61,759 nt of DNA. Source: Desulfobaccales bacterium. GTDB lineage: Bacteria > Desulfobacterota > Desulfobaccia > Desulfobaccales > 0-14-0-80-60-11. The position numbers and the translations under genes are program-made. How positions within the stretch are numbered: position 1 is the stretch's first letter; each line of letters starts with the position of its first letter. The notes under the pieces are model-generated. The model saw only the letters and a program-made list of their open reading frames with translations. It made no database searches and was not told the DNA's origin. The stretch spans positions 1-61,759 of the forward strand of contig JAUXZG010000084.1 in assembly GCA_030694005.1 (NCBI GenBank). The letters are read 5' to 3'. Below are positions 1 to 61,759 of the stretch, one piece after another.

Positions 1-24
1 GTAGCTGGTCGAGACTGGTTATCT

Positions 25-915
25 TCATGAGGCTGCCATTTGTGCGTAAGAATCAATGATTTTGGACACCTGACCGGGGGTCAGGCGGCCAAAGGTGTCC
101 TCCCCCACCCGCATGGCCGGAGCCAGAGCGCAACAGCCGATGCACCGCACCACTTCCAGGGTGAAGAGCATATCCTCGGTGGTCTGGCCGTGTTGGATCC
201 CCAATTTCCTTTCCAGTTGGTCCAGCAGGCGGGGTGAGCCTTTGACAAAGCAACCCGTGCCCAGGCAAACATTGATGATATGTTTTCCCCGGGGGGTCAG
301 GCTGAAGGCATTATAGAAACTGGCCACCCGTAAGATTTCCGTCAACGGCACCTTGAGCTCATCCGCCACATGTTCCAGGGAAGCCCGGGGCAGCCAGTTA
401 AAATGCCGGTTGATATCCAGCAAAATGGGCAGCAGGTTGCCGCGCTCGTCCCGGTGGCGGCCGATAATGTCCGCCACCGCGGCTTCCTCGGTGGCCGCCG
501 TATAGGCCGTGCGGGCGCGCGCCTCCTCCTCCGGCAGCTGCACCTCATAACGGATGGGACAGGCGTCCAGGCAGACCCCGCAGCCGGTGCACTTTTCCGG
601 ATTCACATAACGGGGATGCTTCTTAAGGGTAACTTCGAGATTGCCGGGCTCACCCGTAACCTCTTTCAGGTCTGTCAGGGTATGGATTTCGATGTTTGTG
701 TGCCGGCCGACCTCGACCAGTTTGGGGGAGATAATTCACATAGCGCAGTCGTTAGTGGGAAAGGTCTTGTCAATCTGTGCCATGGTGCCGCCGATGGCCG
801 AGCTCTTTTCCACCAGGTGGACATAGTAGCCCGAATTGGCCAGATCCAGCGCGGCCTGCATCCCGGCGATGCCGCCTCCGGCGACCAGTACCGACCCAAG
901 CACTTTTTCGGTCAT
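25..915 (-). CDS. HdrA N-terminal FAD module (selenocysteine-containing) fused to a NuoE-like thioredoxin-fold [2Fe-2S] domain
   Basis: ATG at 915 is preceded by AGGGGG. Fifty-nine codons ([29 protein letters not shown]...[10 protein letters not shown]) run into TGA at 736-738. The same frame then continues [18 protein letters not shown]...[16 protein letters not shown] into track ORF 25-606, which is NuoE-like (CLGTGC...CIGCCALAP). The paralog at 52531-55593 reads TNDCSMCILSPKL, with Cys aligned to the TGA. Confidence 0.75.
703..720 (-). promoter_or_regulatory. Candidate bacterial SECIS hairpin for the TGA at 736-738
   Basis: The minus-strand RNA CUGGUCG-AGGU-CGGCCGG forms a 7-bp stem (2 G-U pairs) with a GGU-containing loop. 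It starts 15 nt after the UGA. Folded by eye only. Confidence 0.45.
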
Positions 916-1334
916 AACAAACCCCCTGGCTGGCTAATTTTCTGTCATTGTAAGGAAGGAGAGTGAGGTTGATATCCGGTTCTATTTTTAAATGACTAAT
1001 TCTCTTGTACTTTTTAACTAAAGTTCATTTATCTTCTAGTTTATCTGCCCAATTTTTGTCAAGAAGAAATTTTGTCATAATTCCTCATAGAAATTATCTG
1101 CCTGATAGTTCAGCTAAAATGGTATCTCCTTTGGTCTCCGGTTTTGCTTCCAGCGCCCTCCTGATTTAACGTCAACCTGATAACTCCCCGGCGAATATTT
1201 TCACCCGAAACAAAAGACGGCCGCCGGCCTCAGCAAAAATTGCCTGGGGGACAAGACCAGGATTGGCCGGAATTAAATGAGCTTTAAGGGCGGGATTGAG
1301 GCAAAAAGGGGGTAAAGGTTTTCTCCCCCCGTCA

Positions 1335-1365
1335 GCCGGGCGGCGGGGTGGTCCCGCCGCCCGGC
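1335..1365 (-). terminator. Strong GC hairpin 10 nt downstream of the HdrA/MvhD gene stop
   Basis: GCCGGGCGGCGGG-gtggt-CCCGCCGCCCGGC is a perfect 13-bp stem. No clean U-tract follows, so it could be a terminator, an attenuator or an RNA-stability element. Confidence 0.4.
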
Positions 1366-1374
1366 GACAAAGGT

Positions 1375-3828
1375 TCACTGCAGGCTATAGTAAGGGGTCC
1401 GGTTGATAAAGATGCGGGAGACCACCCCTTCGCCATTCAGCTCTCTGAGACAGTTGTACGCCTGTTCCTTTTCCACCTCTAGAGCCTGGGCGATGTCGTG
1501 GAGTTGCAACGGCCTGGCTCTCCGCTGCAGCAGGTTGGTGATCCGGGTCCTAAAAAACTCCTCGCTGATGATGTCCGTCAAGGCCTGGTCATAGGCCAGG
1601 GGGTTGGGCATCTGCGAAGGGTAAGTGGTCTCTCCGGGGCAGCGCAGGCTGACCCCCAACACCCAGCGCACCCGGGCGTTATGCAAGGTGTCGTAAGTAG
1701 CCCTGAGCCTATTTAGAGTCGCTTCATCCCTGACGATGGGTCCCAGGCGGTCCATGGTGGCAAGAAAACTCTCCACGGTCCGGACATATTGTTGGGGCTT
1801 GTTCAGATCGCAGTGCGCCAGGGTGATGCGTTCCCTTTCCAAGCCGCATAGAGACAGCAGTTTTTTCAGCAACAAGACCCGGCTCCAGGTATGGTCCAGA
1901 CCGTAACTGTGGTGGCATTCCTCGGGCCGGCAGCCTATGAGTAAAAGACCGTTGGCCCCTTCTAAAAAGGCCCGTCCCATGACCAGGGGGTCAAGCTGGC
2001 CGAGGCATTGCAGCGGCAAGAGGTAAAGCCTGGGGCTGACGGTCAGGCCGCGCAGACCGGCATGGTCCGCGGCCGGGATGCCACTCCACTGGCACCCGAA
2101 ACCGATGACTTCATCGTCGTTGAGCTGCTGCGCCAGGGAAGCTACGGTGGCTTCATGGCGGGCGGTATTGTAAATCTGGGAACTTATGGCCAGATGGGGG
2201 CAGGCCGCGGCGCAGGTGGCGTCCCCCGTGCACACCAGGGGGTCCACTATTCGGGGAGTGCTGCCACCCAAGCCTTCCCACGGTTCGATCGCCCCACAGT
2301 CGCAGATTTCCCGGCAAAGGGTGCAAGAAGTGCACAGGTTCGCGTCCACCTGACAGACATTGAGGACCGCCAGGAGCTTCCCGGCCCTGGCCTTTCCCAA
2401 CAACGCCGCCTTTTTCTTGGCCGTCTGGCGTCCCTGGCGCAGGGCTTCCAGCAAGTCGCAAGGCTGGCGGGCCGAACCCGCGATGGGCAACTTCTCGTCC
2501 AGGGCCACCTCGTGGGGCATGACCATCTGGGGATACCTTTCCAAAAACACGCCTTCGATAACTTTCTTACCCAGAGTGTTGGCCGTCTTGGACGCAGCCG
2601 GACCGATGCGCCAACGGGGCGACAGGACCAGTTGGTCCCAGGGCAGCTCATGCTCCACCTGATCATCAAGACGGGTGAAAGTGAGGTAACCCGACTGGAC
2701 CGAGGGCCGGGTGTTGCCGTCGTAAACAACGAGAGAGATGCCCAGTTCCCGGCCCCGGCGACGCTCTGAAGTACTCAGGGGGAACGAAATCAGGTGGTTA
2801 TACAAAATAGCCATCCGGGCCTGGGGTGAATGCTCCCGGATATAGCTGGCGGTGCGCCAGGCGGCCCGGGCGGAAAGCTGGCCGTAAGGCTGATCCATCT
2901 CCACATCGTTAATCCAGAAAACCAGCCGGTGCTCCGGCGGGCCGTGGAGCCAGATGGACTCCTCCATCTCCCGTTGAGAAAGAACCCGCACCCCATCGTG
3001 GCCGAACTCAGACTCCTGGTCAAGGATCTCGGCGTCCAGGGCGGCGATGATGGTTCCGACCCGGTATTCCTGCGGAGGCTGGTCGGCAAACGAGATGGTG
3101 ACGTGGTATTCTCCCACCCTCCCCAGAACTTTTTCCACCGTGCCGCCGATGATCGTTTGCACCAGGGGGCTGTCGTACACCTCGCCCATAAGCTGCCGGA
3201 GACGGTCGTGGTAATGGCGTTCTCCGGGATAACGCTCATGCAGCCGGCGGAGCTCCTCCTCCATGTCCTTAAAGGGCACCGCGATGATGGTTTTGATCCC
3301 TTGGCGCAAAAGCTCCTGGGCGGCCCCGTAAGTGGCGATGCCCCCGCCCAGAATCATGATGGGTTCGTGAAAATCTATTTTAGTCTCAGAGGGAGTCCCT
3401 ATGGTCCGCAAGCCGGCCAGGGACGCCTTGATCAGCTTGGCCCCTTTCCGGGCCAGGTCGGCCGGCTCCCCAGGGTTTACCTGGGCTACATGGTCCCTCA
3501 GATTGACCATGTCGATCAAGCCTTGTTTGAATCCCAAGCCCTCCAGCTCCTGTTCGAATTTTTTCAGCAGGATGCGGCGTTCACACCCGGCCACCACCAG
3601 GCGATTAAGCTTTTTGCGGGCAATGGCCGCTTTAACTTTCTCCAGGCCGGGTCTTAAGCAGGGGAAAGGCAAGATGCCGATATGGGTAACCACCCCGGGG
3701 TCACGGAGCAGTTTGGCCATGGCCGTTAGGTCAACTTTGGGGGCGATCTTGGGGCCGCACTCGCAGAGAAAGACCCCGCAGCGGACCCCATCAGCCGGTT
3801 TTGGGGGTGATTTTACCGTGTGCATCAT
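1375..3828 (-). CDS. HdrA-like (C-terminal half) / MvhD-like fusion oxidoreductase with a winged-helix-like tail
   Basis: Track ORF 1375-3879. I moved the start to ATG 3828 (GAGGGAGGG Shine-Dalgarno, just after the upstream stop). CGVFLCECGPKIAP matches IGVFVCHCGINIAG of the large HdrA paralog. Also present: a GGGIATYG Rossmann-like motif, two Cys-rich ferredoxin motifs (CTSCTLCREICDC, CTGDATCAAACP), and an MvhD block (VIGFGCQWSG...LLIGCRPEECHHSYG). Confidence 0.8.
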   Translation of the reverse strand: MMHTVKSPPKPADGVRCGVFLCECGPKIAPKVDLTAMAKLLRDPGVVTHIGILPFPCLRPGLEKVKAAIARKKLNRLVVAGCERRILLKKFEQELEGLGFKQGLIDMVNLRDHVAQVNPGEPADLARKGAKLIKASLAGLRTIGTPSETKIDFHEPIMILGGGIATYGAAQELLRQGIKTIIAVPFKDMEEELRRLHERYPGERHYHDRLRQLMGEVYDSPLVQTIIGGTVEKVLGRVGEYHVTISFADQPPQEYRVGTIIAALDAEILDQESEFGHDGVRVLSQREMEESIWLHGPPEHRLVFWINDVEMDQPYGQLSARAAWRTASYIREHSPQARMAILYNHLISFPLSTSERRRGRELGISLVVYDGNTRPSVQSGYLTFTRLDDQVEHELPWDQLVLSPRWRIGPAASKTANTLGKKVIEGVFLERYPQMVMPHEVALDEKLPIAGSARQPCDLLEALRQGRQTAKKKAALLGKARAGKLLAVLNVCQVDANLCTSCTLCREICDCGAIEPWEGLGGSTPRIVDPLVCTGDATCAAACPHLAISSQIYNTARHEATVASLAQQLNDDEVIGFGCQWSGIPAADHAGLRGLTVSPRLYLLPLQCLGQLDPLVMGRAFLEGANGLLLIGCRPEECHHSYGLDHTWSRVLLLKKLLSLCGLERERITLAHCDLNKPQQYVRTVESFLATMDRLGPIVRDEATLNRLRATYDTLHNARVRWVLGVSLRCPGETTYPSQMPNPLAYDQALTDIISEEFFRTRITNLLQRRARPLQLHDIAQALEVEKEQAYNCLRELNGEGVVSRIFINRTPYYSLQ

Positions 3829-3838
3829 TAACCCTCCC

Positions 3839-4477
3839 TCAGTGGGCAAAGCCATGGCCGGTACGCCTGGAGACATCACCCCGCACCAGGTCTAGCCGGG
3901 TGCTCATGGCTCCGGTGGGGCAGACCGTGACACAGCAACCACAGGCGACACAGGCATTGTTAGGGACCCGGTAAGGGGTGTCCAGCTGTTTATTTACCCC
4001 CCGGGAGCCGAAGGTCAGGGCCTGCACCCCCACCACCTCGTTACAGACCGCCACGCAGCGGCCGCAGCGGAGACATTCCTCCTCGGGATCGGTTATGGTA
4101 AAGCGCGTGGCGGTCACCCCATACTCCCGGGCGAGATCCCGGATTTCCTTGGAGGCCGGACAATCAGCCAGGAGCATCTCCAGCACCCACCGCCGCACGT
4201 TTAAAACCCGCTCCGAGTGGGTAAACACCTCGAGTTTTGCTAGGGGCGGGTTGAGACAAGAGGGCATAACCTTGCCCCGTTTGCCATAGCGGACCTCCAC
4301 CACGCACAGGCGGCAGCCCCCCCAGGGCTTGACCGCGGGGTGAAAGCACAGGGTGGGTATGTGGATGTGGTATTGCTCGGCCGTCTCCAGGATGGTCCAG
4401 CCCGGGCGGGCCTGCACCGGCTGGCCGTCGATGGTGAAGTTGATTAAATCATCAGTTTTCTTTTTTTTCGGGCTCAT
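3839..4477 (-). CDS. 2Fe-2S / 4Fe-4S ferredoxin-like protein (NuoG/HndD N-terminal type)
   Basis: Track ORF 3839-4531. The start is set at ATG 4477 (MSPKKKK), which has an AGGAGGTGAA Shine-Dalgarno. Motifs: LCFHP...GGCRLCVVEV...MPSC, then CLRCGRCVAVC and CVACGCCVTVCP. Confidence 0.8.
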   Translation of the reverse strand: MSPKKKKTDDLINFTIDGQPVQARPGWTILETAEQYHIHIPTLCFHPAVKPWGGCRLCVVEVRYGKRGKVMPSCLNPPLAKLEVFTHSERVLNVRRWVLEMLLADCPASKEIRDLAREYGVTATRFTITDPEEECLRCGRCVAVCNEVVGVQALTFGSRGVNKQLDTPYRVPNNACVACGCCVTVCPTGAMSTRLDLVRGDVSRRTGHGFAH

Positions 4478-4488
4478 AAATTCACCTC

Positions 4489-6423
4489 CTACTCCACGAT
4501 AACGGCGCCCACCGGGCACACATCCATGCACGCGCCGCAGCGGATGCAGGCGGCATTATTGATGGTATGGGGCTTCTTTTTCCTGCCGCTGATGCAGTCC
4601 TGAGGACAGTTGCGCACGCACAGGGTGCAGCCGTTACAGGTCTTGGGGTCAACCCGGTAAATAATCAGGTCTTTGCATACCCCGGCGGGGCACTTATGGT
4701 CTTTGATGTGGGCCAGATATTCGTCCCTAAAGTATCTGATACTGGTCAGAACCGGATTGGGGGCGGTCCCCCCGAGACCGCACAAAGACCCGTCCCCGAC
4801 GGCCTGGGCCAGGCTTTTGAGCTCATCGATGTCCTCGACAGAGCCCTGGCCTCTGGAGAACTTGTCCAGGAACTCTTGCATGCCTTTGAGGCCCAGGCGG
4901 CAAGGCAGGCATTTGCCGCAGGACTCCTCCTGGAGAAAGCGCAGGAAGTAGCGGGCCACATCCACTACACAATCCCGGTTGTCCATGACGATCATGCCCC
5001 CCCCGCCCATGATGGACCCGGTCTGAGCCATGGAATCGAAGTCCACCGGGAGTTTCTTGAGCTCAGAGATAGGAACCGGGGCGCTAAGGCCGACGCGGGC
5101 TGGTTTCATATCTGCCGGGGGGAGATCCTTGAATTCGTAGGGGATGATGCCGCCCGAGGGGCCCCCGGTCTGGACCGCCTTGAACCTCTCCTGGCCGGGC
5201 ACGCCGCCACCGATCTCTTCGACGATGCGGCCCAGGGTGACGCCCATGGGCACCTCCACCAACCCGCTGTTTTTCACCTTGCCCACCAGGGAGAAGATCT
5301 TGGTGCCGGTGCTGTAAGGCACCCCCAGGTCGGTGTACCACTTGGCGCCCTTGTCAATGATGTGGGGCACATTGGCCCAGGTCTCCACATTATTAATAAT
5401 CGTGGGGCGGTTCCACAGACCTTGCTGTGCCGGGTAGGGAGGCCGGGTGATGGGCTCGCCCACACGGCCCTCCAGAGAAGCTATAATGGCGGTCTCTTCC
5501 CCACAGACATAGGCTCCTGCCCCGCGGTTGATCTGAAGGTCGAAATCAAAGCCCGTGCCCAGGATGTTTTGCCCCAACAGTCCCAGGGAGCGGGCCTGCT
5601 CGATGGCGATGGACAGGTGCCGGATGGCGATGGGATATTCGTGCCGGACATAGAGGAAACCCTTGTTTGCCCCCAGGGCGTAGGCCCCGATGATCATGCC
5701 TTCCAAAACTGCGTGGGGGTCGCCTTCCATGATGGCCCGGTCCATGAAGGCCCCTGGGTCCCCTTCCTCGCCATTGCCAATGATATAGACGGGCCCCGGA
5801 TTCTCCCGGGCAATATCGGCGGCGCGCCGCCACTTGCGGCCGGTGGGGAACCCGCCGCCACCCCGGCCGCGCAGGCCGGATAACGACACCGTGTTGATGA
5901 TGTCCTCCGGAGACATTTGCGTCAGGGCCTTGGCAAATGACTGGTAGGCTCCGGCCATCAGGGCGTCGTCGATCTTTAACGGATCGATAATCCCCACATT
6001 TTTGAGGATGATCTTCTGCTGCATCTTATAAAAAGGAATCTCGGCGGCGGATTTGTACCTGGCGCCATTGTCGCTGTATAGCAGCCGCTCCACCACCTGC
6101 CCTTTGACCAGACTGGCTTCCACAATTTCTTCAACATCCTCCGGTTTCACCCGGACATAAAACAGATCAGCAGGGGATAAGCTGACTAGGGTCCCCTGAC
6201 TGCAGAAGCCGTGGCAGCCCGTCTCTTTGATCAGGGGCTGGACCTTGGCCCTTAGCTTTTTGGCCTTGATGGTTGATTTAAAAGCCTGGGAAACCATAGC
6301 CGCGCCCTGGGCCAGGCAACCCGGCCCCAGGCACACCCTTACTACCGGCCGCTTAGGGTCTTGGGCCTTGAGCAGCTTTTTTTGCAGGCCGGCGAGTTGT
6401 GCGGCACTTTTGATCCTTTCCAT
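4489..6423 (-). CDS. NuoF/HndC-like NAD(P)H-binding FMN Fe-S flavoprotein with N-terminal thioredoxin-like and C-terminal 2x[4Fe-4S] domains
   Basis: 644-aa ORF. It has GLRGRGGGGFPTGRKW (FMN/NADH site), ESCGKCLPCRLG, and a C-terminal CNGCTLCVRNCP...CIRCGACMDVCP. Confidence 0.9.
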   Translation of the reverse strand: MERIKSAAQLAGLQKKLLKAQDPKRPVVRVCLGPGCLAQGAAMVSQAFKSTIKAKKLRAKVQPLIKETGCHGFCSQGTLVSLSPADLFYVRVKPEDVEEIVEASLVKGQVVERLLYSDNGARYKSAAEIPFYKMQQKIILKNVGIIDPLKIDDALMAGAYQSFAKALTQMSPEDIINTVSLSGLRGRGGGGFPTGRKWRRAADIARENPGPVYIIGNGEEGDPGAFMDRAIMEGDPHAVLEGMIIGAYALGANKGFLYVRHEYPIAIRHLSIAIEQARSLGLLGQNILGTGFDFDLQINRGAGAYVCGEETAIIASLEGRVGEPITRPPYPAQQGLWNRPTIINNVETWANVPHIIDKGAKWYTDLGVPYSTGTKIFSLVGKVKNSGLVEVPMGVTLGRIVEEIGGGVPGQERFKAVQTGGPSGGIIPYEFKDLPPADMKPARVGLSAPVPISELKKLPVDFDSMAQTGSIMGGGGMIVMDNRDCVVDVARYFLRFLQEESCGKCLPCRLGLKGMQEFLDKFSRGQGSVEDIDELKSLAQAVGDGSLCGLGGTAPNPVLTSIRYFRDEYLAHIKDHKCPAGVCKDLIIYRVDPKTCNGCTLCVRNCPQDCISGRKKKPHTINNAACIRCGACMDVCPVGAVIVE

Positions 6424-6450
6424 CTTTTCCTCCTGTGGCCAGGCAGACGA

Positions 6451-6906
6451 TTAGAGTTTTTCCAGGCGCTTCTGCAGCGAAGGGATGGAAGCCGCGCCCA
6501 GGTAATCTTCATCAATCATCACCACCGGGGCCAGGGCACAGGCGCCCACGCATTTGACGGTATCCAGAGTGAAACGCAGGTCTTCGGTGGTGTGGCCCCG
6601 GGCCACGGCCAGGTCCCGTTCACACGCCTCGACGAGACGGCCCCCCCCTTTAAGATGACAGGTGGTGCCCAAGCAGACTTTGATTTCATGTTCCCCTCGG
6701 GGCTCAAGACTGAAGGATTTATAGAAAGTGGCCACGGCCCAAGCCTGGGTTAAGGGGACTCCCACATGGTCACAGATCAACGCCAGGTGCTCCGGGGAAA
6801 TGTATTTATACTCGGCCTGCACATCCTGAAGCAGGCTGATGAGATGTTGGGGCTGCTTCGGATACCTTTCCAGGATGTCGTCGATCTCCAGGGTGGTTGC
6901 TTTCAT
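6451..6906 (-). CDS. NuoE/HndA-like thioredoxin-fold [2Fe-2S] subunit
   Basis: 151-aa ORF with CLGTTCHLKG...CVGACALAPV and the FYKSFSLEPRG motif typical of the 24-kDa subunit family. Confidence 0.9.
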   Translation of the reverse strand: MKATTLEIDDILERYPKQPQHLISLLQDVQAEYKYISPEHLALICDHVGVPLTQAWAVATFYKSFSLEPRGEHEIKVCLGTTCHLKGGGRLVEACERDLAVARGHTTEDLRFTLDTVKCVGACALAPVVMIDEDYLGAASIPSLQKRLEKL

Positions 6907-6964
6907 GCCTTGGCCCTCTCCTTTAAATGATGGGAATAATTTCGGTTTTCAGCAAATAATCCAG

Positions 6965-6979
6965 GCAATAAGCTTACCA
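6965..6979 (-). promoter_or_regulatory. Sigma-54 type -24/-12 promoter for the nuoE-like operon
   Basis: The minus strand reads TGGTAAGCTTATTGC, against the consensus TGGCACG-N4-TTGC. GG-to-GC spacing is correct. It lies about 59 nt upstream of ATG 6906, and a sigma-54 enhancer-binding protein gene sits immediately upstream. Confidence 0.6.
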
Positions 6980-7043
6980 AGTGGTTAACCTGCTGTTTTT
7001 CATGGAAATAAAGATCTCTCAGGAAGAGGCCACTTCGAGGATT

Positions 7044-7074
7044 TGTTTCACAGATGAAACGAACTGAAACAATG
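7044..7074. promoter_or_regulatory. Candidate enhancer (UAS) with TGTTTCA/TGAAACA half-sites
   Basis: TGTTTCA-caga-TGAAACg-aac-TGAAACAATG lies 65-95 nt upstream of the -24/-12 element. The 10-mer TGAAACAATG recurs in inverted orientation at 9213-9222, upstream of the regulator gene. Confidence 0.45.
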
Positions 7075-7150
7075 AGGGCTTTAACTCGCTGATATTATAT
7101 GATTAATTAACTAGAAAAAAAGTTTCTCCTTTTCGGGACATCTTTGGCAC

Positions 7151-7290
7151 ATTAATAGGCTGTTGAAAAACTATCCATTTCTTCAAATTGTCATTCTGAG
7201 CGAAGCGAAGAATCTAGTGAGATTAATAAGTTCTAGATCCTTCATCCGTTCAGGATGACACCCAAACCCGCTTTTCAACAGCCTGTTAAT
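7151..7290. repeat. 140-bp nested inverted-repeat (MITE-like) element
   Basis: Outer inverted repeat: ATTAATAGGCTGTTGAAAAA (7151-7170) against the reverse complement of CTTTTCAACAGCCTGTTAAT (7271-7290), 18/20 matching. Inner imperfect repeat: TGTCATTCTGAGCGAAGCGAAGAATCTAG (7189-7217) against CTAGATCCTTCATCCGTTCAGGATGACA (7233-7260). Confidence 0.6.
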
Positions 7291-7349
7291 CCGGCTTGGT
7301 AGGGGGAGGAAATCTGCTTAAGGAAGAGCTCAGAGGGAAATTTGGCTGG

Positions 7350-9092
7350 TTAGAAGAGCCCGTAGGCCTTCATTTTTCGCCACAGCGAGCTGCGGCTGAT
7401 TCCCAGGGAGCGGGCCGCCGCCTCCCGGCGCCCCCGGGCCTTTTGCAGGGCCTTCTGAATCGTCAGGCGTTCATCTTCCCAAAGGTAGCCGGACTTGCTC
7501 ACCTCCCGAATCAGGGGGAGGTTGGGACCCAGGGTCAAAGATGCTTCCATATCAGGCAGATGGGATTTGGTGATAATCGGCCCTTTGACAAAGACAAAGG
7601 CATATTCCAAAACCCGCTCCAGTTCCCGCACATTCCCCGGCCAGGAATACTTCTGGAACATGGTCATGACTTTGGGGTCCACCCCCCGCACCTCTTTTTT
7701 GTACTTGCGGTTGAGGCGGGCCACGAAATGGTTGACCAGCAGCGGGATATCCTCCACCCGTTCCCTTAAGGGCGGGAGATACAGGGGCACGGTCCGCAGA
7801 CGGTACAAAAGGTCCATGCGGAATCGCCCCTGGCGCACCTCCTGGAGCAGGTTGCGGCTGGTGGCGGCGATCACCCGGGCCTCCAAGGGGATGGGCCGGT
7901 TGCTGCCCACCCGTTCAAAGACCCTTTCCTCCAGGACCCTGAGGAGTTTGGTCTGGAGCTCGGGTTTGAGATCGGCAATTTCGTCCAGAAATAAAGTTCC
8001 ACCTTTGGCCAGCTCCAACCTCCCCACCTTGTGGCTGATGGCCCCGGTAAAAGCGCCTTTCACATGGCCGAACAATTCTGATTCAATCAAGGTCTCAACC
8101 AAAGCCGAACAATTAAAGGCTACGAAGGGCCCCCGGGCCCAGGGGCTTTGCCGGTGAATGGCCAGGGCCAAAAGGTCCTTGCCCGTGCCCGACTCCCCTT
8201 CCAGGACCACCGAGGCCTCAGAGGCAGCCACATCGGGCAGCAGGTCCAGCAACTGCCTTAAGGCGGGATGCTGTCCGATGATCTCCACTTCCCGGGGTGG
8301 CGGCGGCAAATCTGCACCGGGAACCTGCACCCGGGACAGGGGCTTAAAGGTCTGGACCGCCCCGACAATCACTTCTCTGCGGTTCTTGATGGCAGAGCTG
8401 TCAACCAGGATGGTGAGGCGGCGCCCGCCTTTATTGACAATGTGCACGTCCTGGTCCGTGCGGGTCACCCCGTCTTCCAGGGTGGCTTTGAGGAAGCAGC
8501 CGGCTCTGCAGCGGTCGGCTTTGAAGATATCCCAGCAGTATTGGCCCAGGACCTCCTCCCGCCTAAAACCGGTGATTTCCTGGGCCATCTTGTTGAAACC
8601 GGTGATGCGCCGGCGGTTGTTCACCGTGAAGATCCCCCCGGCAAAGTTTTCAAATACCGCTTCGGGGTCGATATCCAGGCCGTTATTGGCCCAGGTGGAC
8701 CAGGCCCTGGTAAGGGTGTTGTCCCTAAAGGTCAGGACGGCGCCGATGATCTTGTCCTCCGGACTATACAGGGGAGCCACCGAGTAGTTAAGGAAGTGGG
8801 TGGCGCCCGATGCCAGGTGGACCTGGGCCATCAGGTTGGCGCGGCTGGTGCCGGCCTTTAGGGCCTCCTTAAGCGCCAACTCAGCCTGGGGGAGATATTG
8901 CTCACCAAAGAGCTGGTCCAGAGGCAAGGTCTGGCCGCGACTCAGTTTTCTCTTGAGGAGTCGTTCGGTTTGGAGGGAGGCGGACAGGATTTGCCGCGAG
9001 GGGGAAATGATCAAGACGCCGTCACCCTCGGGCAGGTCCTCAAAATTGTTGGTTCCCTGGACCATCTGGAACCTTTGGCCTGGAGGTGCCAA
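7350..9092 (-). CDS. Sigma-54-dependent transcriptional activator (PAS-PAS-AAA+-Fis HTH)
   Basis: 580-aa ORF with GESGTGKDLLALAIH (Walker A), the GAFTGA motif (GHVKGAFTGA), and a C-terminal ARSLGISRSSLWRKMKAYGL helix-turn-helix. Confidence 0.92.
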   Translation of the reverse strand: MAPPGQRFQMVQGTNNFEDLPEGDGVLIISPSRQILSASLQTERLLKRKLSRGQTLPLDQLFGEQYLPQAELALKEALKAGTSRANLMAQVHLASGATHFLNYSVAPLYSPEDKIIGAVLTFRDNTLTRAWSTWANNGLDIDPEAVFENFAGGIFTVNNRRRITGFNKMAQEITGFRREEVLGQYCWDIFKADRCRAGCFLKATLEDGVTRTDQDVHIVNKGGRRLTILVDSSAIKNRREVIVGAVQTFKPLSRVQVPGADLPPPPREVEIIGQHPALRQLLDLLPDVAASEASVVLEGESGTGKDLLALAIHRQSPWARGPFVAFNCSALVETLIESELFGHVKGAFTGAISHKVGRLELAKGGTLFLDEIADLKPELQTKLLRVLEERVFERVGSNRPIPLEARVIAATSRNLLQEVRQGRFRMDLLYRLRTVPLYLPPLRERVEDIPLLVNHFVARLNRKYKKEVRGVDPKVMTMFQKYSWPGNVRELERVLEYAFVFVKGPIITKSHLPDMEASLTLGPNLPLIREVSKSGYLWEDERLTIQKALQKARGRREAAARSLGISRSSLWRKMKAYGLF

Positions 9093-9398
9093 CCCGCGCC
9101 GCGGCAGATCCAGGTAAGTAGGGGTTTTTAAAGGGTCAGGAAAAGCCCCCAGTTTTTTTATCTGATTTTAACAATAGCATCAACTAACCAAAACTTCAAA
9201 CAAATCTTAGGCCATTGTTTCACACTTGACACGAGATGTCTGGCTTCCGGTCCCCAAGATTAAACCTTATATCAACGGAAAATCAAAATTATCACCCAGG
9301 ATCGCTGAGCGGTTAAAAGTTTCGGGGGTTGGAGATAATTTTACGGGAGATTAGCCTTGCGAAGAGACCAGAAAGATTCATAATAAATTTAACATATC

Positions 9399-10145
9399 AT
9401 GGATGTCATAGAGATAATTACCAAAAGCGCCCTGGTTAGGTCAAAAATATCCGGCGTGGACTATGTGATCAACCCTTTTCTGGGGTGCGGCCACGGCTGC
9501 CGCTACTGCTATGCGGTCTTCATGCGAAAATACTCCCACCATCATCGTCAGGCTCCCTGGGGGACCTTCGTGGAGGTAAAGGTAAACCTGGTCGAGGTGT
9601 TGCGTTCAGAACTTCGCAGAAAAAAGCACCGGGGCCGGGCCCTACTTTCTAGTGTCTGCGATCCCTATCAACCCGTGGAACTTAAGTATCAATTGACGCG
9701 CCGATGTCTGGAAACCTTGAGGGATTATGGCTGGGGCATCGATATCCTGACCAGATCGCCCCTGGTAACCCGTGATCTGGATATTCTTGCGGAAATGCCT
9801 GAGGTTACCGTGGGGCTTTCCATCCCTACCGATAACGACCAAGTTCGCAAAGTCCTGGAGCCCAATGCTCCTCCTCTAGGGGCCCGCCTGACCGCTTTGC
9901 AACGATTGCATGAGGCCGGTATCCCTACCTGGGTATTCATAGCCCCTATCCTGCCCATGAATCCCAGAAAGCTTTATGAAGCTATTTCGGCATATATAAC
10001 TCATCTAAGGGTTGATCCACTTAACTACCGGAATCAGGTAGAGGAGATATTTCGCAGAAATCAATGGGATTATGCGCTCACCGATAAATATGCCGCTCAA
10101 ACCCGCGCCGCTTTACTCCGGATGTGGGCGAATAAGGTAAACTGA
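9399..10145 (+). CDS. Radical SAM protein (SplB/COG1533-like)
   Basis: 248-aa ORF with INPFLGCGHGCRYCYA, the CxxxCxxC radical SAM cluster motif in COG1533 context. Confidence 0.75.
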   Translation: MDVIEIITKSALVRSKISGVDYVINPFLGCGHGCRYCYAVFMRKYSHHHRQAPWGTFVEVKVNLVEVLRSELRRKKHRGRALLSSVCDPYQPVELKYQLTRRCLETLRDYGWGIDILTRSPLVTRDLDILAEMPEVTVGLSIPTDNDQVRKVLEPNAPPLGARLTALQRLHEAGIPTWVFIAPILPMNPRKLYEAISAYITHLRVDPLNYRNQVEEIFRRNQWDYALTDKYAAQTRAALLRMWANKVN

Positions 10146-10452
10146 CTTTGGAACAACCCAGATTAACTTGCCGGCAGTGGTTTTTGATAGGAAGTGGCTA
10201 GCTTGAATTGTGATGACTTAGATTTAAATTGACCATCACCAAATAGAATTCAGATCATATCTGACCTATAGGCGACTATGTCCAGAATCCAAATATTATA
10301 AGCATATCAAAACATTTTTTTGGGTCGCAAACCGGCGATATAGGGCAGTGATCAAGCTTCGCCTGCACCATCCTTCGTCCGCCCTACTTCTGGCGCCAGG
10401 GGTAATGAAGTGGCTCCGGTTATCTTGGACACGGGAATGTGTTATTGAACTG

Positions 10453-13400
10453 TCAGGCGCTGTCCACGTCGGCGGCCACCACCCGGTCCCGGCCTTCTCT
10501 TTTGGCCTGATAGAGGGCGGCGTCGGCCGCTCGGATCAGGACATCGGCAGATTCGCCGTGCCCCGGGAAGACAGCCACCCCGGCAGAAATAGTGACGGGG
10601 TGCAAAAACTTGCCCGGGTGCTGCTCATGGAGCTGTTTGACGCCCAGGCGCAATTGTTCGGTTCGCCCTAAGGTAACCTCAAGAGAGGCCCCGGCGATGA
10701 TGAGCAAAAACTCCTCCCCACCGAACCGGCAGGGGATGTCTTCCGCCCTAACCAGGCTCAGGATCAAATTGCCCAAGGCCACCAGCAGTTCATCGCCGGC
10801 ATTGTGTCCGAAGTTGTCATTGTATTGTTTGAAGTGGTCCAGATCTATCATGACCACTCCCAGGTGGATGCCCTGGCGTTTGACCCTATGTAACTCCCGG
10901 TCCAGGGTCTCTTCCAGGTACCGGCGGTTGAACAACCCGGTGAGGGGGTCCCGGATGGCCTGGTGGCGCAGGGTTTCCCGCAGCTTCAGGTTGGCCAGAG
11001 ATAGCCCCAGGTGTTCGGCCACGATGACGGCTAATTGCAGCCTGGACTCGGCCTGGGTTTTCAACTCCTCCGCCGTCAGGCCCAGGGTCCTGGGGGGGCC
11101 GAGGCGCACGTGCAGGACCCCGGGGGCTTCCCTCTGCATCATCATGGGCACGCACAGATAGTCGCCGGACCAGGAATCGGTTATATGGCGGCAAGGCAAT
11201 TCGGGGTGGCTCGCGGTCACCAGGTGGAGCCGGTTGCGCCGCACCGACCAGCAATCGTCCGGCGCAAAAACCGCTTCCGCCGGCGGCGATTCCCCCCACG
11301 CGGCCACCGCCTCAAAGTAGGTTTGGGAACTGTTGAGCAAGTACAGCGCCCCGGAATCATCCGGGAAGAGCTTGGCGGCGGACAGGGAGATGGCCGCGTA
11401 AGCTTCCTCGGCGGTGTGACAGGATTGGAGCACGTCATCCACGTCTTTGAGTAAAGACATCGTGCGGTGGCGTTCTTCGGTTTCGGCCACCATGCGCCTG
11501 AGGTGGTCATTGACCCGGGCCAGGGCCTCCTCATCCCGGCGGCGCCGGGTGATGTCTTTGAACACCACCACCGTGCCCACTGTCTGTCCCCGGTCCATGA
11601 CCGGGGTGGCCGTGTACTCCACCGGGAAGCCTTGGCCATCCTTGCGCCAGAAGAAATCGTCGCTCACCCGGTGGGTTTCGCCACTCTGAAGTGCGGCATA
11701 TACGGGACAGTCCTCTCGGAGATGCGGGGTCCCATCCTCTCTCGTATGGTGAATGAGGTCATGCATGGGCCGACCCACCAGTTCCCTGAGCTCATAGCCG
11801 ATCATTGCCGCGGCCGCAGGATTGGCGAAGGTCACTTCGCCTTGCCGGTTCAGCCCGAAGATCCCTTCCCCCGCAGCCTGCAGGATCATCTCCTGCTGCT
11901 CCCGCAGCTGTTCCAGCTCTTGCTCTACCCTCTTGTGGGCCGTGATATCGGAAAACACCCCGTTGACCTGGTCAATCCGGCCCTGTGGATCGCAAAAAAT
12001 CCGTCCCCGCTCCCTCACCCAGTGAACCTCGCCGTTTTTCGCTCTGATGCGGTACTCCCGGACATAGGCTCGGGTTGACTTCAAGGCTTCTAGAAAAATC
12101 TCTTTTATCGGGTTAAGGTCTTCGGCCAGGACGATATCGGACCATTTCAGCCGCCGGGCATTAAAGTCCTCTTTGCTGTAGCCGGTTATTTCCTCGACTT
12201 TATCGTCCAGGAAATCCACGGCCCAATCGGCGTAGCCGGTAAAAACCACCGCGGGGATATTGGCCAGCAGCAGCCGGTACTTCTGTTCGCTCTCCCGCAG
12301 GGCCTCTTCCGCCTGGCGGCGCTGGGTGATATCGGTCCCCGTACCGATGAGGTATGGTGCCCCATCCAATATGACTCGCAGGCCGGTGAAGATATAGGGG
12401 GTTTTGCTGCCGTCTTTGGAGATCAAGTCTGCTTCTGCCGCAGATTCTCCTGTTACAAAAACCTCCCGGATTTTCTCATCGATCTTCTTTTTATCTTCGC
12501 CACCAAAAAAATCCAACGGGTGCATGCCGGCAAATTCTTCGGCCGAGTAGCCGGTAGCTCGCTCAAAGTTCTCATTCCAACGCAGAAATCTTCCCTGTTC
12601 ATCAAAAAGATAAAAGATGCCGGGCAGACTATCTATGGTAGTGTCAGAGAAGAGCTTCTCCTCTAGTAAATTGTCCTCGATCTGCTTGCGGGTCGTAAGG
12701 TCCCGAACAAACACCCACATTACCGAAGGCTGCCCTCCATCGTCCTGGACCAGATAGGTTTGCAGTTCCACCGGCAATACCGAGCCGTCCCGGCGACGAT
12801 ACCCCTTCTCATAAAGGTCGGAATACCCCCGGGGCAGCACCTGCTCGGCAATGATCCGGGCTTCCTGCTCTCGCCAGGTTTCCGGAGTAAGATCCCGGTG
12901 GGAAAGCTTGACCAACTCTTCGGGCGGGTAACCCAGCATGGCCTGGAAAGCCGGATTCCATTCCACGATTTTCCCACTCAGGTCCACTACCGCGGAGCCG
13001 TCTCGGAGGTTTCCGTACAATTGGCGAAACCGGTTCTCGGATCGCTGTACCCGCAAAGTGGACTCGATGGTCAAGCCCATGGTGGTTAACAGGCTCAGCA
13101 CTACGAGACACGAGAGAATGGCGATACTGAGGCCCAGCATTCGGGCCACGGCGATGGGGCGGGAGGAGGTGAGAATCACGATGGACCAGTCCTGAAAGGG
13201 GAGCGGCTGCCGCAGGACCAGATAGCGCCGGCCCTGGAACCGGCAATCACCCCCGTCCCCCGGCGCCTGCTCCAGGATGGGGGCAAAGGGGCCGGGGCCA
13301 AACTGGCGGGAAGCGCTCAACTGCTCCCGCATTGCGGCGGACAGGGGCCAGAGGCTTTTCAAGTGCATGTCCAGCCGGTTGGTTAGGGTCACGACCCCAT

Positions 13401-14688
13401 GCGCATCGATAATCACAGCCAGGGCTTCTTGCGGGAATAAGCCTTTCAGGTCATTCATGATTCTATTGATTACCGCGACCCCGATGATCTCGCCGCGGTC
13501 GTCCCGCACCGGAAAGCTGGTGTAGTAGCCCAGTTCTCCGGAGGTCACCCCCAAAGCCCAATAGCTGCCCTTGGCCCCCTGCAAGGCTTGCCGGTAGTAG
13601 GGGCGGCACGCATAGGACTTGCCCAGGAAACTGTCCGGAGCCAAGCGGTTGGAAGAGGCGACGGTCAGACCCTCCCGGTCCAGCACATACATGATGGCGC
13701 ACGGCAGGGAGGCGTGCTGCTGGTCCAGGACTGCATTGGCCTGGTCGAGGTTCTGCGAAGTGCGGGAGGCCAGGTAGGAGATAATCCCCGGACAGCCGGC
13801 CAGGGCGGCCACCAGGTGATCGGCTTCCGTCATCTTATCCGTCAGGGAGACTTCCAGCACTTGGCCGTGGTGCTCTTGATCAGTCCTTACTTCCCTGGCG
13901 GCGGCGCGGCCGAGATATTGGGTGACGCACCAGCCGGTGATCACCAGGACCAGGACGCTCACCACGGTTCCCACCATCAGGTTGCGCCCCCACTTCTGGA
14001 GGCGGCTCTGCTTCTCTCGGCCCAGGGAGGCCACGGCAAACAACGAGAGACAGGCGCTGAGGCCGACGGCCAGAAAACCGCGCCCCAGTTGGATGGGCAC
14101 GCCCGTTGCGGCCAGGAAGACCTCGGTGTTGAGCCACGAGGCGGGGAAAAACGGGGCGGGGTCCACCACCAGGCCGGCAGCCGCGGCATAGCCGGCCAGG
14201 CAGAGGGCCGCACCCTGGAGAGCGCCCCGGCCTGGGGCGGCGCGGGGGGCGGCCTGCCATAACGCGACCGCGGCCCCCAAAGCGCCCACCAGCCCCAGGG
14301 AATAACGGGCTGACGCCCGGACGCCGGGAAGGCCGGCGAAGGCTCCCAACAGGGCCAACCCCAGGAGTACGGCCAGGACCCAGCGCCCCGGACCGCGGCC
14401 CCGGAGCATGATCAGGCCGGCTCGCCCGAATTCCGCCAGCAGCAGAAAAGACAGGATCAGCAGGCCCAGCCTGACCACATCAAAAACGGCATCAGTCCCC
14501 AGGCTCAGGGCCACCAGGTCCAGCCATTCCAGCAGCCCGTGGGTGGCCCCGAACAGCAGCAGCCACATCCAGGGGAGCGAACTCCGGGGTCGGCGGTGCA
14601 GATACAGGCAGATGGGCAAGAGGAGGAAAAACCCCAGCCCGTAAACGAAGTAAATGAAATCTATCTGGCCCCTGAGAAAATCAGTCAT
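10453..14688 (-). CDS. Multidomain membrane sensor diguanylate cyclase (TM region, Cache-like periplasmic domain, several PAS, GAF, GGDEF)
   Basis: 1411-aa ORF. It has multiple N-terminal hydrophobic helices and repeated PAS-like blocks. The C-terminus carries RAEDIPCRFGGEEF (an active GGEEF plus an RxxD I-site). Confidence 0.9.
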   Translation of the reverse strand: MTDFLRGQIDFIYFVYGLGFFLLLPICLYLHRRPRSSLPWMWLLLFGATHGLLEWLDLVALSLGTDAVFDVVRLGLLILSFLLLAEFGRAGLIMLRGRGPGRWVLAVLLGLALLGAFAGLPGVRASARYSLGLVGALGAAVALWQAAPRAAPGRGALQGAALCLAGYAAAAGLVVDPAPFFPASWLNTEVFLAATGVPIQLGRGFLAVGLSACLSLFAVASLGREKQSRLQKWGRNLMVGTVVSVLVLVITGWCVTQYLGRAAAREVRTDQEHHGQVLEVSLTDKMTEADHLVAALAGCPGIISYLASRTSQNLDQANAVLDQQHASLPCAIMYVLDREGLTVASSNRLAPDSFLGKSYACRPYYRQALQGAKGSYWALGVTSGELGYYTSFPVRDDRGEIIGVAVINRIMNDLKGLFPQEALAVIIDAHGVVTLTNRLDMHLKSLWPLSAAMREQLSASRQFGPGPFAPILEQAPGDGGDCRFQGRRYLVLRQPLPFQDWSIVILTSSRPIAVARMLGLSIAILSCLVVLSLLTTMGLTIESTLRVQRSENRFRQLYGNLRDGSAVVDLSGKIVEWNPAFQAMLGYPPEELVKLSHRDLTPETWREQEARIIAEQVLPRGYSDLYEKGYRRRDGSVLPVELQTYLVQDDGGQPSVMWVFVRDLTTRKQIEDNLLEEKLFSDTTIDSLPGIFYLFDEQGRFLRWNENFERATGYSAEEFAGMHPLDFFGGEDKKKIDEKIREVFVTGESAAEADLISKDGSKTPYIFTGLRVILDGAPYLIGTGTDITQRRQAEEALRESEQKYRLLLANIPAVVFTGYADWAVDFLDDKVEEITGYSKEDFNARRLKWSDIVLAEDLNPIKEIFLEALKSTRAYVREYRIRAKNGEVHWVRERGRIFCDPQGRIDQVNGVFSDITAHKRVEQELEQLREQQEMILQAAGEGIFGLNRQGEVTFANPAAAAMIGYELRELVGRPMHDLIHHTREDGTPHLREDCPVYAALQSGETHRVSDDFFWRKDGQGFPVEYTATPVMDRGQTVGTVVVFKDITRRRRDEEALARVNDHLRRMVAETEERHRTMSLLKDVDDVLQSCHTAEEAYAAISLSAAKLFPDDSGALYLLNSSQTYFEAVAAWGESPPAEAVFAPDDCWSVRRNRLHLVTASHPELPCRHITDSWSGDYLCVPMMMQREAPGVLHVRLGPPRTLGLTAEELKTQAESRLQLAVIVAEHLGLSLANLKLRETLRHQAIRDPLTGLFNRRYLEETLDRELHRVKRQGIHLGVVMIDLDHFKQYNDNFGHNAGDELLVALGNLILSLVRAEDIPCRFGGEEFLLIIAGASLEVTLGRTEQLRLGVKQLHEQHPGKFLHPVTISAGVAVFPGHGESADVLIRAADAALYQAKREGRDRVVAADVDSA

Positions 14689-14867
14689 TACCGACTCCTG
14701 CAGCAGTATCCGGCACGATCAGGACACTGGGAATGGTCAACGCAGTGGGGGAAACCCCATCCCCCGAGGTCAAGGCTTTTCCCAAGGCCAGGACGCCGGC
14801 AACGGCTGGGCTTGGCCGCCCTGGCCGGTAAATCCGGCGGTTCATGGCAATTCTGATGTATCGCGTC

Positions 14868-16673
14868 CTACTCGAACTTGAACCCTTTCTCGGTGAATAA
14901 CTTGAGGCAGGCATCCACCACCTCGGGTTCATAGAGGATGCCCTTATTCTTGGTGATTTCCTCCAGGGCCGCCTCAATCCCCAAGGCCGGCCGGTAAGGC
15001 CGGTGGGAACTCATAGCTTCCACCACGTCGGCCACCGCCAGGATGCGGGCCTCCAGGGTAATATCGGGGCCGGTCAGTCCCTGGGGGTAGCCCGAACCGT
15101 CCATCCGCTCGTGGTGCTGCAGGATAGCCTCGGCCACCGGCCAGGGGAACCGGATTTCTTTGACAATCTCGTAACCGGCCTGGGCATGGGATTTGGTGAG
15201 GCCAAATTCCGTGTCGCTTAATTTCCCCGGTTTGCTGAGAATCTCGGCCGGGGTGCTGATCTTGCCCAGGTCATGGAGCAATCCCATCACCCAGAGGCCG
15301 GCCACCCGGTCGGCTGAGAGCCCCAGTTCCCGGCCCACGGCGCAGGCAAGTTGGGTGACCCGGCGCTGATGCCCGGCGGTGTAGGGGTCCCGCGCTTCGG
15401 TGACCGTGGCCAGGGCCTGAATGGTGCCGTACTGGACTTCCGTTGTCCTGGCCAGGCTTTCCTTTAACGCCTCCTCGGCCTGTTTCTTTTCGGTCAGGTC
15501 CCGCCAGAGGCAATGGAGTACGGTCTTCCCTCGATACGTAATCGCCGTAAGCGAAACTTCGACGGGGAAGTCCTCGCCTCCGGCCTTGCGGTGTATCCAT
15601 TCGAACCGATGGTAACCTTTCTCGAAGGCGGCTTTTATCATCTCACCGGCCTTCTCAAACGAACTGCGCCCATCGGGCTGCTCCGGCGGAGACAACTCCG
15701 AAGGGGGGGTCATCAGGAGGTCATCCCGGCTGGAATATTCGAGCATGCGAACGGCGGCTTCGTTGCAGTCCACGAACGTTTCGCCATCGATCAGCATTAT
15801 GGCGTCCTCGGAAGCGTACAGGACGTCCATGAATCGCTTCTCACTTTCCTCTATCGCCGCCTCCGTCTGCTGGCGATCGGTGATATCCCGGGCGATGGAC
15901 AGCACCGCGGGCCGGCCCCGGAGGTCCATCAAGCGGCTGCTGCACTCGGTGGGGATAATCCGCCCGTCCCGGGTGACGAGCTCCGTCTCAAACACGAGGT
16001 GGCCCGTGGCCCGGAGTTGTTCCAGGATCTCAGCCCGCCGGGCGACATACTCCGGAGAGGTCACATCGCGCCCGGTAAGGTTCAGCAATTCGTCCCGGGT
16101 ATAGCCCAGAAGGCGGCAGGCCTCCTCATTCACCTCCAGCAGGCGTCCTTCCAGGTTGTTGATGAAGATGGCATCCCCGGCGGTTTGGAACAGGGTCCGG
16201 TAGCAGTGTGCCGCGTCCCGCAATTCTTGGGTGCGTTCCCGGACCGTCTCTTCCAGGTGGTCCCGCTCCCGGCGGAGGGCGTTCTCCGCGGCCCGGAGCC
16301 GCAGCATGACCCTGAGCTTGGCGGCCAGTTCGACATTGTCGATGGGCTTGGCGATGAAGTCGTCGGCCCCGGCTTCCAGCCCCTGGGCCTTCAATTCGGG
16401 GGTGGCCCCGTGCGCGGTCACCAGGATGACGTGGACGGACGCGGTCCGGGGATCGGCTTTGAGCCGGCGGCACATCTCGATGCCGTTCATGCCCGGCATC
16501 TGTACGTCGATGAGGGCGCCGTCGACGGCCTCGGACGCGGCCAACTCCAGGCCGGCCTCAGCGCTTGGCGCGGCCAGCAGCTTGATGTCTGGCAGATAGG
16601 CCGCCAGCAACTGCTCCAGGACGAAGAGGTTGTCGGGTCGGTCCTCCAAGACCAGGAGTACCGGAACGGTCAT
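14868..16673 (-). CDS. Response regulator receiver - PAS - PAS - HD-GYP phosphodiesterase
   Basis: Track ORF 14868-16856. The start is set at ATG 16673 (MTVPVLLVLEDRPDN, GAAGGAG Shine-Dalgarno). It has a receiver Asp pocket (LIDVQMPGMNG), HDLGK, and HHERMDGSGYP. Confidence 0.88.
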   Translation of the reverse strand: MTVPVLLVLEDRPDNLFVLEQLLAAYLPDIKLLAAPSAEAGLELAASEAVDGALIDVQMPGMNGIEMCRRLKADPRTASVHVILVTAHGATPELKAQGLEAGADDFIAKPIDNVELAAKLRVMLRLRAAENALRRERDHLEETVRERTQELRDAAHCYRTLFQTAGDAIFINNLEGRLLEVNEEACRLLGYTRDELLNLTGRDVTSPEYVARRAEILEQLRATGHLVFETELVTRDGRIIPTECSSRLMDLRGRPAVLSIARDITDRQQTEAAIEESEKRFMDVLYASEDAIMLIDGETFVDCNEAAVRMLEYSSRDDLLMTPPSELSPPEQPDGRSSFEKAGEMIKAAFEKGYHRFEWIHRKAGGEDFPVEVSLTAITYRGKTVLHCLWRDLTEKKQAEEALKESLARTTEVQYGTIQALATVTEARDPYTAGHQRRVTQLACAVGRELGLSADRVAGLWVMGLLHDLGKISTPAEILSKPGKLSDTEFGLTKSHAQAGYEIVKEIRFPWPVAEAILQHHERMDGSGYPQGLTGPDITLEARILAVADVVEAMSSHRPYRPALGIEAALEEITKNKGILYEPEVVDACLKLFTEKGFKFE

Positions 16674-17174
16674 GATCCCTACTCCTTCAGGGTAGTATTC
16701 AACTAGCGGCGGAGGCTGTCTTTTTTTCTCAGGGTAAGTACTTATGTGACCGTGAAAATCCGTCGAGCCGATGAGAAGCTTGGCGCAAAACTCCGTCCCC
16801 AGGCAGGAGCCTGGGAACGAGAGAAAAAAATGCCGGGGCGCACCATAAAGCTTCACCTGATGAATTGCTCATCGGATTTTTGCCTATTCTGCTGAAATTC
16901 TGCAATGGACCTTTAAGCCTCCTCATCCCCCGGGGCGGGCCCATCGTCAGGTTTGCTGTGGTCCAACAACCCCCAGGAGCGCAGTTCCCCTAAGATTCCC
17001 GGCAGGGCGCCGGCCAGGCCCTGGGCCAGCTGGCAAAAAAATTATGGTGGAAAGAAAAATGGATGGATAGCAGGCTATCTTGCCAAAACCGAAACTTCTC
17101 AAAAAATCTGGAAAATTCTTGATATGATCGGCATATCCAAGTCGGCGAATTCCATACTTTTCAAAGAGGTGAAT

Positions 17175-17341
17175 ATGTTAGTCGTCACTCTAAAGTTAGA
17201 TGAATGGTGTTCGTGGGAGAAGGTGTGGCTATCATGGTGGTGGAGATTCGCGGGAAGGAAGTCAAGCTTGGAATAACGGCCCCGCCGGAAATCTCGATAT
17301 CGCGGGAGAAAGTTAAGAAGAAAGAAAAGCAAGAAAAGTGA
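17175..17341 (+). pseudogene. csrA-like gene interrupted by a -1 frameshift
   Basis: ATG 17175 (AGAGGTG Shine-Dalgarno) encodes MLVVTLKLDE, which corresponds to CsrA beta1. The rest (MVFVGEGVAIMVVEIRGKEVKLGITAPPEISISREKVKKKEKQEK, 17204-17341) is in the -1 frame. It aligns residue for residue with the intact CsrA at 50058 ([37 protein letters not shown]). Confidence 0.7.
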
Positions 17342-17458
17342 AGACTCTGTAAAAGATACAAGATAGAATTAATTAACTTGACAAGCCAAATTGAATGGTA
17401 AATATTACTTTATTGATCGCAAACTATTCCACTAATTCAATAAGAAAGGAAGGTTCAA

Positions 17459-17902
17459 ATGGCCAGTGACGTCCTGAAGTTAACGGCGCAGATTGTCATT
17501 TCCCACGCCTCAATGAGCGAACTCACCTCTCCAGAATTAGTGGAGGAAATTAAAGAGGTCTACAATGTCTTGGCGTCTCTGGAAGGTGAAGGTGTAGTCC
17601 CTGAGACCATGGCACCGCAACAGGGCGAAGAAGCCGGGGTGGTGAAGAAACCTTCTATACCTCTAAAAGACATCGTTACCTATAAGCACGTCGTCTGTCT
17701 GGAATGTGGCAAAAAGATGCGAACCTTAAAAGCCCATATCCGCAAAGCCCACCATTTGATGCCGAAAGAATATTTTAAGAGATTTGACCTTGATCCCAAA
17801 AAATATCCTTTGGTATGCCGGGAATATTCAGAGCAGCGGAGCGCCATGGCTAAGAATAGAAGATTTGGTGAGCGCGGAACTCATCATAAGGCGACCAGTT
17901 AA
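17459..17902 (+). CDS. MucR/Ros family zinc-finger transcriptional regulator
   Basis: 147-aa ORF with CLECGKKMRTLKAHIRKAHHLMPKEYFKRFDLDPKKYPLVCREYSEQRSAMAK, the Ros/MucR signature. Confidence 0.85.
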   Translation: MASDVLKLTAQIVISHASMSELTSPELVEEIKEVYNVLASLEGEGVVPETMAPQQGEEAGVVKKPSIPLKDIVTYKHVVCLECGKKMRTLKAHIRKAHHLMPKEYFKRFDLDPKKYPLVCREYSEQRSAMAKNRRFGERGTHHKATS

Positions 17903-17966
17903 GTAAGCGCTCCAATATCCTTCCTTTTAACAAGACTGAAAAGTCGAAAAATTAGAGGAGAAAGCT

Positions 17967-18068
17967 GTGGGAGATAAAGGCAAGAAGGACAAGCGCAAGA
18001 AGGAAGCCAAAAAGCCTAAGAAAGACACTCAGAAGGTCGACAAAAAAGAAAAGCCCAGCAATAAGTAG
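17967..18068 (+). CDS. Possible 33-aa lysine-rich small protein
   Basis: GTG 17967 lies 6 nt after GAGGAG and encodes VGDKGKKDKRKKEAKKPKKDTQKVDKKEKPSNK. It is followed by the hairpin GGGCGGG-N9-CCCGCCC (18087-18109). It falls below the track's length cutoff. Confidence 0.3.
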   Translation: MGDKGKKDKRKKEAKKPKKDTQKVDKKEKPSNK

Positions 18069-18526
18069 CAGGTCAACCCACATGAGGGGCGGGTTACATC
18101 AGCCCGCCCTATCCCCTCACACAGCGCGCACGTTTTGAGACATTGCCTTTGCGCTCACTGGTGGCGCTATATCTTGCCATTATAGAAACATGTTCATATG
18201 TTGCCATATCATACCGATATCTAATAATTCCTTTTCGGTTCTGCCAACTTTTGCTGGAAGTTTAAGACGAAGGTAAATTCAATGAAGTGTCAGATCATAT
18301 CGAATTGGGATCGAAAGGTTGTCAGGTCAAACCTCGACTATTACACTTGAATTTTTCCCGTTTGCGGAGTTTCGTTTTCTAGCAGAGAACCGTGCTTTCC
18401 GAATTCATGGGGAAAGCGCAGCCCTTAAAATCCCAGATCTTTTAAGTTAACCGGCAAACCGGTTCAACAGGTTCACCAAATCCTGCCTGGCTAGTTCGCC
18501 GCGGACCTCAATCCCTAGGGACAGGA

Positions 18527-19066
18527 TTACGGTTCATTTGACCATGAGGCGGAGCCGCTTCCCAAAAAAAACCGCCACTTGCAGAACATATCTGGCGGAT
18601 GAGGGTCTGGGGGCGCAAACACGCATTCTGTCTGAAGGCGCGCGTCAATTTCTTTGGCAAAGCTGTCAAATTCCGCCCGATGCATTTCTTTGCAGTGATA
18701 CTCTTTCAGACCCCGCTTCAGCCGGGCTTCCTGAGTGGGGCAAGAGGGCACGGTTATAATGACTTCATCGGGTTTTTGCTGAATGCGATATCCCACCAGA
18801 ATATGCCAGGGCCAGTAACGCAAGGCCTTGACAAAACCGCTTAACCCCCGCTCTTGAATGTCGAATCGTTTCAAAAGGTCTTTAGCAGCTAGAGCCGGGA
18901 TTCTCCCCCAGACTTTTTCATTCAAGCGATCCGCGGTGGCCTCATCAATAAGTTCGGTGATGTAGATATACCAAAAGGAGTCCATCACCCGGTAATGCCG
19001 GAGCAGAAACTGAATATATTTCCGTAACTCAGCAGCCTCCATATCTTCAAAAATGGTCAAATCCAT
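18527..19066 (-). CDS. Hypothetical cytosolic protein (possibly DUF6125 / ATC-hydrolase-like)
   Basis: 179-aa ORF with Cys motifs ([24 protein letters not shown]...FCKWRF). The family assignment is from memory only. Confidence 0.55.
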
Positions 19067-19312
19067 GTTTCCTTCCTTTTCCTAGAACCTCAAACCCTAA
19101 CGCCTCCTTACTCGTGGGAATAATAGCACAAAAATTTTTTTAAGAACAAATTTCCCCCAGATTTCGGGCATACCAGAGCAGCGGTGATCAAGTATCATGG
19201 AATTGCGGCTTCAGAACCCCAGGCGGGGGGCAGGTCGGGTTCGAATCTTGCCAGGCGCACCGGTATTGGTTATTAAACGGGCGAGTTTTTCCTTTGCCTC
19301 CCCCTGGCTTTT

Positions 19313-20170
19313 TTACGCCACCAGGGCCAGATTTTGGAGCAATGGCCGGGGGTCCACCAGGTGGCGGACAAACCACTCCTCGTAATCCTTGGCGCCCAGG
19401 GCCAGGGCCAGAACTTCCGAAAAGTGGAAGACGGGAAGCCTCTCCCTGGAGGTGCAACGGATCTCCAGATTGAGCTGGCACATGGCACAGGCGGTGACCA
19501 GACAATGGGCCTTGGCAGCCACGGCGCTGTCGATGATTTCGTTGACCAGGGGGGTGACTATTTCCGGGTCGGTGGCGGAAAGAAAGGAGCCGCAACAGCG
19601 ATGCGTATAAGCCCCGATGATGGGCTCGGCCCCCAAGGCCACCAGAATATCTTCCATTTCGCCCTGGTAATATTTTTCCTTTTCCAGATCCGGGGGGCGA
19701 AACACGGCACAGCCGTAATAGGGCACAAACTTAAGACCCGTAAGGCTCCGTTTGGCGCTCTGTTTCAGGCGGTCCAATCCGAACCGCACCAGCACCTCCA
19801 TAAAGTGCATGATTTTCAAGTCCAAATTGATCGGCCGTCCCCAACGCTCTTCTAAAGAACGGTGGGTTTCCGGATCCTTCTTGAGACAGACCTTGGCATG
19901 CCGCAAATAATGCAGGCAGCGGGGGCACATGGCCACCAGGGGTCTGCCGGCCGGGGCCAGGGACAGGTTGCGGGCCGCCATTCCCAGGCTTAAATTCTTG
20001 CACATGGTTTGCGCGGAGGAGGAGCCGCAGCAGTTCCAGTCGGAAAGTTCGATGAGGTTCAGGCCCAATATTTTGGCAGACTGCATCAGGGACATATTGG
20101 CTTCCGCGGCCGTAGTGGCCATGGAGCAGCCCGGGAAGTATGAGAAGTCAATCTGGTGGTGAAGGCTCAT
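19313..20170 (-). CDS. hdrB: Heterodisulfide reductase subunit B-like (two CCG domains)
   Basis: 285-aa ORF with FPGCS...NCCGSSSA...YYGCAV...CCGSFL...CAMCQLNLE. Confidence 0.88.
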   Translation of the reverse strand: MSLHHQIDFSYFPGCSMATTAAEANMSLMQSAKILGLNLIELSDWNCCGSSSAQTMCKNLSLGMAARNLSLAPAGRPLVAMCPRCLHYLRHAKVCLKKDPETHRSLEERWGRPINLDLKIMHFMEVLVRFGLDRLKQSAKRSLTGLKFVPYYGCAVFRPPDLEKEKYYQGEMEDILVALGAEPIIGAYTHRCCGSFLSATDPEIVTPLVNEIIDSAVAAKAHCLVTACAMCQLNLEIRCTSRERLPVFHFSEVLALALGAKDYEEWFVRHLVDPRPLLQNLALVA

Positions 20171-20763
20171 TTAGACTCCCTCCAGTAGCACTTGAAAAGG
20201 TCGCCGATCTCTTCTTGGGCTTGCACCCGTGACGGCCTCAGGTCCAGCTTGCGCTTGGCCAGCATCTTGAGACCCACGTCCAGATCACTGAGCCAGCGTC
20301 GGGTTTTCACCTTGTAGCGCCACATGATCCCCAGTTTATGGGCGCGACCGTAACGTTCCAGGGACCTGAGCACTTCCTCGTGGAAGTCAAGGATGTTGGG
20401 CTTGGCTATGGCTACCCCTTCCTCCACCGCCATCAGGCGCAAGGTATCCATCACGGCCGCCATGTCGATGCCCATGGGGCACTGGCTGGAACAGGTATGA
20501 CAGCCTACGCAGATCCAGATGGTTTTACATCTCAGGACTTCCTCCCGCATGCCGAACTGCAGCAGGCGCAGGACCAGGTTGGGAGGATAATCCATGGCCC
20601 GGATGAAAGGACAGCCATTGGCGCAGGCGTGGCACTGATAACACCGATTTAGGTCGGTGCCGCTTTTCTCGATAACCTCGGCCGCCAGAAAACCCCGAGG
20701 TTGGCCAACTTCAATAACCGTCCTGGGGGCGGCCGGTTTTGCCAGGGGGGTGGTTTGGCTCAT
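20167..20763 (-). CDS. hdrC: Heterodisulfide reductase subunit C-like (2x[4Fe-4S])
   Basis: 198-aa ORF with CYQCHACANGCP and CVGCHTCSSQCP. It overlaps hdrB by 4 nt. Confidence 0.85.
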   Translation of the reverse strand: MSQTTPLAKPAAPRTVIEVGQPRGFLAAEVIEKSGTDLNRCYQCHACANGCPFIRAMDYPPNLVLRLLQFGMREEVLRCKTIWICVGCHTCSSQCPMGIDMAAVMDTLRLMAVEEGVAIAKPNILDFHEEVLRSLERYGRAHKLGIMWRYKVKTRRWLSDLDVGLKMLAKRKLDLRPSRVQAQEEIGDLFKCYWRESK

Positions 20764-20782
20764 TTCTCGTAAAGTTCCTTGG

Positions 20783-21184
20783 TTAATTAATTTTAGCCAC
20801 TCGGGCTGAGTGGGTATCTGGTGATTTTTCCTGATAATTTTGGATGGCCAGGGCCAGGGCTTCCGCCCCCAGATTGGAGCAGTGCATTTTGTTCGGGGGC
20901 AGACCCCCCAGGGCCTCGGTCACCGTTTGCTTGCTGATCTTTTTGGCTTCTTTAAGTTTCTTGCCTTTGGCCATCTCGCTCACAATGTCGGATACCGCAA
21001 TAGCCGCGACACAGCCAAAAGTCTGGAACTTGACGTCCACCAGACGATCGCCTTTGACCTTGATATAGAAAGTCATCATGTCGCCGCAGACGGGATTGCC
21101 CACTTCGCCGATACCGTCCGCATCTTCGATGACCCCGGCGTTTTTCGGGTTATTAAAATGGTCCATCACGGTTTGGCTGTACAT
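20783..21184 (-). CDS. iscU: IscU/NifU N-terminal-type Fe-S cluster scaffold
   Basis: 133-aa ORF with GNPVCGDMMTFYIKV...FGCVAAIA...MHCSNLGAEAL. Confidence 0.9.
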   Translation of the reverse strand: MYSQTVMDHFNNPKNAGVIEDADGIGEVGNPVCGDMMTFYIKVKGDRLVDVKFQTFGCVAAIAVSDIVSEMAKGKKLKEAKKISKQTVTEALGGLPPNKMHCSNLGAEALALAIQNYQEKSPDTHSARVAKIN

Positions 21185-21185
21185 C

Positions 21186-21617
21186 TTAAGCTTCTTGGCT
21201 GGATGGCCGGGTTTTTTCCATTCTCACCAGATCGGCCAGAGTAATTGAGCGCAATTTTTCAAACATGGCCTGGGCGGCCTCCCGCCAAAGGTGACGGGTG
21301 GGACAGGTGGCGGAACGCCCGCAGACTTCCGCGTGCTCTGAACATTCCACCAGGCTCGTGCCCTGTTCCAAAAGCGCCACGATTTCTCCCACGGAAATCT
21401 CCTCAGGGGGCTTGGCCAGGATGTGACCGCCCTTAGGGCCCCGCACACTTGCCACATAATGGGCCTTTTTCAAGGGAATGATAATTTGTTCCAAATATTT
21501 CGCCGAAATATCCTGACGTTTGGCAATATCTCCCAACCGAATGGGCCCCTGGTTATAATGCTCGGCCATATCCAACATGAGCCGAGTGCCGTAACGACTC
21601 TTGGTGGTAAGTTTCAT
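21186..21617 (-). CDS. Rrf2 family (IscR-like) transcriptional regulator with a Cys cluster
   Basis: Track ORF 21186-21656. The start is set at ATG 21617 (MKLTTKSRYGTRLMLDMA, AGGAGGA Shine-Dalgarno). It has CSEHAEVCGRSATCP. Confidence 0.85.
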   Translation of the reverse strand: MKLTTKSRYGTRLMLDMAEHYNQGPIRLGDIAKRQDISAKYLEQIIIPLKKAHYVASVRGPKGGHILAKPPEEISVGEIVALLEQGTSLVECSEHAEVCGRSATCPTRHLWREAAQAMFEKLRSITLADLVRMEKTRPSSQEA

Positions 21618-21619
21618 GA

Positions 21620-22807
21620 TTATCCTCCTGCGGTCGCCGCCATTTTTTTCCGCCACAGCGGAGAAAAGGACCGCAGTTTTTCCACGGCGGGGGGAAGATG
21701 TTCCAGCAAGTAGTGCACGTCTTCTTCCCGGTTGTCGCGATTCAGCGTAAAGACGATGGACCCCTGGGCCAGATCAGGGCGGATACCGATGGCGCACAGC
21801 ACCGGCGAGACCTTCAAGGCCTTGGAGGCGCAGGCCGAACCCGTGTTGGCATAAATCCCCTGGCGGTTCAGCAGGAAGATCAGGGCTTCGCCTTCGATGC
21901 CCTCAAAACAGAAACTGGCGTGGCCCGGCAGCCTCTCTACCTGATGACCGGTATAAATGAGGTTGGAAATCCCCTCCGTAATCCCGGCAACCAGGAGATG
22001 CCGCAGTCTGGTGAGGTGAGGGACCAGATGGGCCAATTCTTCCCGGGCCAACTCAGCCGCCTTACCCAGACCCACGATGCCGGGCACGTTTTCGGTGCCC
22101 CCCCGCCGGCCGTTTTCCTGGATGCCGCCGTGAATCTGGGGGACCAGGCGCAGCTTGCGGCGAAAATACAGGGCCCCAGTGCCCTTGGGGGCGCCCAGGA
22201 CGGGGCCCGAAAGAGTCAGCAAATCCACGCCTAATTCCTTTACCTCCACCGAGACACTACCCACCGTGGCCACGGCGTCGGTGTGGAAAAGGATTCCCGC
22301 GGCCCGACAAATCGCCGCCAACTCCGCGATGGGTTGGATGGTGCCGATCTCGTTGCTGCCATGCTGGATAGACACCATGACCGTGGCCGGAGTGAGGCTC
22401 CTCTTAAGACGTTCCGGTTCCACCTGGCCGTAACGGTTGACAGGCAGAAAGGTCACTTCAAAATCATGGAACTTTTCCAGGAACCTCGCGGCATTCAGCA
22501 CCGAGTGGTGTTCGATGGCCGAAACCACCAGATGTCTGCCCTTTTTGATATTGGCCAGCGCCGCTCCCTTGACGGCCAGGTTATTGGCTTCGGCGCCGGA
22601 TGAGGTAAAGACTAGCTCCTCGGTTTGGGCGCCGATAAGGTGGGCCACCTTGGTCCTTTGCTCTTCCAAAACCTCTTTGATCTCGGCGCCCAGGTCGTAA
22701 ACCGCGGAGGGATTCCCGAAACGCTCGGTGAAATAGGGAAGCATGGCCTCCAGAACTTCCCGGCGTACGGGGGTCGCGGCCGCATTATCCAAATATACTC
22801 GTTTCAT
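21620..22807 (-). CDS. nifS: Cysteine desulfurase (NifS/IscS class)
   Basis: 395-aa ORF with VYLDNAAATP, SAIEHHSV, a PLP-Lys region, and the active-site SGSACAS. Confidence 0.92.
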   Translation of the reverse strand: MKRVYLDNAAATPVRREVLEAMLPYFTERFGNPSAVYDLGAEIKEVLEEQRTKVAHLIGAQTEELVFTSSGAEANNLAVKGAALANIKKGRHLVVSAIEHHSVLNAARFLEKFHDFEVTFLPVNRYGQVEPERLKRSLTPATVMVSIQHGSNEIGTIQPIAELAAICRAAGILFHTDAVATVGSVSVEVKELGVDLLTLSGPVLGAPKGTGALYFRRKLRLVPQIHGGIQENGRRGGTENVPGIVGLGKAAELAREELAHLVPHLTRLRHLLVAGITEGISNLIYTGHQVERLPGHASFCFEGIEGEALIFLLNRQGIYANTGSACASKALKVSPVLCAIGIRPDLAQGSIVFTLNRDNREEDVHYLLEHLPPAVEKLRSFSPLWRKKMAATAGG

Positions 22808-22816
22808 AACCCCGCC

Positions 22817-23071
22817 TCAGTGGACCTTCTTGATGTAAAGCTTATAGTAATCTTCGTCTTCAGCTTCACAGATACCGACGAACTCTTGCCCATGCTTGGC
22901 GCACCAGGCCGGAATGTCTTCCAGGGCCCCGTCATAGTCGGTCAAGATTTCCAACACCTGCCCCTGTTTTAAATCCTTGATCAACTCGGTGGGCTCCAGA
23001 AGATGCATGGGACACACGCGGTAGACTAAATCCGCGGTGGCATCGGCCTTACATTCTTTTAAGAACTTCAT
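22817..23071 (-). CDS. TusA/SirA-like sulfur carrier protein
   Basis: 84-aa ORF with VCPMHLL (a CPxP-type motif) and VLEILTDYDGALEDIP. Confidence 0.75.
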   Translation of the reverse strand: MKFLKECKADATADLVYRVCPMHLLEPTELIKDLKQGQVLEILTDYDGALEDIPAWCAKHGQEFVGICEAEDEDYYKLYIKKVH

Positions 23072-23149
23072 TATGTTGTCCTCACAGGTCTAAGGAAGCC
23101 CCTGGCATCCTTATTTACAGTATTCCGATATTATATATTGTTTAAGTAT

Positions 23150-23177
23150 ACAATAATCTTTCTTTGCTCGAAGTCAA
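23150..23177 (-). promoter_or_regulatory. Sigma-70-like promoter of the tusA-nifS-rrf2-iscU-hdrCB operon with an overlapping palindrome
   Basis: The minus strand reads TTGACT-N16-TATTGT. The -10 is one arm of the inverted repeat TATTGT-N8-ACAATA (23136-23155). Confidence 0.45.
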
Positions 23178-23188
23178 GGGGGTTTCTG

Positions 23189-23246
23189 AAAAAACCGGGG
23201 TCGGGCCTAGCCGCGGCCAGACTGGGGTTCTCGGCTACCTCCCCGG
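23189..23246 (-). terminator. Structured intrinsic terminator after the NIL-ferredoxin gene
   Basis: On the minus strand, nested stems CCGGGG...CCCCGG and TAGCCG...CGGCTA are followed by a U6 tract (A-tract 23189-23194 on the plus strand). Confidence 0.5.
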
Positions 23247-23372
23247 CCCCTTCCCTGAATTGACGAGTTGGCCGGATTGGCCGCAGCTTGCCGGACAGAG
23301 GCCGCCGGCCCCAAACTTCAGGCAACGCTGAGGGCCCTCTCGGCTTCCCCCCTCCCGGCCTTCCCCGCCTAA

Positions 23373-23783
23373 TTAATCGAAAAGTATCTCTATAGCGAGG
23401 TAAGGACAGACCCTCAGGCAAAGCTCACAGGCGATGCAGCGTTCCTGGTCAAATGACACCGTCATGCTGGCCCGGTCGACCCCCAGCGCGTGGGTGGGAC
23501 AGGGGGCCAGGCAGGCGGTACAATGGATGCACCGCTCTTCATGCCATCTGACCTCTCGGGCCAGAGGCTCCACGCCCACCCCTAACTCCCCCAAGAAACC
23601 CATTGCGGCCTCGAGCTTCTTGGGGCTGCCGCCCAACTCCACTACCATACTGCCCCATTCCCTGGGGGTAATGCGGGCCCTGAGAATGTTGACCACCACC
23701 CCGTAATCCTGGATCAATTTGTAGGTAACGGGCTGGTCAATGAGATGCGGCGGGAAATTCAGCACCACTTTCTTTTTAAGCAT
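23373..23783 (-). CDS. NIL domain - 2x[4Fe-4S] ferredoxin protein
   Basis: 136-aa ORF. The N-terminus is NIL-like (KVVLNFPPHLIDQPVTYKLIQDYGVVVNILRA). The C-terminus carries CIHCTACLAPCP and CIACELCLRVCP. Confidence 0.85.
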   Translation of the reverse strand: MLKKKVVLNFPPHLIDQPVTYKLIQDYGVVVNILRARITPREWGSMVVELGGSPKKLEAAMGFLGELGVGVEPLAREVRWHEERCIHCTACLAPCPTHALGVDRASMTVSFDQERCIACELCLRVCPYLAIEILFD

Positions 23784-23816
23784 ATGCCTTCCTCAGCAAA
23801 ATTGGCTTGACCATTA

Positions 23817-25037
23817 TCAGCCTGCCTTTGGGGCTTCCCACGGCCGTTCTTTCAGGGGCCTGAAGGCGTACCCGGAGTCAAGGGAAGGAAGGGCCGCCAC
23901 GGCCTCGGTCAATAAAAAACTCCCTTCTTTAATCCACGCTTTCAAGATCAGGGCAATTTCCCGGGCCCGGACATAGGAGGACAGCCCGGCCGTGACCACC
24001 TTCTTCTGGCCCACCGTAATTTCTCCGGTTTTGAGTTGGGCCACCGTTACTTCGGCCAGGATTTCCGGTTTGCAGTTGGGGTAGGACTCGCTGTAGTCCA
24101 CCACCGGGGCAATGATGTCGGCGTCGCTAACCGAGGTGAACCGGAGGATCTCCTCATCCAGGATGGGGATGGGAATGCCGAGCCCCAAGGTCACCGTCAC
24201 CCCATATCCGGTAAAAGACGCGCCCCTGAGCCACCTGGAGCTCATTTTTTTCAGGTCCCCGGTAACCGCCAGGGTGCCGGCGCCCATTTTCGGCACTCCC
24301 AGCTCCGTGCGGCGCACCCCGGGATTATGCTGGGTGCCGTGGCTCACCACATAGCCGGTGTTGCCGCCCAGGAAGATCCTGGTGCCCACCCCTATGGTTT
24401 TATACAGGGGATCATTAAGGAGAGGACTGAGCCGGCCCGCGGTGCAATAGTTGGCGTTGCGCATCTTGGGCTGGAGAACTCCCATGTAGGTATAGATCAC
24501 TCGATCCGAGAGGTTCACGGCCACGTTGTAGTTCTGATAGGCGTTGCGCATGTTAAAGAGAACCGCCTCGTTCATATCCTCCAGGCGGATCCAGGTGTCC
24601 AGAATTTTGCGGGGATAACAGTCGGTGCCGTAAGTAGTGGCGGTAAGCCGCACATCCTTTCCCGAGACCAGGTCTTCTATAATGTGGCCGCCGCCATAAG
24701 CAAATTTCCCCGGGAACACCTTGTTGCGGGGATCGTCTTCGGGAAGCGCGGTGGCGCCCAGGAAAAGGTCCACCGCGGCGAAGCCGGCATAGGCCGGGAC
24801 CTCGTTTATGGTGACCCGGCCGCCGCCCATCTTGATCCGGGGATTGGCGTGACCCACATTGAAATAGGCGCCGGAGGAGCACATGGGGGCAAAGGTGCCG
24901 GTGGTGACCACATCCACCTCTTTGGCGGCCTGTTTGACACCCTTTTGCTTTACCACCTCAATGATCTCTTCGGCCGTGAAGACTACGGCCCGGCCCTGTC
25001 TGATCTTCTCGTTGATTTCGTTGATTGTCTTGGCCAT
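23817..25037 (-). CDS. COG1900 (DUF39) homocysteine biosynthesis-type protein
   Basis: 406-aa ORF with VVFTAEEIIE...VDVVTTGTFAPMCSSGAYFN. It is paired with a downstream NIL-ferredoxin gene, as in the methanogen MA1821/MA1822 arrangement. Confidence 0.8.
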   Translation of the reverse strand: MAKTINEINEKIRQGRAVVFTAEEIIEVVKQKGVKQAAKEVDVVTTGTFAPMCSSGAYFNVGHANPRIKMGGGRVTINEVPAYAGFAAVDLFLGATALPEDDPRNKVFPGKFAYGGGHIIEDLVSGKDVRLTATTYGTDCYPRKILDTWIRLEDMNEAVLFNMRNAYQNYNVAVNLSDRVIYTYMGVLQPKMRNANYCTAGRLSPLLNDPLYKTIGVGTRIFLGGNTGYVVSHGTQHNPGVRRTELGVPKMGAGTLAVTGDLKKMSSRWLRGASFTGYGVTVTLGLGIPIPILDEEILRFTSVSDADIIAPVVDYSESYPNCKPEILAEVTVAQLKTGEITVGQKKVVTAGLSSYVRAREIALILKAWIKEGSFLLTEAVAALPSLDSGYAFRPLKERPWEAPKAG

Positions 25038-25074
25038 GAGTAACTCCCTTGATACTGATTAACTTCTCCTGCGC

Positions 25075-26166
25075 CTAGCAACTCGGTTTTCCGGTCAAAG
25101 TTAACATGCGCTTAAGAGCGATCTTTGCCTCGGTTTTTATGGGTTCGGACACCGTGACTATATTAGCCTCCCCCGGGCTTTCCAGGGTGGCCAGGAGGTT
25201 TTCCAGATTGATTCTGAACATATTGGGACACAAGGAGTAATGCAGGTCCAGGACCTCTTTGTCCGGGTGTTCCAGGGCCAGCCGGTGCACCAGGTTGATT
25301 TCCGTGCCCACAATGATCGTGGTTTGAGGGGCTGCCCTGGCCACATAGTCTACGATGAAGCCGGTGGAACCGCAGGCGTCCGCCAGGGCCACCACTTCCT
25401 GGGTACACTCCGGATGCACCACCATCTTGGCCTGGGGGAAGGCCTCCTTCATTGCCAAGACCTGATCAACCTGAAAGCGGGTATGGACATGGCAATAACC
25501 ATCCCACAGGATCAGCCTGGCCCGGCGGATAGTTTCAGGACGGTTCCCGCCCAGCGGCCGGTCCGGGTCCCAGACGATCATGTCCTCGGGTTTGAGACCC
25601 AGTTGATTCCCGGTATTGCGGCCCAGGTGCTGGTCGGGGAAGAAAAACACCTTGGCAGCTCTTCCCAAGCCCCACCGCAGCGCCGCCAGGGCGTTGGCGG
25701 AGGTGCAGACCGTGCCTCCGTGCCGCCCGCAAAAGGCCTTGAGCCGGGCATCCGAATTCATGTACACCACGGGAACGATGCTTCCCTCTCCGGCGATGTC
25801 GGTCAGCTCCTCCCAGGCCGTTTCCACGGTATCCAGGGCCGCCATGTCCGCCATCAGGCACCCGGCTCTAGGGTTGGGGATTTGTACGGTTTGCTGTGGT
25901 TGGGCGAGAATTGCGGCGCTTTCCGCCATGAAATGCACACCGCAAAAAACGATGAACCGGGCGTCACAGTTCGCCGCGGCCTTCTGGGACAGGCCGAAAG
26001 AATCACCTCGATAATCCCCCAAGGCCACGATCTCTTTCCGTTGATAATGGTGAGTCAAGATCAGGAGCTCTTTCCCCAGGGCCTCCTTTTTGGCGCGGAT
26101 CTCTTCTCCCAGCTCAGCTTCATCCAGAGAGACCTGCCCTTCATCTCGCCGATAGGCCCGGTTCAT
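25075..26166 (-). CDS. nadA: Quinolinate synthase
   Basis: Track ORF 25075-26214. The start is set at ATG 26166 (MNRAYRR). It has LILTHHYQRKEIVALGDYRGDSFGLS, FCGVHFMAESAAIL, and HPEC. Confidence 0.85.
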   Translation of the reverse strand: MNRAYRRDEGQVSLDEAELGEEIRAKKEALGKELLILTHHYQRKEIVALGDYRGDSFGLSQKAAANCDARFIVFCGVHFMAESAAILAQPQQTVQIPNPRAGCLMADMAALDTVETAWEELTDIAGEGSIVPVVYMNSDARLKAFCGRHGGTVCTSANALAALRWGLGRAAKVFFFPDQHLGRNTGNQLGLKPEDMIVWDPDRPLGGNRPETIRRARLILWDGYCHVHTRFQVDQVLAMKEAFPQAKMVVHPECTQEVVALADACGSTGFIVDYVARAAPQTTIIVGTEINLVHRLALEHPDKEVLDLHYSLCPNMFRINLENLLATLESPGEANIVTVSEPIKTEAKIALKRMLTLTGKPSC

Positions 26167-26242
26167 TAAAGTCTTCCTTTGGAAAGGGGATTGTCCGCCC
26201 CATCCCAAAACCATGAGTCGCCTTAAAATTAATACTACACTT

Positions 26243-26265
26243 ATATATACAATTATTGTATATAT
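26243..26265. promoter_or_regulatory. 23-bp perfect palindrome in the divergent nadA / cysE control region
   Basis: ATATATACAAT-T-ATTGTATATAT has perfect 11-bp arms. A related half-site, TTATACAAATAAT, follows immediately. Confidence 0.55.
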
Positions 26266-26388
26266 TATACAAATAATTTATCTGTCAAGAAAAATGGTGG
26301 GGACGGTTTCTTGCCCCAAAAGGAACCTCCAAGTGACCCAGCAGGTTAGTGCCTGCCGGTTGCCGGGTTAAGGAGAGGGGAAGCCAAA

Positions 26389-27348
26389 ATGGACAAATTG
26401 GGTGCTCTGCAAGTGGAGCGATGCAAAACCGAGGTTAAGGCCGATCTAGACTCTCGGCAGGAAATTCCAGAGATTGTTGATAGGCTAATAAAATCATGCC
26501 GGGGGCAGGAAGGCTTCGACCACGTGGGCCCGGAACCCATTCCCTCCCGGGAAGCGGTGATAGATCTTATTCATCGGGGCTGTCGTCTCCTTTACCCGGG
26601 CTACTTTAATCGCACCCGGGTGGACGAGACTAACCTGGGCTTTTACCTGGGCCAGGAAGCCGTGGCTCTTTTTGAAGATCTTTCCCAGCAAATTACCCTG
26701 TCCCTCCGCCATGAGTGTCTGCGCTATGGCCTGCCTTGCATCCATTGCCAGGCTCGCGGTCAGGAAGAGGCGATCCGCCTCATGCGGGAACTTCCCCGTC
26801 TCAGAGCCCTCCTGGCCAAGGATGTCCGCGCCGCTTATGAGGGGGACCCGGCAGCCAAAGGCTATGACGAAATCATCTTCTGCTATCCGGGGCTGTTCGC
26901 GGTAACCGTTTACCGGCTGGCTCACCAGCTTTTAAAGCAAGAGGTGCCTCTGCTGCCGCGCATCATGACCGAATACGCCCACAGTCAGACCGGCATAGAC
27001 ATCCACCCCGGAGCCCGCATCGGGGAGAGTTTCTTCATGGATCACGGCACCGGGGTGGTGATTGGGGAGACCACGGAAATCGGTGACCGGGTGCGCATAT
27101 ACCAGGGGGTGACCCTGGGGGCCCTGTCCCTTCCCAGGGAGGCGGTGGACTCCCTGAGGGGACAAAAAAGGCACCCCACCGTCCAGGATGACGTGATCAT
27201 CTATGCCGGAGCCACCATCCTGGGGGGAGAGGCGGTGATCGGCGCCCGTTCAGTCATCGGCGGCAATGTGTGGATTACGGAGTCGGTGCCTCCCGACACC
27301 AAGGTCTTCCTGAAAAAGCCCGAGTTGATTTATAAAGGCTCAAGCTGA
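26389..27348 (+). CDS. cysE: Serine O-acetyltransferase (long N-terminal form)
   Basis: 319-aa ORF with DIHPGARIGESFFMDHGTGVVIGETTEIGDRVRIYQGVTLG hexapeptide repeats. Confidence 0.9.
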   Translation: MDKLGALQVERCKTEVKADLDSRQEIPEIVDRLIKSCRGQEGFDHVGPEPIPSREAVIDLIHRGCRLLYPGYFNRTRVDETNLGFYLGQEAVALFEDLSQQITLSLRHECLRYGLPCIHCQARGQEEAIRLMRELPRLRALLAKDVRAAYEGDPAAKGYDEIIFCYPGLFAVTVYRLAHQLLKQEVPLLPRIMTEYAHSQTGIDIHPGARIGESFFMDHGTGVVIGETTEIGDRVRIYQGVTLGALSLPREAVDSLRGQKRHPTVQDDVIIYAGATILGGEAVIGARSVIGGNVWITESVPPDTKVFLKKPELIYKGSS

Positions 27349-27469
27349 AGACCCGGGGAAGGATTCAGGGGTAATGTGCCCGTGGGGATTGGGGCTGCAT
27401 CTGTGGACCTATGGCTGACTTCTAAGTGCTGACCGTGGAAAGCTAATGGCGACGGAAGTGAGGGGAGGA

Positions 27470-28399
27470 ATGGACCGAATTTTTGCCGATATTCTGCACA
27501 CCGTGGGTTCCACGCCCCTGGTTCGCTTGCATGCGGTAACCAAGGGGCTTAAAGCCACCATCCTGGCCAAGCTGGAGATGCATAACCCCTTGGGGAGCGT
27601 CAAAGACCGCATCGGCGTATCCATGATCCAGGCAGCCGAAACCCAGGGCCTGATTCACCGCAACACCTTGATTGTGGAGCCCACCAGCGGCAATACGGGT
27701 ATCTCCCTGGCCTTTGTGTGCGCTGCCAAAAAATATCGCCTGGTTCTGACCATGCCGGATACCATGAGTGTGGAGAGAAGAAAGTTGTTGAAACACTTGG
27801 GCGCCGAATTAGTCCTCACCCCAGGGGCAGAGGGCATGACCGGGGCCCTAAACCGGGCCCGAGAAATACTGGCTAATACTAAAGGCGCCTATATGCCCAA
27901 CCAATTTGCCAATCCCGCCAATCCCGAGGTTCACCGCCGGACCACCGCCCAGGAAATCTGGCGGGCCACCGGGGGAGGCATCGATTTTTTGGTGGCCGGA
28001 GTGGGCACGGGAGGTACCATAACCGGGGTGGCCGAAGTAATTAAACGGCGCAAGCCCTCCTTTAAAGCGGTGGCCGTGGAACCCGCGGAATCTCCGGTGC
28101 TATCCGGAGGTCAGCCTGGACCTCATAAGATTCAGGGAATAGGGGCGGGGTTCATTCCCGAGGTATTAAATACCAGGATTATTGAGGAAATCATTACCGT
28201 CAGCAGCGATCAGGCCCTGGCAACCGCCAGAGAGGTGGCCAAACAAGAAGGCATCCTTTGCGGCATCTCCTCTGGGGCCGCGGCCTATGCCGCCCTGGAA
28301 TTAGCCAGACGCCCCGAGAACCACGGCAAGCAGATCGTGGTAATCTTCCCCAGCACCGGGGAACGATATTTGAGCACGGAGCTCTTCCAAGACCAGTAA
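27470..28399 (+). CDS. cysK: Cysteine synthase A (O-acetylserine sulfhydrylase)
   Basis: Track ORF 27446-28399. The start is set at ATG 27470 (GAGGGGAGG Shine-Dalgarno). It has [19 protein letters not shown] and GTGGTITG. Confidence 0.92.
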
Positions 28400-28883
28400 A
28401 GCAGGATAGAGGAGGGTTTTCCCAGGTACATCCCTAACCTTTGCCCGGCAAGTTTCCCTTCCCATCGGGGGCTACTTCAAGAATAGTAAATCCACGAGCC
28501 CCCTGCCCCGGCAATCATCAAGGGTTTAAGGGAAACCTTGTAGGAGGGGGTACCCCGCCCCTGAATGGTCTGCCTGGCTTAATGAGGACGCTTATCTCGG
28601 AGGAAAATTCAGTTGCGGCTTGCCGGCTGCTAGGGCCCCCGAGATCGGTGACCTCAGGCTGGCAGAAATTGATAAAATTGTTGCTAAGAGCTTGGGGAGT
28701 ATTTGCAGATCTCAGCCTTTAGTCGGCCTGTCCTGGGTTTGTCTGGTTAGATTTTAAGTTTCTTTAATTTATTAAAATTATTAAAAATATTTTCCCGTTG
28801 GCGGCAATTTCCCCAGGAGCGCAGTAATCCACCCGCCGCTCCGGTCGGTGCGGTCAGCGATGCCGGAGCCCAAAGGAGGCCAG

Positions 28884-29060
28884 TTATCTCAGACGTTGAT
28901 CAATATTGCCGGGGCCGCCACACTCCGGCAGGTAGCAACTCACATCCTTAAACTTACATGGCACCCGGCACGACGGGCAGAGGTCCGGCGGACACGACGC
29001 CTGGAGGGTAAAGGTGCAATTACCGCACCTCCAGAACATTTGCGCTGCTGCTTGAGTCAT
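28884..29060 (-). CDS. 58-aa Cys-rich zinc-ribbon / rubredoxin-like small protein
   Basis: ATG 29060 lies 8 nt after AAGGAGA and encodes MTQAAAQMFWRCGNCTFTLQASCPPDLCPSCRVPCKFKDVSCYLPECGGPGNIDQRLR. It is just below the 60-aa track cutoff. Confidence 0.6.
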   Translation of the reverse strand: MTQAAAQMFWRCGNCTFTLQASCPPDLCPSCRVPCKFKDVSCYLPECGGPGNIDQRLR

Positions 29061-29397
29061 GGCGCTGGTCTCCTTAGCTTTTATTGGTTACCGCCTTCTC
29101 AAACGATGTCGGGTATAATGCTCCTGTAGGGATCTTCATCCGGAGCATTTCCACAATCATGTGGCGTCCTGCCAAGGGCCCCATGTCTGACCGCGATGGT
29201 CGGATAGGCCAATAAAGCAAGGTCTCCATAGGGGTTGCTAGGGTCTTAAGTTTCTATGGTGCTGATTTTTCCCCGTGCTTTCCCGGAAGGGAAATTATAT
29301 ACACTAATATGATATATATAAGCTTAATAATATTTATAAAATAAAATGTCAAGGTTAAAAATAAGAGAAGGCTAATTTCTCCCTACCCCTGGTCTAG

Positions 29398-30348
29398 ATG
29401 GGAAAGAAGGCGATGGTTTCAGAAAAAAGACAGCTCAAAGAGGTCATCCCGGCTTCTTCCGCCAGCCTGGTTAACAACTCTCGTTGGGTAGGGATGATGT
29501 GTCTGTTTATCGCCACCCTGGCCTTATCGCTTGGTAGCCAGGCAATTTCTACAACCGCCGGTCAGGAAATAAACCTGGCCCCAGAGGGCAAAATAATGGC
29601 TCCATCTAAGGCGAAACCGGTGGCGAAGGCCCTAATCCCGCCGCTTGACGCCACCATCCCCTCGAAAACGGCCACGGCCACCTTCGCCCTTGGCTGATTC
29701 TGGAGTCCGGAAGCCCGGTTCGGGCTTCTCAAAGGCGTAATTCGCACCCGGGTGGGGTATTCCGGCGGTACCACCGAGAACCCCACCTATGACAATCTGG
29801 GCGATCATACTGAATCTATCCAGATAGACTATGATCCCACGGTGATCACTTACGAGCAGCTTTTGGATATCTTCTGGGCCAGCCACCACCCGGGGGTGAG
29901 AGCCGGGTCGCGGCAATACTTGATCGCGGTGTTTTATCATCACGAGGAACAGAAAAGGCTGGCTGGGGAAAGCAGAGACCGAGTGGCGGAGCAGCTCCAA
30001 GGCCAGATCTGCACCGAGATCCTGCCTGCCAAGGAGTTTTACTTAGCCGAAGATTATCATCAGAAGTATTATCTGCGACTGGTGCCGGATCTCATTAAGG
30101 AGTTCACCCTGATATATCCGAACCTTCGGGACCTGGTTGACTCCACGGCCGCGGCCCGAGCCAACGGCTATGCTGCCGGCTACCGCAACCCCGCGGCTCT
30201 CCAGGCGGAACTGGCCAGCTTAGGCCTATCCCCGGCGGGACAGAAACAGCTTCAGTCTCTGGTGACGGCCTTTCTACTGGAGTCTCCCTCCCGAAGCTGT
30301 CCAATCTCTAAAGTTGACCGGGAAGTTGGGAGGGAAAATAGGAAATGA
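29398..30348 (+). CDS. msrA: Peptide methionine sulfoxide reductase MsrA with selenocysteine at the catalytic position; N-terminal signal/anchor and C-terminal extension
   Basis: Track ORFs 29398-29697 and 29752-30348 share one frame and are separated only by TGA 29695-29697. The joined sequence reads [39 protein letters not shown], which matches the MsrA GCFWG...GYxGG...NPTY signature. Confidence 0.85.
29710..29728 (+). promoter_or_regulatory. Candidate SECIS hairpin for msrA
   Basis: GAAGCCCG-GUU-CGGGCUUC is a perfect 8-bp stem (or 7 bp with a GGUUC loop). It starts 12 nt after the UGA. Confidence 0.6.
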
Positions 30349-30415
30349 TATTCAACTAAATATTCACCAAAGCCCGTTTAAAAAATGCCAACCAAGGCTA
30401 ACCCCTTGAAATATC

Positions 30416-30493
30416 TGGCGCGCCCGAGAGGATTCGAACCTCCGACACACGGATTCGTAGTCCGTTGCTCTATCCAGACTGAGCTACGGGCGC
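30416..30493 (-). tRNA. tRNA-Arg (anticodon ACG), CCA encoded
   Basis: GCGCCCG TA GCTC AGTCTGGATA GAGC A ACGGA CTACGAA TCCGT GTGTC GGAGG TTCGAAT CCTCT CGGGCGC G CCA. All four stems are perfect. Confidence 0.95.
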
Positions 30494-30599
30494 GGGTGAA
30501 ATTTAGCGGTTGTGGGGAATTGGCCCCGAAGTTTTGATTAATATTTTTTATAACCCCTGGGGCCTGAAAGGTCAACTCCTTATCCACCCGGGACCAGCG

Positions 30600-30760
30600 C
30601 CACCCTGCCCCCTTCCCCAAAACCGCCTCAAAAACCCCTTCTAGATTTTTGGGGTGGGAAAGCGGGGCCGAAGGCCCCGCCTTACCCACCCCCCTTAAAG
30701 GGTTGGGAGGGGGGTTTGGGGGGAGGGCAGGGAGCCGCGCTCCCTGGCCCTCCCCCCAAA
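30600..30760. repeat. Cluster of G/C-tract palindromic repeats
   Basis: Hairpin 1: GGGGTGGGaaaGCGGGGCCgaaGGCCCCGCcttaCCCACCCC (30651-30692). Hairpin 2: GGGAGGGCAGGGAGC..GCTCCCTGGCCCTCCC (30721-30754). The CCCCTTAAAGGGTTGGGAGGGG motif is shared with the 60.4-kb cluster. Confidence 0.7.
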
Positions 30761-30770
30761 GACCCAACGA

Positions 30771-31359
30771 ATGATGTAAGAAGGGCAGGCGGATGATCAG
30801 GAGGAAGCCGTTTATGGACAGCAGGGTTCCCAGGCAGGCGGCCACCAAAGCGAAGTAAAAAACCGGCCGGGAAGAGGAGAGAATGGCGATGGAGGCCATG
30901 ACGATGGCGATCTGCAGCAGGACCTCGGCGTAGTCAAAGTAGGGGTCCTTGCTGCGGTTGAGGTCCCGCTCGTGTTCCAGCTTCGTGGCCTCTTTTTCGA
31001 TCTCCTCCTTTTCGACGCGGTAACGTGCCTCCTCCTTAACCATCTGCTGCAATAATGCCTCGTACCGTTTCTTGGCTTCCGGCTTTAAGGATTCCGACCT
31101 TTCCAGAAGATCAAGTTCAATCCGCAGCTTCTGACCCCGATAGAAATGCTCCCGGGTGGCCTTGGCCTGATAAAAAGCCCATTGGTCCGAAGCCTGCTGT
31201 TGGGCCAGGAGCATCTCCTTCATGGCGTTATTCCCCCCCAGGGAGGTGATGGCCAGCAAGACCGCGAATGATAGCGGTGGTGAGGGCCACGCGCCGGGTA
31301 AAGGTTTTTGCCTTTTCTTCCCCGAGTTCTTCAGGGTTGGGAAGCTCAATCTCGGCCAT
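30771..31359 (-). pseudogene. DUF4337-like membrane protein gene, frameshifted near the 5' end and lacking a native stop
   Basis: ATG 31359 (AGGAGA Shine-Dalgarno) encodes MAEIELPNPEELGEEKAKTFTRRVALTTAII and then stops at 31228. The family-like remainder (AVLLAITSLGGNNAMKEMLLAQQQASDQWAFYQAK...) is in the +1 frame (track ORF 30378-31412). That frame runs on through the repeats and the tRNA-Arg gene. Confidence 0.55.
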
Positions 31360-31618
31360 GACGGTTCATCTCCTGAAGAAAGTAGCAGTCGCCAGAGCGC
31401 CAGAAAAACCACAAAACGAGGCTGAGACTAACTAAGGCCCCTAAATAGGCATCACTTTTTACCTGGAAATAACCCTTTCATATGAATCTTGCGATGGTAA
31501 AAGAACGGATTGTGCCAATAGTGGTAAAAAGAGATGGCCATGTAATCTGTCACCGACTCAGGCAGGAATAGTCAATTAAAAAATAAAAATCTGGGGACGA
31601 CTCACTAACCCTGATTTT

Positions 31619-31930
31619 CTAACGGTGTCCAATCGATAAAATTAACTTGATAGAGATATAAGTTAAGATAAGAAAAAGGATGAAAGTAAGAGTAAGTTTC
31701 CCGTATTTTTTCCTATAATCTATAATAACTCCTTGGCTTGACTTAACTCTGATAAGGCCGCGCCAGTTACAGGTGTTGTCTTTGCAACGGAACGCCCTCC
31801 AGCCCCCGGCCCTTTTCCACCTCTCTCTAAACCCTCTGGTGTGACTGCGCCTAAGGTCTGTTGATCCACATTCCGGGCAGATTAATTGTGGCAACAAGGA
31901 TAGGGCCCCAATATTGGATATTGGCGTCAA
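31619..31930 (-). CDS. Hypothetical zinc-ribbon protein with a C-terminal transmembrane helix
   Basis: 103-aa ORF with CPECG...CKDNTCNW and the hydrophobic tail LTLTFILFLILTYISIKLIL. It lies in an AT-rich segment between two tRNA genes. Confidence 0.45.
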   Translation of the reverse strand: MTPISNIGALSLLPQLICPECGSTDLRRSHTRGFRERWKRAGGWRAFRCKDNTCNWRGLIRVKSSQGVIIDYRKKYGKLTLTFILFLILTYISIKLILSIGHR

Positions 31931-32055
31931 TGTTAATTAACGCTGGCATAGAAGTGGATAGTTGTCAATAATATTTATGCCCTACTGAGCCTTTAAGTAA
32001 GGTCACCTAAAAGCTCCACAAAAGAGTTGGGCAGAAGGAGGGGGAAGAAGATTAA

Positions 32056-32142
32056 TGGTGCCGGAGGCCGGACTCGAACCGGCACAGGCTGCCGCCCGGG
32101 GGATTTTGAGTCCCCTGCGTCTACCAATTCCACCACTCCGGC
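32056..32142 (-). tRNA. tRNA-Leu (anticodon CAA), CCA encoded
   Basis: GCCGGAG TG GTGG AATTGGTAG ACGC A GGGGA CTCAAAA TCCCC, then a long variable arm, then GCCGG TTCGAGT CCGGC CTCCGGC A CCA. Confidence 0.93.
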
Positions 32143-32294
32143 AAACCATAATATTTTAGCTTTCTTGACTCCTAATTGGCAAGTCCTTTTCCCCCGGAAT
32201 CTGGAAAAGGCCGGGCCGGCAGTTTAAGCAAGGGGGGTTCCGATACTATGGGCCATTAAACATAGTAATAAGGGCTTGTCACTTAAATTCCACC

Positions 32295-32348
32295 GTAGGG
32301 GCGCAACCTGGAGGTGCGCCCAGCTATTTAGCAGACACGCAGGTCTGC
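32295..32348. repeat. REP-like hairpin pair (GTAGGGGCGCAA... type)
   Basis: GTAGGGGCGCAACCTGGAGGTGCGCCC (32295-32321) and GCAGACacgcagGTCTGC (32331-32348). The 12-mer GTAGGGGCGCAA recurs at 51009. Confidence 0.55.
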
Positions 32349-32436
32349 CCCGACAAATTGATGGCAAAAAGGTAAAAGGCAGCCCAGAGGGGGGCCTAGT
32401 CGGCTAAGTGGCAAGAGTTTTTAGATCGCCAGACTC

Positions 32437-32476
32437 AAAAAAAACGGGGAGGAGGGCAGGGTAGAGGCCTCCTCCC
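32437..32476. terminator. Bidirectional intrinsic terminator
   Basis: A8 tract, then GGGAGGAGG-N12-CCTCCTCCC, then AGTTTTTG. It serves the minus-strand repeat-protein gene that ends at 32573. Confidence 0.75.
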
Positions 32477-32572
32477 AGTTTTTGCTAACCTTCAGTGGCG
32501 AGGGGGGATGGTGTTACTATTGCAGCCCCTCCCGTTAATGGTTCCTGTTGCCGATGCCGGGTCGGTTTGAGT

Positions 32573-33529
32573 TTAGCGCGCCGCCCGGAAATTGGGTTTA
32601 GCGCGGTAAATGTTGGCGCTGCCCTGGTTCACCATGGCATTGACCCGGCCCCGCTGCTGGGGAGTGAATTGGCCGACGGCCCGCATGGGGGCTTGGGCGG
32701 CTCTAATGTGACCCTGCTGATTTCCCAGCCGGTTAAACCCGGCCGGGGTGGGTTGTCCGGTCCGCACCCCTTGATAGCTGCGGTGTTGTTGGTTAGCCTC
32801 CCGCCAGTGGGGGCCGTTTTGGCCTCCCCAGTAAGGGTGAGCCTGCCCCGGCATACCGGGGCGCTGTCCCCAGGATGGATGCGGCTGCCGCCAGGCGTTG
32901 CCCGGGGCGGCCACTTGGTTATTGTGTTCGGCGCGGTAGATGTGCCGGCCGCTGCGGTCCAGCATGCCATTGAGCCGGGCCCGTTCACGAGGGTCCAGAC
33001 GGCCGTCGGCCCGCATGCGGGCTTCCGCGGCCTGGATGCGAGCCTGCTCCCTTTCCAGGCGATTAAATTCCTGAGGGGTCAGTTGTCCAGACTGGAGCCC
33101 CTGGTTGATACGATTCTGTTGGTTGGCTTCCCGCCAGTCAATGCTGCCCTGGGGGCCCCAGTTCGGGTGAGGTCCTTGCCGATTGACGGCCGGGGCCGCC
33201 ACCTGGTTATTGTGTTCAGCGCGGTAAATGTCCCGGCTGCTGCGGTCCAGCCTGGCATTGAGCCGGGCCCGCTCCCGGGGGTCCAGTTGGCCACCGGCTT
33301 TCATCCGGGCCTCTGCGCCCCGGATGCGAGCCTGCTCCTCTTCCAGGCGATTAAATTCCCGGGGAGTCAGTTGTCCGGATTGGACCCCTTCATAGATCCG
33401 CTCCTGTTGGTGGTCTTCCCGGCCATCGATGCCGGGGCTGAAGGTCTCTGCCAGGGCTGGCGAGCCGCCCAAGATGAGGCCGCCTACTACCAGTGCGGTA
33501 ACCACGCCTGAGTTCTTTCTCCTCATCAA
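32573..33529 (-). CDS. Secreted protein made of three tandem ~95-aa repeats
   Basis: 318-aa ORF. Signal peptide: MMRRKNSGVVTALVVGGLILGGSPALA. The repeat unit QQxRIxxGxQSGQLTPxEFNRLExEQARIxxAEARMxAxGxLDPRERARLNxxLDRSxRxIYRAEHNNQVAAP occurs three times; the third copy is degenerate. Confidence 0.8.
   Translation of the reverse strand: MMRRKNSGVVTALVVGGLILGGSPALAETFSPGIDGREDHQQERIYEGVQSGQLTPREFNRLEEEQARIRGAEARMKAGGQLDPRERARLNARLDRSSRDIYRAEHNNQVAAPAVNRQGPHPNWGPQGSIDWREANQQNRINQGLQSGQLTPQEFNRLEREQARIQAAEARMRADGRLDPRERARLNGMLDRSGRHIYRAEHNNQVAAPGNAWRQPHPSWGQRPGMPGQAHPYWGGQNGPHWREANQQHRSYQGVRTGQPTPAGFNRLGNQQGHIRAAQAPMRAVGQFTPQQRGRVNAMVNQGSANIYRAKPNFRAAR
32600..33440. repeat. Intragenic tandem DNA repeat (period about 288 nt, 3 copies)
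   Basis: For example, TTATTGTGTTCGGCGCGGTAGATGTGCCGGCCGCTGCGGTCCAGC at about 32920 against TTATTGTGTTCAGCGCGGTAAATGTCCCGGCTGCTGCGGTCCAGC at about 33207. Confidence 0.75.
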
Positions 33530-33593
33530 CCTATCCTCCTAACGTTTCCAGAAAAGCTTCAGGCCTGAATTTTCCTTGAGATTATCCCAACCT

Positions 33594-34121
33594 TTAACGG
33601 CCGGGTCGTGACACCGGAATCTCTCGGGGGCCTCCGGGGATCATGGGCGCCATACCCCCAGGGCCTCCTTTGATGCTCCGAGCTTCCTTCATCATCTGTT
33701 GCAAATAAAGAATATAGCGGGCCTGTTGCACCGGGGAGAGGATGGCCCTCTCCTCTTCGGTCTGCCGCAGTTTCAAGTTGATCATCTCCTGTTCTTGCCG
33801 CATTATTTTATCCAGCAGGACCCGCACCTCCGCTTCTGAGGGAGTGGGGTTGCGCATCAACTGGTTAAGCTGGCCGAAGGCGGCCTTGGCTTCGTGGCGG
33901 GCCTGCTCTTTTAAGGGGGTATATTTCTGGTCGAGCTTGAGCAACTGGTCCACCGTGCGTTGATCTACCCCCAGGGTGGGGCCCAACTGGGCGCGCTTAA
34001 CCTGTTGGAGTTCATTTTGAAATCCGCCAGGTCCTTTAAGAGGCTGCGCCAGGGCTAAGGGGGCCCAGGCCGCCAGGGCCAGGGTCAGGCCCAAGAATCT
34101 GAGAAACACACGGGGAGCCAT
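33594..34121 (-). CDS. Periplasmic coiled-coil protein, Spy/CpxP-like (tentative)
   Basis: Track ORF 33594-34403. The start is set at ATG 34121 (MAPRVFLRFLGLTLALAAWAPLALAQ signal peptide). The rest is helical and Q/E/K-rich. Confidence 0.6.
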   Translation of the reverse strand: MAPRVFLRFLGLTLALAAWAPLALAQPLKGPGGFQNELQQVKRAQLGPTLGVDQRTVDQLLKLDQKYTPLKEQARHEAKAAFGQLNQLMRNPTPSEAEVRVLLDKIMRQEQEMINLKLRQTEEERAILSPVQQARYILYLQQMMKEARSIKGGPGGMAPMIPGGPREIPVSRPGR

Positions 34122-34738
34122 GATCCATCCTTTGCTTTTGCTTTTAATTTTTTCAGGAAAATTTCCCGTTCCTGGTCGTTTAAATCCGCGATCACCGGGT
34201 CCGGGTCCCAATCGGGCAATTCCTCTTCTTCCTGCCACAGGCCATTGCCCATGCCGGCGAAGACAATCTGTTCTTGGGAGGGCTCCTGGGCCACTCGGGC
34301 TGGGGGGGCCTCTTTGGCCATGGGGGCTTGGGGGGCCTCCTGGGCCATTGGGGGTTGGGTCAGAACGGGCTTTTGGGGCTCGGTGAGATGCGCGGCGATC
34401 CACAAAACCAGGACCGCCAGGGCCGGGGCACCCAGAATATAATAGGGAATCTTAAACCGCCGACGGGAAGGGGCTTCCAGCGCCACCTGGACTTCCTGGG
34501 CGGCCTGGGCCAATTTCAGGTGCAACTGACGGTTGAAGGCGTCCCAGAATTCCTGGCCCGGGTCCTTAACCGGCGTAGCCTGGACCGCGGCCACCACCTC
34601 CTTAAAGGCCGCCAGTTCCTGGCGGCAGGCGGGGCAGCCTTCCAAATGGCTTGTCAGTTGCCGCTTCCAGAAGGCCGGCAGCTCACCGTCGGGGTACTCT
34701 GGCAACCACCGCTTCAGAATTTTGCACCGCCAACTCAT
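34085..34738 (-). CDS. Anti-sigma factor (zf-HC2) with one transmembrane helix
   Basis: Track ORF 34085-34750. ATG 34738 has a GAGGA Shine-Dalgarno. It has HLEGCPACRQEL and the transmembrane segment YYILGAPALAVLVLWIAAHL. Confidence 0.8.
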   Translation of the reverse strand: MSWRCKILKRWLPEYPDGELPAFWKRQLTSHLEGCPACRQELAAFKEVVAAVQATPVKDPGQEFWDAFNRQLHLKLAQAAQEVQVALEAPSRRRFKIPYYILGAPALAVLVLWIAAHLTEPQKPVLTQPPMAQEAPQAPMAKEAPPARVAQEPSQEQIVFAGMGNGLWQEEEELPDWDPDPVIADLNDQEREIFLKKLKAKAKDGSWLPVCFSDSWA

Positions 34739-35273
34739 GTTCGTCCTCACTCTTGAGATATTTCCTTAAGGTTTTGATGGCCTGACAGTAATTGACCCGC
34801 GCCGCGCCGGTGGTTCCCCCCAAGACCTGGCTGATCTCCTCATAGGAGAGGCACTGTTCCACCTTCAGGGTAATCACCGCCCGCTGTTTCGAGGGGAGTT
34901 TAGCCAGGGCGGCGTAGAGGCGTCGGTGGTCTTCTTTAGCCACCAGGTCGGCCTCCGGGGAATCATCCCCGGCCAGGATCACTTCGTCGCAGTCCAGGGG
35001 GTCCCCAAACTTCTTTTTACTTTTTAAATAGTTGTAACACTGATTAAGGGCTATTCTAAACAGCCAGGTGCGGAATTGCGCCTGCTGGCGAAAGCTCCGG
35101 ATATGGACAAAAGCTTGCACGAAGGCCTGTTGGGTCAGATCCTTGGCCTCTTCCGTATCCATCACGATGCGGCACGCCAGGCTGTAGATCTCCCGCTGGT
35201 ACTTCTTTACTAGTTCTTCGAAGGCCGGGAGGTTGCCATCTTGAGCCCGGGCCACGAGCTGAGAGTCAGTCAT
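34683..35273 (-). CDS. ECF-type RNA polymerase sigma-70 family factor
   Basis: 196-aa ORF with region 2 (AFEELVKKYQREIYSLACRI...DLTQQAFVQAF) and region 4 (LPSKQRAVITLKVEQCLSYEEISQVLGGTTGAARVNY). Its 3' end overlaps the anti-sigma gene by about 56 nt. Confidence 0.88.
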   Translation of the reverse strand: MTDSQLVARAQDGNLPAFEELVKKYQREIYSLACRIVMDTEEAKDLTQQAFVQAFVHIRSFRQQAQFRTWLFRIALNQCYNYLKSKKKFGDPLDCDEVILAGDDSPEADLVAKEDHRRLYAALAKLPSKQRAVITLKVEQCLSYEEISQVLGGTTGAARVNYCQAIKTLRKYLKSEDEHELAVQNSEAVVARVPRR

Positions 35274-35330
35274 GGGATCTGATCACCGGCTTTCAATAAT
35301 TTAGACTCCCAAAGGGGCCAAATGTTAAGG

Positions 35331-35357
35331 AGACGAGCCGGGGCATCAATAAGCTCC
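35331..35357 (-). promoter_or_regulatory. Possible ECF-type autoregulated promoter
   Basis: The minus strand reads GGAGCTT-N15-CGTCT, about 58 nt upstream of ATG 35273. This resembles GGAAC-N16-CGTC ECF promoters but is imperfect. Confidence 0.3.
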
Positions 35358-35586
35358 GAAATTTACAAGAGATTTCCCTAACCAAGTCGCAATTGGGTCT
35401 ATACAGTTTATCATATACTTAAAGACCTACTTTTTCCAACTGCTATCCGTACCGGGCCGGTGGCTGGCCCCGTCAGGGTTGGCTCTGGGCTGAGATGGTC
35501 TCGAAACTATGGTCCAGGGGGCATCTCCCGGCTCGTTCCGGCCTGCCGTATTTCCCTCAGGCCTACGCCGAAAGGTAGCAAGAGCA

Positions 35587-36687
35587 TCAAGACCCCAAGG
35601 CCGCGACGCCCGGCCAGCCGGTGTGGCCGTAAGCATACCCGCTTAAGGTGATGCCGCTGGCCCCGCCCAGGTAATATAACAGCACGTACAGGGAATTGGC
35701 CCGGCCGCGGCTGGAGGTGAGCTTGCGGTTCAAGGACCCGGCGGCCGCGGCGTGTATGGCAAAAAAACCGGCGCAGACCAGCGCCAGGGCCGCAGCGATG
35801 GCCAGCATGGACTTGATGAGGGTGATAAAAATGGCCAGGGCAAAGACCGTGGCGCCCAGGACCATGGTGCCGCCGTTGCCGATCTTGTTGCTGAGTTGGC
35901 CCGCCAGAGGCCCGATGAACACCCCGATAAGATATGACAGGTACATCAGGGTGATGACCTGGGTGGAGGCATAAAAAGGCGGTCCGGCGAGATAGAAGGG
36001 CAGATAGTTGAAGACCGAGGAGAACACAAACATGCCCCCGAAGGCCACCAGATAGGTACGCCTGAGGTCCCGGCGGGAGAGGAGCGCCCTGAAGCCCACT
36101 GCCTTTTCGGTGGTTATTATCTGACGGTCTCCCTCGGGCAACCAGCGCACCGTCACCACGGTGGCGGCCAACAGGAGGAGGGAAGCGGTGACAAAGGCGT
36201 AGCGCCAGTGCAGGGGCGGATGGATCCACCCTCCCAGCAACCGTCCGCTTAAGCCGCCGGCCACCGTGGCGGACACATAAGCACCCATCACCACATTCAA
36301 CTTGGAAAGAGGCAGGGCTCCTGAGAGGTACGCCGCCAGGCAGGTGGTCAGGGCCGGAATAAACAGCCCCTGGAGGAAGCGGGCGGCCACCAGAAGCGCC
36401 AAATTATTAGTGGCAGCGCAGAAAAACCCGCAGGCCGCCACCACCGCGCCCCCGGCCAGGATGAGGCGCCGCACCGGGAAGCGGTCCGCCAGCATCCCGA
36501 AAGGCAAATTGGCCAGGGCGATGCCCAGAATCACCGCGGACACCGAAAGCGAGGCCGTGGAGGCGCTTACGCCGAATTCTCGTTGCAATATCGGTAGAAC
36601 CGGTTGGGTGATGTAAACCGTGGTGAAGGCCGCGGCCACCAGACTGAAAACCAGAGCCTGCAGGCCAAAAAAGTTTGATTTAGTCAT
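35587..36687 (-). CDS. MFS transporter
   Basis: 366-aa ORF, hydrophobic throughout with about 11-12 predicted helices. It has an MFS-like loop (GMLADRFPVRRLIL). Confidence 0.8.
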   Translation of the reverse strand: MTKSNFFGLQALVFSLVAAAFTTVYITQPVLPILQREFGVSASTASLSVSAVILGIALANLPFGMLADRFPVRRLILAGGAVVAACGFFCAATNNLALLVAARFLQGLFIPALTTCLAAYLSGALPLSKLNVVMGAYVSATVAGGLSGRLLGGWIHPPLHWRYAFVTASLLLLAATVVTVRWLPEGDRQIITTEKAVGFRALLSRRDLRRTYLVAFGGMFVFSSVFNYLPFYLAGPPFYASTQVITLMYLSYLIGVFIGPLAGQLSNKIGNGGTMVLGATVFALAIFITLIKSMLAIAAALALVCAGFFAIHAAAAGSLNRKLTSSRGRANSLYVLLYYLGGASGITLSGYAYGHTGWPGVAALGS

Positions 36688-36728
36688 GGAGTTTGTCCTG
36701 TGGAGGGAGGGCCAGGGGCTTTAAAATC

Positions 36729-36868
36729 TATCAGCAGTCAGCAATCAGCTATCAGCTTGAAAAACCATAGATAACTTTGGCTGCCAATGAGAAGGTGCGC
36801 AGGCAATCCTGGCTGGCTGGTCTAACTCATTGATTTTGCTGAAAGCTGAAAGCTGATGGCTGAAAGCT
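36729..36868. repeat. Element bounded by inverted heptad-repeat arms (TCAGCNN)n
   Basis: Left arm: TATCAGCAGTCAGCAATCAGCTATCAGCTT (36729-36758). Right arm: GCTGAAAGCTGAAAGCTGATGGCTGAAAGCT (36838-36868), which is the reverse complement of the same 7-nt periodic motif. Confidence 0.6.
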
Positions 36869-36898
36869 TTTTTATTAGCCCCCTCCCCCAAAAATCCA

Positions 36899-39061
36899 TC
36901 AGGCCCCACCGGCAACCTCGCGGATAAACCGGTAGATCTCCGGAGAGACCGAAGTGAAGCGGACGGCGGCTTCGTTAAGGTTGTCGGCCCCGGGCTTCAC
37001 GGAGATGATCTTGGCATAGATTTTCCCAGGGATTTCTTGCCCGGTGTCATCCAGTAAATGGAGGCGGACATCTTCCCATTCTTCCAGGTCTCCCTCAAAG
37101 GCCACCGTGGCGGCGATTTCCGACAGATGGGTGATCCAGGCGGCCCCGGAAGCACCGGTGACGACCTTTTCTTTAATCCGGTAGAGGTGGATGGGGAGCT
37201 TCTGCGCCAGGGGGATGAGGGTTTCCGACCTCTCTTTAAGTCTGAGTTGGTAAGGCCCCTTAAGACCCTGCACCTCATAAATGGTGACCACTCCGGACAC
37301 GCCTTTCATCTCCGCCTGGATAATTTCGCCCACCTCTACCAGGTCTTTGATCTGTTCGTAGGTGGAGGAACTGATGAGCACCTGGCCGCCCACGGCATAA
37401 GAGTCGATCCTGGCGGTGAAGTTTACGTGGGAGCCCACCACGCTGTATTTGGTGCGCCGCTCCGAGCCGATGTTGCCCACCACCACTTCGCCGGTGTTCA
37501 CCGAGACGCCCATCTCCAGATGCGGCAGGCCATCGGCGGCGTTCAAGGCGTTGATCTCTTCCATGGCGATTTGCATCTGCAGGGCACAGGCCACCGCCCG
37601 GGCGGGATGGTCTTCCAGGGGCTCCGGGGCGCCGAAAAAGGCCAGAATCCCGTCGCCGATAATCTCATCGATGATGGCCCTGCTGTCTAAAAGAATCTCG
37701 ATCATCTTGCCCAGGTAACGGTTCAGAAAGGTGATCACCGCCTCCGGTTTCATATCCGCGGTGATGGCGGTGAAGCCCCTTAAGTCGGACATGAGGATGG
37801 TGACTTCCCGGATCTCGCCCCCCATTTCCAGGGCATCTTTGGATTCCAAAAGCCTTTTCACCACTTCTTGGGTGACATAACGGCCGAAGGTGTCCCGGAT
37901 GAAATCCCGTTTTTCCATATATTCCGTGAGTTGTTGGCCTAACTGGTTGAAGGAGTGGGCCAGGTGGACGATCTCTTTGCTGCCGGTCTCAGGCACCGCC
38001 ACCGAAAAGTCACCGTGACCGATGGCAGAGGTCTTCTCGGCCAGAATTTTCAGCGGCCGGGCGATGCTTCTGGAAATATAAATGATCATTAAGGCCAAAA
38101 ACCCCAACCCCAGTAGGGCCATAAGGATAAGTTTGGTGCTCAACCGGCGGGCGTCGGCGAACAATTCGTCTTCCGGAAAGATCACCGCCAGGGTCCAACC
38201 CAGGGAAGGCAGGGGGGCATAATACAGCCGGGATTTTTTTCCGGAAACAAAGTCCAGGAGGGGGACAAAGCCTTCCCCGCCGCGGATCATGTCCCGGCCG
38301 AGCCGGCGCAGGTGGGGGTCGCTCTTGGCCTCGGCGATGCTGAAAATACTTTCCCGCATGATCAACCCGCGCTCGGGATGGGTGACGAACACCCCGTTTT
38401 GGGAGATGAGAAAGGCGTACCCGGTCTGATAGAATTTCACCCCGGCCACCAGGTCTTTGAGCCACATCAGGGAAATATCGCAGGTGACCACCCCCCGGAA
38501 CTTTTTGCCGCCGGAAACTTTCCGATAGAAGGGCACGGAAAAAGTGGACATGATGATGTTGCCGCCCCCTTCATCATAGTAAGGTTCACTCCAGATGGGG
38601 CGGCCTAATTCCTGGGGGATTTGATACCAATCCGTGCCGAAATAGCGATAAGAGTCACTCCCCAAAATTTCCAGCTTGATCCCACCGTCGTGTCGAGAGG
38701 CATAGGGGGCGAAATAATATTTTTTAAGGTCAAAGGCGTAGGGTTGAAAGGCGACACAGACCCCGAACAGTTCGGGGTTGTCGCCCACCATGACCTGTAT
38801 CAATTGGCACAGTTCCGGGCGGACCAAAGGATGTTGTTCGATGGTGCGGGCCAGGCTGCGGGGGATTTTCTCGGCCCCATGCAGAACTACTTCAATTTTG
38901 TAGGCCGTGGCCCGGGTCAGGTTCCTGGCGTTCTCTGCCGCCTCATCTTCCATCCCCTGCGTAGAAGCGCGGTAGTTATAGGTGAACACGGCCAGAAAAA
39001 TGATGGCGGTGCCGGAGAGAATCAAAATAATGAGTTTAGTAGCCAGGCTTCTATTTTTCAT
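36899..39061 (-). CDS. Cache-sensor / HAMP / class III nucleotide cyclase with a conserved C-terminal domain (paralog 1)
   Basis: Track ORF 36899-39094. The start is set at ATG 39061 (MKNRSLATKLIILILSG). It has a periplasmic Cache-like region, HAMP, and a cyclase core (ILMSDLRGFT...IDEIIGDGILAFFGAP...VNTGEVVVGNIGS...YSVVGSHVNFTARI). Confidence 0.88.
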   Translation of the reverse strand: MKNRSLATKLIILILSGTAIIFLAVFTYNYRASTQGMEDEAAENARNLTRATAYKIEVVLHGAEKIPRSLARTIEQHPLVRPELCQLIQVMVGDNPELFGVCVAFQPYAFDLKKYYFAPYASRHDGGIKLEILGSDSYRYFGTDWYQIPQELGRPIWSEPYYDEGGGNIIMSTFSVPFYRKVSGGKKFRGVVTCDISLMWLKDLVAGVKFYQTGYAFLISQNGVFVTHPERGLIMRESIFSIAEAKSDPHLRRLGRDMIRGGEGFVPLLDFVSGKKSRLYYAPLPSLGWTLAVIFPEDELFADARRLSTKLILMALLGLGFLALMIIYISRSIARPLKILAEKTSAIGHGDFSVAVPETGSKEIVHLAHSFNQLGQQLTEYMEKRDFIRDTFGRYVTQEVVKRLLESKDALEMGGEIREVTILMSDLRGFTAITADMKPEAVITFLNRYLGKMIEILLDSRAIIDEIIGDGILAFFGAPEPLEDHPARAVACALQMQIAMEEINALNAADGLPHLEMGVSVNTGEVVVGNIGSERRTKYSVVGSHVNFTARIDSYAVGGQVLISSSTYEQIKDLVEVGEIIQAEMKGVSGVVTIYEVQGLKGPYQLRLKERSETLIPLAQKLPIHLYRIKEKVVTGASGAAWITHLSEIAATVAFEGDLEEWEDVRLHLLDDTGQEIPGKIYAKIISVKPGADNLNEAAVRFTSVSPEIYRFIREVAGGA

Positions 39062-40037
39062 GGGAGGCCAGACAGTTAACGAAAAATTCGGCAAAAGGGG
39101 GAATCTTCTTAATCAGACCGTTTTTCCTGAGCTCTTGCGCCGCCGGGTCATACGCCTCTGCCTGAAGAGTCCCCATGGGGAGGTTGCTTCCGGAAGGCAA
39201 GATGATGTCCTGCATGCGTGCCAGCATCCATTTCTGGTGGACCCTCTCGGTGGCGACATTGGCGGCGTTGACATATTTCATGACAATATCCAGGGCTTCT
39301 TCAGGATGGGCAAAGGCATACTGCCAGCCTGCAATGCTTGCCTGGACAAAGCTGCGGCAAAGTTCGGGTCGGTTCTTATAGGTATCCTCCAGGCAATAAA
39401 TGCCGTCTTCGGGAAAGTTCAGGCCATGGTCGGCCATGAAAAAAGTGGTCAGTTCCTCCGGATTCATCCCGGCATTGAGGATCAGGTGGTACTCGTTGTA
39501 CCACATAGCGGAGGCCACCTCCACGCCACCTCGCAAAAACAGGTTCAAGGTGGCTGATTGGGGGATGGTTTTCACGGCAAGCTGGTATTTTTGGAAAAAG
39601 GCCCGGGGCTGACCCTGAAAGTCCCCTCCCCAAAGCCCCACCTTCTTGCCGTTAATATCTTGGGGGGTGTTGATGCCGCCGGCCTTCTTGGCCACCAGCA
39701 TCAGGGCCGACCGTTGCACCAATTGGCCGATATTGACCAGCTTGACTCCCTGCGCCCGCTTAATAATCCCCGTGGTAAGCAGCCTGGTCCCGAAATCGGC
39801 CTTCCCTTGCGCCAGCAATTCGGACGGCGGCCGATCAGGCCCCCCTCTAAGGATCCGCACGTCCAGGTTGTGCTGCCGGTAGAAACCTTTTTCATAAGCC
39901 ACATAATAGCCCGCGAACTGGGATTGCGGCTGCCATTGGGGGATGAAAGAAACCTTTTTAAGGTCGGCTTCCTGAGCAAATCCGAGGGGCGGAAGCAATA
40001 GAAAAAGGCTGAGGCTGAAACTTAAAAGGCGCGTCAT
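39051..40037 (-). CDS. Orphan periplasmic substrate-binding protein (NMT1/THI5, NitT/TauT-like)
   Basis: 328-aa ORF with a signal peptide (MTRLLSFSLSLFLLLPPLGFAQ) and FIPQWQPQSQFAGYYVAYEKGFY. No permease or ATPase gene is adjacent. Confidence 0.8.
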   Translation of the reverse strand: MTRLLSFSLSLFLLLPPLGFAQEADLKKVSFIPQWQPQSQFAGYYVAYEKGFYRQHNLDVRILRGGPDRPPSELLAQGKADFGTRLLTTGIIKRAQGVKLVNIGQLVQRSALMLVAKKAGGINTPQDINGKKVGLWGGDFQGQPRAFFQKYQLAVKTIPQSATLNLFLRGGVEVASAMWYNEYHLILNAGMNPEELTTFFMADHGLNFPEDGIYCLEDTYKNRPELCRSFVQASIAGWQYAFAHPEEALDIVMKYVNAANVATERVHQKWMLARMQDIILPSGSNLPMGTLQAEAYDPAAQELRKNGLIKKIPPFAEFFVNCLASHEK

Positions 40038-40177
40038 GGTATCTGAGGTTGACTGTCTGAAGTATTTCTCATTTTACCTAATAATAGTAGTTTCTCCCAC
40101 GGCGTCTGGGCCATTGTTTAAGAATGGCCCAGCTCCCGGGCTGCTAACTTGTCAGAAATTTAGAGAAAACTAAGCCA

Positions 40178-42139
40178 CTAAGCGTTGCCTCTTGCCTGGC
40201 GCATAATCTGGTGGGCCTCCCGGGAGATGGAGGTGAAGCGGACGGCGGCTTCGTGAAGGTTGTCGCCCAGAGGCTTCACAGAAATGACCTTACCGTAAAT
40301 CTTCCCCGGGATTTCGGCCAGGCTCTCATCCAGCAGGTGGATGCGGACATCTTCCCACTCCTTAAGTTCCCCCTCATAGACGACCGTGGCCCCAATCTCC
40401 GAAAGATGGGTGATCCAGGCGGCGCCGGTAGCGCCGGTGATAATCTTTTCGTGAATCCGGCAGAGGTGGATGTTGATCTTTTCCTTAAGGGGGATGAGGG
40501 TCTCAGACCTTTCTTTGAGTTTGATGTTATAAGGTCCTTTGATAGCATGAACATCATAAAGAGTGGCGGCCCCGGGAACGCCTTTCATCTCCACTTCGAG
40601 GACATCCCCCACCTCGACGAGGTCCTTAACTTTGGCATAGGTGGAGGCGCTGATGAGCACTTGCCCTCCCACCGAGGAAGATTCGGCTCTGGCGGTGAAG
40701 TTGACCGGGGATCCAATAACGCTGTATTTGGTTCTCTTTTCGGAACCGATGTTGCCCACCACCACCGAGCCGGTATTCACGCCGATGCCCATTTCCAGAT
40801 GGGGCAGGCCGTCGGCTTCGTTTAAGAAATTGATCTCATCCATGGCCGCCTGCATCTCCAGAGCGCAGGCCACGGCCCGCACCGGATGGTCTTCTTGGGG
40901 TTCCGGGGCGCCAAAGAAGGCCAGGAGGCCGTCGCCGACGATCTCGTCGATAACCGCATGATAATCAACCAGAATTTCGATCATTTTTCCTAAATAGCGG
41001 TTGAGAAAGATTATGACCTCCTCCGGAGCCATATCCGCGGTCAAGGCAGTAAAACCTCGAAGGTCCGACATGAGGATGGAAACTTCTCTGGTCTCACCCC
41101 CCAATTCCAGGGCTTCTTTGGATTCCAGGAGCTTTTTGACCACCTCCTGGGTGACATAGCGGCCAAAAGTGTCCCGGATGAAGTCCCGTTTAGCGATATA
41201 ATCCGTGAGCTGGTCGCCCAGTTGGTTGAAAGAATGCGCCAGATGCAGGATCTCTTTGGCGCCTTTCTCCGGCACCGCCACGGCAAAGTTCCCTTCTCCC
41301 ACCTGCCTCACCCCATTTCGCAGGCGCACCAGGGGGCGCGAAATGGTCGCGGCAAACCAGACGGCTGATAACCCGCCCAGCAGTGAGAAAAATATGGCCC
41401 CGATTAAACCGGCCAGGTGCACTTTTCGGTCAATTGCGGCAGAAGCCTCTTCCATAGACTCCTTGGCTTTGGCCATTATTCCCTGGGAGGCTTTTTTGAT
41501 CTCCTCTTGGGTTGGTACAAAAAACTCGTCGATGTTTACTATGGCCCCCACGATGAACGGGGTCCCGGGAACATGGACTCTGGCCGAAAACCTTCTCCGG
41601 TTTTTGCCGTCTTTGTCAAAGAAAGTGTAGTAGCCCGTGACATTGTCAGTGGTAAGGGAACGCTTGATCAACTTCCAGGTTTCCGGGTATTCTTTCTGCC
41701 ATTCTAATTTAGCCTGGTTTTGACCTTCGACCTGCTTATCGGGGTGGAAAATGATCTCGCCACCCTTGTCATATAAATCAGTGTACCCCGCCACCCCTTC
41801 CACCGTGGAGATGTCCTGGATAGCTATCTTTCTCAAGTTTTTATCCTGGCGCATTTGGGCATAATTATAGGTTTTTTTTCCTTTCAACAGATAAGCCAGC
41901 TCCCGGGCTACATCTTCGGCCTTGTCCTTGACGATGTATTCTCCATTTTTGGTCAGAACCTCTTCAGCCACCTGAACGTTGGCGGCGGTAACCTCTTGCA
42001 CCGCATTTTGGGCGATTTCCAAGTTATGGACGGCCATTTTGTGTTCGACCCAATCGGTTAACATTAACATGCCGAGAATCAGCAGCGCGATGAGGGCCGC
42101 ATAGGAAAGGCTCAGGTAGGTGCGAATACTCAGACTCAT
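40178..42139 (-). CDS. Sensor / HAMP / class III nucleotide cyclase with a conserved C-terminal domain (paralog 2)
   Basis: Track ORF 40178-42181. An ATG at 42139 is likely the true start. From HAMP to the C-terminus it is about 75% identical by eye to the 36899-39061 protein, but its periplasmic sensor differs. Confidence 0.88.
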   Translation of the reverse strand: MSLSIRTYLSLSYAALIALLILGMLMLTDWVEHKMAVHNLEIAQNAVQEVTAANVQVAEEVLTKNGEYIVKDKAEDVARELAYLLKGKKTYNYAQMRQDKNLRKIAIQDISTVEGVAGYTDLYDKGGEIIFHPDKQVEGQNQAKLEWQKEYPETWKLIKRSLTTDNVTGYYTFFDKDGKNRRRFSARVHVPGTPFIVGAIVNIDEFFVPTQEEIKKASQGIMAKAKESMEEASAAIDRKVHLAGLIGAIFFSLLGGLSAVWFAATISRPLVRLRNGVRQVGEGNFAVAVPEKGAKEILHLAHSFNQLGDQLTDYIAKRDFIRDTFGRYVTQEVVKKLLESKEALELGGETREVSILMSDLRGFTALTADMAPEEVIIFLNRYLGKMIEILVDYHAVIDEIVGDGLLAFFGAPEPQEDHPVRAVACALEMQAAMDEINFLNEADGLPHLEMGIGVNTGSVVVGNIGSEKRTKYSVIGSPVNFTARAESSSVGGQVLISASTYAKVKDLVEVGDVLEVEMKGVPGAATLYDVHAIKGPYNIKLKERSETLIPLKEKINIHLCRIHEKIITGATGAAWITHLSEIGATVVYEGELKEWEDVRIHLLDESLAEIPGKIYGKVISVKPLGDNLHEAAVRFTSISREAHQIMRQARGNA

Positions 42140-42202
42140 GGAGGTCTCCAAGACCTGTCGTCTTAATAAATTGTTTCCCAAAGGGAAAATTCGCCCGGGC
42201 GA

Positions 42203-42433
42203 TTACCCGGAAGTATATAACTTTTCGGCCAGCCAGAACAGGAAATCAATAGCGTCGCGTCCAGCAAAAAATCCAGGGGGTCTTCGTCTGGAAAAAAAAG
42301 ATAAAGGAACAATTTTAACATCAACTTCGCGGGGAAAACGGTCTTTGACCAACGCTACCAGGCATCCTACGTCAAGAGGAGTGTAATTTTGATTCTCAGA
42401 GGGATGGAAATAGCAAAAAAGTATTTTTTTCAT
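42203..42433 (-). pseudogene. Remnant resembling the N-terminus of a B12-binding-domain radical SAM protein
   Basis: The 76-aa ORF MKKILFCYFHPSENQNYTPLDVGCLVALVKDRF...VKIVPL resembles only the first ~45 aa of that family. No radical SAM core follows. Confidence 0.3.
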
Positions 42434-42724
42434 AATTAAAGTAATGGGAAATCAAAATGTCGAATGATATATATACAAGGAATAGAAAGAATTTTCTTCC
42501 TCTCAAAAAATGGTCTTTTTTTCTATGGAATTGGCGACAGTCCCTGAGGGTTGTCTGCGGCAAGGCAAAAACCTGCCAACAAGACCGTCATCGCGACGGC
42601 CAACCGTAAAACCACTGCCTTCTTCATCTGTGTTTTCTCTGTTTATCGATGATTAAATCAGCTTGTGGTGTTTGTTTTGTGCTAATTATTATGTACTTTT
42701 CACAAATTGCGTCAAGTCTAATTG

Positions 42725-42764
42725 GAGAAAAAAGAAGGCCACCAGCTCAAACTTGCTGATGGCC
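42725..42764 (-). terminator. Intrinsic terminator of the 42798-43259 gene
   Basis: On the minus strand, GGCCATCAGC-aagtttga-GCTGGTGGCC is followed by TTCTTTTTTCT. Confidence 0.7.
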
Positions 42765-42797
42765 ACAATGTTGCATAATAAGGAAGTACCAACGAAA

Positions 42798-43259
42798 TTA
42801 AAACCGCTTCATTATTATTTCAGATGGCAAGGGTAAACCTCCCCTTGTACCCTTTAGATTTCCGCCATCTACCCAGAAATGGAAGGATACCCCATTTCTC
42901 AAATCCCATATCAGACAAAATTTGCCTCCTATTTTTTCGAATCTGGCCTTTATAGGACTACAGCCGGGGTTGATAGACCAACCCACACTGTTTCCCCAGC
43001 TATATTGGCCCTTGGCCGCATCCTGGGTCACTTCCTCGACAATAAGAATGGCATCGAGGCCATGGTCAGGGGGACAAGCCCAATTGCTCCATCGCCCTCT
43101 CCACTTTCCGGAGAAAGCCCGAATATCATCAGGAATGTCCGCGCCTGGCGTAACAATGTTCGCCTGCGGCATCTTTAGGTTGCCGGCCGCCCAAACCGGT
43201 GATGAAATCGCTATCACGGCAAGCACAAAAACAACTGTTAAAGATACTAAATTCTTCAT
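42798..43259 (-). CDS. Secreted hypothetical protein
   Basis: 153-aa ORF with a signal peptide (MKNLVSLTVVFVLAVIAISSPVWAAG). I recognise no motif. Confidence 0.6.
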   Translation of the reverse strand: MKNLVSLTVVFVLAVIAISSPVWAAGNLKMPQANIVTPGADIPDDIRAFSGKWRGRWSNWACPPDHGLDAILIVEEVTQDAAKGQYSWGNSVGWSINPGCSPIKARFEKIGGKFCLIWDLRNGVSFHFWVDGGNLKGTRGGLPLPSEIIMKRF

Positions 43260-43294
43260 CGCTTCCTCCCGAGGTTCCCTGCTGGAGTTCCGGC

Positions 43295-43336
43295 CCTTAA
43301 GAAAAGGGGTTGAGGGTTGGGTGAGAGGAGAAAGGG
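43295..43336. repeat. G/C-tract repeat copy
   Basis: CCTTAAGAAAAGGGGTTGAGGGTTGGGTGAGAGGAGAAAGGG is related to the GGGTTGGGAGGGG motifs at 30.7 and 60.5 kb. Confidence 0.45.
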
Positions 43337-43385
43337 CATGGACCCTGGTCCCCTGGTCTTCTCTTGAAGCCCCTGCCCATCAATT

Positions 43386-44696
43386 TCAGGGATAAAGCCG
43401 GTCCAGGAGGCGGGGAAAAGGAATGGCCTCCCGCACATGCGTAAGGCCGCAGAGCCAGGCCACCAGGCGCTCCACCCCCAGGCCGAAGCCGCTGTGGGGC
43501 ACACTGCCGTAACGGCGCAGGTCCAGGTACCACTCCAGCGGCTCCTGGGGCAGGTGATGCTCCTCAAGGCGCGCCAGCAGGGTGTCAAGATCAGCCACCC
43601 TTTGCGAGCCGCCGATAATTTCGCCATAGCCCTCCGGGGCCAGCATATCCATACACAAGGCCAGCCGGGGGTCCTTAGGGTCGGCCTCCATATAAAAAGC
43701 CTTGCAGCTCAGGGGATAGCGGTGCACCAGCACGGGGCGGTCAAACATCTGGGAGACCAGGGTTTCCTCGTCCCCTCCCAGGTCTTCTCCCCAGGCCGGC
43801 TCTTTGCCTTGCTCCTGCAGACGGGCCAGGGTTTCGGCATAGCTGAGCCGGGGAAAAGGGCCGGACACCGCCGCCAGCGGGGTGGGGTCCCGTTCCAGGA
43901 TTTGCAATTGGACCTCCTGGTTTTCCAGCACTTTTAAGACCACGAAGCGCACCAAGTCTTCCGCCAGTTGCATGATGTCTTCCAAGGTATAAAACGCGGC
44001 TTCCGCCTCCACCATCCAGAACTCCGTGAGGTGGCGCCGGGTCTTGGACTTCTCCGCCCTAAAAGTAGGGCCGAAGCAATAGACCTTGCCCAACGCCATG
44101 GCCGCGGCCTCCAGATAGAGCTGGCCGCTCTGGGACAGATAGGCCTTGCCCCGACCCAGATAATCCGTCTCAAAGAGATTGGTGGTGCCCTCGCAGGCGG
44201 TGGGGGTGAGGATGGGGGTGTCCACCTCCAAGAAACCCCGGGCGTGGAAAAACCCCCGGCAGGCCCGACAAACCTCATCCCTAACCCGCATGACGGCCTG
44301 TTGCCGGGGCGACCTGAGCCACAGGTGGCGCCGGTCCATCAAGAAGGCGACCCCGTGCTCTTTGGGGGCGATGGGGTAATCCTGGGCGATATTAAGCGGC
44401 TGCAGGCTGATGACTTCCAGTTCATAGCCCCCCGGGGCCCGGGGTTCGGCCCGCACCCGGCCCGTGAGGATCAGGGAGGACTCCAAGGTAAGGCGGTCAA
44501 ATTGTTTAAAGTCCTCTTCCGGCAGGTTGCCCTTGACCAGCACCCCCTGGGCCAGGCCGGTGCCGTCCCGCACCACCAGGAAGCGCACCTTGCCGCTGGA
44601 GCGGAGGTGATGGACCCAACCCCGGATGGTTACCGCTTGGCCGGCGAATTTTGCTAAGGAGGCGAGGTCCGCCACCGGAGGGGTATTAGAAGGCAT
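43386..44696 (-). CDS. asnS: Asparagine--tRNA ligase
   Basis: Track ORF 43386-44738 starts at a TTG; ATG 44696 (MPSNTPPVADL) is preferred. It has FGPTFRAEKSKTRRHLTEFWMVEAE and GGSQR...GFGLGVERLV (class II motifs 2 and 3). Confidence 0.88.
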   Translation of the reverse strand: MPSNTPPVADLASLAKFAGQAVTIRGWVHHLRSSGKVRFLVVRDGTGLAQGVLVKGNLPEEDFKQFDRLTLESSLILTGRVRAEPRAPGGYELEVISLQPLNIAQDYPIAPKEHGVAFLMDRRHLWLRSPRQQAVMRVRDEVCRACRGFFHARGFLEVDTPILTPTACEGTTNLFETDYLGRGKAYLSQSGQLYLEAAAMALGKVYCFGPTFRAEKSKTRRHLTEFWMVEAEAAFYTLEDIMQLAEDLVRFVVLKVLENQEVQLQILERDPTPLAAVSGPFPRLSYAETLARLQEQGKEPAWGEDLGGDEETLVSQMFDRPVLVHRYPLSCKAFYMEADPKDPRLALCMDMLAPEGYGEIIGGSQRVADLDTLLARLEEHHLPQEPLEWYLDLRRYGSVPHSGFGLGVERLVAWLCGLTHVREAIPFPRLLDRLYP

Positions 44697-44744
44697 AACA
44701 GTTAAAGGAATATTTGGTCGGAAAACTGCCCCGGTCAATTAATA

Positions 44745-44825
44745 GGGGAAAAGGGAAAAAGGAGAAGAGAAAAAAGATTGGCACCTTTCTCCCTTTTCGC
44801 CTCTTCCCCTCGTTCCCTTTTCCCC
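44745..44825. repeat. Long imperfect purine-tract/pyrimidine-tract hairpin between the surA-like gene and asnS
   Basis: GGGGAAAAGGGAAAAAGGAGAAGAGAAAAAAG...CTTTCTCCCTTTTCGCCTCTTCCCCTCGTTCCCTTTTCCCC. Both arms share GGGGAAAAGGGAA when the right arm is reverse-complemented. Confidence 0.55.
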
Positions 44826-44832
44826 CGTGGAT

Positions 44833-45786
44833 TTACAACATAATCTTGATAAACGCCTTTTCTCTTAAGGTCTTGACCCACTCGGAAAAGCGTTTTTCCA
44901 TCTGTTGTCGCATCAAGGCCCGGCGAATCTCCGGGGCCGCGTCTTCATAAGAGCGAGGGGCCCCAGTACGCCGCGCCACCAATTGAATCAATTGGAAACC
45001 GTCCGGAGTCTGCACCGGAGCCACCTCCCCCGGTCGCAGGCGCTTTAAATATTCTATAAGCGGCGGGGCCATATCGCTCAGGGGGATAAATCCCAAATCT
45101 CCCTCGCTCACCAAATGTTTCCTGGCTGTCTCCGAAAACGAGCGGCCCTCCTGAATCTCCTTCAGGATCAGCTCCACTTTCTGGCGCACCTCCTCTTTTT
45201 GGGCCGCGGTGGCCCCCGGTGGAAACGGGACCTGGATCATCCTCAGATGGGCCTGATTGCCGCCTTCCTTGGCAGATTCTTCATACACCCGGCGGATGTC
45301 CGGTTCATTGACCATGATCTTGGCCCCCACGGCCACCTGAACCATGCGTTCTTGGATCATCTGGTCAGAGAGCTGCTGCTTCAGTTCCTTTAAGGTGATA
45401 CCCCCCTGGGTCAAGGCTTTGGTGAGAGCGGCATCGTCCGCCAGGTTATTGCGTTTTTTGAAATCCCCGAGGGCCTGGTCCAACTCCCGGTCGGAGACGC
45501 TTATGCCCCGTTTTTTAGCCTCGGCCTGGGCCAGCTTGCGGTCGATCAAGCTTTCCAGCATCTGACGCTGGATGGCCTTGCTTTCTTTGCCCACGGGGTT
45601 CAGGCCGGATTGCGCCTGCATGGACTTAGACACCTGCTCCAGCTCCGACAGGGTGATGATCTCATCATTGACCTGGGCCACAATCCGGTCCACCACCTCG
45701 CCGGAGCCGGTTCCGGACAGGAGGAACTGGCCCAGGCAGACAAGGATAACCATAATCATGGTTCGCCCGAGATGGATGCTGGTCAT
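44833..45786 (-). CDS. SurA-like periplasmic chaperone / PPIC-type peptidyl-prolyl isomerase
   Basis: 317-aa ORF with a signal/anchor (IMVILVCLGQFLLSG), a SurA_N-like region (VVDRIVAQVNDEIITLSEL), and a rotamase block. Confidence 0.8.
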   Translation of the reverse strand: MTSIHLGRTMIMVILVCLGQFLLSGTGSGEVVDRIVAQVNDEIITLSELEQVSKSMQAQSGLNPVGKESKAIQRQMLESLIDRKLAQAEAKKRGISVSDRELDQALGDFKKRNNLADDAALTKALTQGGITLKELKQQLSDQMIQERMVQVAVGAKIMVNEPDIRRVYEESAKEGGNQAHLRMIQVPFPPGATAAQKEEVRQKVELILKEIQEGRSFSETARKHLVSEGDLGFIPLSDMAPPLIEYLKRLRPGEVAPVQTPDGFQLIQLVARRTGAPRSYEDAAPEIRRALMRQQMEKRFSEWVKTLREKAFIKIML

Positions 45787-45789
45787 TTT

Positions 45790-48700
45790 TTATCCCTCTC
45801 CCTCACCCTTAACAAATGTCTCCACTTCTTTCAAGCAGTTTTGCAAACGCTCCAACGTGGGGCCGGTTTCCGGCAGGCGCACCCTCAAGGTCTGATCCGG
45901 GGTGAGGCGGAAGCTTTCGGGCCGCGTTTTAAGTATCTTGAGCAAGCGCGCCAGGTTGAGTCGCTCCGGTTGGGCAAATTGCAGCAGGGCAAAGCTGTCC
46001 TGCACCTCAAGGCGCTTGATGCCCATTTGCCGTAAAAGGTGCTTGGTGCGGACCACCTCCAGCAAGTTGCGGCCTTCCGGCGGCAGGGGGCCGAAACGAT
46101 CCAACAGTTCTTCTTCCAACTCCTTGAGCATCTCTGGGGTCAGCCGTCCTGACAGTCGCCGGTAAAGGGCCAGGCGTTGCTGGATGTCCGGCACATAATC
46201 CTCCGGCAGATAGGCGGCCACCGGCAGGCGGAGCTCCGGATCCGGGGCCAGGTCTGCCGGGGCTTCCCCCTTAAACTCCCGGATGGCTTCCTCTAAGAGC
46301 TGGAGGTAGAGTTCGTATCCCACCTCCGCCAGGTGGCCTGATTGCGCCTGCCCTAAAAGATTGCCGGCCCCGCGAATCTGGAGGTCGTGCAGGGCGATCT
46401 TGAAGCCGGAGCCCAATTCGGTAAATTCCATCAGGGCCTTCAGGCGTTTCTGAGCTTCCGTTGAGAGGGCCGCCTCCTCGGGCACCAGGAGATAGGCATA
46501 GGCCTGGGCCTGGGCCCGGCCCACCCGGCCCCGCAACTGGTAGAGTTGCGCCAGCCCCAGGGTGTGGGCCCGGTTGATGATGATGGTGTTGGCCGCCGGG
46601 ATATCCAGACCGGCTTCAATGATGGCGGTGCACACCAGGACATCCACTGTCCCCCGCCAGAACCGCACCATTACCCTTTCTAATTCCCGTTCCGGCATCT
46701 GTCCATGAGCCATGGCCACCCGGGCCTGGGGCACCATCTCCTGGACATAGCGGGCCCAGGTGGCCAGGTTGCGGACCCGGTTGTGCACGAAGAAGACCTG
46801 GCCCTTGCGGGCCAGTTCCCGCTGGATGGCCGCCTGGATCACCGCCTTTTCCGGGCGGCACAGATAAGTGCGGATAGCCCGGCGATTTTCCGGCGGGGTA
46901 TTGATAAGGCTCAACTCCCTGAGACCCGTCAACGATAACTGCAAGGTGCGGGGGATGGGGGTGGCGGTAAGGGTAAGGACATCCACGGTGCGCCGCCACT
47001 CCTTCAATCTCTCCTTCTGGCGCACGCCGAAACGCTGCTCTTCATCTATGATGACCAGTCCCAGGTCCCGAAAAGTCACATCCTTTGAGAGCAAGCGATG
47101 GGTGCCGATGATGATGTCCACTTTTCCCTGGGCGGTGTCCTTAAGGAGGCGTCTTTGCTCGGCCGGCGGTTTGAAACGGCTCAGAACCTGAACCTCGAGG
47201 GGATAAGGGGAAAGACGCCGCTTAAAAGTGTCGTAGTGTTGCTCCGCCAGGATGGTGGTGGGCACCAGCATGGCCACCTGCTTGCCGTCCATGGCGGACT
47301 TGAACGCGGCCCTTAAGGCCACCTCGGTTTTACCGTAGCCCACATCGCCGCAAATCAAACGGTCCATGGGGGTATCTGAGGTCATGTCGGCCAGAACCTC
47401 GGAGATGGCCTGGAGTTGGTCCGGGGTCTCTTCATATTCGAAGCCGGCCTCGAACTCCCGAAAGACCGGGTCCGGCGGGGAGAAGTGATGACCCGGCAGG
47501 ACCCGGCGCAGGGCATAGAGCTCCACCAGCTCCTGGGCAATCTTTTCTACCGCCTTTTTCACCCGTTTTTTGGTGCGCTCCCAGGATTTGCCTCCTAAAC
47601 GCTCGATCCGGGGGCTGACCCCCTCCACCCCCAGGTATTTCTGCACCAGGTGCAGGCGGTCCACCGGCAGATAGAGGCGGTCGGCGTTTTGGTATTCCAG
47701 CTCTAAAAAGTCGTTGACCTCGGGGCCCACGGTGAGTTTTACCAGGCCCCGGTAAATACCGATGCCGTGATCCAGGTGGACGATGAAGTCACCCTCGGCA
47801 AGGTCGGCCAGAGAGGTAAAATACTGGGGCGGCCGGGTCTCCTTGTGGCGGCGTCCCTCCGGCCGGAACCCCAGGGCCTCGTCCTCGGTAACGACGACGA
47901 GCCCTGCGGAGAGGAGGCGGAAGCCTCCGGACAATTCCCCTACGGTGATTTCCACCCGGGGGCCCGGTTCCCAGGTGGGGCCCGGTTCCCAGGTGGGGGC
48001 CGGGTTGACCTCCACCTCCAGACCCTCTTCGGTCAAGAGACGGGCCAGGCGTTCGGCCCTATGATTGCTCAAGCAGACCAAGAGGACCTGAAAACCCTGG
48101 CTGCGCCATTCCCCCAGGCGCTGCGCCAGGGCCGGCACCAACCGGCCGGCTTCGGAAGCGTCATGGCTCAGTTCCCGGGCCAGGCCCTCATTTTTTTCCA
48201 CCTGGAAGGAGACCACCGCTTTCTGGTCCTCCTCGACCCAGGGGAGCAGGGGGCAAAAAATGGTGGCAAAGCGGCGGCGCTGCGTCTCCCAGGCCTCTTG
48301 ATCCAGCCAGCCGGCAGGCTCATGGGCGGCTTGCTCCTCGAGCTTCCTAAGTTCCTGGGCCAGGTTCAGGGGGTCCCACTCCACCGTTACCGTGTCTGGC
48401 GGCAGGTAATCCCACAAGGTCTGGGGCTGGGGGTAAAACTCTTGAAGATGGCGGTCAATGCGGGGGAAGTGGCGTCCCTCCTGCACCTGGTGCCAGAACT
48501 GCGGGTCCTGGCGGCGTTTGCGCCGGGCCAGAGCCTGTTCCCGAGCCGCTTCGTCCAGTACCACTTCGTTGGCCGGCAGCACCACCAGGTCCTCCAGAAC
48601 TTCCTGGGACCGCTGGGTGGCCGGGTCAAACAGGCGGAGGGACTCCACTTCATCCCCCCAGAACTCCAGGCGCACCGGCTGCCCGTAGAGGGGAGGAAAC

Positions 48701-49269
48701 AAATCAATAATCCCGCCCCGGACGGAAAACTCGCCCCGGTCTTCCACCACCGGGCGCCGCTCGTAACCCCCCTCCTGGAGATGCTTGAGAAAATCAGCCC
48801 GGTTCAGAGTTTCTCCCACCACCACATAGGCCGGCGCCTGACGGAGGCGCTCGGCGGGAGGCAGCTTCTGGCGCAGGGCCGTCGCCGGGGCCACTATCAG
48901 GCAGGGCTCCCGACTGGTGAGCAAAGTATAGGCCGCCCCCACCCGGGCGCAGCTTACCTCGGTGTCGAAGCTGAGTTCCTTAAAAGGCAGCACTTCATGG
49001 GCTGGAAAGATCAGCAGCCGGGGCCAGGCGCCGGGGCCGCCGGCTTCCGGTTCTCCCAGAAAAAAGGCCAGGTCTTTAAGGAAGACCTCATGCGCTCCGG
49101 AGTCCGGGGTGATGAGGAGCAAGGGGCGCTTAAGCCGGTGAAACAGCCGGGCCAGGACATAAGCCCCGGCCGCGGGAGTGAGCCCCTGAAAATAGACCTG
49201 GCTGCCGGGCTGGGAAAGGGCGGTGGCCAACTCTGGCCACCCGGCCCCTGCTGATAGAAAGAAGGGCAT
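45790..49269 (-). CDS. mfd: Transcription-repair coupling factor
   Basis: 1159-aa ORF with DRLICGDVGYGKTEVA (Walker A), the DEEQRFG box, helicase motifs, and the TRG/CarD-like region HLDHGIGIYRG. Confidence 0.95.
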   Translation of the reverse strand: MPFFLSAGAGWPELATALSQPGSQVYFQGLTPAAGAYVLARLFHRLKRPLLLITPDSGAHEVFLKDLAFFLGEPEAGGPGAWPRLLIFPAHEVLPFKELSFDTEVSCARVGAAYTLLTSREPCLIVAPATALRQKLPPAERLRQAPAYVVVGETLNRADFLKHLQEGGYERRPVVEDRGEFSVRGGIIDLFPPLYGQPVRLEFWGDEVESLRLFDPATQRSQEVLEDLVVLPANEVVLDEAAREQALARRKRRQDPQFWHQVQEGRHFPRIDRHLQEFYPQPQTLWDYLPPDTVTVEWDPLNLAQELRKLEEQAAHEPAGWLDQEAWETQRRRFATIFCPLLPWVEEDQKAVVSFQVEKNEGLARELSHDASEAGRLVPALAQRLGEWRSQGFQVLLVCLSNHRAERLARLLTEEGLEVEVNPAPTWEPGPTWEPGPRVEITVGELSGGFRLLSAGLVVVTEDEALGFRPEGRRHKETRPPQYFTSLADLAEGDFIVHLDHGIGIYRGLVKLTVGPEVNDFLELEYQNADRLYLPVDRLHLVQKYLGVEGVSPRIERLGGKSWERTKKRVKKAVEKIAQELVELYALRRVLPGHHFSPPDPVFREFEAGFEYEETPDQLQAISEVLADMTSDTPMDRLICGDVGYGKTEVALRAAFKSAMDGKQVAMLVPTTILAEQHYDTFKRRLSPYPLEVQVLSRFKPPAEQRRLLKDTAQGKVDIIIGTHRLLSKDVTFRDLGLVIIDEEQRFGVRQKERLKEWRRTVDVLTLTATPIPRTLQLSLTGLRELSLINTPPENRRAIRTYLCRPEKAVIQAAIQRELARKGQVFFVHNRVRNLATWARYVQEMVPQARVAMAHGQMPERELERVMVRFWRGTVDVLVCTAIIEAGLDIPAANTIIINRAHTLGLAQLYQLRGRVGRAQAQAYAYLLVPEEAALSTEAQKRLKALMEFTELGSGFKIALHDLQIRGAGNLLGQAQSGHLAEVGYELYLQLLEEAIREFKGEAPADLAPDPELRLPVAAYLPEDYVPDIQQRLALYRRLSGRLTPEMLKELEEELLDRFGPLPPEGRNLLEVVRTKHLLRQMGIKRLEVQDSFALLQFAQPERLNLARLLKILKTRPESFRLTPDQTLRVRLPETGPTLERLQNCLKEVETFVKGEGEG

Positions 49270-49907
49270 ACTGTAAAAATATCCCGAACCCGACTGATTT
49301 TCAAGTTAAGGAGCGCGACCCGGTAGGAGGGCCGGTTATCCGCCGGTTTTAGCTTTTCAGGGAAAAAGTCGACCGAAAATTGGCAACTTTGAAGAACGAC
49401 TGGCCAATTTGGGCTTATGAGTTTCTAAGAATGATTAAAATTATTATCAACCGCGGCTGATTATGTTAAGAGGTTTGAACAATATAATATGTTGAAAATG
49501 TGATATTTATTTAATTAGAGGGGAGCCTGTCAAATAACTTAAACATTGAATTTAGACAAAGGGAAATATCAAATCAAAAATAACCCGTAATTATAATTGG
49601 TTAGCGAACAAGCCCTCACCGTCACCAATGGTATGGGATTTGCAATAAAATTAATTGCATGGTCGACGACCATGAAATAGCCCTTGCCAAAAAATTTAAA
49701 AATAATAAGTCGTTTTGCGAGGCCTCTATTCTATCTGGTATGCTGCCACTGCCTTGGAAATGCCACCCTGTTGCCCTGTCGATTTAGGCCATCTCTAAAC
49801 TGGAGCTCCTCTGAAAAGGTCTGCTTCCGCTAGCGCCCGGGTAAAGTTCAGGCGAAATCCGGCCTGGCCGGGATAGTGCGCCCCTAAGAGGTGGCGTAAG
49901 GATTATC

Positions 49908-49934
49908 GGGATGAGGAATAATTTATCGCATCCC
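49908..49934 (+). promoter_or_regulatory. Hairpin presenting AGGA in its loop, in the csrA upstream region
   Basis: GGGATG-AGGAATAATTTATCG-CATCCC lies about 125 nt upstream of the csrA start. Further GGA triplets occur at 49900-49920 and 49967-49978, and the csrA Shine-Dalgarno is AGGAGA. Confidence 0.3.
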
Positions 49935-50057
49935 TTAATTATGCCGATTAAAGCAATCAGCCATCCAGGGAGGGAAGGCTATAGATGGTTAATGGTAACA
50001 GAACTTAATTGACCTCAACGGGTCGCGCAATTTCACCGCCATACTTAGGAGACAGGT

Positions 50058-50240
50058 GTGCTGATCCTTACCCGCAAAATCGGTGAGTCTCTGTTGATCG
50101 GAGATAATATCCGGGTGGCGGTGCTGGAAATCCGCGGCAAACAGGTCCGTTTAGGCATCGAGGCGCCGCCGGATATTGCGGTCATGCGGGAAGAACTCTG
50201 CCAGCAGGTTAACCGGAAAAACGGCAGGCCGCAGGGGTAG
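50058..50240 (+). CDS. csrA: Carbon storage regulator CsrA
   Basis: 60-aa ORF with a GTG start after AGGAGA. Sequence [47 protein letters not shown]. Confidence 0.92.
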
Positions 50241-50384
50241 AGTCCCATGACCTGTTAAAGGTCGTAAGTCTCTGGAGGAGAGAAGAAGAGGAAGAAGAAG
50301 ATAAAGACGACTTTTGATTCGAGGCGAAATCCCTCCGAATCCGCCCCCCTTACCCTTGCCCACCCTACCTTAGGCCGAATAACC

Positions 50385-50777
50385 GTGCGGGAAGAGCAGA
50401 TCATCACCTTCACCTCCGGCCTGTGGGGATTTAGCCAATTTCACCGCTATGTCCTCATTGAGCGTCCCCAGGAACTCCCCTTCCTCTGGCTCCTGAGCGT
50501 AGATAATCCGGACCTGGCCCTGGTGGTGATGGATCCGGCCGAGCTGGTGGCCGATTATCAGGTCCAGGTCAGCGACGCCGTCTTAAAAGATCTGGCCGCC
50601 GAAACCCTTGATGACCTGAGGGTGCTGGTCACCTTGACCATCCCCCCCGGGAGGGCGCAGGACGCTACCGCCAACCTGAGGGCGCCCCTGCTCCTTAACT
50701 TGAACGCGGCCCGGGGCAAACAGGTGGTGCTGGAAAACCAAGCCTATTCCCAGGCCCACCCCCTCTTTCCCAGGTAA
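50385..50777 (+). CDS. fliW: FliW (CsrA antagonist / flagellar assembly factor), apparently N-terminally short
   Basis: 130-aa ORF with a GTG start and IITFTSGLWGFSQFHRYVLIE...PFLWLLSVDNPDLALVVMDP. Typical FliW proteins have about 10-15 more N-terminal residues. Confidence 0.8.
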   Translation: MREEQIITFTSGLWGFSQFHRYVLIERPQELPFLWLLSVDNPDLALVVMDPAELVADYQVQVSDAVLKDLAAETLDDLRVLVTLTIPPGRAQDATANLRAPLLLNLNAARGKQVVLENQAYSQAHPLFPR

Positions 50778-50848
50778 GGGGGCCGGGCTGAAGCCCGCCG
50801 GCTTTAGCCTGGGCTTCCAAAAAAACTCCAGGCACTTTACGCAGGCTA

Positions 50849-50967
50849 GTATTAAGTTGCGAAAGTCCTTGCCCTTCCCCCCTCTTCTAAAGGGGGGCCA
50901 GGGGGGATTTAAAGGCTGCCGGAAAAATTCAGCTCATTTCACCTGGTTGAACTTATGCAACTAATAC
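50849..50967. repeat. MITE-like element: terminal inverted repeat around a G/C-tract palindrome
   Basis: GTATTAAGTTGC (50849-50860) pairs with GCAACTAATAC (50957-50967). The centre is CCTTGCCCTTCCCCCCTCTTCTAAAGGGGGGCCAGGGGGG. Confidence 0.45.
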
Positions 50968-51008
50968 CAAGTGGCCGTCAAAAAAGTAATAAATATTAGA
51001 AAGGACTT

Positions 51009-51060
51009 GTAGGGGCGCAATTTATTGCGCCCTTAAGGGCGTGATGAATCATGCCCCTAC
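51009..51060. repeat. Compound REP-like hairpin (GTAGGGGCGCAA... type)
   Basis: GTAGGGG[CGCAAtttaTTGCG]CCCttaaGGG[CGTGATgaaTCATG]CCCCTAC has outer stem GTAGGGG/CCCCTAC enclosing two inner hairpins. Confidence 0.6.
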
Positions 51061-51123
51061 GGAGAAATACCTTTATGGAGGCACCTTGGTATAAGTACTA
51101 GAGCCCGCGTTTACCTCCAAATT

Positions 51124-51164
51124 AAAAAAGCCGGGTGAGCCCCCAGGGCCCGCCCGGCTTTTTT
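51124..51164. terminator. Bidirectional intrinsic terminator between fliW and the hdrA operon
   Basis: AAAAAA-GCCGGGtgaGCCCccaGGGCccgCCCGGC-TTTTTT. Confidence 0.8.
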
Positions 51165-51217
51165 ACAGCATAGCATATTTCCCCGTAAAGGGCGGGGGGC
51201 CCCCGCCCCTACCGTGA

Positions 51218-52030
51218 TTACATCGGCTTGGTCTGCAGGGTGGATTCCTCTCCCAAAACCTTCCAGGGAGAAACCGCGGTGGGTGAGCCGGTCTCGTAGT
51301 CGAACAGGTCTTTCACCAGAGCGTTGGCCTTTTTATAGAGCACCCTTAAAGGGATGTCCGCCGGGCAGGCCTCTTCACACAGGCCGCAGTCGATGCAGCG
51401 CCCGGCCATGTGGATGGCCCGCACCAGCTGGAAGATGGTGTCCGGCGGCACCATGCCGGTGCTCATCAAATCCGGGTGCTCCAGGCTGCACTCTTTGCAG
51501 AAGCACATGGGGCAGACGTCCCGGCAGCCGTAACATTTGACGCAGCGCCCAAAATGGCCCAGCCACTCCTTCAAGGCGTCCGCCTCGGCCAGGCCCTCCA
51601 CGCGGGTCACCCGCTGGCTTTGGGGCACCGGCCGGCATTTTTCCCCATAATCAATAACCGAGGGGAAAGGGCCGGAGCATTCGCAATAATCGGCCTGGTC
51701 CTGCGGGCAGGCGACCCCCACCAGGACCACCTGGTCCGGGTCCAACTGCCCCCATTTATACAGCTCGATGAGCCCCCGCTCGTCGCAGCCCCGCACCTGG
51801 ATGGCGAAGGTTTCTTTAGGGTAGCGGGCCGCCACCTGCAGGAGCAGCTTGTCCAGAGGGTAGCGGGCGTCCCCCGGGGGCACGATGGCTTCGTCCACCT
51901 CGCTTAAGCGGTCCTTCGTAAAGAAGTGGGGTAGGGGATGGCCCTCCACCATCTTGTAGCCGATATAGCCGCCGGCCTTGCCTTCCGCCAACAGTTTCCG
52001 GACCTTGTCGCGTAACCTTTCCATGGGCAT
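51218..52030 (-). CDS. 4Fe-4S dicluster protein associated with HdrA/MvhD (AsrA / sulfhydrogenase-beta-like, tentative)
   Basis: 270-aa ORF with CVKCYGCRDVCPMCFCKEC and CIDCGLCEEACP. It is the last gene of the hdrA-mvhD operon. Confidence 0.65.
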   Translation of the reverse strand: MPMERLRDKVRKLLAEGKAGGYIGYKMVEGHPLPHFFTKDRLSEVDEAIVPPGDARYPLDKLLLQVAARYPKETFAIQVRGCDERGLIELYKWGQLDPDQVVLVGVACPQDQADYCECSGPFPSVIDYGEKCRPVPQSQRVTRVEGLAEADALKEWLGHFGRCVKCYGCRDVCPMCFCKECSLEHPDLMSTGMVPPDTIFQLVRAIHMAGRCIDCGLCEEACPADIPLRVLYKKANALVKDLFDYETGSPTAVSPWKVLGEESTLQTKPM

Positions 52031-52062
52031 TTATCCTTTGAGAACTATCTGGGAGTCCTGCT

Positions 52063-52494
52063 TTAAGCCGCCCGGGCCGCCTGTTTCAGGGGGGAGGGGC
52101 CCATTTTCTGGATCTTGGCGGTGAAGTCCCGCACCGTCTGGGCGAATTTGGGGCCTTCGGCGGCGGAGATCCAATCCAGGTGCAGCCTGCCTTCCTCCAT
52201 GCCCACGAACTTCATGAGGTCCTGGAGGAAGCGCATGCGCTTGATGGTCATGTAATTGCCTTTAAGATAATGGCAGTCGCCGATATGGCAGCCGCCGATG
52301 AGGACGCCGTCGGCCCCCTTTTGGAAGGCCCGCAGTACATGGTGCGGCGATACCGACCCGGAGCACATTACCCGGATGACCCGAATGTGGGGAGGGTATT
52401 GCAGACGGCTGACGCCGGCCAGGTCGGCGCCGGCGTAAGTGCACCAGTTACACAGAAATGCCAGGATTCTGGGTTCAAAATTGCTGTCGGCCAT
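52063..52494 (-). CDS. mvhD: MvhD-like hydrogenase/Hdr-associated [2Fe-2S] subunit
   Basis: 143-aa ORF with ILAFLCNWCTYAGADLAG...VMCSGSV...LIGGCHIGDCHY. Confidence 0.9.
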   Translation of the reverse strand: MADSNFEPRILAFLCNWCTYAGADLAGVSRLQYPPHIRVIRVMCSGSVSPHHVLRAFQKGADGVLIGGCHIGDCHYLKGNYMTIKRMRFLQDLMKFVGMEEGRLHLDWISAAEGPKFAQTVRDFTAKIQKMGPSPLKQAARAA

Positions 52495-52530
52495 CTTTCG
52501 TCCCTTGGTTTTTAAGTTGAGTCTTAAGCT

Positions 52531-55500
52531 TTAACCGGCTGCTTCTTCAGAAAGGGCCTGGTCCACTTGCGCATAGATCTGCTTGTGGCTGAACCCTAAC
52601 AGGGTGATGCATTCCGACGGGCAGGTGGCGGCGCAGGTGCCGCACCCCTTGCACAGGGCCTGGTTCACTTCGGCCACAGCCTCGTCTTCCTTGTAGGTAA
52701 TGGCCCCAAAGGGGCAAACCTCCACGCAGGCCTGGCAGCCCGAGCACAGCATGGGGTCCACAATAGCCACCACGCCCCCGGCCCTAATCGACTCCTGGGA
52801 CAGGATCACCGCGGCCCGGGCCGCCGCGGCCTTGGCCTGGGCGATGGACTCGTCAAGGGGTTTGGGGTAATGGGCCAGGCCGGCGACAAACACCCCTTCG
52901 GTGGCGAAATCCACCGGCCTGAGCTTCATATGGGCCTCCAGGAAGAAGCCTTCGTTGTTCAAGGGCACCTTGAACATCTTGGCCAGCTTTTCCTGGTCCT
53001 TGACAATGATGGCGGAGGCCAGGGTCAGGACCTCCGGGTGGATGCTGATGGGCAGGCGCAGGACATGGTCCAGCACGGTCACCTTAAGCCCGCCGTCCGC
53101 GGTCTGTTCCACCTTGGGCTTGCTGTCCAGGTCAAAGCGGATGAACATGACCCCTTTTTCCCGGGCTTCCTTGTAAAGGTTTTCCCGCAGACCGTAGGTG
53201 CGCATATCCCGATAGAGGATATATACGTCCATGTCCGGGTTGAGCTCTTTGAGCTTGACGGCGCTTTCCACCGAGTGGGTGCAGCACACCCGGCTGCAAT
53301 AGGGCCGCTCCGGCTCCCGGGAGCCCACGCACTGGATGAACACCGCGCTCTTGGCCCCCATGACCAGGGGGTTCTTCTCCCGCATGGCCTGATCCATCTC
53401 CAGGGCGAGAAACACCCGGGGATTTTCTTTGTAGAGATATTCCGTGGGCTTGTAGGGATGGCCGCCGATGGCGATGACCGCGGTGCCGTGCTCCACCGCG
53501 GTGTCCCGCCCCTGGGTGGTGACGGTGGACTTGAAATTGCCCACAAAGCCCGTAACCTCGGTGAGTTCGGAGTTGAGGTGCACCTCGATCTTGGGGTGGT
53601 TGGTCACCCTTTTTACCAACTTGTCCACGAAAGGCTTGATGGCCTCCCCGGTCCAGGCGTGGTTGAGCTCCAAGGCGTGGCCGCCCAAGAAGTCCTTTTT
53701 CTCCACCAGATGCACCTTGAAACCCTGGTCGGCCAACCCGAGGGCCGCTTCCATACCCGCCACGCCGCCACCGATGACCAGGCCGACCTTGGTGATGGGC
53801 AGGCTGAACTCCACCAGGGGCTGCTGCAGGGCCACCTTGGAGACGGACATGCGCACCTGGTCCTTGGCCCTCTTGGTGGCGAGCTCGGGCACGTCCATGT
53901 GGACCCAGGAGCCCTGGTCCCGAATGTTGGCCAGCTCAAAGAGGTATCTGTTCAGCCCGGCTTCTCTCAAGGTCTCCTGGAAGAGGGGTTCGTGGGTGCG
54001 GGGCGTACAGGAAGCCACCACCACCCTATTCAGGTGGTGCTCCTTGATGCGCTCCTTGATAAGCTCCTGGGTGTCCTGGGAGCAGGAGAACAGGTTGTTT
54101 TCCACATACTCCACAAAGGGCAGGGTCTTGGCGTAATCCCGCACCGCCTCCACGTCAATGACCCCGGCGATATTGATGCCGCAGTGGCAGACGAAGACGC
54201 CGATGCGCGGCGGTTCCTGGGAAACATCTCGCTCGGGGAATTCCGGTTTTTTGCGGGCCAGGGAAAAGCGGGCCGCGGTAAGAAGTGCGCTGGCCGCCGA
54301 AGCCGAGGCCGACGCCTCCATCACCGACTGGGGGATGTCCTTGGGTCCCTGGAAGGCGCCGCAGACAAAGACGCCGGGGCGGGAGGTGGACACCGGCGTA
54401 AAGGGCGAGGTCTGGGCAAACTTGTTGGTATTCAGGTCCACGCCCAGGGTGCGGGCCAACTCCATAACATCCGGGGAGGTTTCCAAGCCCACGGACAGGA
54501 CCAACATGTCAAAGACTTCATCCTTGATGTTGCCTTCTTCGTCAATATAGCGGATCTGGACATCGTCCGTGCCCGGCACCGGGTCCACGGTGTGGATGCG
54601 GGAGCGCACGAAGCGGACGCCTTGTTCCTCTTCGGCCCGCCAGTAATATTTCTCAAAGTCCTTCCCCATGGTGCGCATGTCCATGAAGAAGATGGTGGCC
54701 TCCAGGCCGTTCTTGCTGTGCTCCTTGGCGATCACCGCCTCTTTGATGGCATACATGCAGCACACCGCGGAACAGTGGCTGTTGTCGCAGCGATGCAGGT
54801 CCCGGGAGCCCACGCACTGGAGCCAGGCAACCTTCTTGGGTTCCTTGTGGTCCGAGGGCCGCACCAGGTGGCCTTCAAAGGGGCCGGAGGCGGACAGGAT
54901 GCGCTCGAACTCCATACTGGTGACGACATTGGGAAAAGCCGTGTAATGATAGGAGGCGTAAGGGGTGGGATCAAATATCTTGAAGCCCGGGGCCAGGATC
55001 ACCGCGCCCACCTGGATGTCCCGCTCTTTGTCCTGGTCGTCGAAGACCACCGCGCCGGTGGGGCAGAACTTTTCGCAGGCCTTGCATTTGCCGCCCTTCT
55101 TGAAGTAAAGGCAGGTGGCGGCATCAATGGCGTATTTGAGCGGCACCGTCTGGGGATACAGCACATAGGCCGATTTCCGGGGGGCCAGGCCCTGGTTGAA
55201 TTCATCGGGCACCTTTTTGGGGCACTTCTGGGCGCAGATGCCGCAGGCGATGCACTTGGCCGGGTCGATATAGCGGGCCGGCTGCTTCACCTTGACGGTA
55301 AAATTGCCCGGCTCGCCGCTGATCCCCTTAACCTGGGCCGGGGCCAGGATTTCGATGTTCAAATGGCGGCCGCATTCCACCAGCTTGGGGGACAGGATGC
55401 ACATGGAACAGTCGTTGGTGGGGAAGGTCTTGTCCAGCGCGGCCATGACCCCGCCGATGCCGGTTTGCTTCTCCACCACATAGACATAGAAACCGGAGTT

Positions 55501-55593
55501 GGCCAGGTCCAGGGCCGCCTGCACTCCGGCGATGCCCGCGCCCACCACCATCACCGCGCCTACGGGTTTACTTCCCTGCTTTTTTGCGCTCAT
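52531..55593 (-). CDS. hdrA: Large HdrA-like FAD/Fe-S oxidoreductase (two tandem HdrA-type modules, C-terminal 2x[4Fe-4S])
   Basis: 1020-aa ORF with [46 protein letters not shown], a second Rossmann motif (VIGGGVAGMEAALGLADQG), and CSGCQACVEVCP...CKGCGTCAATCP. Confidence 0.9.
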   Translation of the reverse strand: MSAKKQGSKPVGAVMVVGAGIAGVQAALDLANSGFYVYVVEKQTGIGGVMAALDKTFPTNDCSMCILSPKLVECGRHLNIEILAPAQVKGISGEPGNFTVKVKQPARYIDPAKCIACGICAQKCPKKVPDEFNQGLAPRKSAYVLYPQTVPLKYAIDAATCLYFKKGGKCKACEKFCPTGAVVFDDQDKERDIQVGAVILAPGFKIFDPTPYASYHYTAFPNVVTSMEFERILSASGPFEGHLVRPSDHKEPKKVAWLQCVGSRDLHRCDNSHCSAVCCMYAIKEAVIAKEHSKNGLEATIFFMDMRTMGKDFEKYYWRAEEEQGVRFVRSRIHTVDPVPGTDDVQIRYIDEEGNIKDEVFDMLVLSVGLETSPDVMELARTLGVDLNTNKFAQTSPFTPVSTSRPGVFVCGAFQGPKDIPQSVMEASASASAASALLTAARFSLARKKPEFPERDVSQEPPRIGVFVCHCGINIAGVIDVEAVRDYAKTLPFVEYVENNLFSCSQDTQELIKERIKEHHLNRVVVASCTPRTHEPLFQETLREAGLNRYLFELANIRDQGSWVHMDVPELATKRAKDQVRMSVSKVALQQPLVEFSLPITKVGLVIGGGVAGMEAALGLADQGFKVHLVEKKDFLGGHALELNHAWTGEAIKPFVDKLVKRVTNHPKIEVHLNSELTEVTGFVGNFKSTVTTQGRDTAVEHGTAVIAIGGHPYKPTEYLYKENPRVFLALEMDQAMREKNPLVMGAKSAVFIQCVGSREPERPYCSRVCCTHSVESAVKLKELNPDMDVYILYRDMRTYGLRENLYKEAREKGVMFIRFDLDSKPKVEQTADGGLKVTVLDHVLRLPISIHPEVLTLASAIIVKDQEKLAKMFKVPLNNEGFFLEAHMKLRPVDFATEGVFVAGLAHYPKPLDESIAQAKAAAARAAVILSQESIRAGGVVAIVDPMLCSGCQACVEVCPFGAITYKEDEAVAEVNQALCKGCGTCAATCPSECITLLGFSHKQIYAQVDQALSEEAAG

Positions 55594-55844
55594 AGGGCTT
55601 CACCTGCAATTTATGGTTTCTAAACATTAAGTTATGCACATTTTGTGAAAATATCAACAAGAATAGCCGAGCCAATACCTCTCAAGCAAAGCATTTGGCT
55701 ATCGAGCTTTATAGAACAAGGGGGGTTGCCGCGTCAAGAAAAAATCGGGTGCGGCAATTTTGTCTTGGGGCTAATGGGATACCGACAATTTAGTTTTTCC
55801 TGAGAATCCCTAAAAACGGGGCCAGGTAAGGCGCGGCCCCCAAC

Positions 55845-55865
55845 CTCCTCCCCTCAGGGGAGGAG
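55845..55865. repeat. Perfect 9-bp G/C-tract hairpin
   Basis: CTCCTCCCC-tca-GGGGAGGAG. Confidence 0.5.
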
Positions 55866-56029
55866 AAATACCTCGGTCTGTCTTTTAAAGATAAATAAGG
55901 CAAAAGTGGGACGCCAATCTTCGGAACCTTTAGAAAACCGGGGTAACCAAAATTCCCCTTGCCAAGCTTTGGTGAAAGACTTAAAATATACGCAAGTTAA
56001 GGATTTTTTAAAAGAGCCCCACAATTAAG

Positions 56030-56057
56030 TTGACTTTCCCTTTTTCGGCAATATATT
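56030..56057 (+). promoter_or_regulatory. Sigma-70-like promoter
   Basis: TTGACT-N16-TATATT lies about 95 nt upstream of ATG 56155. Confidence 0.5.
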
Positions 56058-56154
56058 ATGCCCGGGAAAGGAGTTTGGCGGCTTTTTCTCGTTTACTCCA
56101 GTGGGGGGGAGGAAAGCCGGGTGTCAACCTTTGCTTGAGAGGAGGAAGGAGAGT

Positions 56155-56496
56155 ATGCGGTCAAAACTGTTGGTTGGGTTGGTATTGGCCCTGGTGGCGG
56201 TGATGTTCATTGTTCCGTGTGCCATGGCTCAAAAGAAAGCGGCTGGTGCCAAGTTGCTCTGTGTCTCCAAGAAGGAGCTAAAGGGGGAAGAGACGGTGGC
56301 CTCTTGCCTGGCCAAGGGTGAACGGTTTGCCGTGCTTGATCCTTATGGCCTGGTACGTATCTTGACCCCGGAGGAAGTGGAGCTGACCAAGGCTTTCAAT
56401 CCCAAAGCCTTCGAGACCCGGGCCTATGGGATGAAGTACGAGAAACTGGCGCCCGCGATGACGCCTTTTGCTGTACCCTTGGAGGCGAGCGAGTAA
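56155..56496 (+). CDS. Small secreted hypothetical protein
   Basis: Track ORF 56101-56496. The start is set at ATG 56155 (GAGGAGGAAGGAG Shine-Dalgarno). Signal peptide: MRSKLLVGLVLALVAVMFIVPCAMA. Confidence 0.6.
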   Translation: MRSKLLVGLVLALVAVMFIVPCAMAQKKAAGAKLLCVSKKELKGEETVASCLAKGERFAVLDPYGLVRILTPEEVELTKAFNPKAFETRAYGMKYEKLAPAMTPFAVPLEASE

Positions 56497-56566
56497 TTAG
56501 CCTGATCTTCCTGATCTGGAGAGGAAATCCCTCCGGATCGGGCAATTTGCGAAACCGTCTGGTTGA

Positions 56567-56597
56567 GCCCTCAAAGCCTGCTTTGGGGGCTTTTTTT
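56567..56597 (+). terminator. Intrinsic terminator 12 nt upstream of the sufC start codon
   Basis: GCCCTCAAAG-cctg-CTTTGGGGGC (one G-U pair) is followed by TTTTTTT. Confidence 0.7.
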
Positions 56598-56608
56598 ATG
56601 GGGTTGCT

Positions 56609-57334
56609 ATGTTAGCCATCGAAGACCTCTGGGTGAATATCGACGACAAAGAAGTGCTCAAGGGCATCCAACTGACGGTCCCCTTAGGGGAGACCCACAT
56701 CCTCTTCGGCAAGAACGGCTCCGGCAAATCGTCTTTGCTTATGACCATCATGGGTTTTAGCCGCTACCAGGTAAAGCAGGGGCGGATCCTCTATAAAGGC
56801 GAGGACATCACCCATCTGCCCACCTATGCCCGGGCCCGTCTGGGTTTGGGCCTGTCCTTCCAGCGCCCGCCCACCATTCGGGGCGTGAAGACTGCCGACA
56901 TCCTCATGGCCTGTGCCCATGGCCGCATCTCCCCCCAGGCCCTGGCCGCGGCCTACGATTTTACCCCCTTCCTGGAGCGGGAAATCAACTATGGTTTTTC
57001 CGGGGGGGAAATCAAGCGCTCGGAACTCATGCAATTACTGGCCCAAGACCCGGAGATGGTGCTCTTGGATGAACCGGAATCCGGGGTGGACCTGGAGAAT
57101 TTGCAGGTGGTGGGGGAGATCATCGGCCGCCTGCTCCAGAAGGACCGCCGCCGTCAGCATCGGGAAAAATCCGGACTGATCATCACCCATACCGGCTTCA
57201 TCATGGACTATGTCAATGCCGATCGGGGTTATATTATGTTCGATGGCCGCCTCCTGTGCCACGGCAATCCCCGGGACATACTCCAGGACATCAAAAATTT
57301 CGGCTACGAGGAGTGCAGCAGATGTCTGAGGTAA
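56609..57334 (+). CDS. sufC: Fe-S cluster assembly ATPase SufC
   Basis: 241-aa ORF with MLAIEDLWVNIDDKEVLKGI, GKNGSGKSSLL (Walker A), the FSGGEIKR signature, and LLDEPESGVD. Confidence 0.9.
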   Translation: MLAIEDLWVNIDDKEVLKGIQLTVPLGETHILFGKNGSGKSSLLMTIMGFSRYQVKQGRILYKGEDITHLPTYARARLGLGLSFQRPPTIRGVKTADILMACAHGRISPQALAAAYDFTPFLEREINYGFSGGEIKRSELMQLLAQDPEMVLLDEPESGVDLENLQVVGEIIGRLLQKDRRRQHREKSGLIITHTGFIMDYVNADRGYIMFDGRLLCHGNPRDILQDIKNFGYEECSRCLR

Positions 57335-58533
57335 AAAAGCGGGCCCAGCTGAGCCGGGATAAAAAAGCCCCCCTGGGGCCGGACCTGGATCTGGCAGACT
57401 TCTCCCGCCACGGAGGGGAGTGGGCCTATGACCCGGATTACCAACACTTCGCCCCGGAGGAGCGGGGCCATCTGCTGAAAGCCGGCATTGAGCTTACCGA
57501 TGAAGACCATGCCGGCACTTTCCTTCAGGCCGACACCAGGGTGGTCCACTGCCAGGCCAACCGGCCCGGGGTGGAAGTGCTGCCCATCACCCAGGCCCTG
57601 GCCACCCACGATTGGGTGGCCCAGCATCTCTGGCAACTGGTGCAGGTGGACGCGGACAAATACACCGCCCGGACCGAGTTGGACCTGGATAACGGCTATT
57701 TTATCCGGGCCTTGCCTCAGGTGAAGGTGGAGCAGCCGGTGGAGGCCTGCCTGTACTTACGCACCGACCGCTTTGCCCAGCATGTCCACAATCTGGTGGT
57801 GGTGGAGCCGGGGGCTCATCTTCATATCATCACCGGCTGCACCACCCATCCCGGGGTGCGCTCGGGCCTGCATATCGGGGTCTCCGAATTTTATGTGCGG
57901 GAAGGTGGGCACCTCACCTTCACCATGGTCCACAACTGGGCCGAAGACATCCATGTGCGGCCCCGCACCGGGGTCCTGGTGGAGGCCGGCGGCACCTTCG
58001 TCTCCAACTATATCCTTTTAAGGCCGGTGAAAACCTTGCAGATGTATCCCACCGTAACCCTGGCCGGGGAGGGGGCCGTGGCCAGCCTAAATTCCATCGT
58101 CATCGCCCATCCCGGGGCCCAGGTGGATATTGGCGGCCGGGTGATCTTGAAGGCCCCGCACAGCCGGGCCGAAATCGTCGCCCGCACCATCACCACCGGC
58201 GGGTTGAGCATCAGCCGGGGCCACCTTATTGGGCTGGCGCCGGACATCAAGGCGCACCTGGAATGCCGGGGGCTGATTCTGGCCCCCACCGGTCAGATTA
58301 TCGCCATCCCGGAACTGGAAGGCCATGTGGCCGGGGTGGACATGTCCCACGAGGCCGCGGTGGGCCGCATTGCCGCCGAGGAGATCGAATACCTCATGGC
58401 CCGGGGCCTGGACGAAGAAGAAGCCGTGTCCACCATCGTCCGGGGTTTCTTGAGGGTCAAGATCGAGGGACTGCCGCCGGGCCTGGAGGAAGAGATCGAA
58501 AATACCATCCAGGAAACCGGCAAGGGGCTGTAA
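57322..58533 (+). CDS. sufB: SufB/SufD family Fe-S assembly protein
   Basis: Track ORF 57256-58533. The start is set at ATG 57322, overlapping the sufC end. The beta-helix-type region has HLHIITGCTTHP...; the C-terminus reads HEAAVGRIAAEEIEYLMARGLDEEEAVSTIVRGF. Confidence 0.85.
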   Translation: MSEVKKRAQLSRDKKAPLGPDLDLADFSRHGGEWAYDPDYQHFAPEERGHLLKAGIELTDEDHAGTFLQADTRVVHCQANRPGVEVLPITQALATHDWVAQHLWQLVQVDADKYTARTELDLDNGYFIRALPQVKVEQPVEACLYLRTDRFAQHVHNLVVVEPGAHLHIITGCTTHPGVRSGLHIGVSEFYVREGGHLTFTMVHNWAEDIHVRPRTGVLVEAGGTFVSNYILLRPVKTLQMYPTVTLAGEGAVASLNSIVIAHPGAQVDIGGRVILKAPHSRAEIVARTITTGGLSISRGHLIGLAPDIKAHLECRGLILAPTGQIIAIPELEGHVAGVDMSHEAAVGRIAAEEIEYLMARGLDEEEAVSTIVRGFLRVKIEGLPPGLEEEIENTIQETGKGL

Positions 58534-58581
58534 AGGCAATTTAAGAGATCTGAAAAAACCCTATGATTTGGTAGTTGCCAT

Positions 58582-58622
58582 GGGTGGCGGCCAGAGACGG
58601 CCGCCCCACCGCTTTGGTTTTT
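58582..58622 (+). terminator. Intrinsic terminator after sufB
   Basis: GGGTGGCGGCC-agagac-GGCCGCCCCACC is followed by GCTTTGGTTTTT. Confidence 0.55.
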
Positions 58623-59047
58623 CAGGTGGGGCGGGCCTCCGTGCCCGTCACCCATATGCACAAATCCCCCATTGTCCGCCCCAAATCCTCGGGCAGCATT
58701 AAAAGCTCATCCGGGGTGGCCAGGAAATGGCTGGCGTGGGGCTGAAAGGCAAAGACAGGCCTGCCCTCCCATTCCGGGGCCACCCCGGGTCCAATTTCCC
58801 TTACCCTCCCCACCACCGCGTAACCGTATTGCAGAGGAAAGGCAAAATTGCCGGCCAGGGCCGGGATGGTCTCATCCTTGGGTAGGTCCAATGGGGCCAG
58901 GCCGCGGTATACCAGCAGCTCGGTGCCGGGGCTGATAGCGGAAATTAAGGTTTGGACCAGCATCTGGCCAAAGGCCGGGGGCGGCAGCGCTTCGGGGGCC
59001 ACGGCCACCTGTTGCGGCCCCATGAAGTAAAGGACCTGCCGCGCCAT
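58622..59047 (-). pseudogene. Truncated zinc-type alcohol dehydrogenase (MDR) gene: GroES-like N-terminal domain only
   Basis: The 141-aa ORF (...LISAISPGTELLVYRG...GYAVVGRVREIGPGV...GRPVFAFQPHASHF) ends inside the sufB terminator. No Rossmann domain follows. Confidence 0.5.
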
Positions 59048-59106
59048 TTATTCTCCCCAGTCCGGCTCGCCCCGCACCACCAGGTCCTCGCCTCCCCTGG
59101 CATAGC

Positions 59107-59754
59107 TTAAGTGGTGCAGGCGGGGAAAGCGCGGCAGATGGGAGGGCCCCCCAGGTGGTCCACCACCCTCAGGCCCCCCACCAGCCAGGGGGCGATGGTC
59201 AGGACCATCTGGTCCACCAGGCGGGAGACGAGAAAACTGGTGATGACCTGGGCGCCGCCTTCCACCATCAGGCTGTGGATGCCCAGGTCGCTTAAAAGCT
59301 TAAGGAGAGAGACCAGATCCACCCAGCCGTCAGCGCTGGGCAGGCGAAAAACCCTGGCTCCGGCGGTCTCCAGGGCTTCCAGGCGCTGGGGGTCCGCCTC
59401 CTGGGCCGTGGCAATCCAGGGGCTGCGACCATGGCGCAACAGTTCGGCGTAAGGGGGAAAACGCAGGCGACTGTCCATAATGACGGTTTGGGGATCTCTG
59501 CCGGCCACCAACCTCACCGTGAGACGCGGATTATCTGCCAACACGGTGCCGATGCCCACCAGGATGGCGTCATGGCAGGCGCGCTGGCTGTGGGTCAAAG
59601 TCATGGACTCAGGCCCGCTTAACGCCAGGGGTCGGCCCGAACGGGCCGCAATGCTGCCGTCCAGGCTCTGGGCATGGCTTAAGGTAACGAATGGGCGGCC
59701 AAGGCGCGGGCCCTGGGGGGCCGCGGATTTCAAGAGGAGGTCGGTGGGGTCCAT
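59107..59754 (-). CDS. RibD C-terminal-type pyrimidine reductase (riboflavin biosynthesis)
   Basis: 215-aa ORF with RPFVTLSHAQSLDGSIA...DAILVGIGTVLADNPRLTVR...LMVEGGAQVITSFL. Confidence 0.82.
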   Translation of the reverse strand: MDPTDLLLKSAAPQGPRLGRPFVTLSHAQSLDGSIAARSGRPLALSGPESMTLTHSQRACHDAILVGIGTVLADNPRLTVRLVAGRDPQTVIMDSRLRFPPYAELLRHGRSPWIATAQEADPQRLEALETAGARVFRLPSADGWVDLVSLLKLLSDLGIHSLMVEGGAQVITSFLVSRLVDQMVLTIAPWLVGGLRVVDHLGGPPICRAFPACTT

Positions 59755-59992
59755 GATTTTGATCTCAGTAGATGTGCAGCCGGGCGAATCTTGCCTTCTC
59801 TTCTAAATCGGTGCAGATGCGCTGGTTTATCTTGTAAATAGGGGCGGATCGGTTGATTGTCAAGGTAGTTGAGGACAGGACCGAGACCAAAGAGGCGACT
59901 AAGGCGGGTCGCGCCTTAATAGCCTCTGGCCCAAGGCCCCATGGGACAGGAGACCATACGCGATTTTTTTACTAGAGGCCGAAAACTTTTGT

Positions 59993-60412
59993 TTACACCC
60001 TTTCCAGTTCATTGAAAAAAAAGGCGATTTCCGCCTGGGCGCTCTCGGGGCTGTCCGAGCCGTGGACGAGGTTTTGCTCCACATCCCGGGCGAAATCGGC
60101 GCGGATGGTGCCCGGCGCGGCCTGGCGGTAATCGGTGGCCCCCATCAAGTCCCGGTTCACCTGGATGGCGTTTTCTCCTGCCAAAATCATGGCCACAATG
60201 GGCCCGGAACTCATGAAGTGGGTAAGACTCACGTAAAACGGCCTCTCCTTATGTACCGCATAAAAGGCCCGGGCCTGGTCCAGGGGGAGATGCACCATCT
60301 TTAAGGCACGAATCTTGAGGCCGTGAGCCTCGAACCGACGGATGACCTCCCCGATTAACCCCCGGGCCACCCCATCGGGCTTGATCATGGATAAAGTCTG
60401 CTCCCATTCCAT
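59993..60412 (-). CDS. ndk: Nucleoside diphosphate kinase
   Basis: 139-aa ORF with [24 protein letters not shown], and NLVHGSDS (active-site His). Confidence 0.95.
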
Positions 60413-60443
60413 GGCTGACTGGCTCCTTTGTGTTGATGTTTTT

Positions 60444-60636
60444 GGGGGAGGGGGCAGGAGTCGCAGACTCCTGCCCCCTCCCCCAAACCCCCATCCCCAA
60501 CCCCTTAAGGGTTTTATTTAGCCTGAGACGGCGGAGCCAAAGGCCCAGCCTTCTCCGGCTCCCATAAAGGGGGTTGGGAGGGGAGTATGAGGGGAGGGCG
60601 GGGGAACTCTTATAAAAAATTCCCCCGACCCTCCCC
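60444..60636. repeat. Cluster of three G/C-tract palindromic repeats
   Basis: Perfect 19-bp hairpin: GGGGGAGGGGGCAGGAGTC-gca-GACTCCTGCCCCCTCCCCC (60444-60484). Inverted repeat: CCCCATCCCCAACCCCTTAAGGG against AAAGGGGGTTGGGAGGGGAG. Hairpin: GGGGAGGGCGGGGGAA...TTCCCCCGACCCTCCCC (60591-60636). Confidence 0.75.
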
Positions 60637-60659
60637 TCAAGTAACCTCTCACATCTCCT

Positions 60660-61759
60660 TTACCGCTCCTCCCGCCGTTCCACCCTCCCGTAGTGGTCGA
60701 ATTGCAGGGTAAAGGTGCCGCGGCCCTGGGTTAAGGAGCGCAGGGTGGTGGCGTAGCCGAACATTTCGGCCAGGGGGGCCTGGCCGGAGATGAGGCGCAC
60801 CGGCCCCTTGGCCAGCAGTTGTTCCACTTTGCCTTTGCGGGCATTGAGGTCTCCCAGGATCTCGCCGGTGAATTCCTCCGGGGTGATGATCTCCACCTTC
60901 ATGATGGGTTCCAGCAGGTGGGGCTGGGCCTTTGCGAAGCCGTTTTTCAACGCGGTCATGGCGGCGATGCGGAAGGCCATCTCCGTGGCCTGGCCTTCTT
61001 TTACCAGCGCGTCTTTAAGCTCCACGGCGGTATCCAGGGCCGGATGCCCATAGACCGGACCCCCTTCCAGGGCTTCCCTGACCGCCTGGGCCACCATGGG
61101 CACAAAGACCTGGGCGGCATGCTCTTCGGGCAAACGCGAGGTAAAGGAATTGCCGGAGCCCCGGGGGCGGGGAGCCAGGCTGAGTTGGACCTGGCCGAAA
61201 TGGTGCTTGCCGGCCAGTTCCCGGTCAAAGAGGCCAGTTTCCAGGGCGGCGCCGGCGATGGTCTCCCGGTAGACCACCTGGGGGCGGCCGGCCCGCACCC
61301 GCGTATGAAACTCCCTTTCCAAGCGGTGGAGGATCACTTCCAGATGCAGCTCCCCCATACCGGAAAGCAGGGTCTGGCCGGTATCTTCATCGATATGGAT
61401 CTGGAGGCTGGGGTCCTCCTCCGCCACCCGGGTTAAGGCCGGCCCCAGCCGTTCCTGATCGTCCCGGGTCATGGGTTCAATGGCCAGGGAAATCACCGGC
61501 ACATACGAGGAGATGGGTTCCAGGACGATGGGGCTGGCCCGGTTGCACAAAGTGTCGCCGGTGGTGGTGGCTTTCAGCCCCAAAAGGGCGACAATGCTGC
61601 CGGCGTGGGCCTCCTCCAAAGGCTCCCGCTTATTGGCGTGCAAGCGCAGGAGCCGGGTAACCTTTTCCGTGGTCCCTTTTACCGGGTTATAAATTTCCTG
61701 GCCGGATTTTAAGGTGCCGGAGTAAATGCGGACATAGGTGAGGCGCTGGCCCTGGTCCA
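60660..61759 (-). CDS. fusA: Elongation factor G family protein (C-terminal part; the 5' end lies beyond the window)
   Basis: The ORF is open to the window edge. It has GDTLC...VISLAIEPMTRDDQERLGPAL...GMGELHLEVILHRLEREF...VVYRETI. The track ORF starts at an internal Met. Confidence 0.88.
   Translation of the reverse strand, partial: DQGQRLTYVRIYSGTLKSGQEIYNPVKGTTEKVTRLLRLHANKREPLEEAHAGSIVALLGLKATTTGDTLCNRASPIVLEPISSYVPVISLAIEPMTRDDQERLGPALTRVAEEDPSLQIHIDEDTGQTLLSGMGELHLEVILHRLEREFHTRVRAGRPQVVYRETIAGAALETGLFDRELAGKHHFGQVQLSLAPRPRGSGNSFTSRLPEEHAAQVFVPMVAQAVREALEGGPVYGHPALDTAVELKDALVKEGQATEMAFRIAAMTALKNGFAKAQPHLLEPIMKVEIITPEEFTGEILGDLNARKGKVEQLLAKGPVRLISGQAPLAEMFGYATTLRSLTQGRGTFTLQFDHYGRVERREER

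Follow-up and report, generated by a model that had tools for sequence, protein, structure and literature searches.

The closest described counterpart of the enzyme reported here is CoMsrA, the selenoprotein MsrA of Clostridium (Alkaliphilus) oremlandii, for which structures are available (PDB 4LWJ/4LWK/4LWL/4LWM, 4U66, and 7C13; PMC4333827, PMC4479559). In CoMsrA, the helical domain is essential to the formation of the active site (PMC4333827, PMC4479559), and the enzyme is recycled by glutaredoxin rather than by thioredoxin (PMC4333827). The bacterial Sec-MsrA family, with its GUFWG/H motif, has been catalogued in selenoproteome surveys, and Sec-MsrA has been reported in symbiont communities of the Olavius kind (PMC13188914, PMC1976440, PMC1794560). 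Signal peptides, lipoprotein forms, and alternative starts of Sec-MsrA are unmentioned in these surveys, and the text of PMC13188914 contains no mention of a signal peptide, the periplasm, or a lipoprotein. Extracytoplasmic Msr enzymes of the Cys type have been described from S. pneumoniae (MsrAB2 with Etrx1/2 and CcdA; PMC3914529), S. gordonii (MsrAB; PMC7034828), and H. influenzae (periplasmic MsrAB; PMC9404787). MsrAB2 and MsrAB, like PilB, have a catalytic Cys, an MsrB and/or thioredoxin fusion, and a dedicated CcdA/DsbD-thioredoxin electron supply. PilB is the extracytoplasmic Cys-type Msr system of Neisseria, and the electron supply of extracytoplasmic Msr systems is often encoded nearby.

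We have analyzed an msrA gene from a Desulfobaccales/Syntrophobacterales-like bacterium, located in a window of 61.8 kb (the whole stretch of DNA under study, 61,759 nucleotides). The reading frame extends from 29398 to 30348 on the + strand, as do all the features described below, and comprises 316 codons including Sec100, with a terminal TGA stop at 30346-30348. Because a TAG in the same frame (29395-29397) directly precedes the ATG at 29398, no start is possible farther upstream. The sole internal TGA of the frame is found at 29695-29697, within TATATFALG-[TGA]-FWSPEARF of the ORF translation. When Cys is put at this TGA, residues 93-226 match the Pfam family PMSR (PF01625) with 141.9 bits against a cutoff of 23.7 (E = 2.4e-41), and the product passes the curated cutoff of TIGR00401 (128.5 vs. 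108.1 bits). The catalytic PMSR domain (29674-30075) contains the family-invariant residues Y131, E139, and Y220-H221. In the alignment of MsrA homologues Y131, E139, and Y220 are invariant, and we take these three to be the substrate-binding Tyr/Glu/Tyr, presumably the equivalents of E. coli Y82, E94, and Y134. The preliminary description of this DNA had read the gene as an MsrA with TGA in place of the catalytic Cys, and the ORF, Pfam, TIGR00401, and the homologue alignment all agree with it. Overall, we consider that the product of 29398-30348 is probably a methionine-S-sulfoxide reductase that functions as a selenoprotein and belongs to the two-domain type first characterized in C. oremlandii, and both exported and cytoplasmic forms of it are likely.

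In terms of family and motif, this enzyme belongs with the Sec-MsrAs of the selenoproteome surveys; Sec-MsrA is already established, and the gene by itself adds one member. With CoMsrA it shares the catalytic Sec in a G-U-F-W motif and the combination of a PMSR domain with a C-terminal helical domain (PF20939). On the other hand, CoMsrA is a cytoplasmic protein of 209 aa without a signal, in which Sec stands at approximately residue 16 (it starts 15 residues earlier), and it is of the 1-Cys type, with no Cys at all. In the window MsrA, 99 residues precede Sec, and this N-terminal region includes both a predicted signal or anchor of hydrophobic nature and a predicted internal start; the protein is not of the 1-Cys type. 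The predicted signal or anchor, the conserved internal start, and a C-terminal Cys-Pro tail are thus the features in which it differs from CoMsrA.

The TGA at 29695-29697, the predicted selenocysteine 100, occupies the column of the MsrA catalytic Cys (GUFWS vs. GCFWG), in which other MsrA homologues have Cys. The catalytic codon is also a TGA in 78 of the 80 closest genomic relatives, which represent about 10 phyla (Desulfobacterota, Nitrospirota, Chloroflexota, Bacillota, Planctomycetota, Actinobacteria, and others); one of the related loci, L065, belongs to an Olavius delta-symbiont (Delta 4). Among the relatives, both flanks of the TGA are conserved at the protein level. On the 5' side, the pre-catalytic segment (29635-29694) lies in frame with the UGA and has the family consensus IPPIDxxAPxxxETATFALG, and on the 3' side the MsrA homology runs on down to DYHQKYY. 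The 'W' that appears at the Sec column in JGI relatives is a TGA in the underlying DNA. Since an independent assembly, L088 (run SRR29054609), has the same TGA, with 2 mismatches in 1111 aligned bases, the codon is not a sequencing error. With so few differences, L088 is too near-identical to inform on selection in the N-terminal region. The window also contains a second UGA gene, which is HdrA-like and has UGA where its window paralogue has Cys. A global reassignment of TGA was ruled out, as TGA is the ordinary stop of 7 of the 24 long ORFs in the window. A tRNA scan and an ORF survey found no selA, selB, selD, or tRNA-Sec gene in the 61.8-kb window, so that the Sec machinery of this organism is presumed, with indirect support from the HdrA-like UGA gene. 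The earlier account had regarded Sec-MsrA forms as known but rare. Within this clade they are not rare, as the TGA count among the best genomic relatives (78 of 80) shows, and Sec-MsrA of the C. oremlandii type is common in anaerobes.

Directly downstream of the UGA, a predicted SECIS hairpin is located at 29709-29729. Its core, GAAGCCCG-GUU-CGGGCUUC at 29710-29728, is the perfect 8-bp hairpin that had been pointed out in the preliminary description; RNAfold confirmed it and added a closing G.U pair, giving a 9-bp stem in which 29709-29717 pair with 29721-29729 around the apical loop GUU (29718-29720). The stem starts 11 nt past the UGA, and the loop lies at +24 to +26, about 21 nt past the UGA. 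Bacterial SECIS models have a stem-loop no more than about 11 nt 3' of the UGA and a conserved apical-loop G (and U) at 16-37 nt from the UGA. Like the SECIS of E. coli fdhF, the msrA hairpin is a coding-sequence stem-loop immediately 3' of the UGA, and the apical-loop G-U is placed at +24/+25, compared with +23/+24 in fdhF (geometry verified); however, it differs from the fdhF element in sequence and stem, and no bulged U is evident. In a search of 29300-30400 against Rfam, at the gathering threshold and at E<=10, neither a SECIS model nor any other family of relevance was matched. Taken by itself, the hairpin is not exceptionally stable for GC-rich sequence (z = -0.93 against shuffles), and the argument was accordingly rested on covariation among relatives. 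In 78 sequences, the loop residues G24, U25, and U26 are invariant, and compensatory changes are found at the pairs 18-32, 19-31, and 23-27. Double-change cells numbered 48 against 16.5 expected, and the covariation score of 0.208 (0.091 for shuffles) was reached by none of 500 shuffles, in a set of sequences that are related and codon-constrained. In addition, all Sec forms have G at the synonymous third position of an Arg/Gln codon, where several Cys forms have C, T, or A. Some Cys-form homologues (L082, L083, and L086) retain the hairpin, so the stem alone cannot tell Sec from Cys forms. Considering the TGA in the relatives, the hairpin covariation, and the HdrA-like UGA gene, the proposal that this TGA encodes Sec stands, and Sec at the MsrA catalytic position with a SECIS element directly downstream is a strongly supported prediction.

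The C-terminal part of the protein consists of a helical domain and a short tail. The helical domain (residues 226-295; 30073-30282) is a homologue of MsrA_helical (PF20939) in C. oremlandii MsrA. A phmmer comparison with PDB 4LWJ aligned residues 90-295 of the query (206 residues, E = 2.4e-57), and BLASTP with the helical domain alone gave 39% identity to C. oremlandii MsrA (E = 3e-9). For PF20939 itself, the window MsrA is below threshold (18.0 vs. 23.7 bits, E = 0.0025), and its relatives are above it. A novel domain in the C-terminal extension was ruled out, because the extension corresponds to PF20939 as in 4LWJ, and the protein is consequently of a known selenoprotein type. Its extension had first been put at ~70 aa, which is too short, as about 90 aa lie beyond the Pfam PMSR domain. 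The single Cys noted there was found, in the tail SPSRSCPISKVDREVGRENRK (21 residues, 30283-30345), where the Cys of SRSCPIS is residue 301 (30298-30300) and forms part of a Cys-Pro motif. The Cys residues of the mature part are C205 and C301. We regard Cys301 as a candidate resolving cysteine. Against such a role, a tail Cys is present in just 22 of 77 Sec relatives (in 17 of these 22 as Cys-Pro) and is absent from the C. oremlandii enzyme.

At the N-terminus, the hydrophobic segment WVGMMCLFIATLALSLGSQAI (residues 30-50; 29485-29547) is predicted to be a signal peptide or an N-in/C-out signal anchor. It reaches a Kyte-Doolittle 15-residue mean of 2.31, and the net charges of its flanks (+4 on the N-terminal and -1 on the C-terminal side) agree with the positive-inside rule. 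An n-h-c layout is present, with a possible cleavage site AIS|TT after the segment, and an internal start competes with the upstream start. An L-x-x-C lipobox (PS00013-like) was not found in the window MsrA, the sole N-terminal Cys of which, C35, lies inside the h-region; a lipoprotein box is present in 25 of 77 relatives. The upstream frame is open, and 79% of the related loci encode a hydrophobic segment in the MsrA frame, compared with 3-4% in the other two frames. Upstream starts are likewise SD-enriched among the relatives (60% vs. 15%). As for the start of the long form, Met6 (29413-29415) is probable, because the SD duplex energy is -4.2 kcal/mol at this ATG, in itself a modest value, and -2.2 at the ATG at 29398, and the gene call on contig L088, a 94-aa N-terminal fragment, begins at the ATG equivalent to 29413. 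In a consensus scan for promoters and terminators over 28400-30600, the counts did not exceed those in shuffles. The conservation in the MsrA frame and the lipoboxes of relatives support the hydrophobic signal or anchor that had been recognized earlier, and export of this Sec-MsrA is accordingly our prediction.

Closer to the catalytic domain, a putative internal ribosome binding site and start are located at 29584-29598, with GAGGG at 29584-29588, a 7-nt spacer, and the ATG of Met67 at 29596-29598, 33 codons before Sec. The SD energy at Met67 is -6.3. An internal Met is found in 65 of 78 related loci, most commonly at position -33, and 65% of these Mets have an SD of <= -6 kcal/mol against a background of 13.5%. 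The SD cores of the relatives are concentrated between -15 and -9 relative to the internal ATG and are almost missing from the rest of the linker, and signal-less relatives begin at the same Met. As the internal start is conserved, the gene probably yields a cytoplasmic proteoform as well, and the term 'exported' may tell only half of the story. The preliminary description had implied an extracytoplasmic selenoenzyme; this holds to the extent that the signal or anchor is conserved, and it is incomplete in that Met67 probably gives a cytoplasmic proteoform too. Dual initiation at msrA is accordingly a prediction of this study. Alternative in-frame initiation in bacteria is known to give N-terminal proteoforms (review, PMC13515050), and the msrA gene would resemble such cases in having one gene and two starts with different predicted localizations. 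In the literature searched, there is no description of alternative initiation with dual localization for MsrA or for any selenoprotein.

Different accounts of this gene can be given. That the TGA is a true stop in a split or decaying gene, or is read as Trp or Cys by near-cognate suppression without Sec machinery, we consider very improbable. With a true stop, the products would be a membrane peptide of 94-99 aa and, perhaps, a C-terminal protein without catalytic activity that is initiated separately at the GTG at 29752. The gene callers do split the gene in this way (P0001 and L088), and Sec machinery is not seen in the window. However, a catalytic-codon TGA with both flanks conserved in 78 loci across phyla, a covarying hairpin with an invariant loop, and a second UGA-for-Cys gene in the same window would all be at odds with a stop, and the called GTG 'start' lies within RTRVGY, a strand of the fold that is invariant.

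If the TGA is read as Sec, either of the two starts might still be the only one in use. We consider it unlikely that the upstream start alone is used and that only an exported or anchored form is made, with the internal ATG and the accompanying SD-like motif going unused, as a relic of an ancestor that was cytoplasmic or as a by-product of the Lys/Glu/Gly-rich linker. Twelve Sec relatives do have a signal without an internal Met, and linkers behind lipoboxes are purine-rich by nature; however, a by-product of the linker would not be expected to show SD cores concentrated so sharply before the ATG, nor internal SD energies far stronger than those at coding-region control positions, and the internal Met stands where the signal-less relatives start. 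Rather more improbable is a cytoplasmic form only, starting at Met67 (29596), in which the hydrophobic region would not be usefully translated and the enzyme would be an ordinary Sec-MsrA like CoMsrA. The internal SD is indeed stronger than those of both upstream ATGs, the window MsrA has no lipobox, no gene for an extracytoplasmic reductant is found nearby, and the NCBI models of some relatives (P0038 and P0085) begin at the internal Met. On the other hand, the upstream frame is open and signal-like in its n-h-c layout, its hydrophobic segment is kept in frame by most relatives, its starts are SD-enriched across the family, and the TAG directly before 29398 means that the open frame starts at that very ATG.

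For the preferred reading, in which both starts are used, the following mechanism can be proposed. The UGA at 29695 would be decoded as selenocysteine through binding of SelB, carrying Sec-tRNA, to the hairpin at 29709-29729, as its conservation suggests. The long form, initiated at 29413 (or 29398), would be directed by its hydrophobic segment to the Sec translocon, and its catalytic domain would come to lie on the outer side of the cytoplasmic membrane, in an anchored or a cleaved protein. The short form of 250 aa, initiated from the SD and ATG at 29584-29598, would remain in the cytoplasm with Sec as its residue 34. In catalysis, Sec100 would attack Met-S-sulfoxide and become a selenenic acid, Cys301 of the flexible tail would probably resolve it as a selenenylsulfide, and a thiol-disulfide oxidoreductase would then reduce the latter. 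More tentatively, we suggest that one selenoprotein gene may serve two compartments in about two-thirds of the family, across many anaerobic phyla, with a cytoplasmic form and an exported, anchored, or lipoprotein form that repairs envelope proteins and whose Cys-Pro tail would form a selenenylsulfide to be recycled by a periplasmic reductant.

In this arrangement, the N-terminal signal or anchor would put MsrA outside the membrane to repair envelope proteins, as in MsrAB2, MsrAB, and PilB. In contrast to these systems, the window MsrA has Sec at the catalytic position, consists of the PMSR and helical domains only, with no MsrB or thioredoxin fusion, and has no linked partner gene. Its neighbors are cysE, cysK, a tRNA-Arg gene, and, judging by eye from its translation, a DUF4337-like gene. 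When the ORFs in the flanks of the 78 loci (about +/-5 kb) were clustered by BLASTP, the conserved ones were msrA itself, spurious antisense ORFs, an OmpR-like regulator (17 loci), and nothing else; no CcdA/DsbD/thioredoxin-like partner is linked to msrA in the window or in the 78 related loci.

It follows from the comparison that most close relatives of the cytoplasmic CoMsrA carry export or lipoprotein signals and that most of those keep the internal ribosome binding site. If the predicted export is true, strict anaerobes would be spending selenium on the repair of methionine oxidation outside the cytoplasm, and this would be the first extracytoplasmic selenoenzyme of the Msr class of the Sec-translocon or lipoprotein type. 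The question would then arise of what reduces the periplasmic selenenic acid or selenenylsulfide, given that no CcdA/Trx partner is linked. The gene would also be a conserved and easily testable bacterial example of dual targeting via alternative translation initiation. As regards annotation, public protein sets distort Sec-MsrA in three ways, namely as truncated proteins that start at V-[VI]-RTRVGY, as proteins with 'W' at the Sec position, and as proteins that start at the internal Met, and the msrA gene of the window is mis-annotated by gene callers as two fragments.

Judged by its sequence, the gene at 29398-30348 (+) is a true selenoprotein msrA, one that is open to mis-calling and whose structural type is already known. 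Its frame contains a single internal TGA at 29695-29697, preceded by TATATFALG, and the translation agrees with the frame proposed in the preliminary description. Standard ORF calling yields two pieces, a 99-aa ORF at the N-terminus and one of 198 aa from GTG 29752. When Cys was substituted for the TGA, the product matched Pfam PMSR at residues 93-226 (E=2.4e-41) and scored over the cutoff of the NCBIfam msrA model, so that MsrA homology continues past the TGA, as had been noted. Sequence and comparison together place the UGA at the position of the MsrA nucleophile and show an MsrA fold with a helical domain. Contig L088, from an independent assembly and another sequencing run, carries the same TGA and shows 2 differences in 1111 aligned bases, so a sequencing error is excluded. 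Global reassignment of TGA was also ruled out, since TGA terminates 7 of the 24 long ORFs of the window.

A scan for related loci, taking one genome per species, returned 80 loci, and the catalytic codon was TGA in 78 of them; this is not an unbiased frequency, since a ranking of this kind brings relatives of a Sec protein to the top. The loci span Desulfobacterota, Nitrospirota, Chloroflexota, Bacillota, Planctomycetota, Actinobacteria, Acidobacteriota, Synergistota and others. In all of them the motif IPPIDxxAPxxxETATFALG lies in frame 5' of the catalytic codon and MsrA sequence resumes 3' of it, while Cys occupies the catalytic column in other homologues. Database proteins with "W" in this column result from translation of TGA by another code, and where a protein begins V-[VI]-RTRVGY, a Sec gene has been called too short. 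Four JGI proteins (P0002, P0009, P0021 and P0031) have this W. For P0002, the one JGI entry checked, the codon at its locus L001 (447-449) is TGA, indicating that a code-4 gene model was used; such entries conceal selenoproteins. Separately, in the close homologue P0015 (NCBI, 922-kb contig) the catalytic residue is replaced by Ser (ALG-S-FWEPD) and the C-terminus bears a Cys tail. This may represent an MsrA that is inactive or repurposed, or else an error.

The hairpin described 3' of the UGA is real, folding at 29709-29729 as 9 bp with a GUU loop. Its folding energy by itself is not unusual for this sequence (z=-0.93). In an alignment of 48 nt from the UGA over the 78 loci, with the UGA as positions 1-3, G24, U25 and U26 are invariant, and columns 18-23 pair with 27-32 as a core stem. 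Both sides change at pairs 18-32 (CG/AU/UA/UG), 19-31 (UA/GC) and 23-27 (GC/AU). Double-change cells numbered 48 against 16.5 expected, none of 500 shuffles reached the covariation score, and slid registers scored below the actual one. Comparison of the loci shows the hairpin to be conserved and to covary, and its loop to be invariant. G24 is the third position of an Arg/Gln codon and is G in all Sec forms, whereas several Cys forms have C, T or A there, together with a decayed stem (L029, L084, L085). A full SECIS-like stem is retained in other Cys forms (TGC), at 5205-5252 in both L082 and L083 and at 676-723 in L086; L082 and L083 have lost the invariant loop G (CGC/CGT) and have msrB directly upstream. 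These three hairpins look like fossil SECIS elements from recent Sec-to-Cys conversion. The E. coli fdhF SECIS sequence was verified inside fdhF of 5,419 E. coli genomes. In the fold that we assume for it, with a GGUC loop, G falls at +23 and U at +24 from the UGA, one nucleotide apart from G24 and U25 of the present family.

The TGA in 78 of 80 loci and the covarying hairpin with its invariant loop support Sec at the catalytic position, and we consider its insertion at the UGA highly probable, presumably by a SelB-dependent route. Neither Sec machinery genes nor tRNA-Sec were found within the window. By AsnRS similarity, the organism is close to MAGs of Desulfobaccales/Syntrophobacterales, whose lineages are noted for large selenoproteomes (PMC1794560, PMC1976440). 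Among catalogued selenoproteins, bacterial Sec-MsrA forms a family with a GUFWG/H motif (PMC13188914) and a solved two-domain structure, and by sequence the window gene belongs to it. The form had been called rare, and this has to be corrected, as it is common in anaerobes.

The top match among solved structures was the selenoprotein MsrA of Clostridium oremlandii (CoMsrA; 4LWJ and related entries; E=2.4e-57, residues 90-295). CoMsrA is a 209-aa enzyme of the 1-Cys type that natively contains Sec and lacks Cys; glutaredoxin recycles it, and its helical domain, residues 145-209, is required for keeping the active site formed (PMC4333827). The alignment takes in the C-terminal extension that had been pointed out in the window protein. 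Pfam PF20939 covers the helical region, with the window sequence below threshold (18.0 vs 23.7 bits) and relatives above it, and the helical domain alone matches that of CoMsrA (39% identity, E=3e-9). Accordingly, the extension is present, but it is a known domain rather than a new one. Beyond it is left a 21-residue tail, where the previously noted Cys, Cys301, belongs to a Cys-Pro motif. Of 77 relatives, 22 have a Cys in the tail, 17 of them as Cys-Pro. CoMsrA lacks this Cys. The window protein is not 1-Cys, and it also differs from CoMsrA in its long N-terminal extension. If Cys301 acted as the resolving residue, it would form a selenenylsulfide with Sec100; we regard this role as possible, leaning slightly against it.

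The N-terminus opens with an extended, charged n-region (net +4), then an uncharged 21-residue stretch (residues 30-50), followed by SQAIS|TTAGQE with net -1 downstream. Such a layout would suit a cleavable signal peptide as well as an N-in/C-out anchor, and the window protein has no lipobox. Comparison across loci makes the region credible as coding. The MsrA frame is open for a median of 53 codons beyond codon -33, compared with 27 and 13 for the other two frames, and a strongly hydrophobic 15-mer occurs in it in 79% of loci, against 3-4%, which supports the signal or anchor proposed earlier. Starts 5' of the hydrophobic segment show SD complementarity of <=-6 kcal/mol in 60% of cases versus 15% of control windows. 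A PROSITE-like lipoprotein box follows an in-frame start in 25 of the 77 Sec loci (e.g. MKSSNPYAWLGTVLPVLALMALLTAC), and a few loci have twin-arginine motifs. With this predicted in-frame signal, the long form, made from the upstream start, would be exported, and we consider an extracytoplasmic location fairly probable. Just 5' of msrA, a strongly AT-rich stretch (29290-29375; rest of the window 57% GC) is a plausible promoter region; a sigma-70 consensus scan of it found nothing.

In 65 of 78 loci, Sec is preceded by a Met at a distance of 18-45 codons, most commonly at exactly -33, and signal-less relatives (L017, L029, L042, L062, L067, L069) start at this Met. Anti-SD binding 5' of this ATG averages -6.9 kcal/mol versus -2.9 in coding-region controls, with 65% versus 13.5% at <=-6 kcal/mol. 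Signal and internal Met occur together in 51 of the 77 Sec loci, signal only in 12, Met only in 13 and neither in 1. In the 51 loci, AGGA/GGAG/GAGG cores are concentrated between -15 and -9 relative to the ATG and hardly occur in the rest of the linker or downstream. The putative internal SD of the window gene, GAGGG at 29584-29588 (+; -6.3 kcal/mol), lies 7 nt before ATG 29596 (Met67). The simplest reading is one gene with two proteoforms, the upstream start giving an exported or anchored form and ATG 29596 a 250-aa cytoplasmic form; we slightly favour use of the internal start. That in-frame alternative initiation can change localisation is an accepted notion for bacteria, though with few proven cases (PMC13515050); for MsrA, our literature search brought up no such report. 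The export signals on most family members and the conserved internal start would be new, as predictions.

Extracytoplasmic MsrA/B is described in S. pneumoniae, S. gordonii, H. influenzae and Neisseria (PMC3914529, PMC7034828, PMC9404787). On the one hand, those systems have Cys enzymes, MsrB or Trx fusions and dedicated electron supply; on the other hand, the window gene shows none of these. A 2026 selenoproteome review (PMC13188914) does not mention signal peptides, periplasm or lipoproteins. MsrB-MsrA fusions whose MsrA part belongs to the helical-domain subfamily were observed at L039 (~3250-3973), where the MsrA catalytic codon is TGA, and in proteins P0005 and P0119. NCBIfam NF041383 (VPGUxxT family thioredoxin-like (seleno)protein, type 2; positions 143-231) weakly matched the MsrA region (E=1e-9) and seems to contain an MsrA-like segment.

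ORF clustering around the 78 loci revealed no conserved CcdA, DsbD or thioredoxin-like partner. By reading of translations, the neighbours of msrA are cysE, cysK, a 58-aa Cys-rich ORF, tRNA-Arg and a DUF4337-like gene. The Cys-rich ORF (28884-29060 (-); CxxC...CxxC, rubredoxin/zinc-ribbon-like) lies between cysK and msrA and is also called as a gene on L088. TusA-like, NifS-like cysteine desulfurase, COG1900-like, nadA, cysE and cysK genes at 21620-23089 (-) and 23817-28399 read as a sulfur-metabolism cluster 5' of msrA, and HdrB/C-like genes are likewise read at 19313-20763.

A second gene, HdrA-like (25-~900 (-)), has an in-frame TGA at 738-736 and runs on into a ferredoxin/NuoE-like C-terminal part, called as ORF 25-606. 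Its paralogue HdrA (1020 aa, 52531-55593 (-)) has TNDCSMCILSPKLVE at the aligned position, with Cys against the UGA. A 7-bp hairpin lies 15 nt 3' of this UGA, its AGGU loop 22 nt 3' of it, with a fold z-score of about 0. Elsewhere, a paralogous sensor pair (36899-39094 and 40178-42181 (-)) has near-identical HAMP and cyclase-like C-terminal halves, with a periplasmic-binding-protein-like gene in between, and a secreted-looking 318-aa protein (32573-33529 (-)) has three repeats of a ~90-aa unit, QSGQLTPxEFNRLExEQARI...RLDPRERARLN...IYRAEHNNQVAAP.

Follow-up and report, generated by a model that had tools for sequence, protein, structure and literature searches.

Two open reading frames on the minus strand of the window (the whole 61,759-nucleotide stretch of Desulfobaccales DNA that was analysed), here called cycA and cycB, probably encode a pair of paralogous class III cyclases that belong to the Cya2 family, are bound to the membrane as homodimers and would convert GTP to 3',5'-cGMP. 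By sequence comparison both are very probably additional members of this known family. The specificity Glu together with Cya2 family membership therefore makes them credible, but not new-in-kind, cGMP producers.

The cycA gene (36899..39094, minus strand; 731 aa from a TTG start in the ORF list) specifies a TM helix, a dCache_1 domain, a second TM helix, HAMP, CTE, a class III cyclase domain and a PilZ-like domain. The order is similar in cycB (40178..42181, minus strand; 667 aa, also from TTG), with a single-Cache-like periplasmic sensor between the TM helices and the FGRY motif in the CTE. Pfam matches were obtained for dCache_1 (residues 50-304), HAMP (340-390) and PF00211 (428-606) in CycA and for HAMP (275-326) and PF00211 (364-542) in CycB. 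The PF00211 scores of 87.7 and 95.4 bits, respectively, compare with a curated cutoff of 21.9. These catalytic domains lie at 37277..37813 (Pfam, HMMER, MAFFT and residue mapping) and 40556..41092 (Pfam, MAFFT and residue mapping), both on the minus strand. The true start of cycA is probably the ATG at 39061 (MKNRSL...). For cycB it is probably the ATG at 42139 (MSLSIRTYL...), because the orthologues begin MRLRTYL.

Base-specifying and catalytic residues

A sequence-only reading of this locus had proposed that both paralogues carry Glu where adenylate cyclases have Lys, and Ser rather than Asp or Thr at the second specificity position. Direct reading of the codons, together with HMMER alignment to solved structures and MAFFT alignment, bore this out. 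Glu477 of CycA (GAG, 37664..37666, minus strand) falls within ATC GAT GAG ATT ATC GGC GAC GGG, translated as IDEIIGDG, and shares an alignment column with E488 of Cya2 and the Lys found in CyaB and CyaC. Ser551 (AGC, 37442..37444, minus strand) falls within AAA TAC AGC GTG GTG GGC (KYSVVG), opposite G562 of Cya2 and the Thr found in CyaB and CyaC. The corresponding CycB residues are Glu413 (40943..40945, minus strand; ORF translation and MAFFT) and Ser487 (40721..40723, minus strand; MAFFT and residue mapping). Neither paralogue thus carries the class IIIa/IIIb adenylate cyclase signature of Lys plus Asp or Thr, as Glu replaces Lys in both. The rule on which the earlier reading relied, with Lys/Asp or Lys/Thr specifying ATP and Glu plus Cys, Ser or Gly specifying GTP, agrees with the literature (PMC6005667 Table 1, PMC7384201, PMC4215837) and had been applied to the correct alignment columns. 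Guanylate cyclases generally carry Glu with Cys or Ser, Ser being an accepted alternative to Cys (PMC7384201, PMC6005667). By analogy with Cya2 and the eukaryotic guanylate cyclases, the Glu would hydrogen-bond guanine N1/N2, and the small Ser may leave room for O6 or give it a hydrogen bond.

The metal-binding Asp pair and the Asn and Arg residues, which had been described as present, are intact in both proteins by alignment and residue mapping. CycA has D437 and D481 (metal), R439 and K597 (phosphate), N558 (ribose) and R562 (transition state); CycB has D373 and D417, R375 and K533, N494 and R498 in these roles. The Cya2 counterparts are D448 and D492, R450 and K608, N569 and R573, with residue assignments following PMC6005667 Table 1. 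Two further positions bear on specificity: K549 and K485, at -2 of the second base position, and A561 (37412..37414, minus strand; MAFFT) and A497, at the position of a Cya2 Tyr. As reported in PMC4215837, this Tyr, beside the transition-state Arg, strongly boosts Cya2 guanylate cyclase (GC) activity.

Cya2 (sll0646) of Synechocystis sp. PCC 6803, itself homodimeric, was the top match among solved structures (PDB 2W01, E = 1.2e-58, 201 bits), and its E488K fusion 6FHT was also recovered (HMMER). Core identity by MAFFT was 50-51% to Cya2 and 31-36% to adenylate cyclases of the Lys/Thr type. Among bacterial guanylate cyclases, Cya2 is the one whose activity is biochemically well proven. Its base-specifying pair is Glu-Gly and it is specific for GTP (PMC6005667); in E. 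coli it is used to supply cGMP (PMC10127613). CycA and CycB share with it the class III fold, the FGRY transducer element, the same catalytic residues, the first-position Glu, the Lys at -2, a small second-position residue and a PilZ-like extension of about 120 residues. They differ from it in having Ser instead of Gly at the second position, Ala instead of Tyr before the transition-state Arg, and a dCache or single Cache with HAMP in place of the CHASE2 sensor. Moreover, the Cya2 host is cyanobacterial, whereas cycA and cycB are a Desulfobaccales paralogous pair around an orphan binding protein gene.

The next-best structural matches (HMMER) were the class IIIb adenylate cyclases CyaB of P. 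aeruginosa (3R5G) and CyaC of Spirulina (1WC1). These resemble the window proteins in fold, catalytic residues and a second-position hydroxyl (Thr against Ser), but have Lys at the first position, Asp at -2 and no PilZ-like tail. The eukaryotic guanylate cyclases (sGC beta1 E473/C541, rhodopsin-GC E497/C566 and CYG12) likewise use Glu with Cys or Ser for guanine (PMC6005667, PMC7384201), but are distant in sequence (E = 1e-10 to 1e-15) and carry other regulatory domains. GcyA of R. centenum and XC_0250/GuaX of X. campestris are also bacterial, class III and cGMP-making. They represent a divergent type with replaced transition-state Asn/Arg residues (Leu and Ala are found there in XC_0250) and with Ala at a substrate-specifying position (PMC3770947); the window proteins are canonical at these sites.

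A search at E ≤ 1e-10 returned 5770 homologues, with Glu in almost all members examined. Glu was invariant in the 122 close homologues (122/122) and in the cyclases of 39 related Desulfobaccales loci (51/51), and was present in 114 of 120 Cya2-neighbourhood proteins. The invariance in the first two sets is therefore more than chance and no local accident. The second base position varies across the family (S 78, G 43, A 1). Among the close homologues the Cya2-Tyr position is mostly Ser or Gly, and just 31 of the 122 proteins in the Cya2 neighbourhood have the Tyr, which may therefore define only one (cyanobacterial) sub-clade. Glu co-occurred with Lys at -2 of the second base position in every one of 236 sequences, whereas the two sequences with first-position Lys both had Glu at that site, and CyaB and CyaC, also with Lys, have Asp there, a pattern of charge-swap covariation. 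PMC6005667 describes a Lys that supports the specificity Glu of Cya2, to which the Lys at -2 may correspond. The sequence-only reading had called bacterial cGMP-forming cyclases rare. Glu-type cyclases of the present family are uncommon only among characterised enzymes, as nearly all the homologues examined carry Glu. What is known of bacterial cGMP signalling depends on a handful of such characterised enzymes, namely Cya2, GcyA and XC_0250.

Alternative activities

The most serious competitor to the guanylate reading, which we consider unlikely although not negligible, is that CycA and CycB discriminate weakly between nucleotides or act mainly as adenylate cyclases, with cAMP as a major or the main product. 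One precedent is Ma1120, in which the K101E/D157T and K101E/D157G substitutions raised GC activity while ATP was still preferred (PMC4215837), so these two residues by themselves do not fully predict specificity. Cya2 itself binds ATP and GTP with similar affinity, its specificity being set in catalysis (PMC4215837, PMC7384201), and the Tyr that boosts its GC activity is Ala in both paralogues. The nearest adenylate cyclases have Thr where CycA and CycB have Ser, and an identity to Cya2 of only about 50% over the core also counts against the guanylate reading. Using a reporter assay, Ryu et al. (Proteins 2015) reportedly found adenylate cyclase behaviour in one or more bacterial cyclases that had been suspected of making cGMP. 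The earlier reading had further proposed looking for cGMP effectors, and no cNMP-binding (PF00027) domain was found among the approximately 50 ORFs scanned in the 61.8-kb window, which weakens the case for cGMP. Against a dual or adenylate activity, the E488K substitution alone converts Cya2 to an adenylate cyclase (PMC5995499), so that in the homologous scaffold Glu versus Lys by itself sets GTP versus ATP. The Glu and its partner Lys are invariant over hundreds of homologues, which points to selection for a substrate without adenine, and the missing Tyr carries less weight if, as it seems, it is the feature of one sub-clade.

The sequence-only reading had left room for other non-ATP cyclases as well as guanylate cyclases. 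The guanylate part gained support from Cya2 as the nearest characterised relative, while for a pyrimidine product nothing specific was found. PADLOC PycC models do match both proteins (best 72-75 bits, E ~1e-21), as would be expected of anti-phage cCMP or cUMP cyclases of the Pycsar type, but these matches reflect the generic class III fold and lie far below the 201 bits of Cya2 over the same domain. Both proteins are Cache/HAMP membrane sensors, no effector with a cNMP-binding domain fused to TM or TIR adjoins them, and their synteny is of a conserved housekeeping kind rather than that of a defence island; we therefore regard a Pycsar function as very improbable. It is slightly less probable still that the two are cyclase-like sensors that lack catalysis or serve only in regulation, since both paralogues have the full set of eight canonical catalytic positions, which are conserved family-wide. 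Synthesis of cGMP from GTP thus remains our preferred reading of CycA and CycB.

The PilZ-like tail, sensors and genomic setting

Both proteins end in a domain of 122 residues (CycA 610-731, 36902..37267; CycB 546-667, 40181..40546; both minus strand), the two being 67% identical in the alignment. No Pfam family (E ≤ 0.1, PilZ PF07238 included) or NCBIfam family matched these residues. An AF2 model of the CycA tail (pLDDT 87.5) gave Foldseek PDB matches of which the top 24 were all PilZ (TM 0.52-0.63, E 2e-4 to 1e-2), and the tail is on this model a PilZ-fold domain with degenerate c-di-GMP motifs. The RxxxR position reads RLKER or KLKER and the D/NxSxxG position HLSEIA or HLSEIG, with variation across the family. 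Pfam PilZ was matched by a single one of 35 tail-family members, at 2.5e-4. The predicted six-to-seven-strand beta-barrel with its C-terminal helix resembles the PilZ c-di-GMP receptors PA4608, Alg44, YcgR and BcsA; the window tails differ in their degenerate motifs, in the missing Pfam match and in being confined almost to Glu-type cyclases.

The Cya2 C-terminal extension of about 118 residues stimulates activity and was left uncharacterised (PMC5995499). A profile of the window domain aligned to this extension with hhalign (Prob 96%, E = 3e-9, 117 columns), and the BLASTP match to Cya2 spans both cyclase and tail (38% over 259 aa, E = 1e-52). These alignments indicate that the tail is homologous to the activity-enhancing extension of Cya2. 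The tail sits almost exclusively behind Glu-type cyclase domains: PF00211 was found in 33 of 35 long tail-domain matches, and Glu in 27 of the 29 in which the position was visible. A literature search for a link between Cya2 and PilZ, or for cyclase-PilZ fusions, found nothing relevant. By analogy with Cya2, the tail, with its non-canonical c-di-GMP motifs, may be an intramolecular activator or regulator.

The N-terminal sensor of CycB (41357..42139, minus strand) comprises two TM helices around a predicted single-Cache/PAS-like periplasmic domain, with hydrophobic windows at 17-47 and 253-281. Its periplasmic domain matched no family in Pfam (E ≤ 0.1) or NCBIfam. The top Foldseek matches of the AF2 model (pLDDT 83) were the WalK extracellular domain, TlpB, 2QHK/4EXO, Adeh_3718 and 5G4Y (E 3e-6 to 2e-4). 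Signals perceived by the dCache domain of CycA or the single-Cache-like domain of CycB would reach the catalytic dimer by way of HAMP and the FGRY transducer element.

Between the two cyclase genes lies a gene for an orphan periplasmic NMT1/THI5 (SsuA/TauA-like) substrate-binding protein with a signal peptide (39051..40037, minus strand; Pfam PF09084, E = 2e-42; weak SsuA_fam match in NCBIfam). Its 3' end overlaps the start of cycA, and no ABC permease or ATPase gene was found near it. The order cycB, binding protein, cycA is a conserved cluster in related loci, and the pair of binding protein and cycA is kept in about 25 of 39. This translationally coupled protein possibly helps in sensing. 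Upstream of cycB, a consensus scan placed a hairpin resembling a terminator (42764-42737) and, after it, a promoter-like TTGACG-16-CATAAT element (42715-42688; together 42688..42764, minus strand), at which a cycB-binding protein-cycA transcription unit might tentatively start. Rfam revealed no riboswitch or other RNA close to the cyclase genes.

The locus, with the binding protein, an MFS transporter, AsnRS and an ECF sigma factor as neighbours, belongs to a chromosomal block whose synteny is vertically conserved in Desulfobaccales, and is not a defence island. The window's own proteins were absent from the protein database, where the best match was 72-73% identical, and no genome in the GTDB set exceeded 71% identity. 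Some related loci carry an extra gene between cycB and the binding protein gene, which was rejected as a candidate effector; it encodes a proline-rich secreted protein. A GAF domain was read by eye in a 1411-aa diguanylate cyclase, for which cGMP binding is not claimed.

Implications for cGMP signalling

A more speculative proposal, which we hold to be rather improbable, is that the PilZ-fold tail acts as a non-canonical allosteric switch for c-di-GMP, cGMP or another guanine nucleotide and that the NMT1-type protein is a shared periplasmic co-sensor of both cyclases. If so, the switch would tie the production of cGMP to the c-di-GMP network or to feedback by the product, and switch and co-sensor together would make up a cGMP signalling module of a kind not described before, in anaerobic Desulfobaccales. 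The recognition of a PilZ fold also offers a concrete structural hypothesis for the uncharacterised part of Cya2.

The Ser and Ala found in place of the Gly and Tyr of Cya2 provide a natural test of second-shell tuning of GTP selectivity, and this variant bears on the engineering of Cya2-based optogenetic cyclases, both guanylate and adenylate. Catalytic modules of the Cya2 type, with their Glu, make up a large and varied family. Desulfobaccales have the module fixed as a conserved pair of enzymes with Cache sensors, and this conservation implies that cGMP signalling, as yet unstudied in such organisms, would operate in sulfate-reducing or syntrophic anaerobes.

Active sites and conservation of the cyclase pair

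The two cyclase genes lie on the minus strand, cycA at 36899-39094 (731-aa ORF) and cycB at 40178-42181 (667-aa ORF), and are paralogues (55% identity between cycA 190-731 and cycB 107-667). The TTG starts of these longest ORFs probably lie too far upstream; judging from orthologues and from where the first TM helix sits, we suggest ATG 39061 (MKNRSL...) for cycA and ATG 42139 (MSLSIRTYL...) for cycB. Pfam domains were dCache_1 (50-304), HAMP (340-390) and Guanylate_cyc PF00211 (428-606, 87.7 bits) in cycA, and HAMP (275-326) and PF00211 (364-542, 95.4 bits) in cycB, while the C-terminal ~120 residues of both matched no Pfam family.

Adenylate cyclases recognise the base with Lys plus Asp/Thr and guanylate cyclases with Glu plus Cys/Ser; the Synechocystis guanylate cyclase Cya2 has Glu plus Gly (PMC6005667, PMC7384201, PMC4215837). 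Direct reading of the minus strand gave GAG at 37664-37666 for the Glu of IDEIIGDG (E477) and AGC at 37442-37444 for the Ser of KYSVVG (S551) in cycA, and residue mapping placed the minus-strand cycB codons at 40943-40945 (E413) and 40721-40723 (S487). The catalytic region was compared with all PDB sequences by phmmer. The two best matches were 6FHT, a phytochrome-Cya2 E488K fusion, and Cya2 itself (2W01, E = 1.2e-58), followed by the adenylate cyclases CyaB of P. aeruginosa (3R5G) and CyaC of Spirulina (1WC0/1WC1). In this alignment and in an independent MAFFT alignment, the Glu shares a column with Cya2 Glu488 and with a Lys that is native in CyaB and CyaC and engineered in 6FHT, and the Ser with Cya2 Gly562 and the Thr of CyaB and CyaC. 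Core identity (MAFFT) was 50-51% to Cya2, 34-36% to CyaB and 31-33% to CyaC. The Cya2 residues D448, R450, D492, N569, R573 and K608 (PMC6005667) are all matched, by D437, R439, D481, N558, R562 and K597 in cycA and by D373, R375, D417, N494, R498 and K533 in cycB. Since both alignments put Glu and Ser in the specificity columns and the other catalytic residues are matched, the sequence-only reading, which had reported this pair together with intact metal-binding Asp and Asn/Arg residues, was correct; Lys occupies the first column in CyaB, CyaC and 6FHT, not in cycA or cycB. Cya2 differs, however, in having Tyr before the transition-state Arg, where cycA and cycB have Ala.

A search with the catalytic-plus-C-terminal region returned 5770 proteins at E ≤ 1e-10, so the earlier remark that bacterial cGMP-forming cyclases are rare applies to characterised enzymes and not to sequences. 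The best 120 of these were 54-73% identical over the matched region, with Desulfobaccales, Syntrophobacterales and Desulfomonilaceae MAGs as named sources. Among these 120 plus cycA and cycB (n = 122), the first base position was always Glu (122/122), the second was Ser (78), Gly (43) or Ala (1), and the Cya2-Tyr position was Ser (65), Gly (50), Ala (6) or Phe (1); metal, ribose, transition-state and phosphate residues were essentially invariant. In a second set, the 120 best matches to Cya2 plus cycA and cycB, the first position was Glu in 114, Asp in 5 and Lys in 2, the second was G in 88, S in 17, T in 9 and A in 7, and only 31 kept the Tyr.

Two residues ahead of the second base position, sequences with first-position Glu had Lys in 236 of 236 cases and those with first-position Lys had Glu in 2 of 2; CyaB and CyaC, with first-position Lys, have Asp there. 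In the window this Lys is K549 of cycA (with E477) and K485 of cycB (with E413), two codons upstream of 37442-37444 and 40721-40723, respectively. It fits, and may correspond to, the "supporting Lys" described in Cya2 (PMC6005667). This charge swap speaks for selection on the Glu as an integral part of the active site, and the Glu-Lys pair could mark the Cya2-type guanylate cyclase family better than the residue at the second base position does.

The C-terminal PilZ-like domain

The C-terminal domains (cycA 36902-37267, cycB 40181-40546, both minus strand) adopt a predicted PilZ fold. An AlphaFold2 model of cycA 610-731 (42-sequence alignment, pLDDT 87.5) showed a beta-barrel followed by a helix, and its top 24 Foldseek matches in the PDB were all PilZ proteins (E from 2e-4, TM 0.52-0.63), including Alg44, MotI, BcsA, PP4397, VCA0042, YcgR, MapZ and MrkH. 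The Pfam PilZ model matched neither tail, and the c-di-GMP motifs are degenerate: RxxxR is RLKER/KLKER, poorly conserved, and D/NxSxxG is HLSEIA/HLSEIG. In P0136, a Cya2-identical fragment with the native C-terminus, residues ~145-267 are the counterpart. Hhalign aligned it with the window-domain profile (Prob 96%, E = 3e-9, 117 columns), and a BLASTP match spanned the cyclase and C-terminal domains (38% over 259 aa, E = 1e-52). The 118-residue extension of Cya2, which PMC5995499 calls structurally uncharacterised but describes as influencing the linker/CTE region and as important in the stimulation of cyclase activity, is therefore the same PilZ-like domain. Our literature search for a Cya2-PilZ connection found no paper making this link.

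Against 1.84 billion representative proteins the domain profile found 723 members (E ≤ 1e-3), always C-terminal. Of 35 long members, 33 had PF00211 upstream, and their sensors included HAMP (10), REC (7) and dCache (5), as well as PAS, GAF, CHASE2 and protein kinase; the first base position, where visible, was Glu in 27 of 29. From these sequences, the domain appears to occur almost only in Glu-type class III cyclases.

Elsewhere in the window, a 1411-aa dCache/multi-PAS/GAF/GGDEF diguanylate cyclase (10453-14688, minus strand) adjoins a REC-PAS-HD-GYP (HD_5) protein (14868-16856, minus strand), so that genes for c-di-GMP turnover lie ~22 kb away from the two cyclases. The GAF domain directly before GGDEF could conceivably be a cNMP input.

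Sensors and gene neighbourhood

In both cyclases the periplasmic part is bordered by hydrophobic segments. The cycB sensor model (residues 15-275, pLDDT 83) has a PAS-like alpha/beta core between two long helices and best matches single-Cache/PAS-like periplasmic domains (WalK, TlpB, 2QHK/4EXO, Adeh_3718, 5G4Y). Between the cyclases lies an NMT1/THI5-type periplasmic binding protein gene (39051-40037, minus strand; 328 aa, E = 2e-42) with a signal peptide, whose end overlaps the cycA start; no ABC partner genes lie near it in the window. The protein is SsuA-like and its gene is translationally coupled to cycA. A survey with one genome per species found 39 related loci, all from Desulfobaccales, Desulfobacca or "delta proteobacterium" MAGs (identity ≤71%). 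Many share the order AsnRS, cycB-type, NMT1 binding protein, dCache cycA-type, MFS, ECF sigma, anti-sigma, and about 25 of the 39 have the binding protein/cycA pair. The cyclases recognised there had Glu in 51 of 51 and Ser (47) or Gly (4) at the second position. The coupling, together with the gene order conserved in many Desulfobaccales MAGs, suggests a binding-protein-assisted sensor, in which the binding protein would be a putative co-sensor. Some related genomes carry a proline-rich secreted protein between the cycB-type and binding protein genes (L002 4840-5577 and L031 9076-9981, both plus strand), which is absent from the window.

Upstream of cycB lie a terminator-like hairpin and a promoter-like site, tentative signs that cycB, the binding protein gene and cycA may form one transcription unit. 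The scanned ORFs of the window encode no cNMP-binding domain, and an Rfam scan returned two tRNAs only. A tRNA gene (30419-30493, minus strand) overlaps the 3' end of a same-strand DUF4337 ORF (30378-31412), in which the domain covers residues 49-203 of 344 and ~140 more follow; this tail may be spurious. The window is 57% G+C, and no genome in the survey has the cyclase above 71% identity. Clusters of HdrA-like, MvhD (FlpD), NuoF/NuoE-like, CCG-domain and ferredoxin genes (1375-6906, 19313-20763 and 51218-55593, all minus strand) are typical of flavin-based electron-bifurcating anaerobes and fit the Desulfobaccales-like placement.

Predicted substrate and alternatives

The evidence best supports the view that cycA and cycB are probably active guanylate cyclases of the Cya2 family, regulated by signals. 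The residue rule of the sequence-only reading and its suggestion of guanylate cyclases hold. Cya2 strongly prefers GTP (PMC6005667) and is used in E. coli to supply cGMP (PMC10127613); E488K alone makes Cya2 and Cya2-based fusions adenylate cyclases, the other nucleotide being converted little (PMC5995499). In rhodopsin-GC, guanine is contacted canonically by the Glu alone, the second residue presumably contributing through its shape (PMC7384201). The main rival, weak discrimination giving dual specificity or mostly cAMP, is considerably less likely; it draws on the missing Cya2-type Tyr and on scaffold effects. In Ma1120, exchanging K for E together with D for G or T increased GC activity, but ATP was still preferred; once a Tyr as in Cya2 was also placed ahead of the transition-state Arg, neither substrate was favoured (PMC4215837).

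A Pycsar-type pyrimidine cyclase is unlikely: PycC HMMs do match, at 72-75 bits, but these matches reflect the common fold, the architecture and conserved housekeeping synteny are unlike a defence system, and no effector adjoins. Because the catalytic set is complete, inactivity is very unlikely.

As predicted guanylate cyclases, cycA and cycB belong to a large, uncharacterised Desulfobaccales branch of a known enzyme kind. They extend prior knowledge modestly, by a Ser/Ala variant of the Cya2 Gly/Tyr arrangement, the Glu-Lys charge-swap signature and the assignment of Cya2's C-terminal extension to a cyclase-specific domain with a PilZ fold. A further point of interest is the conserved cluster of an orphan binding protein and two cyclases.
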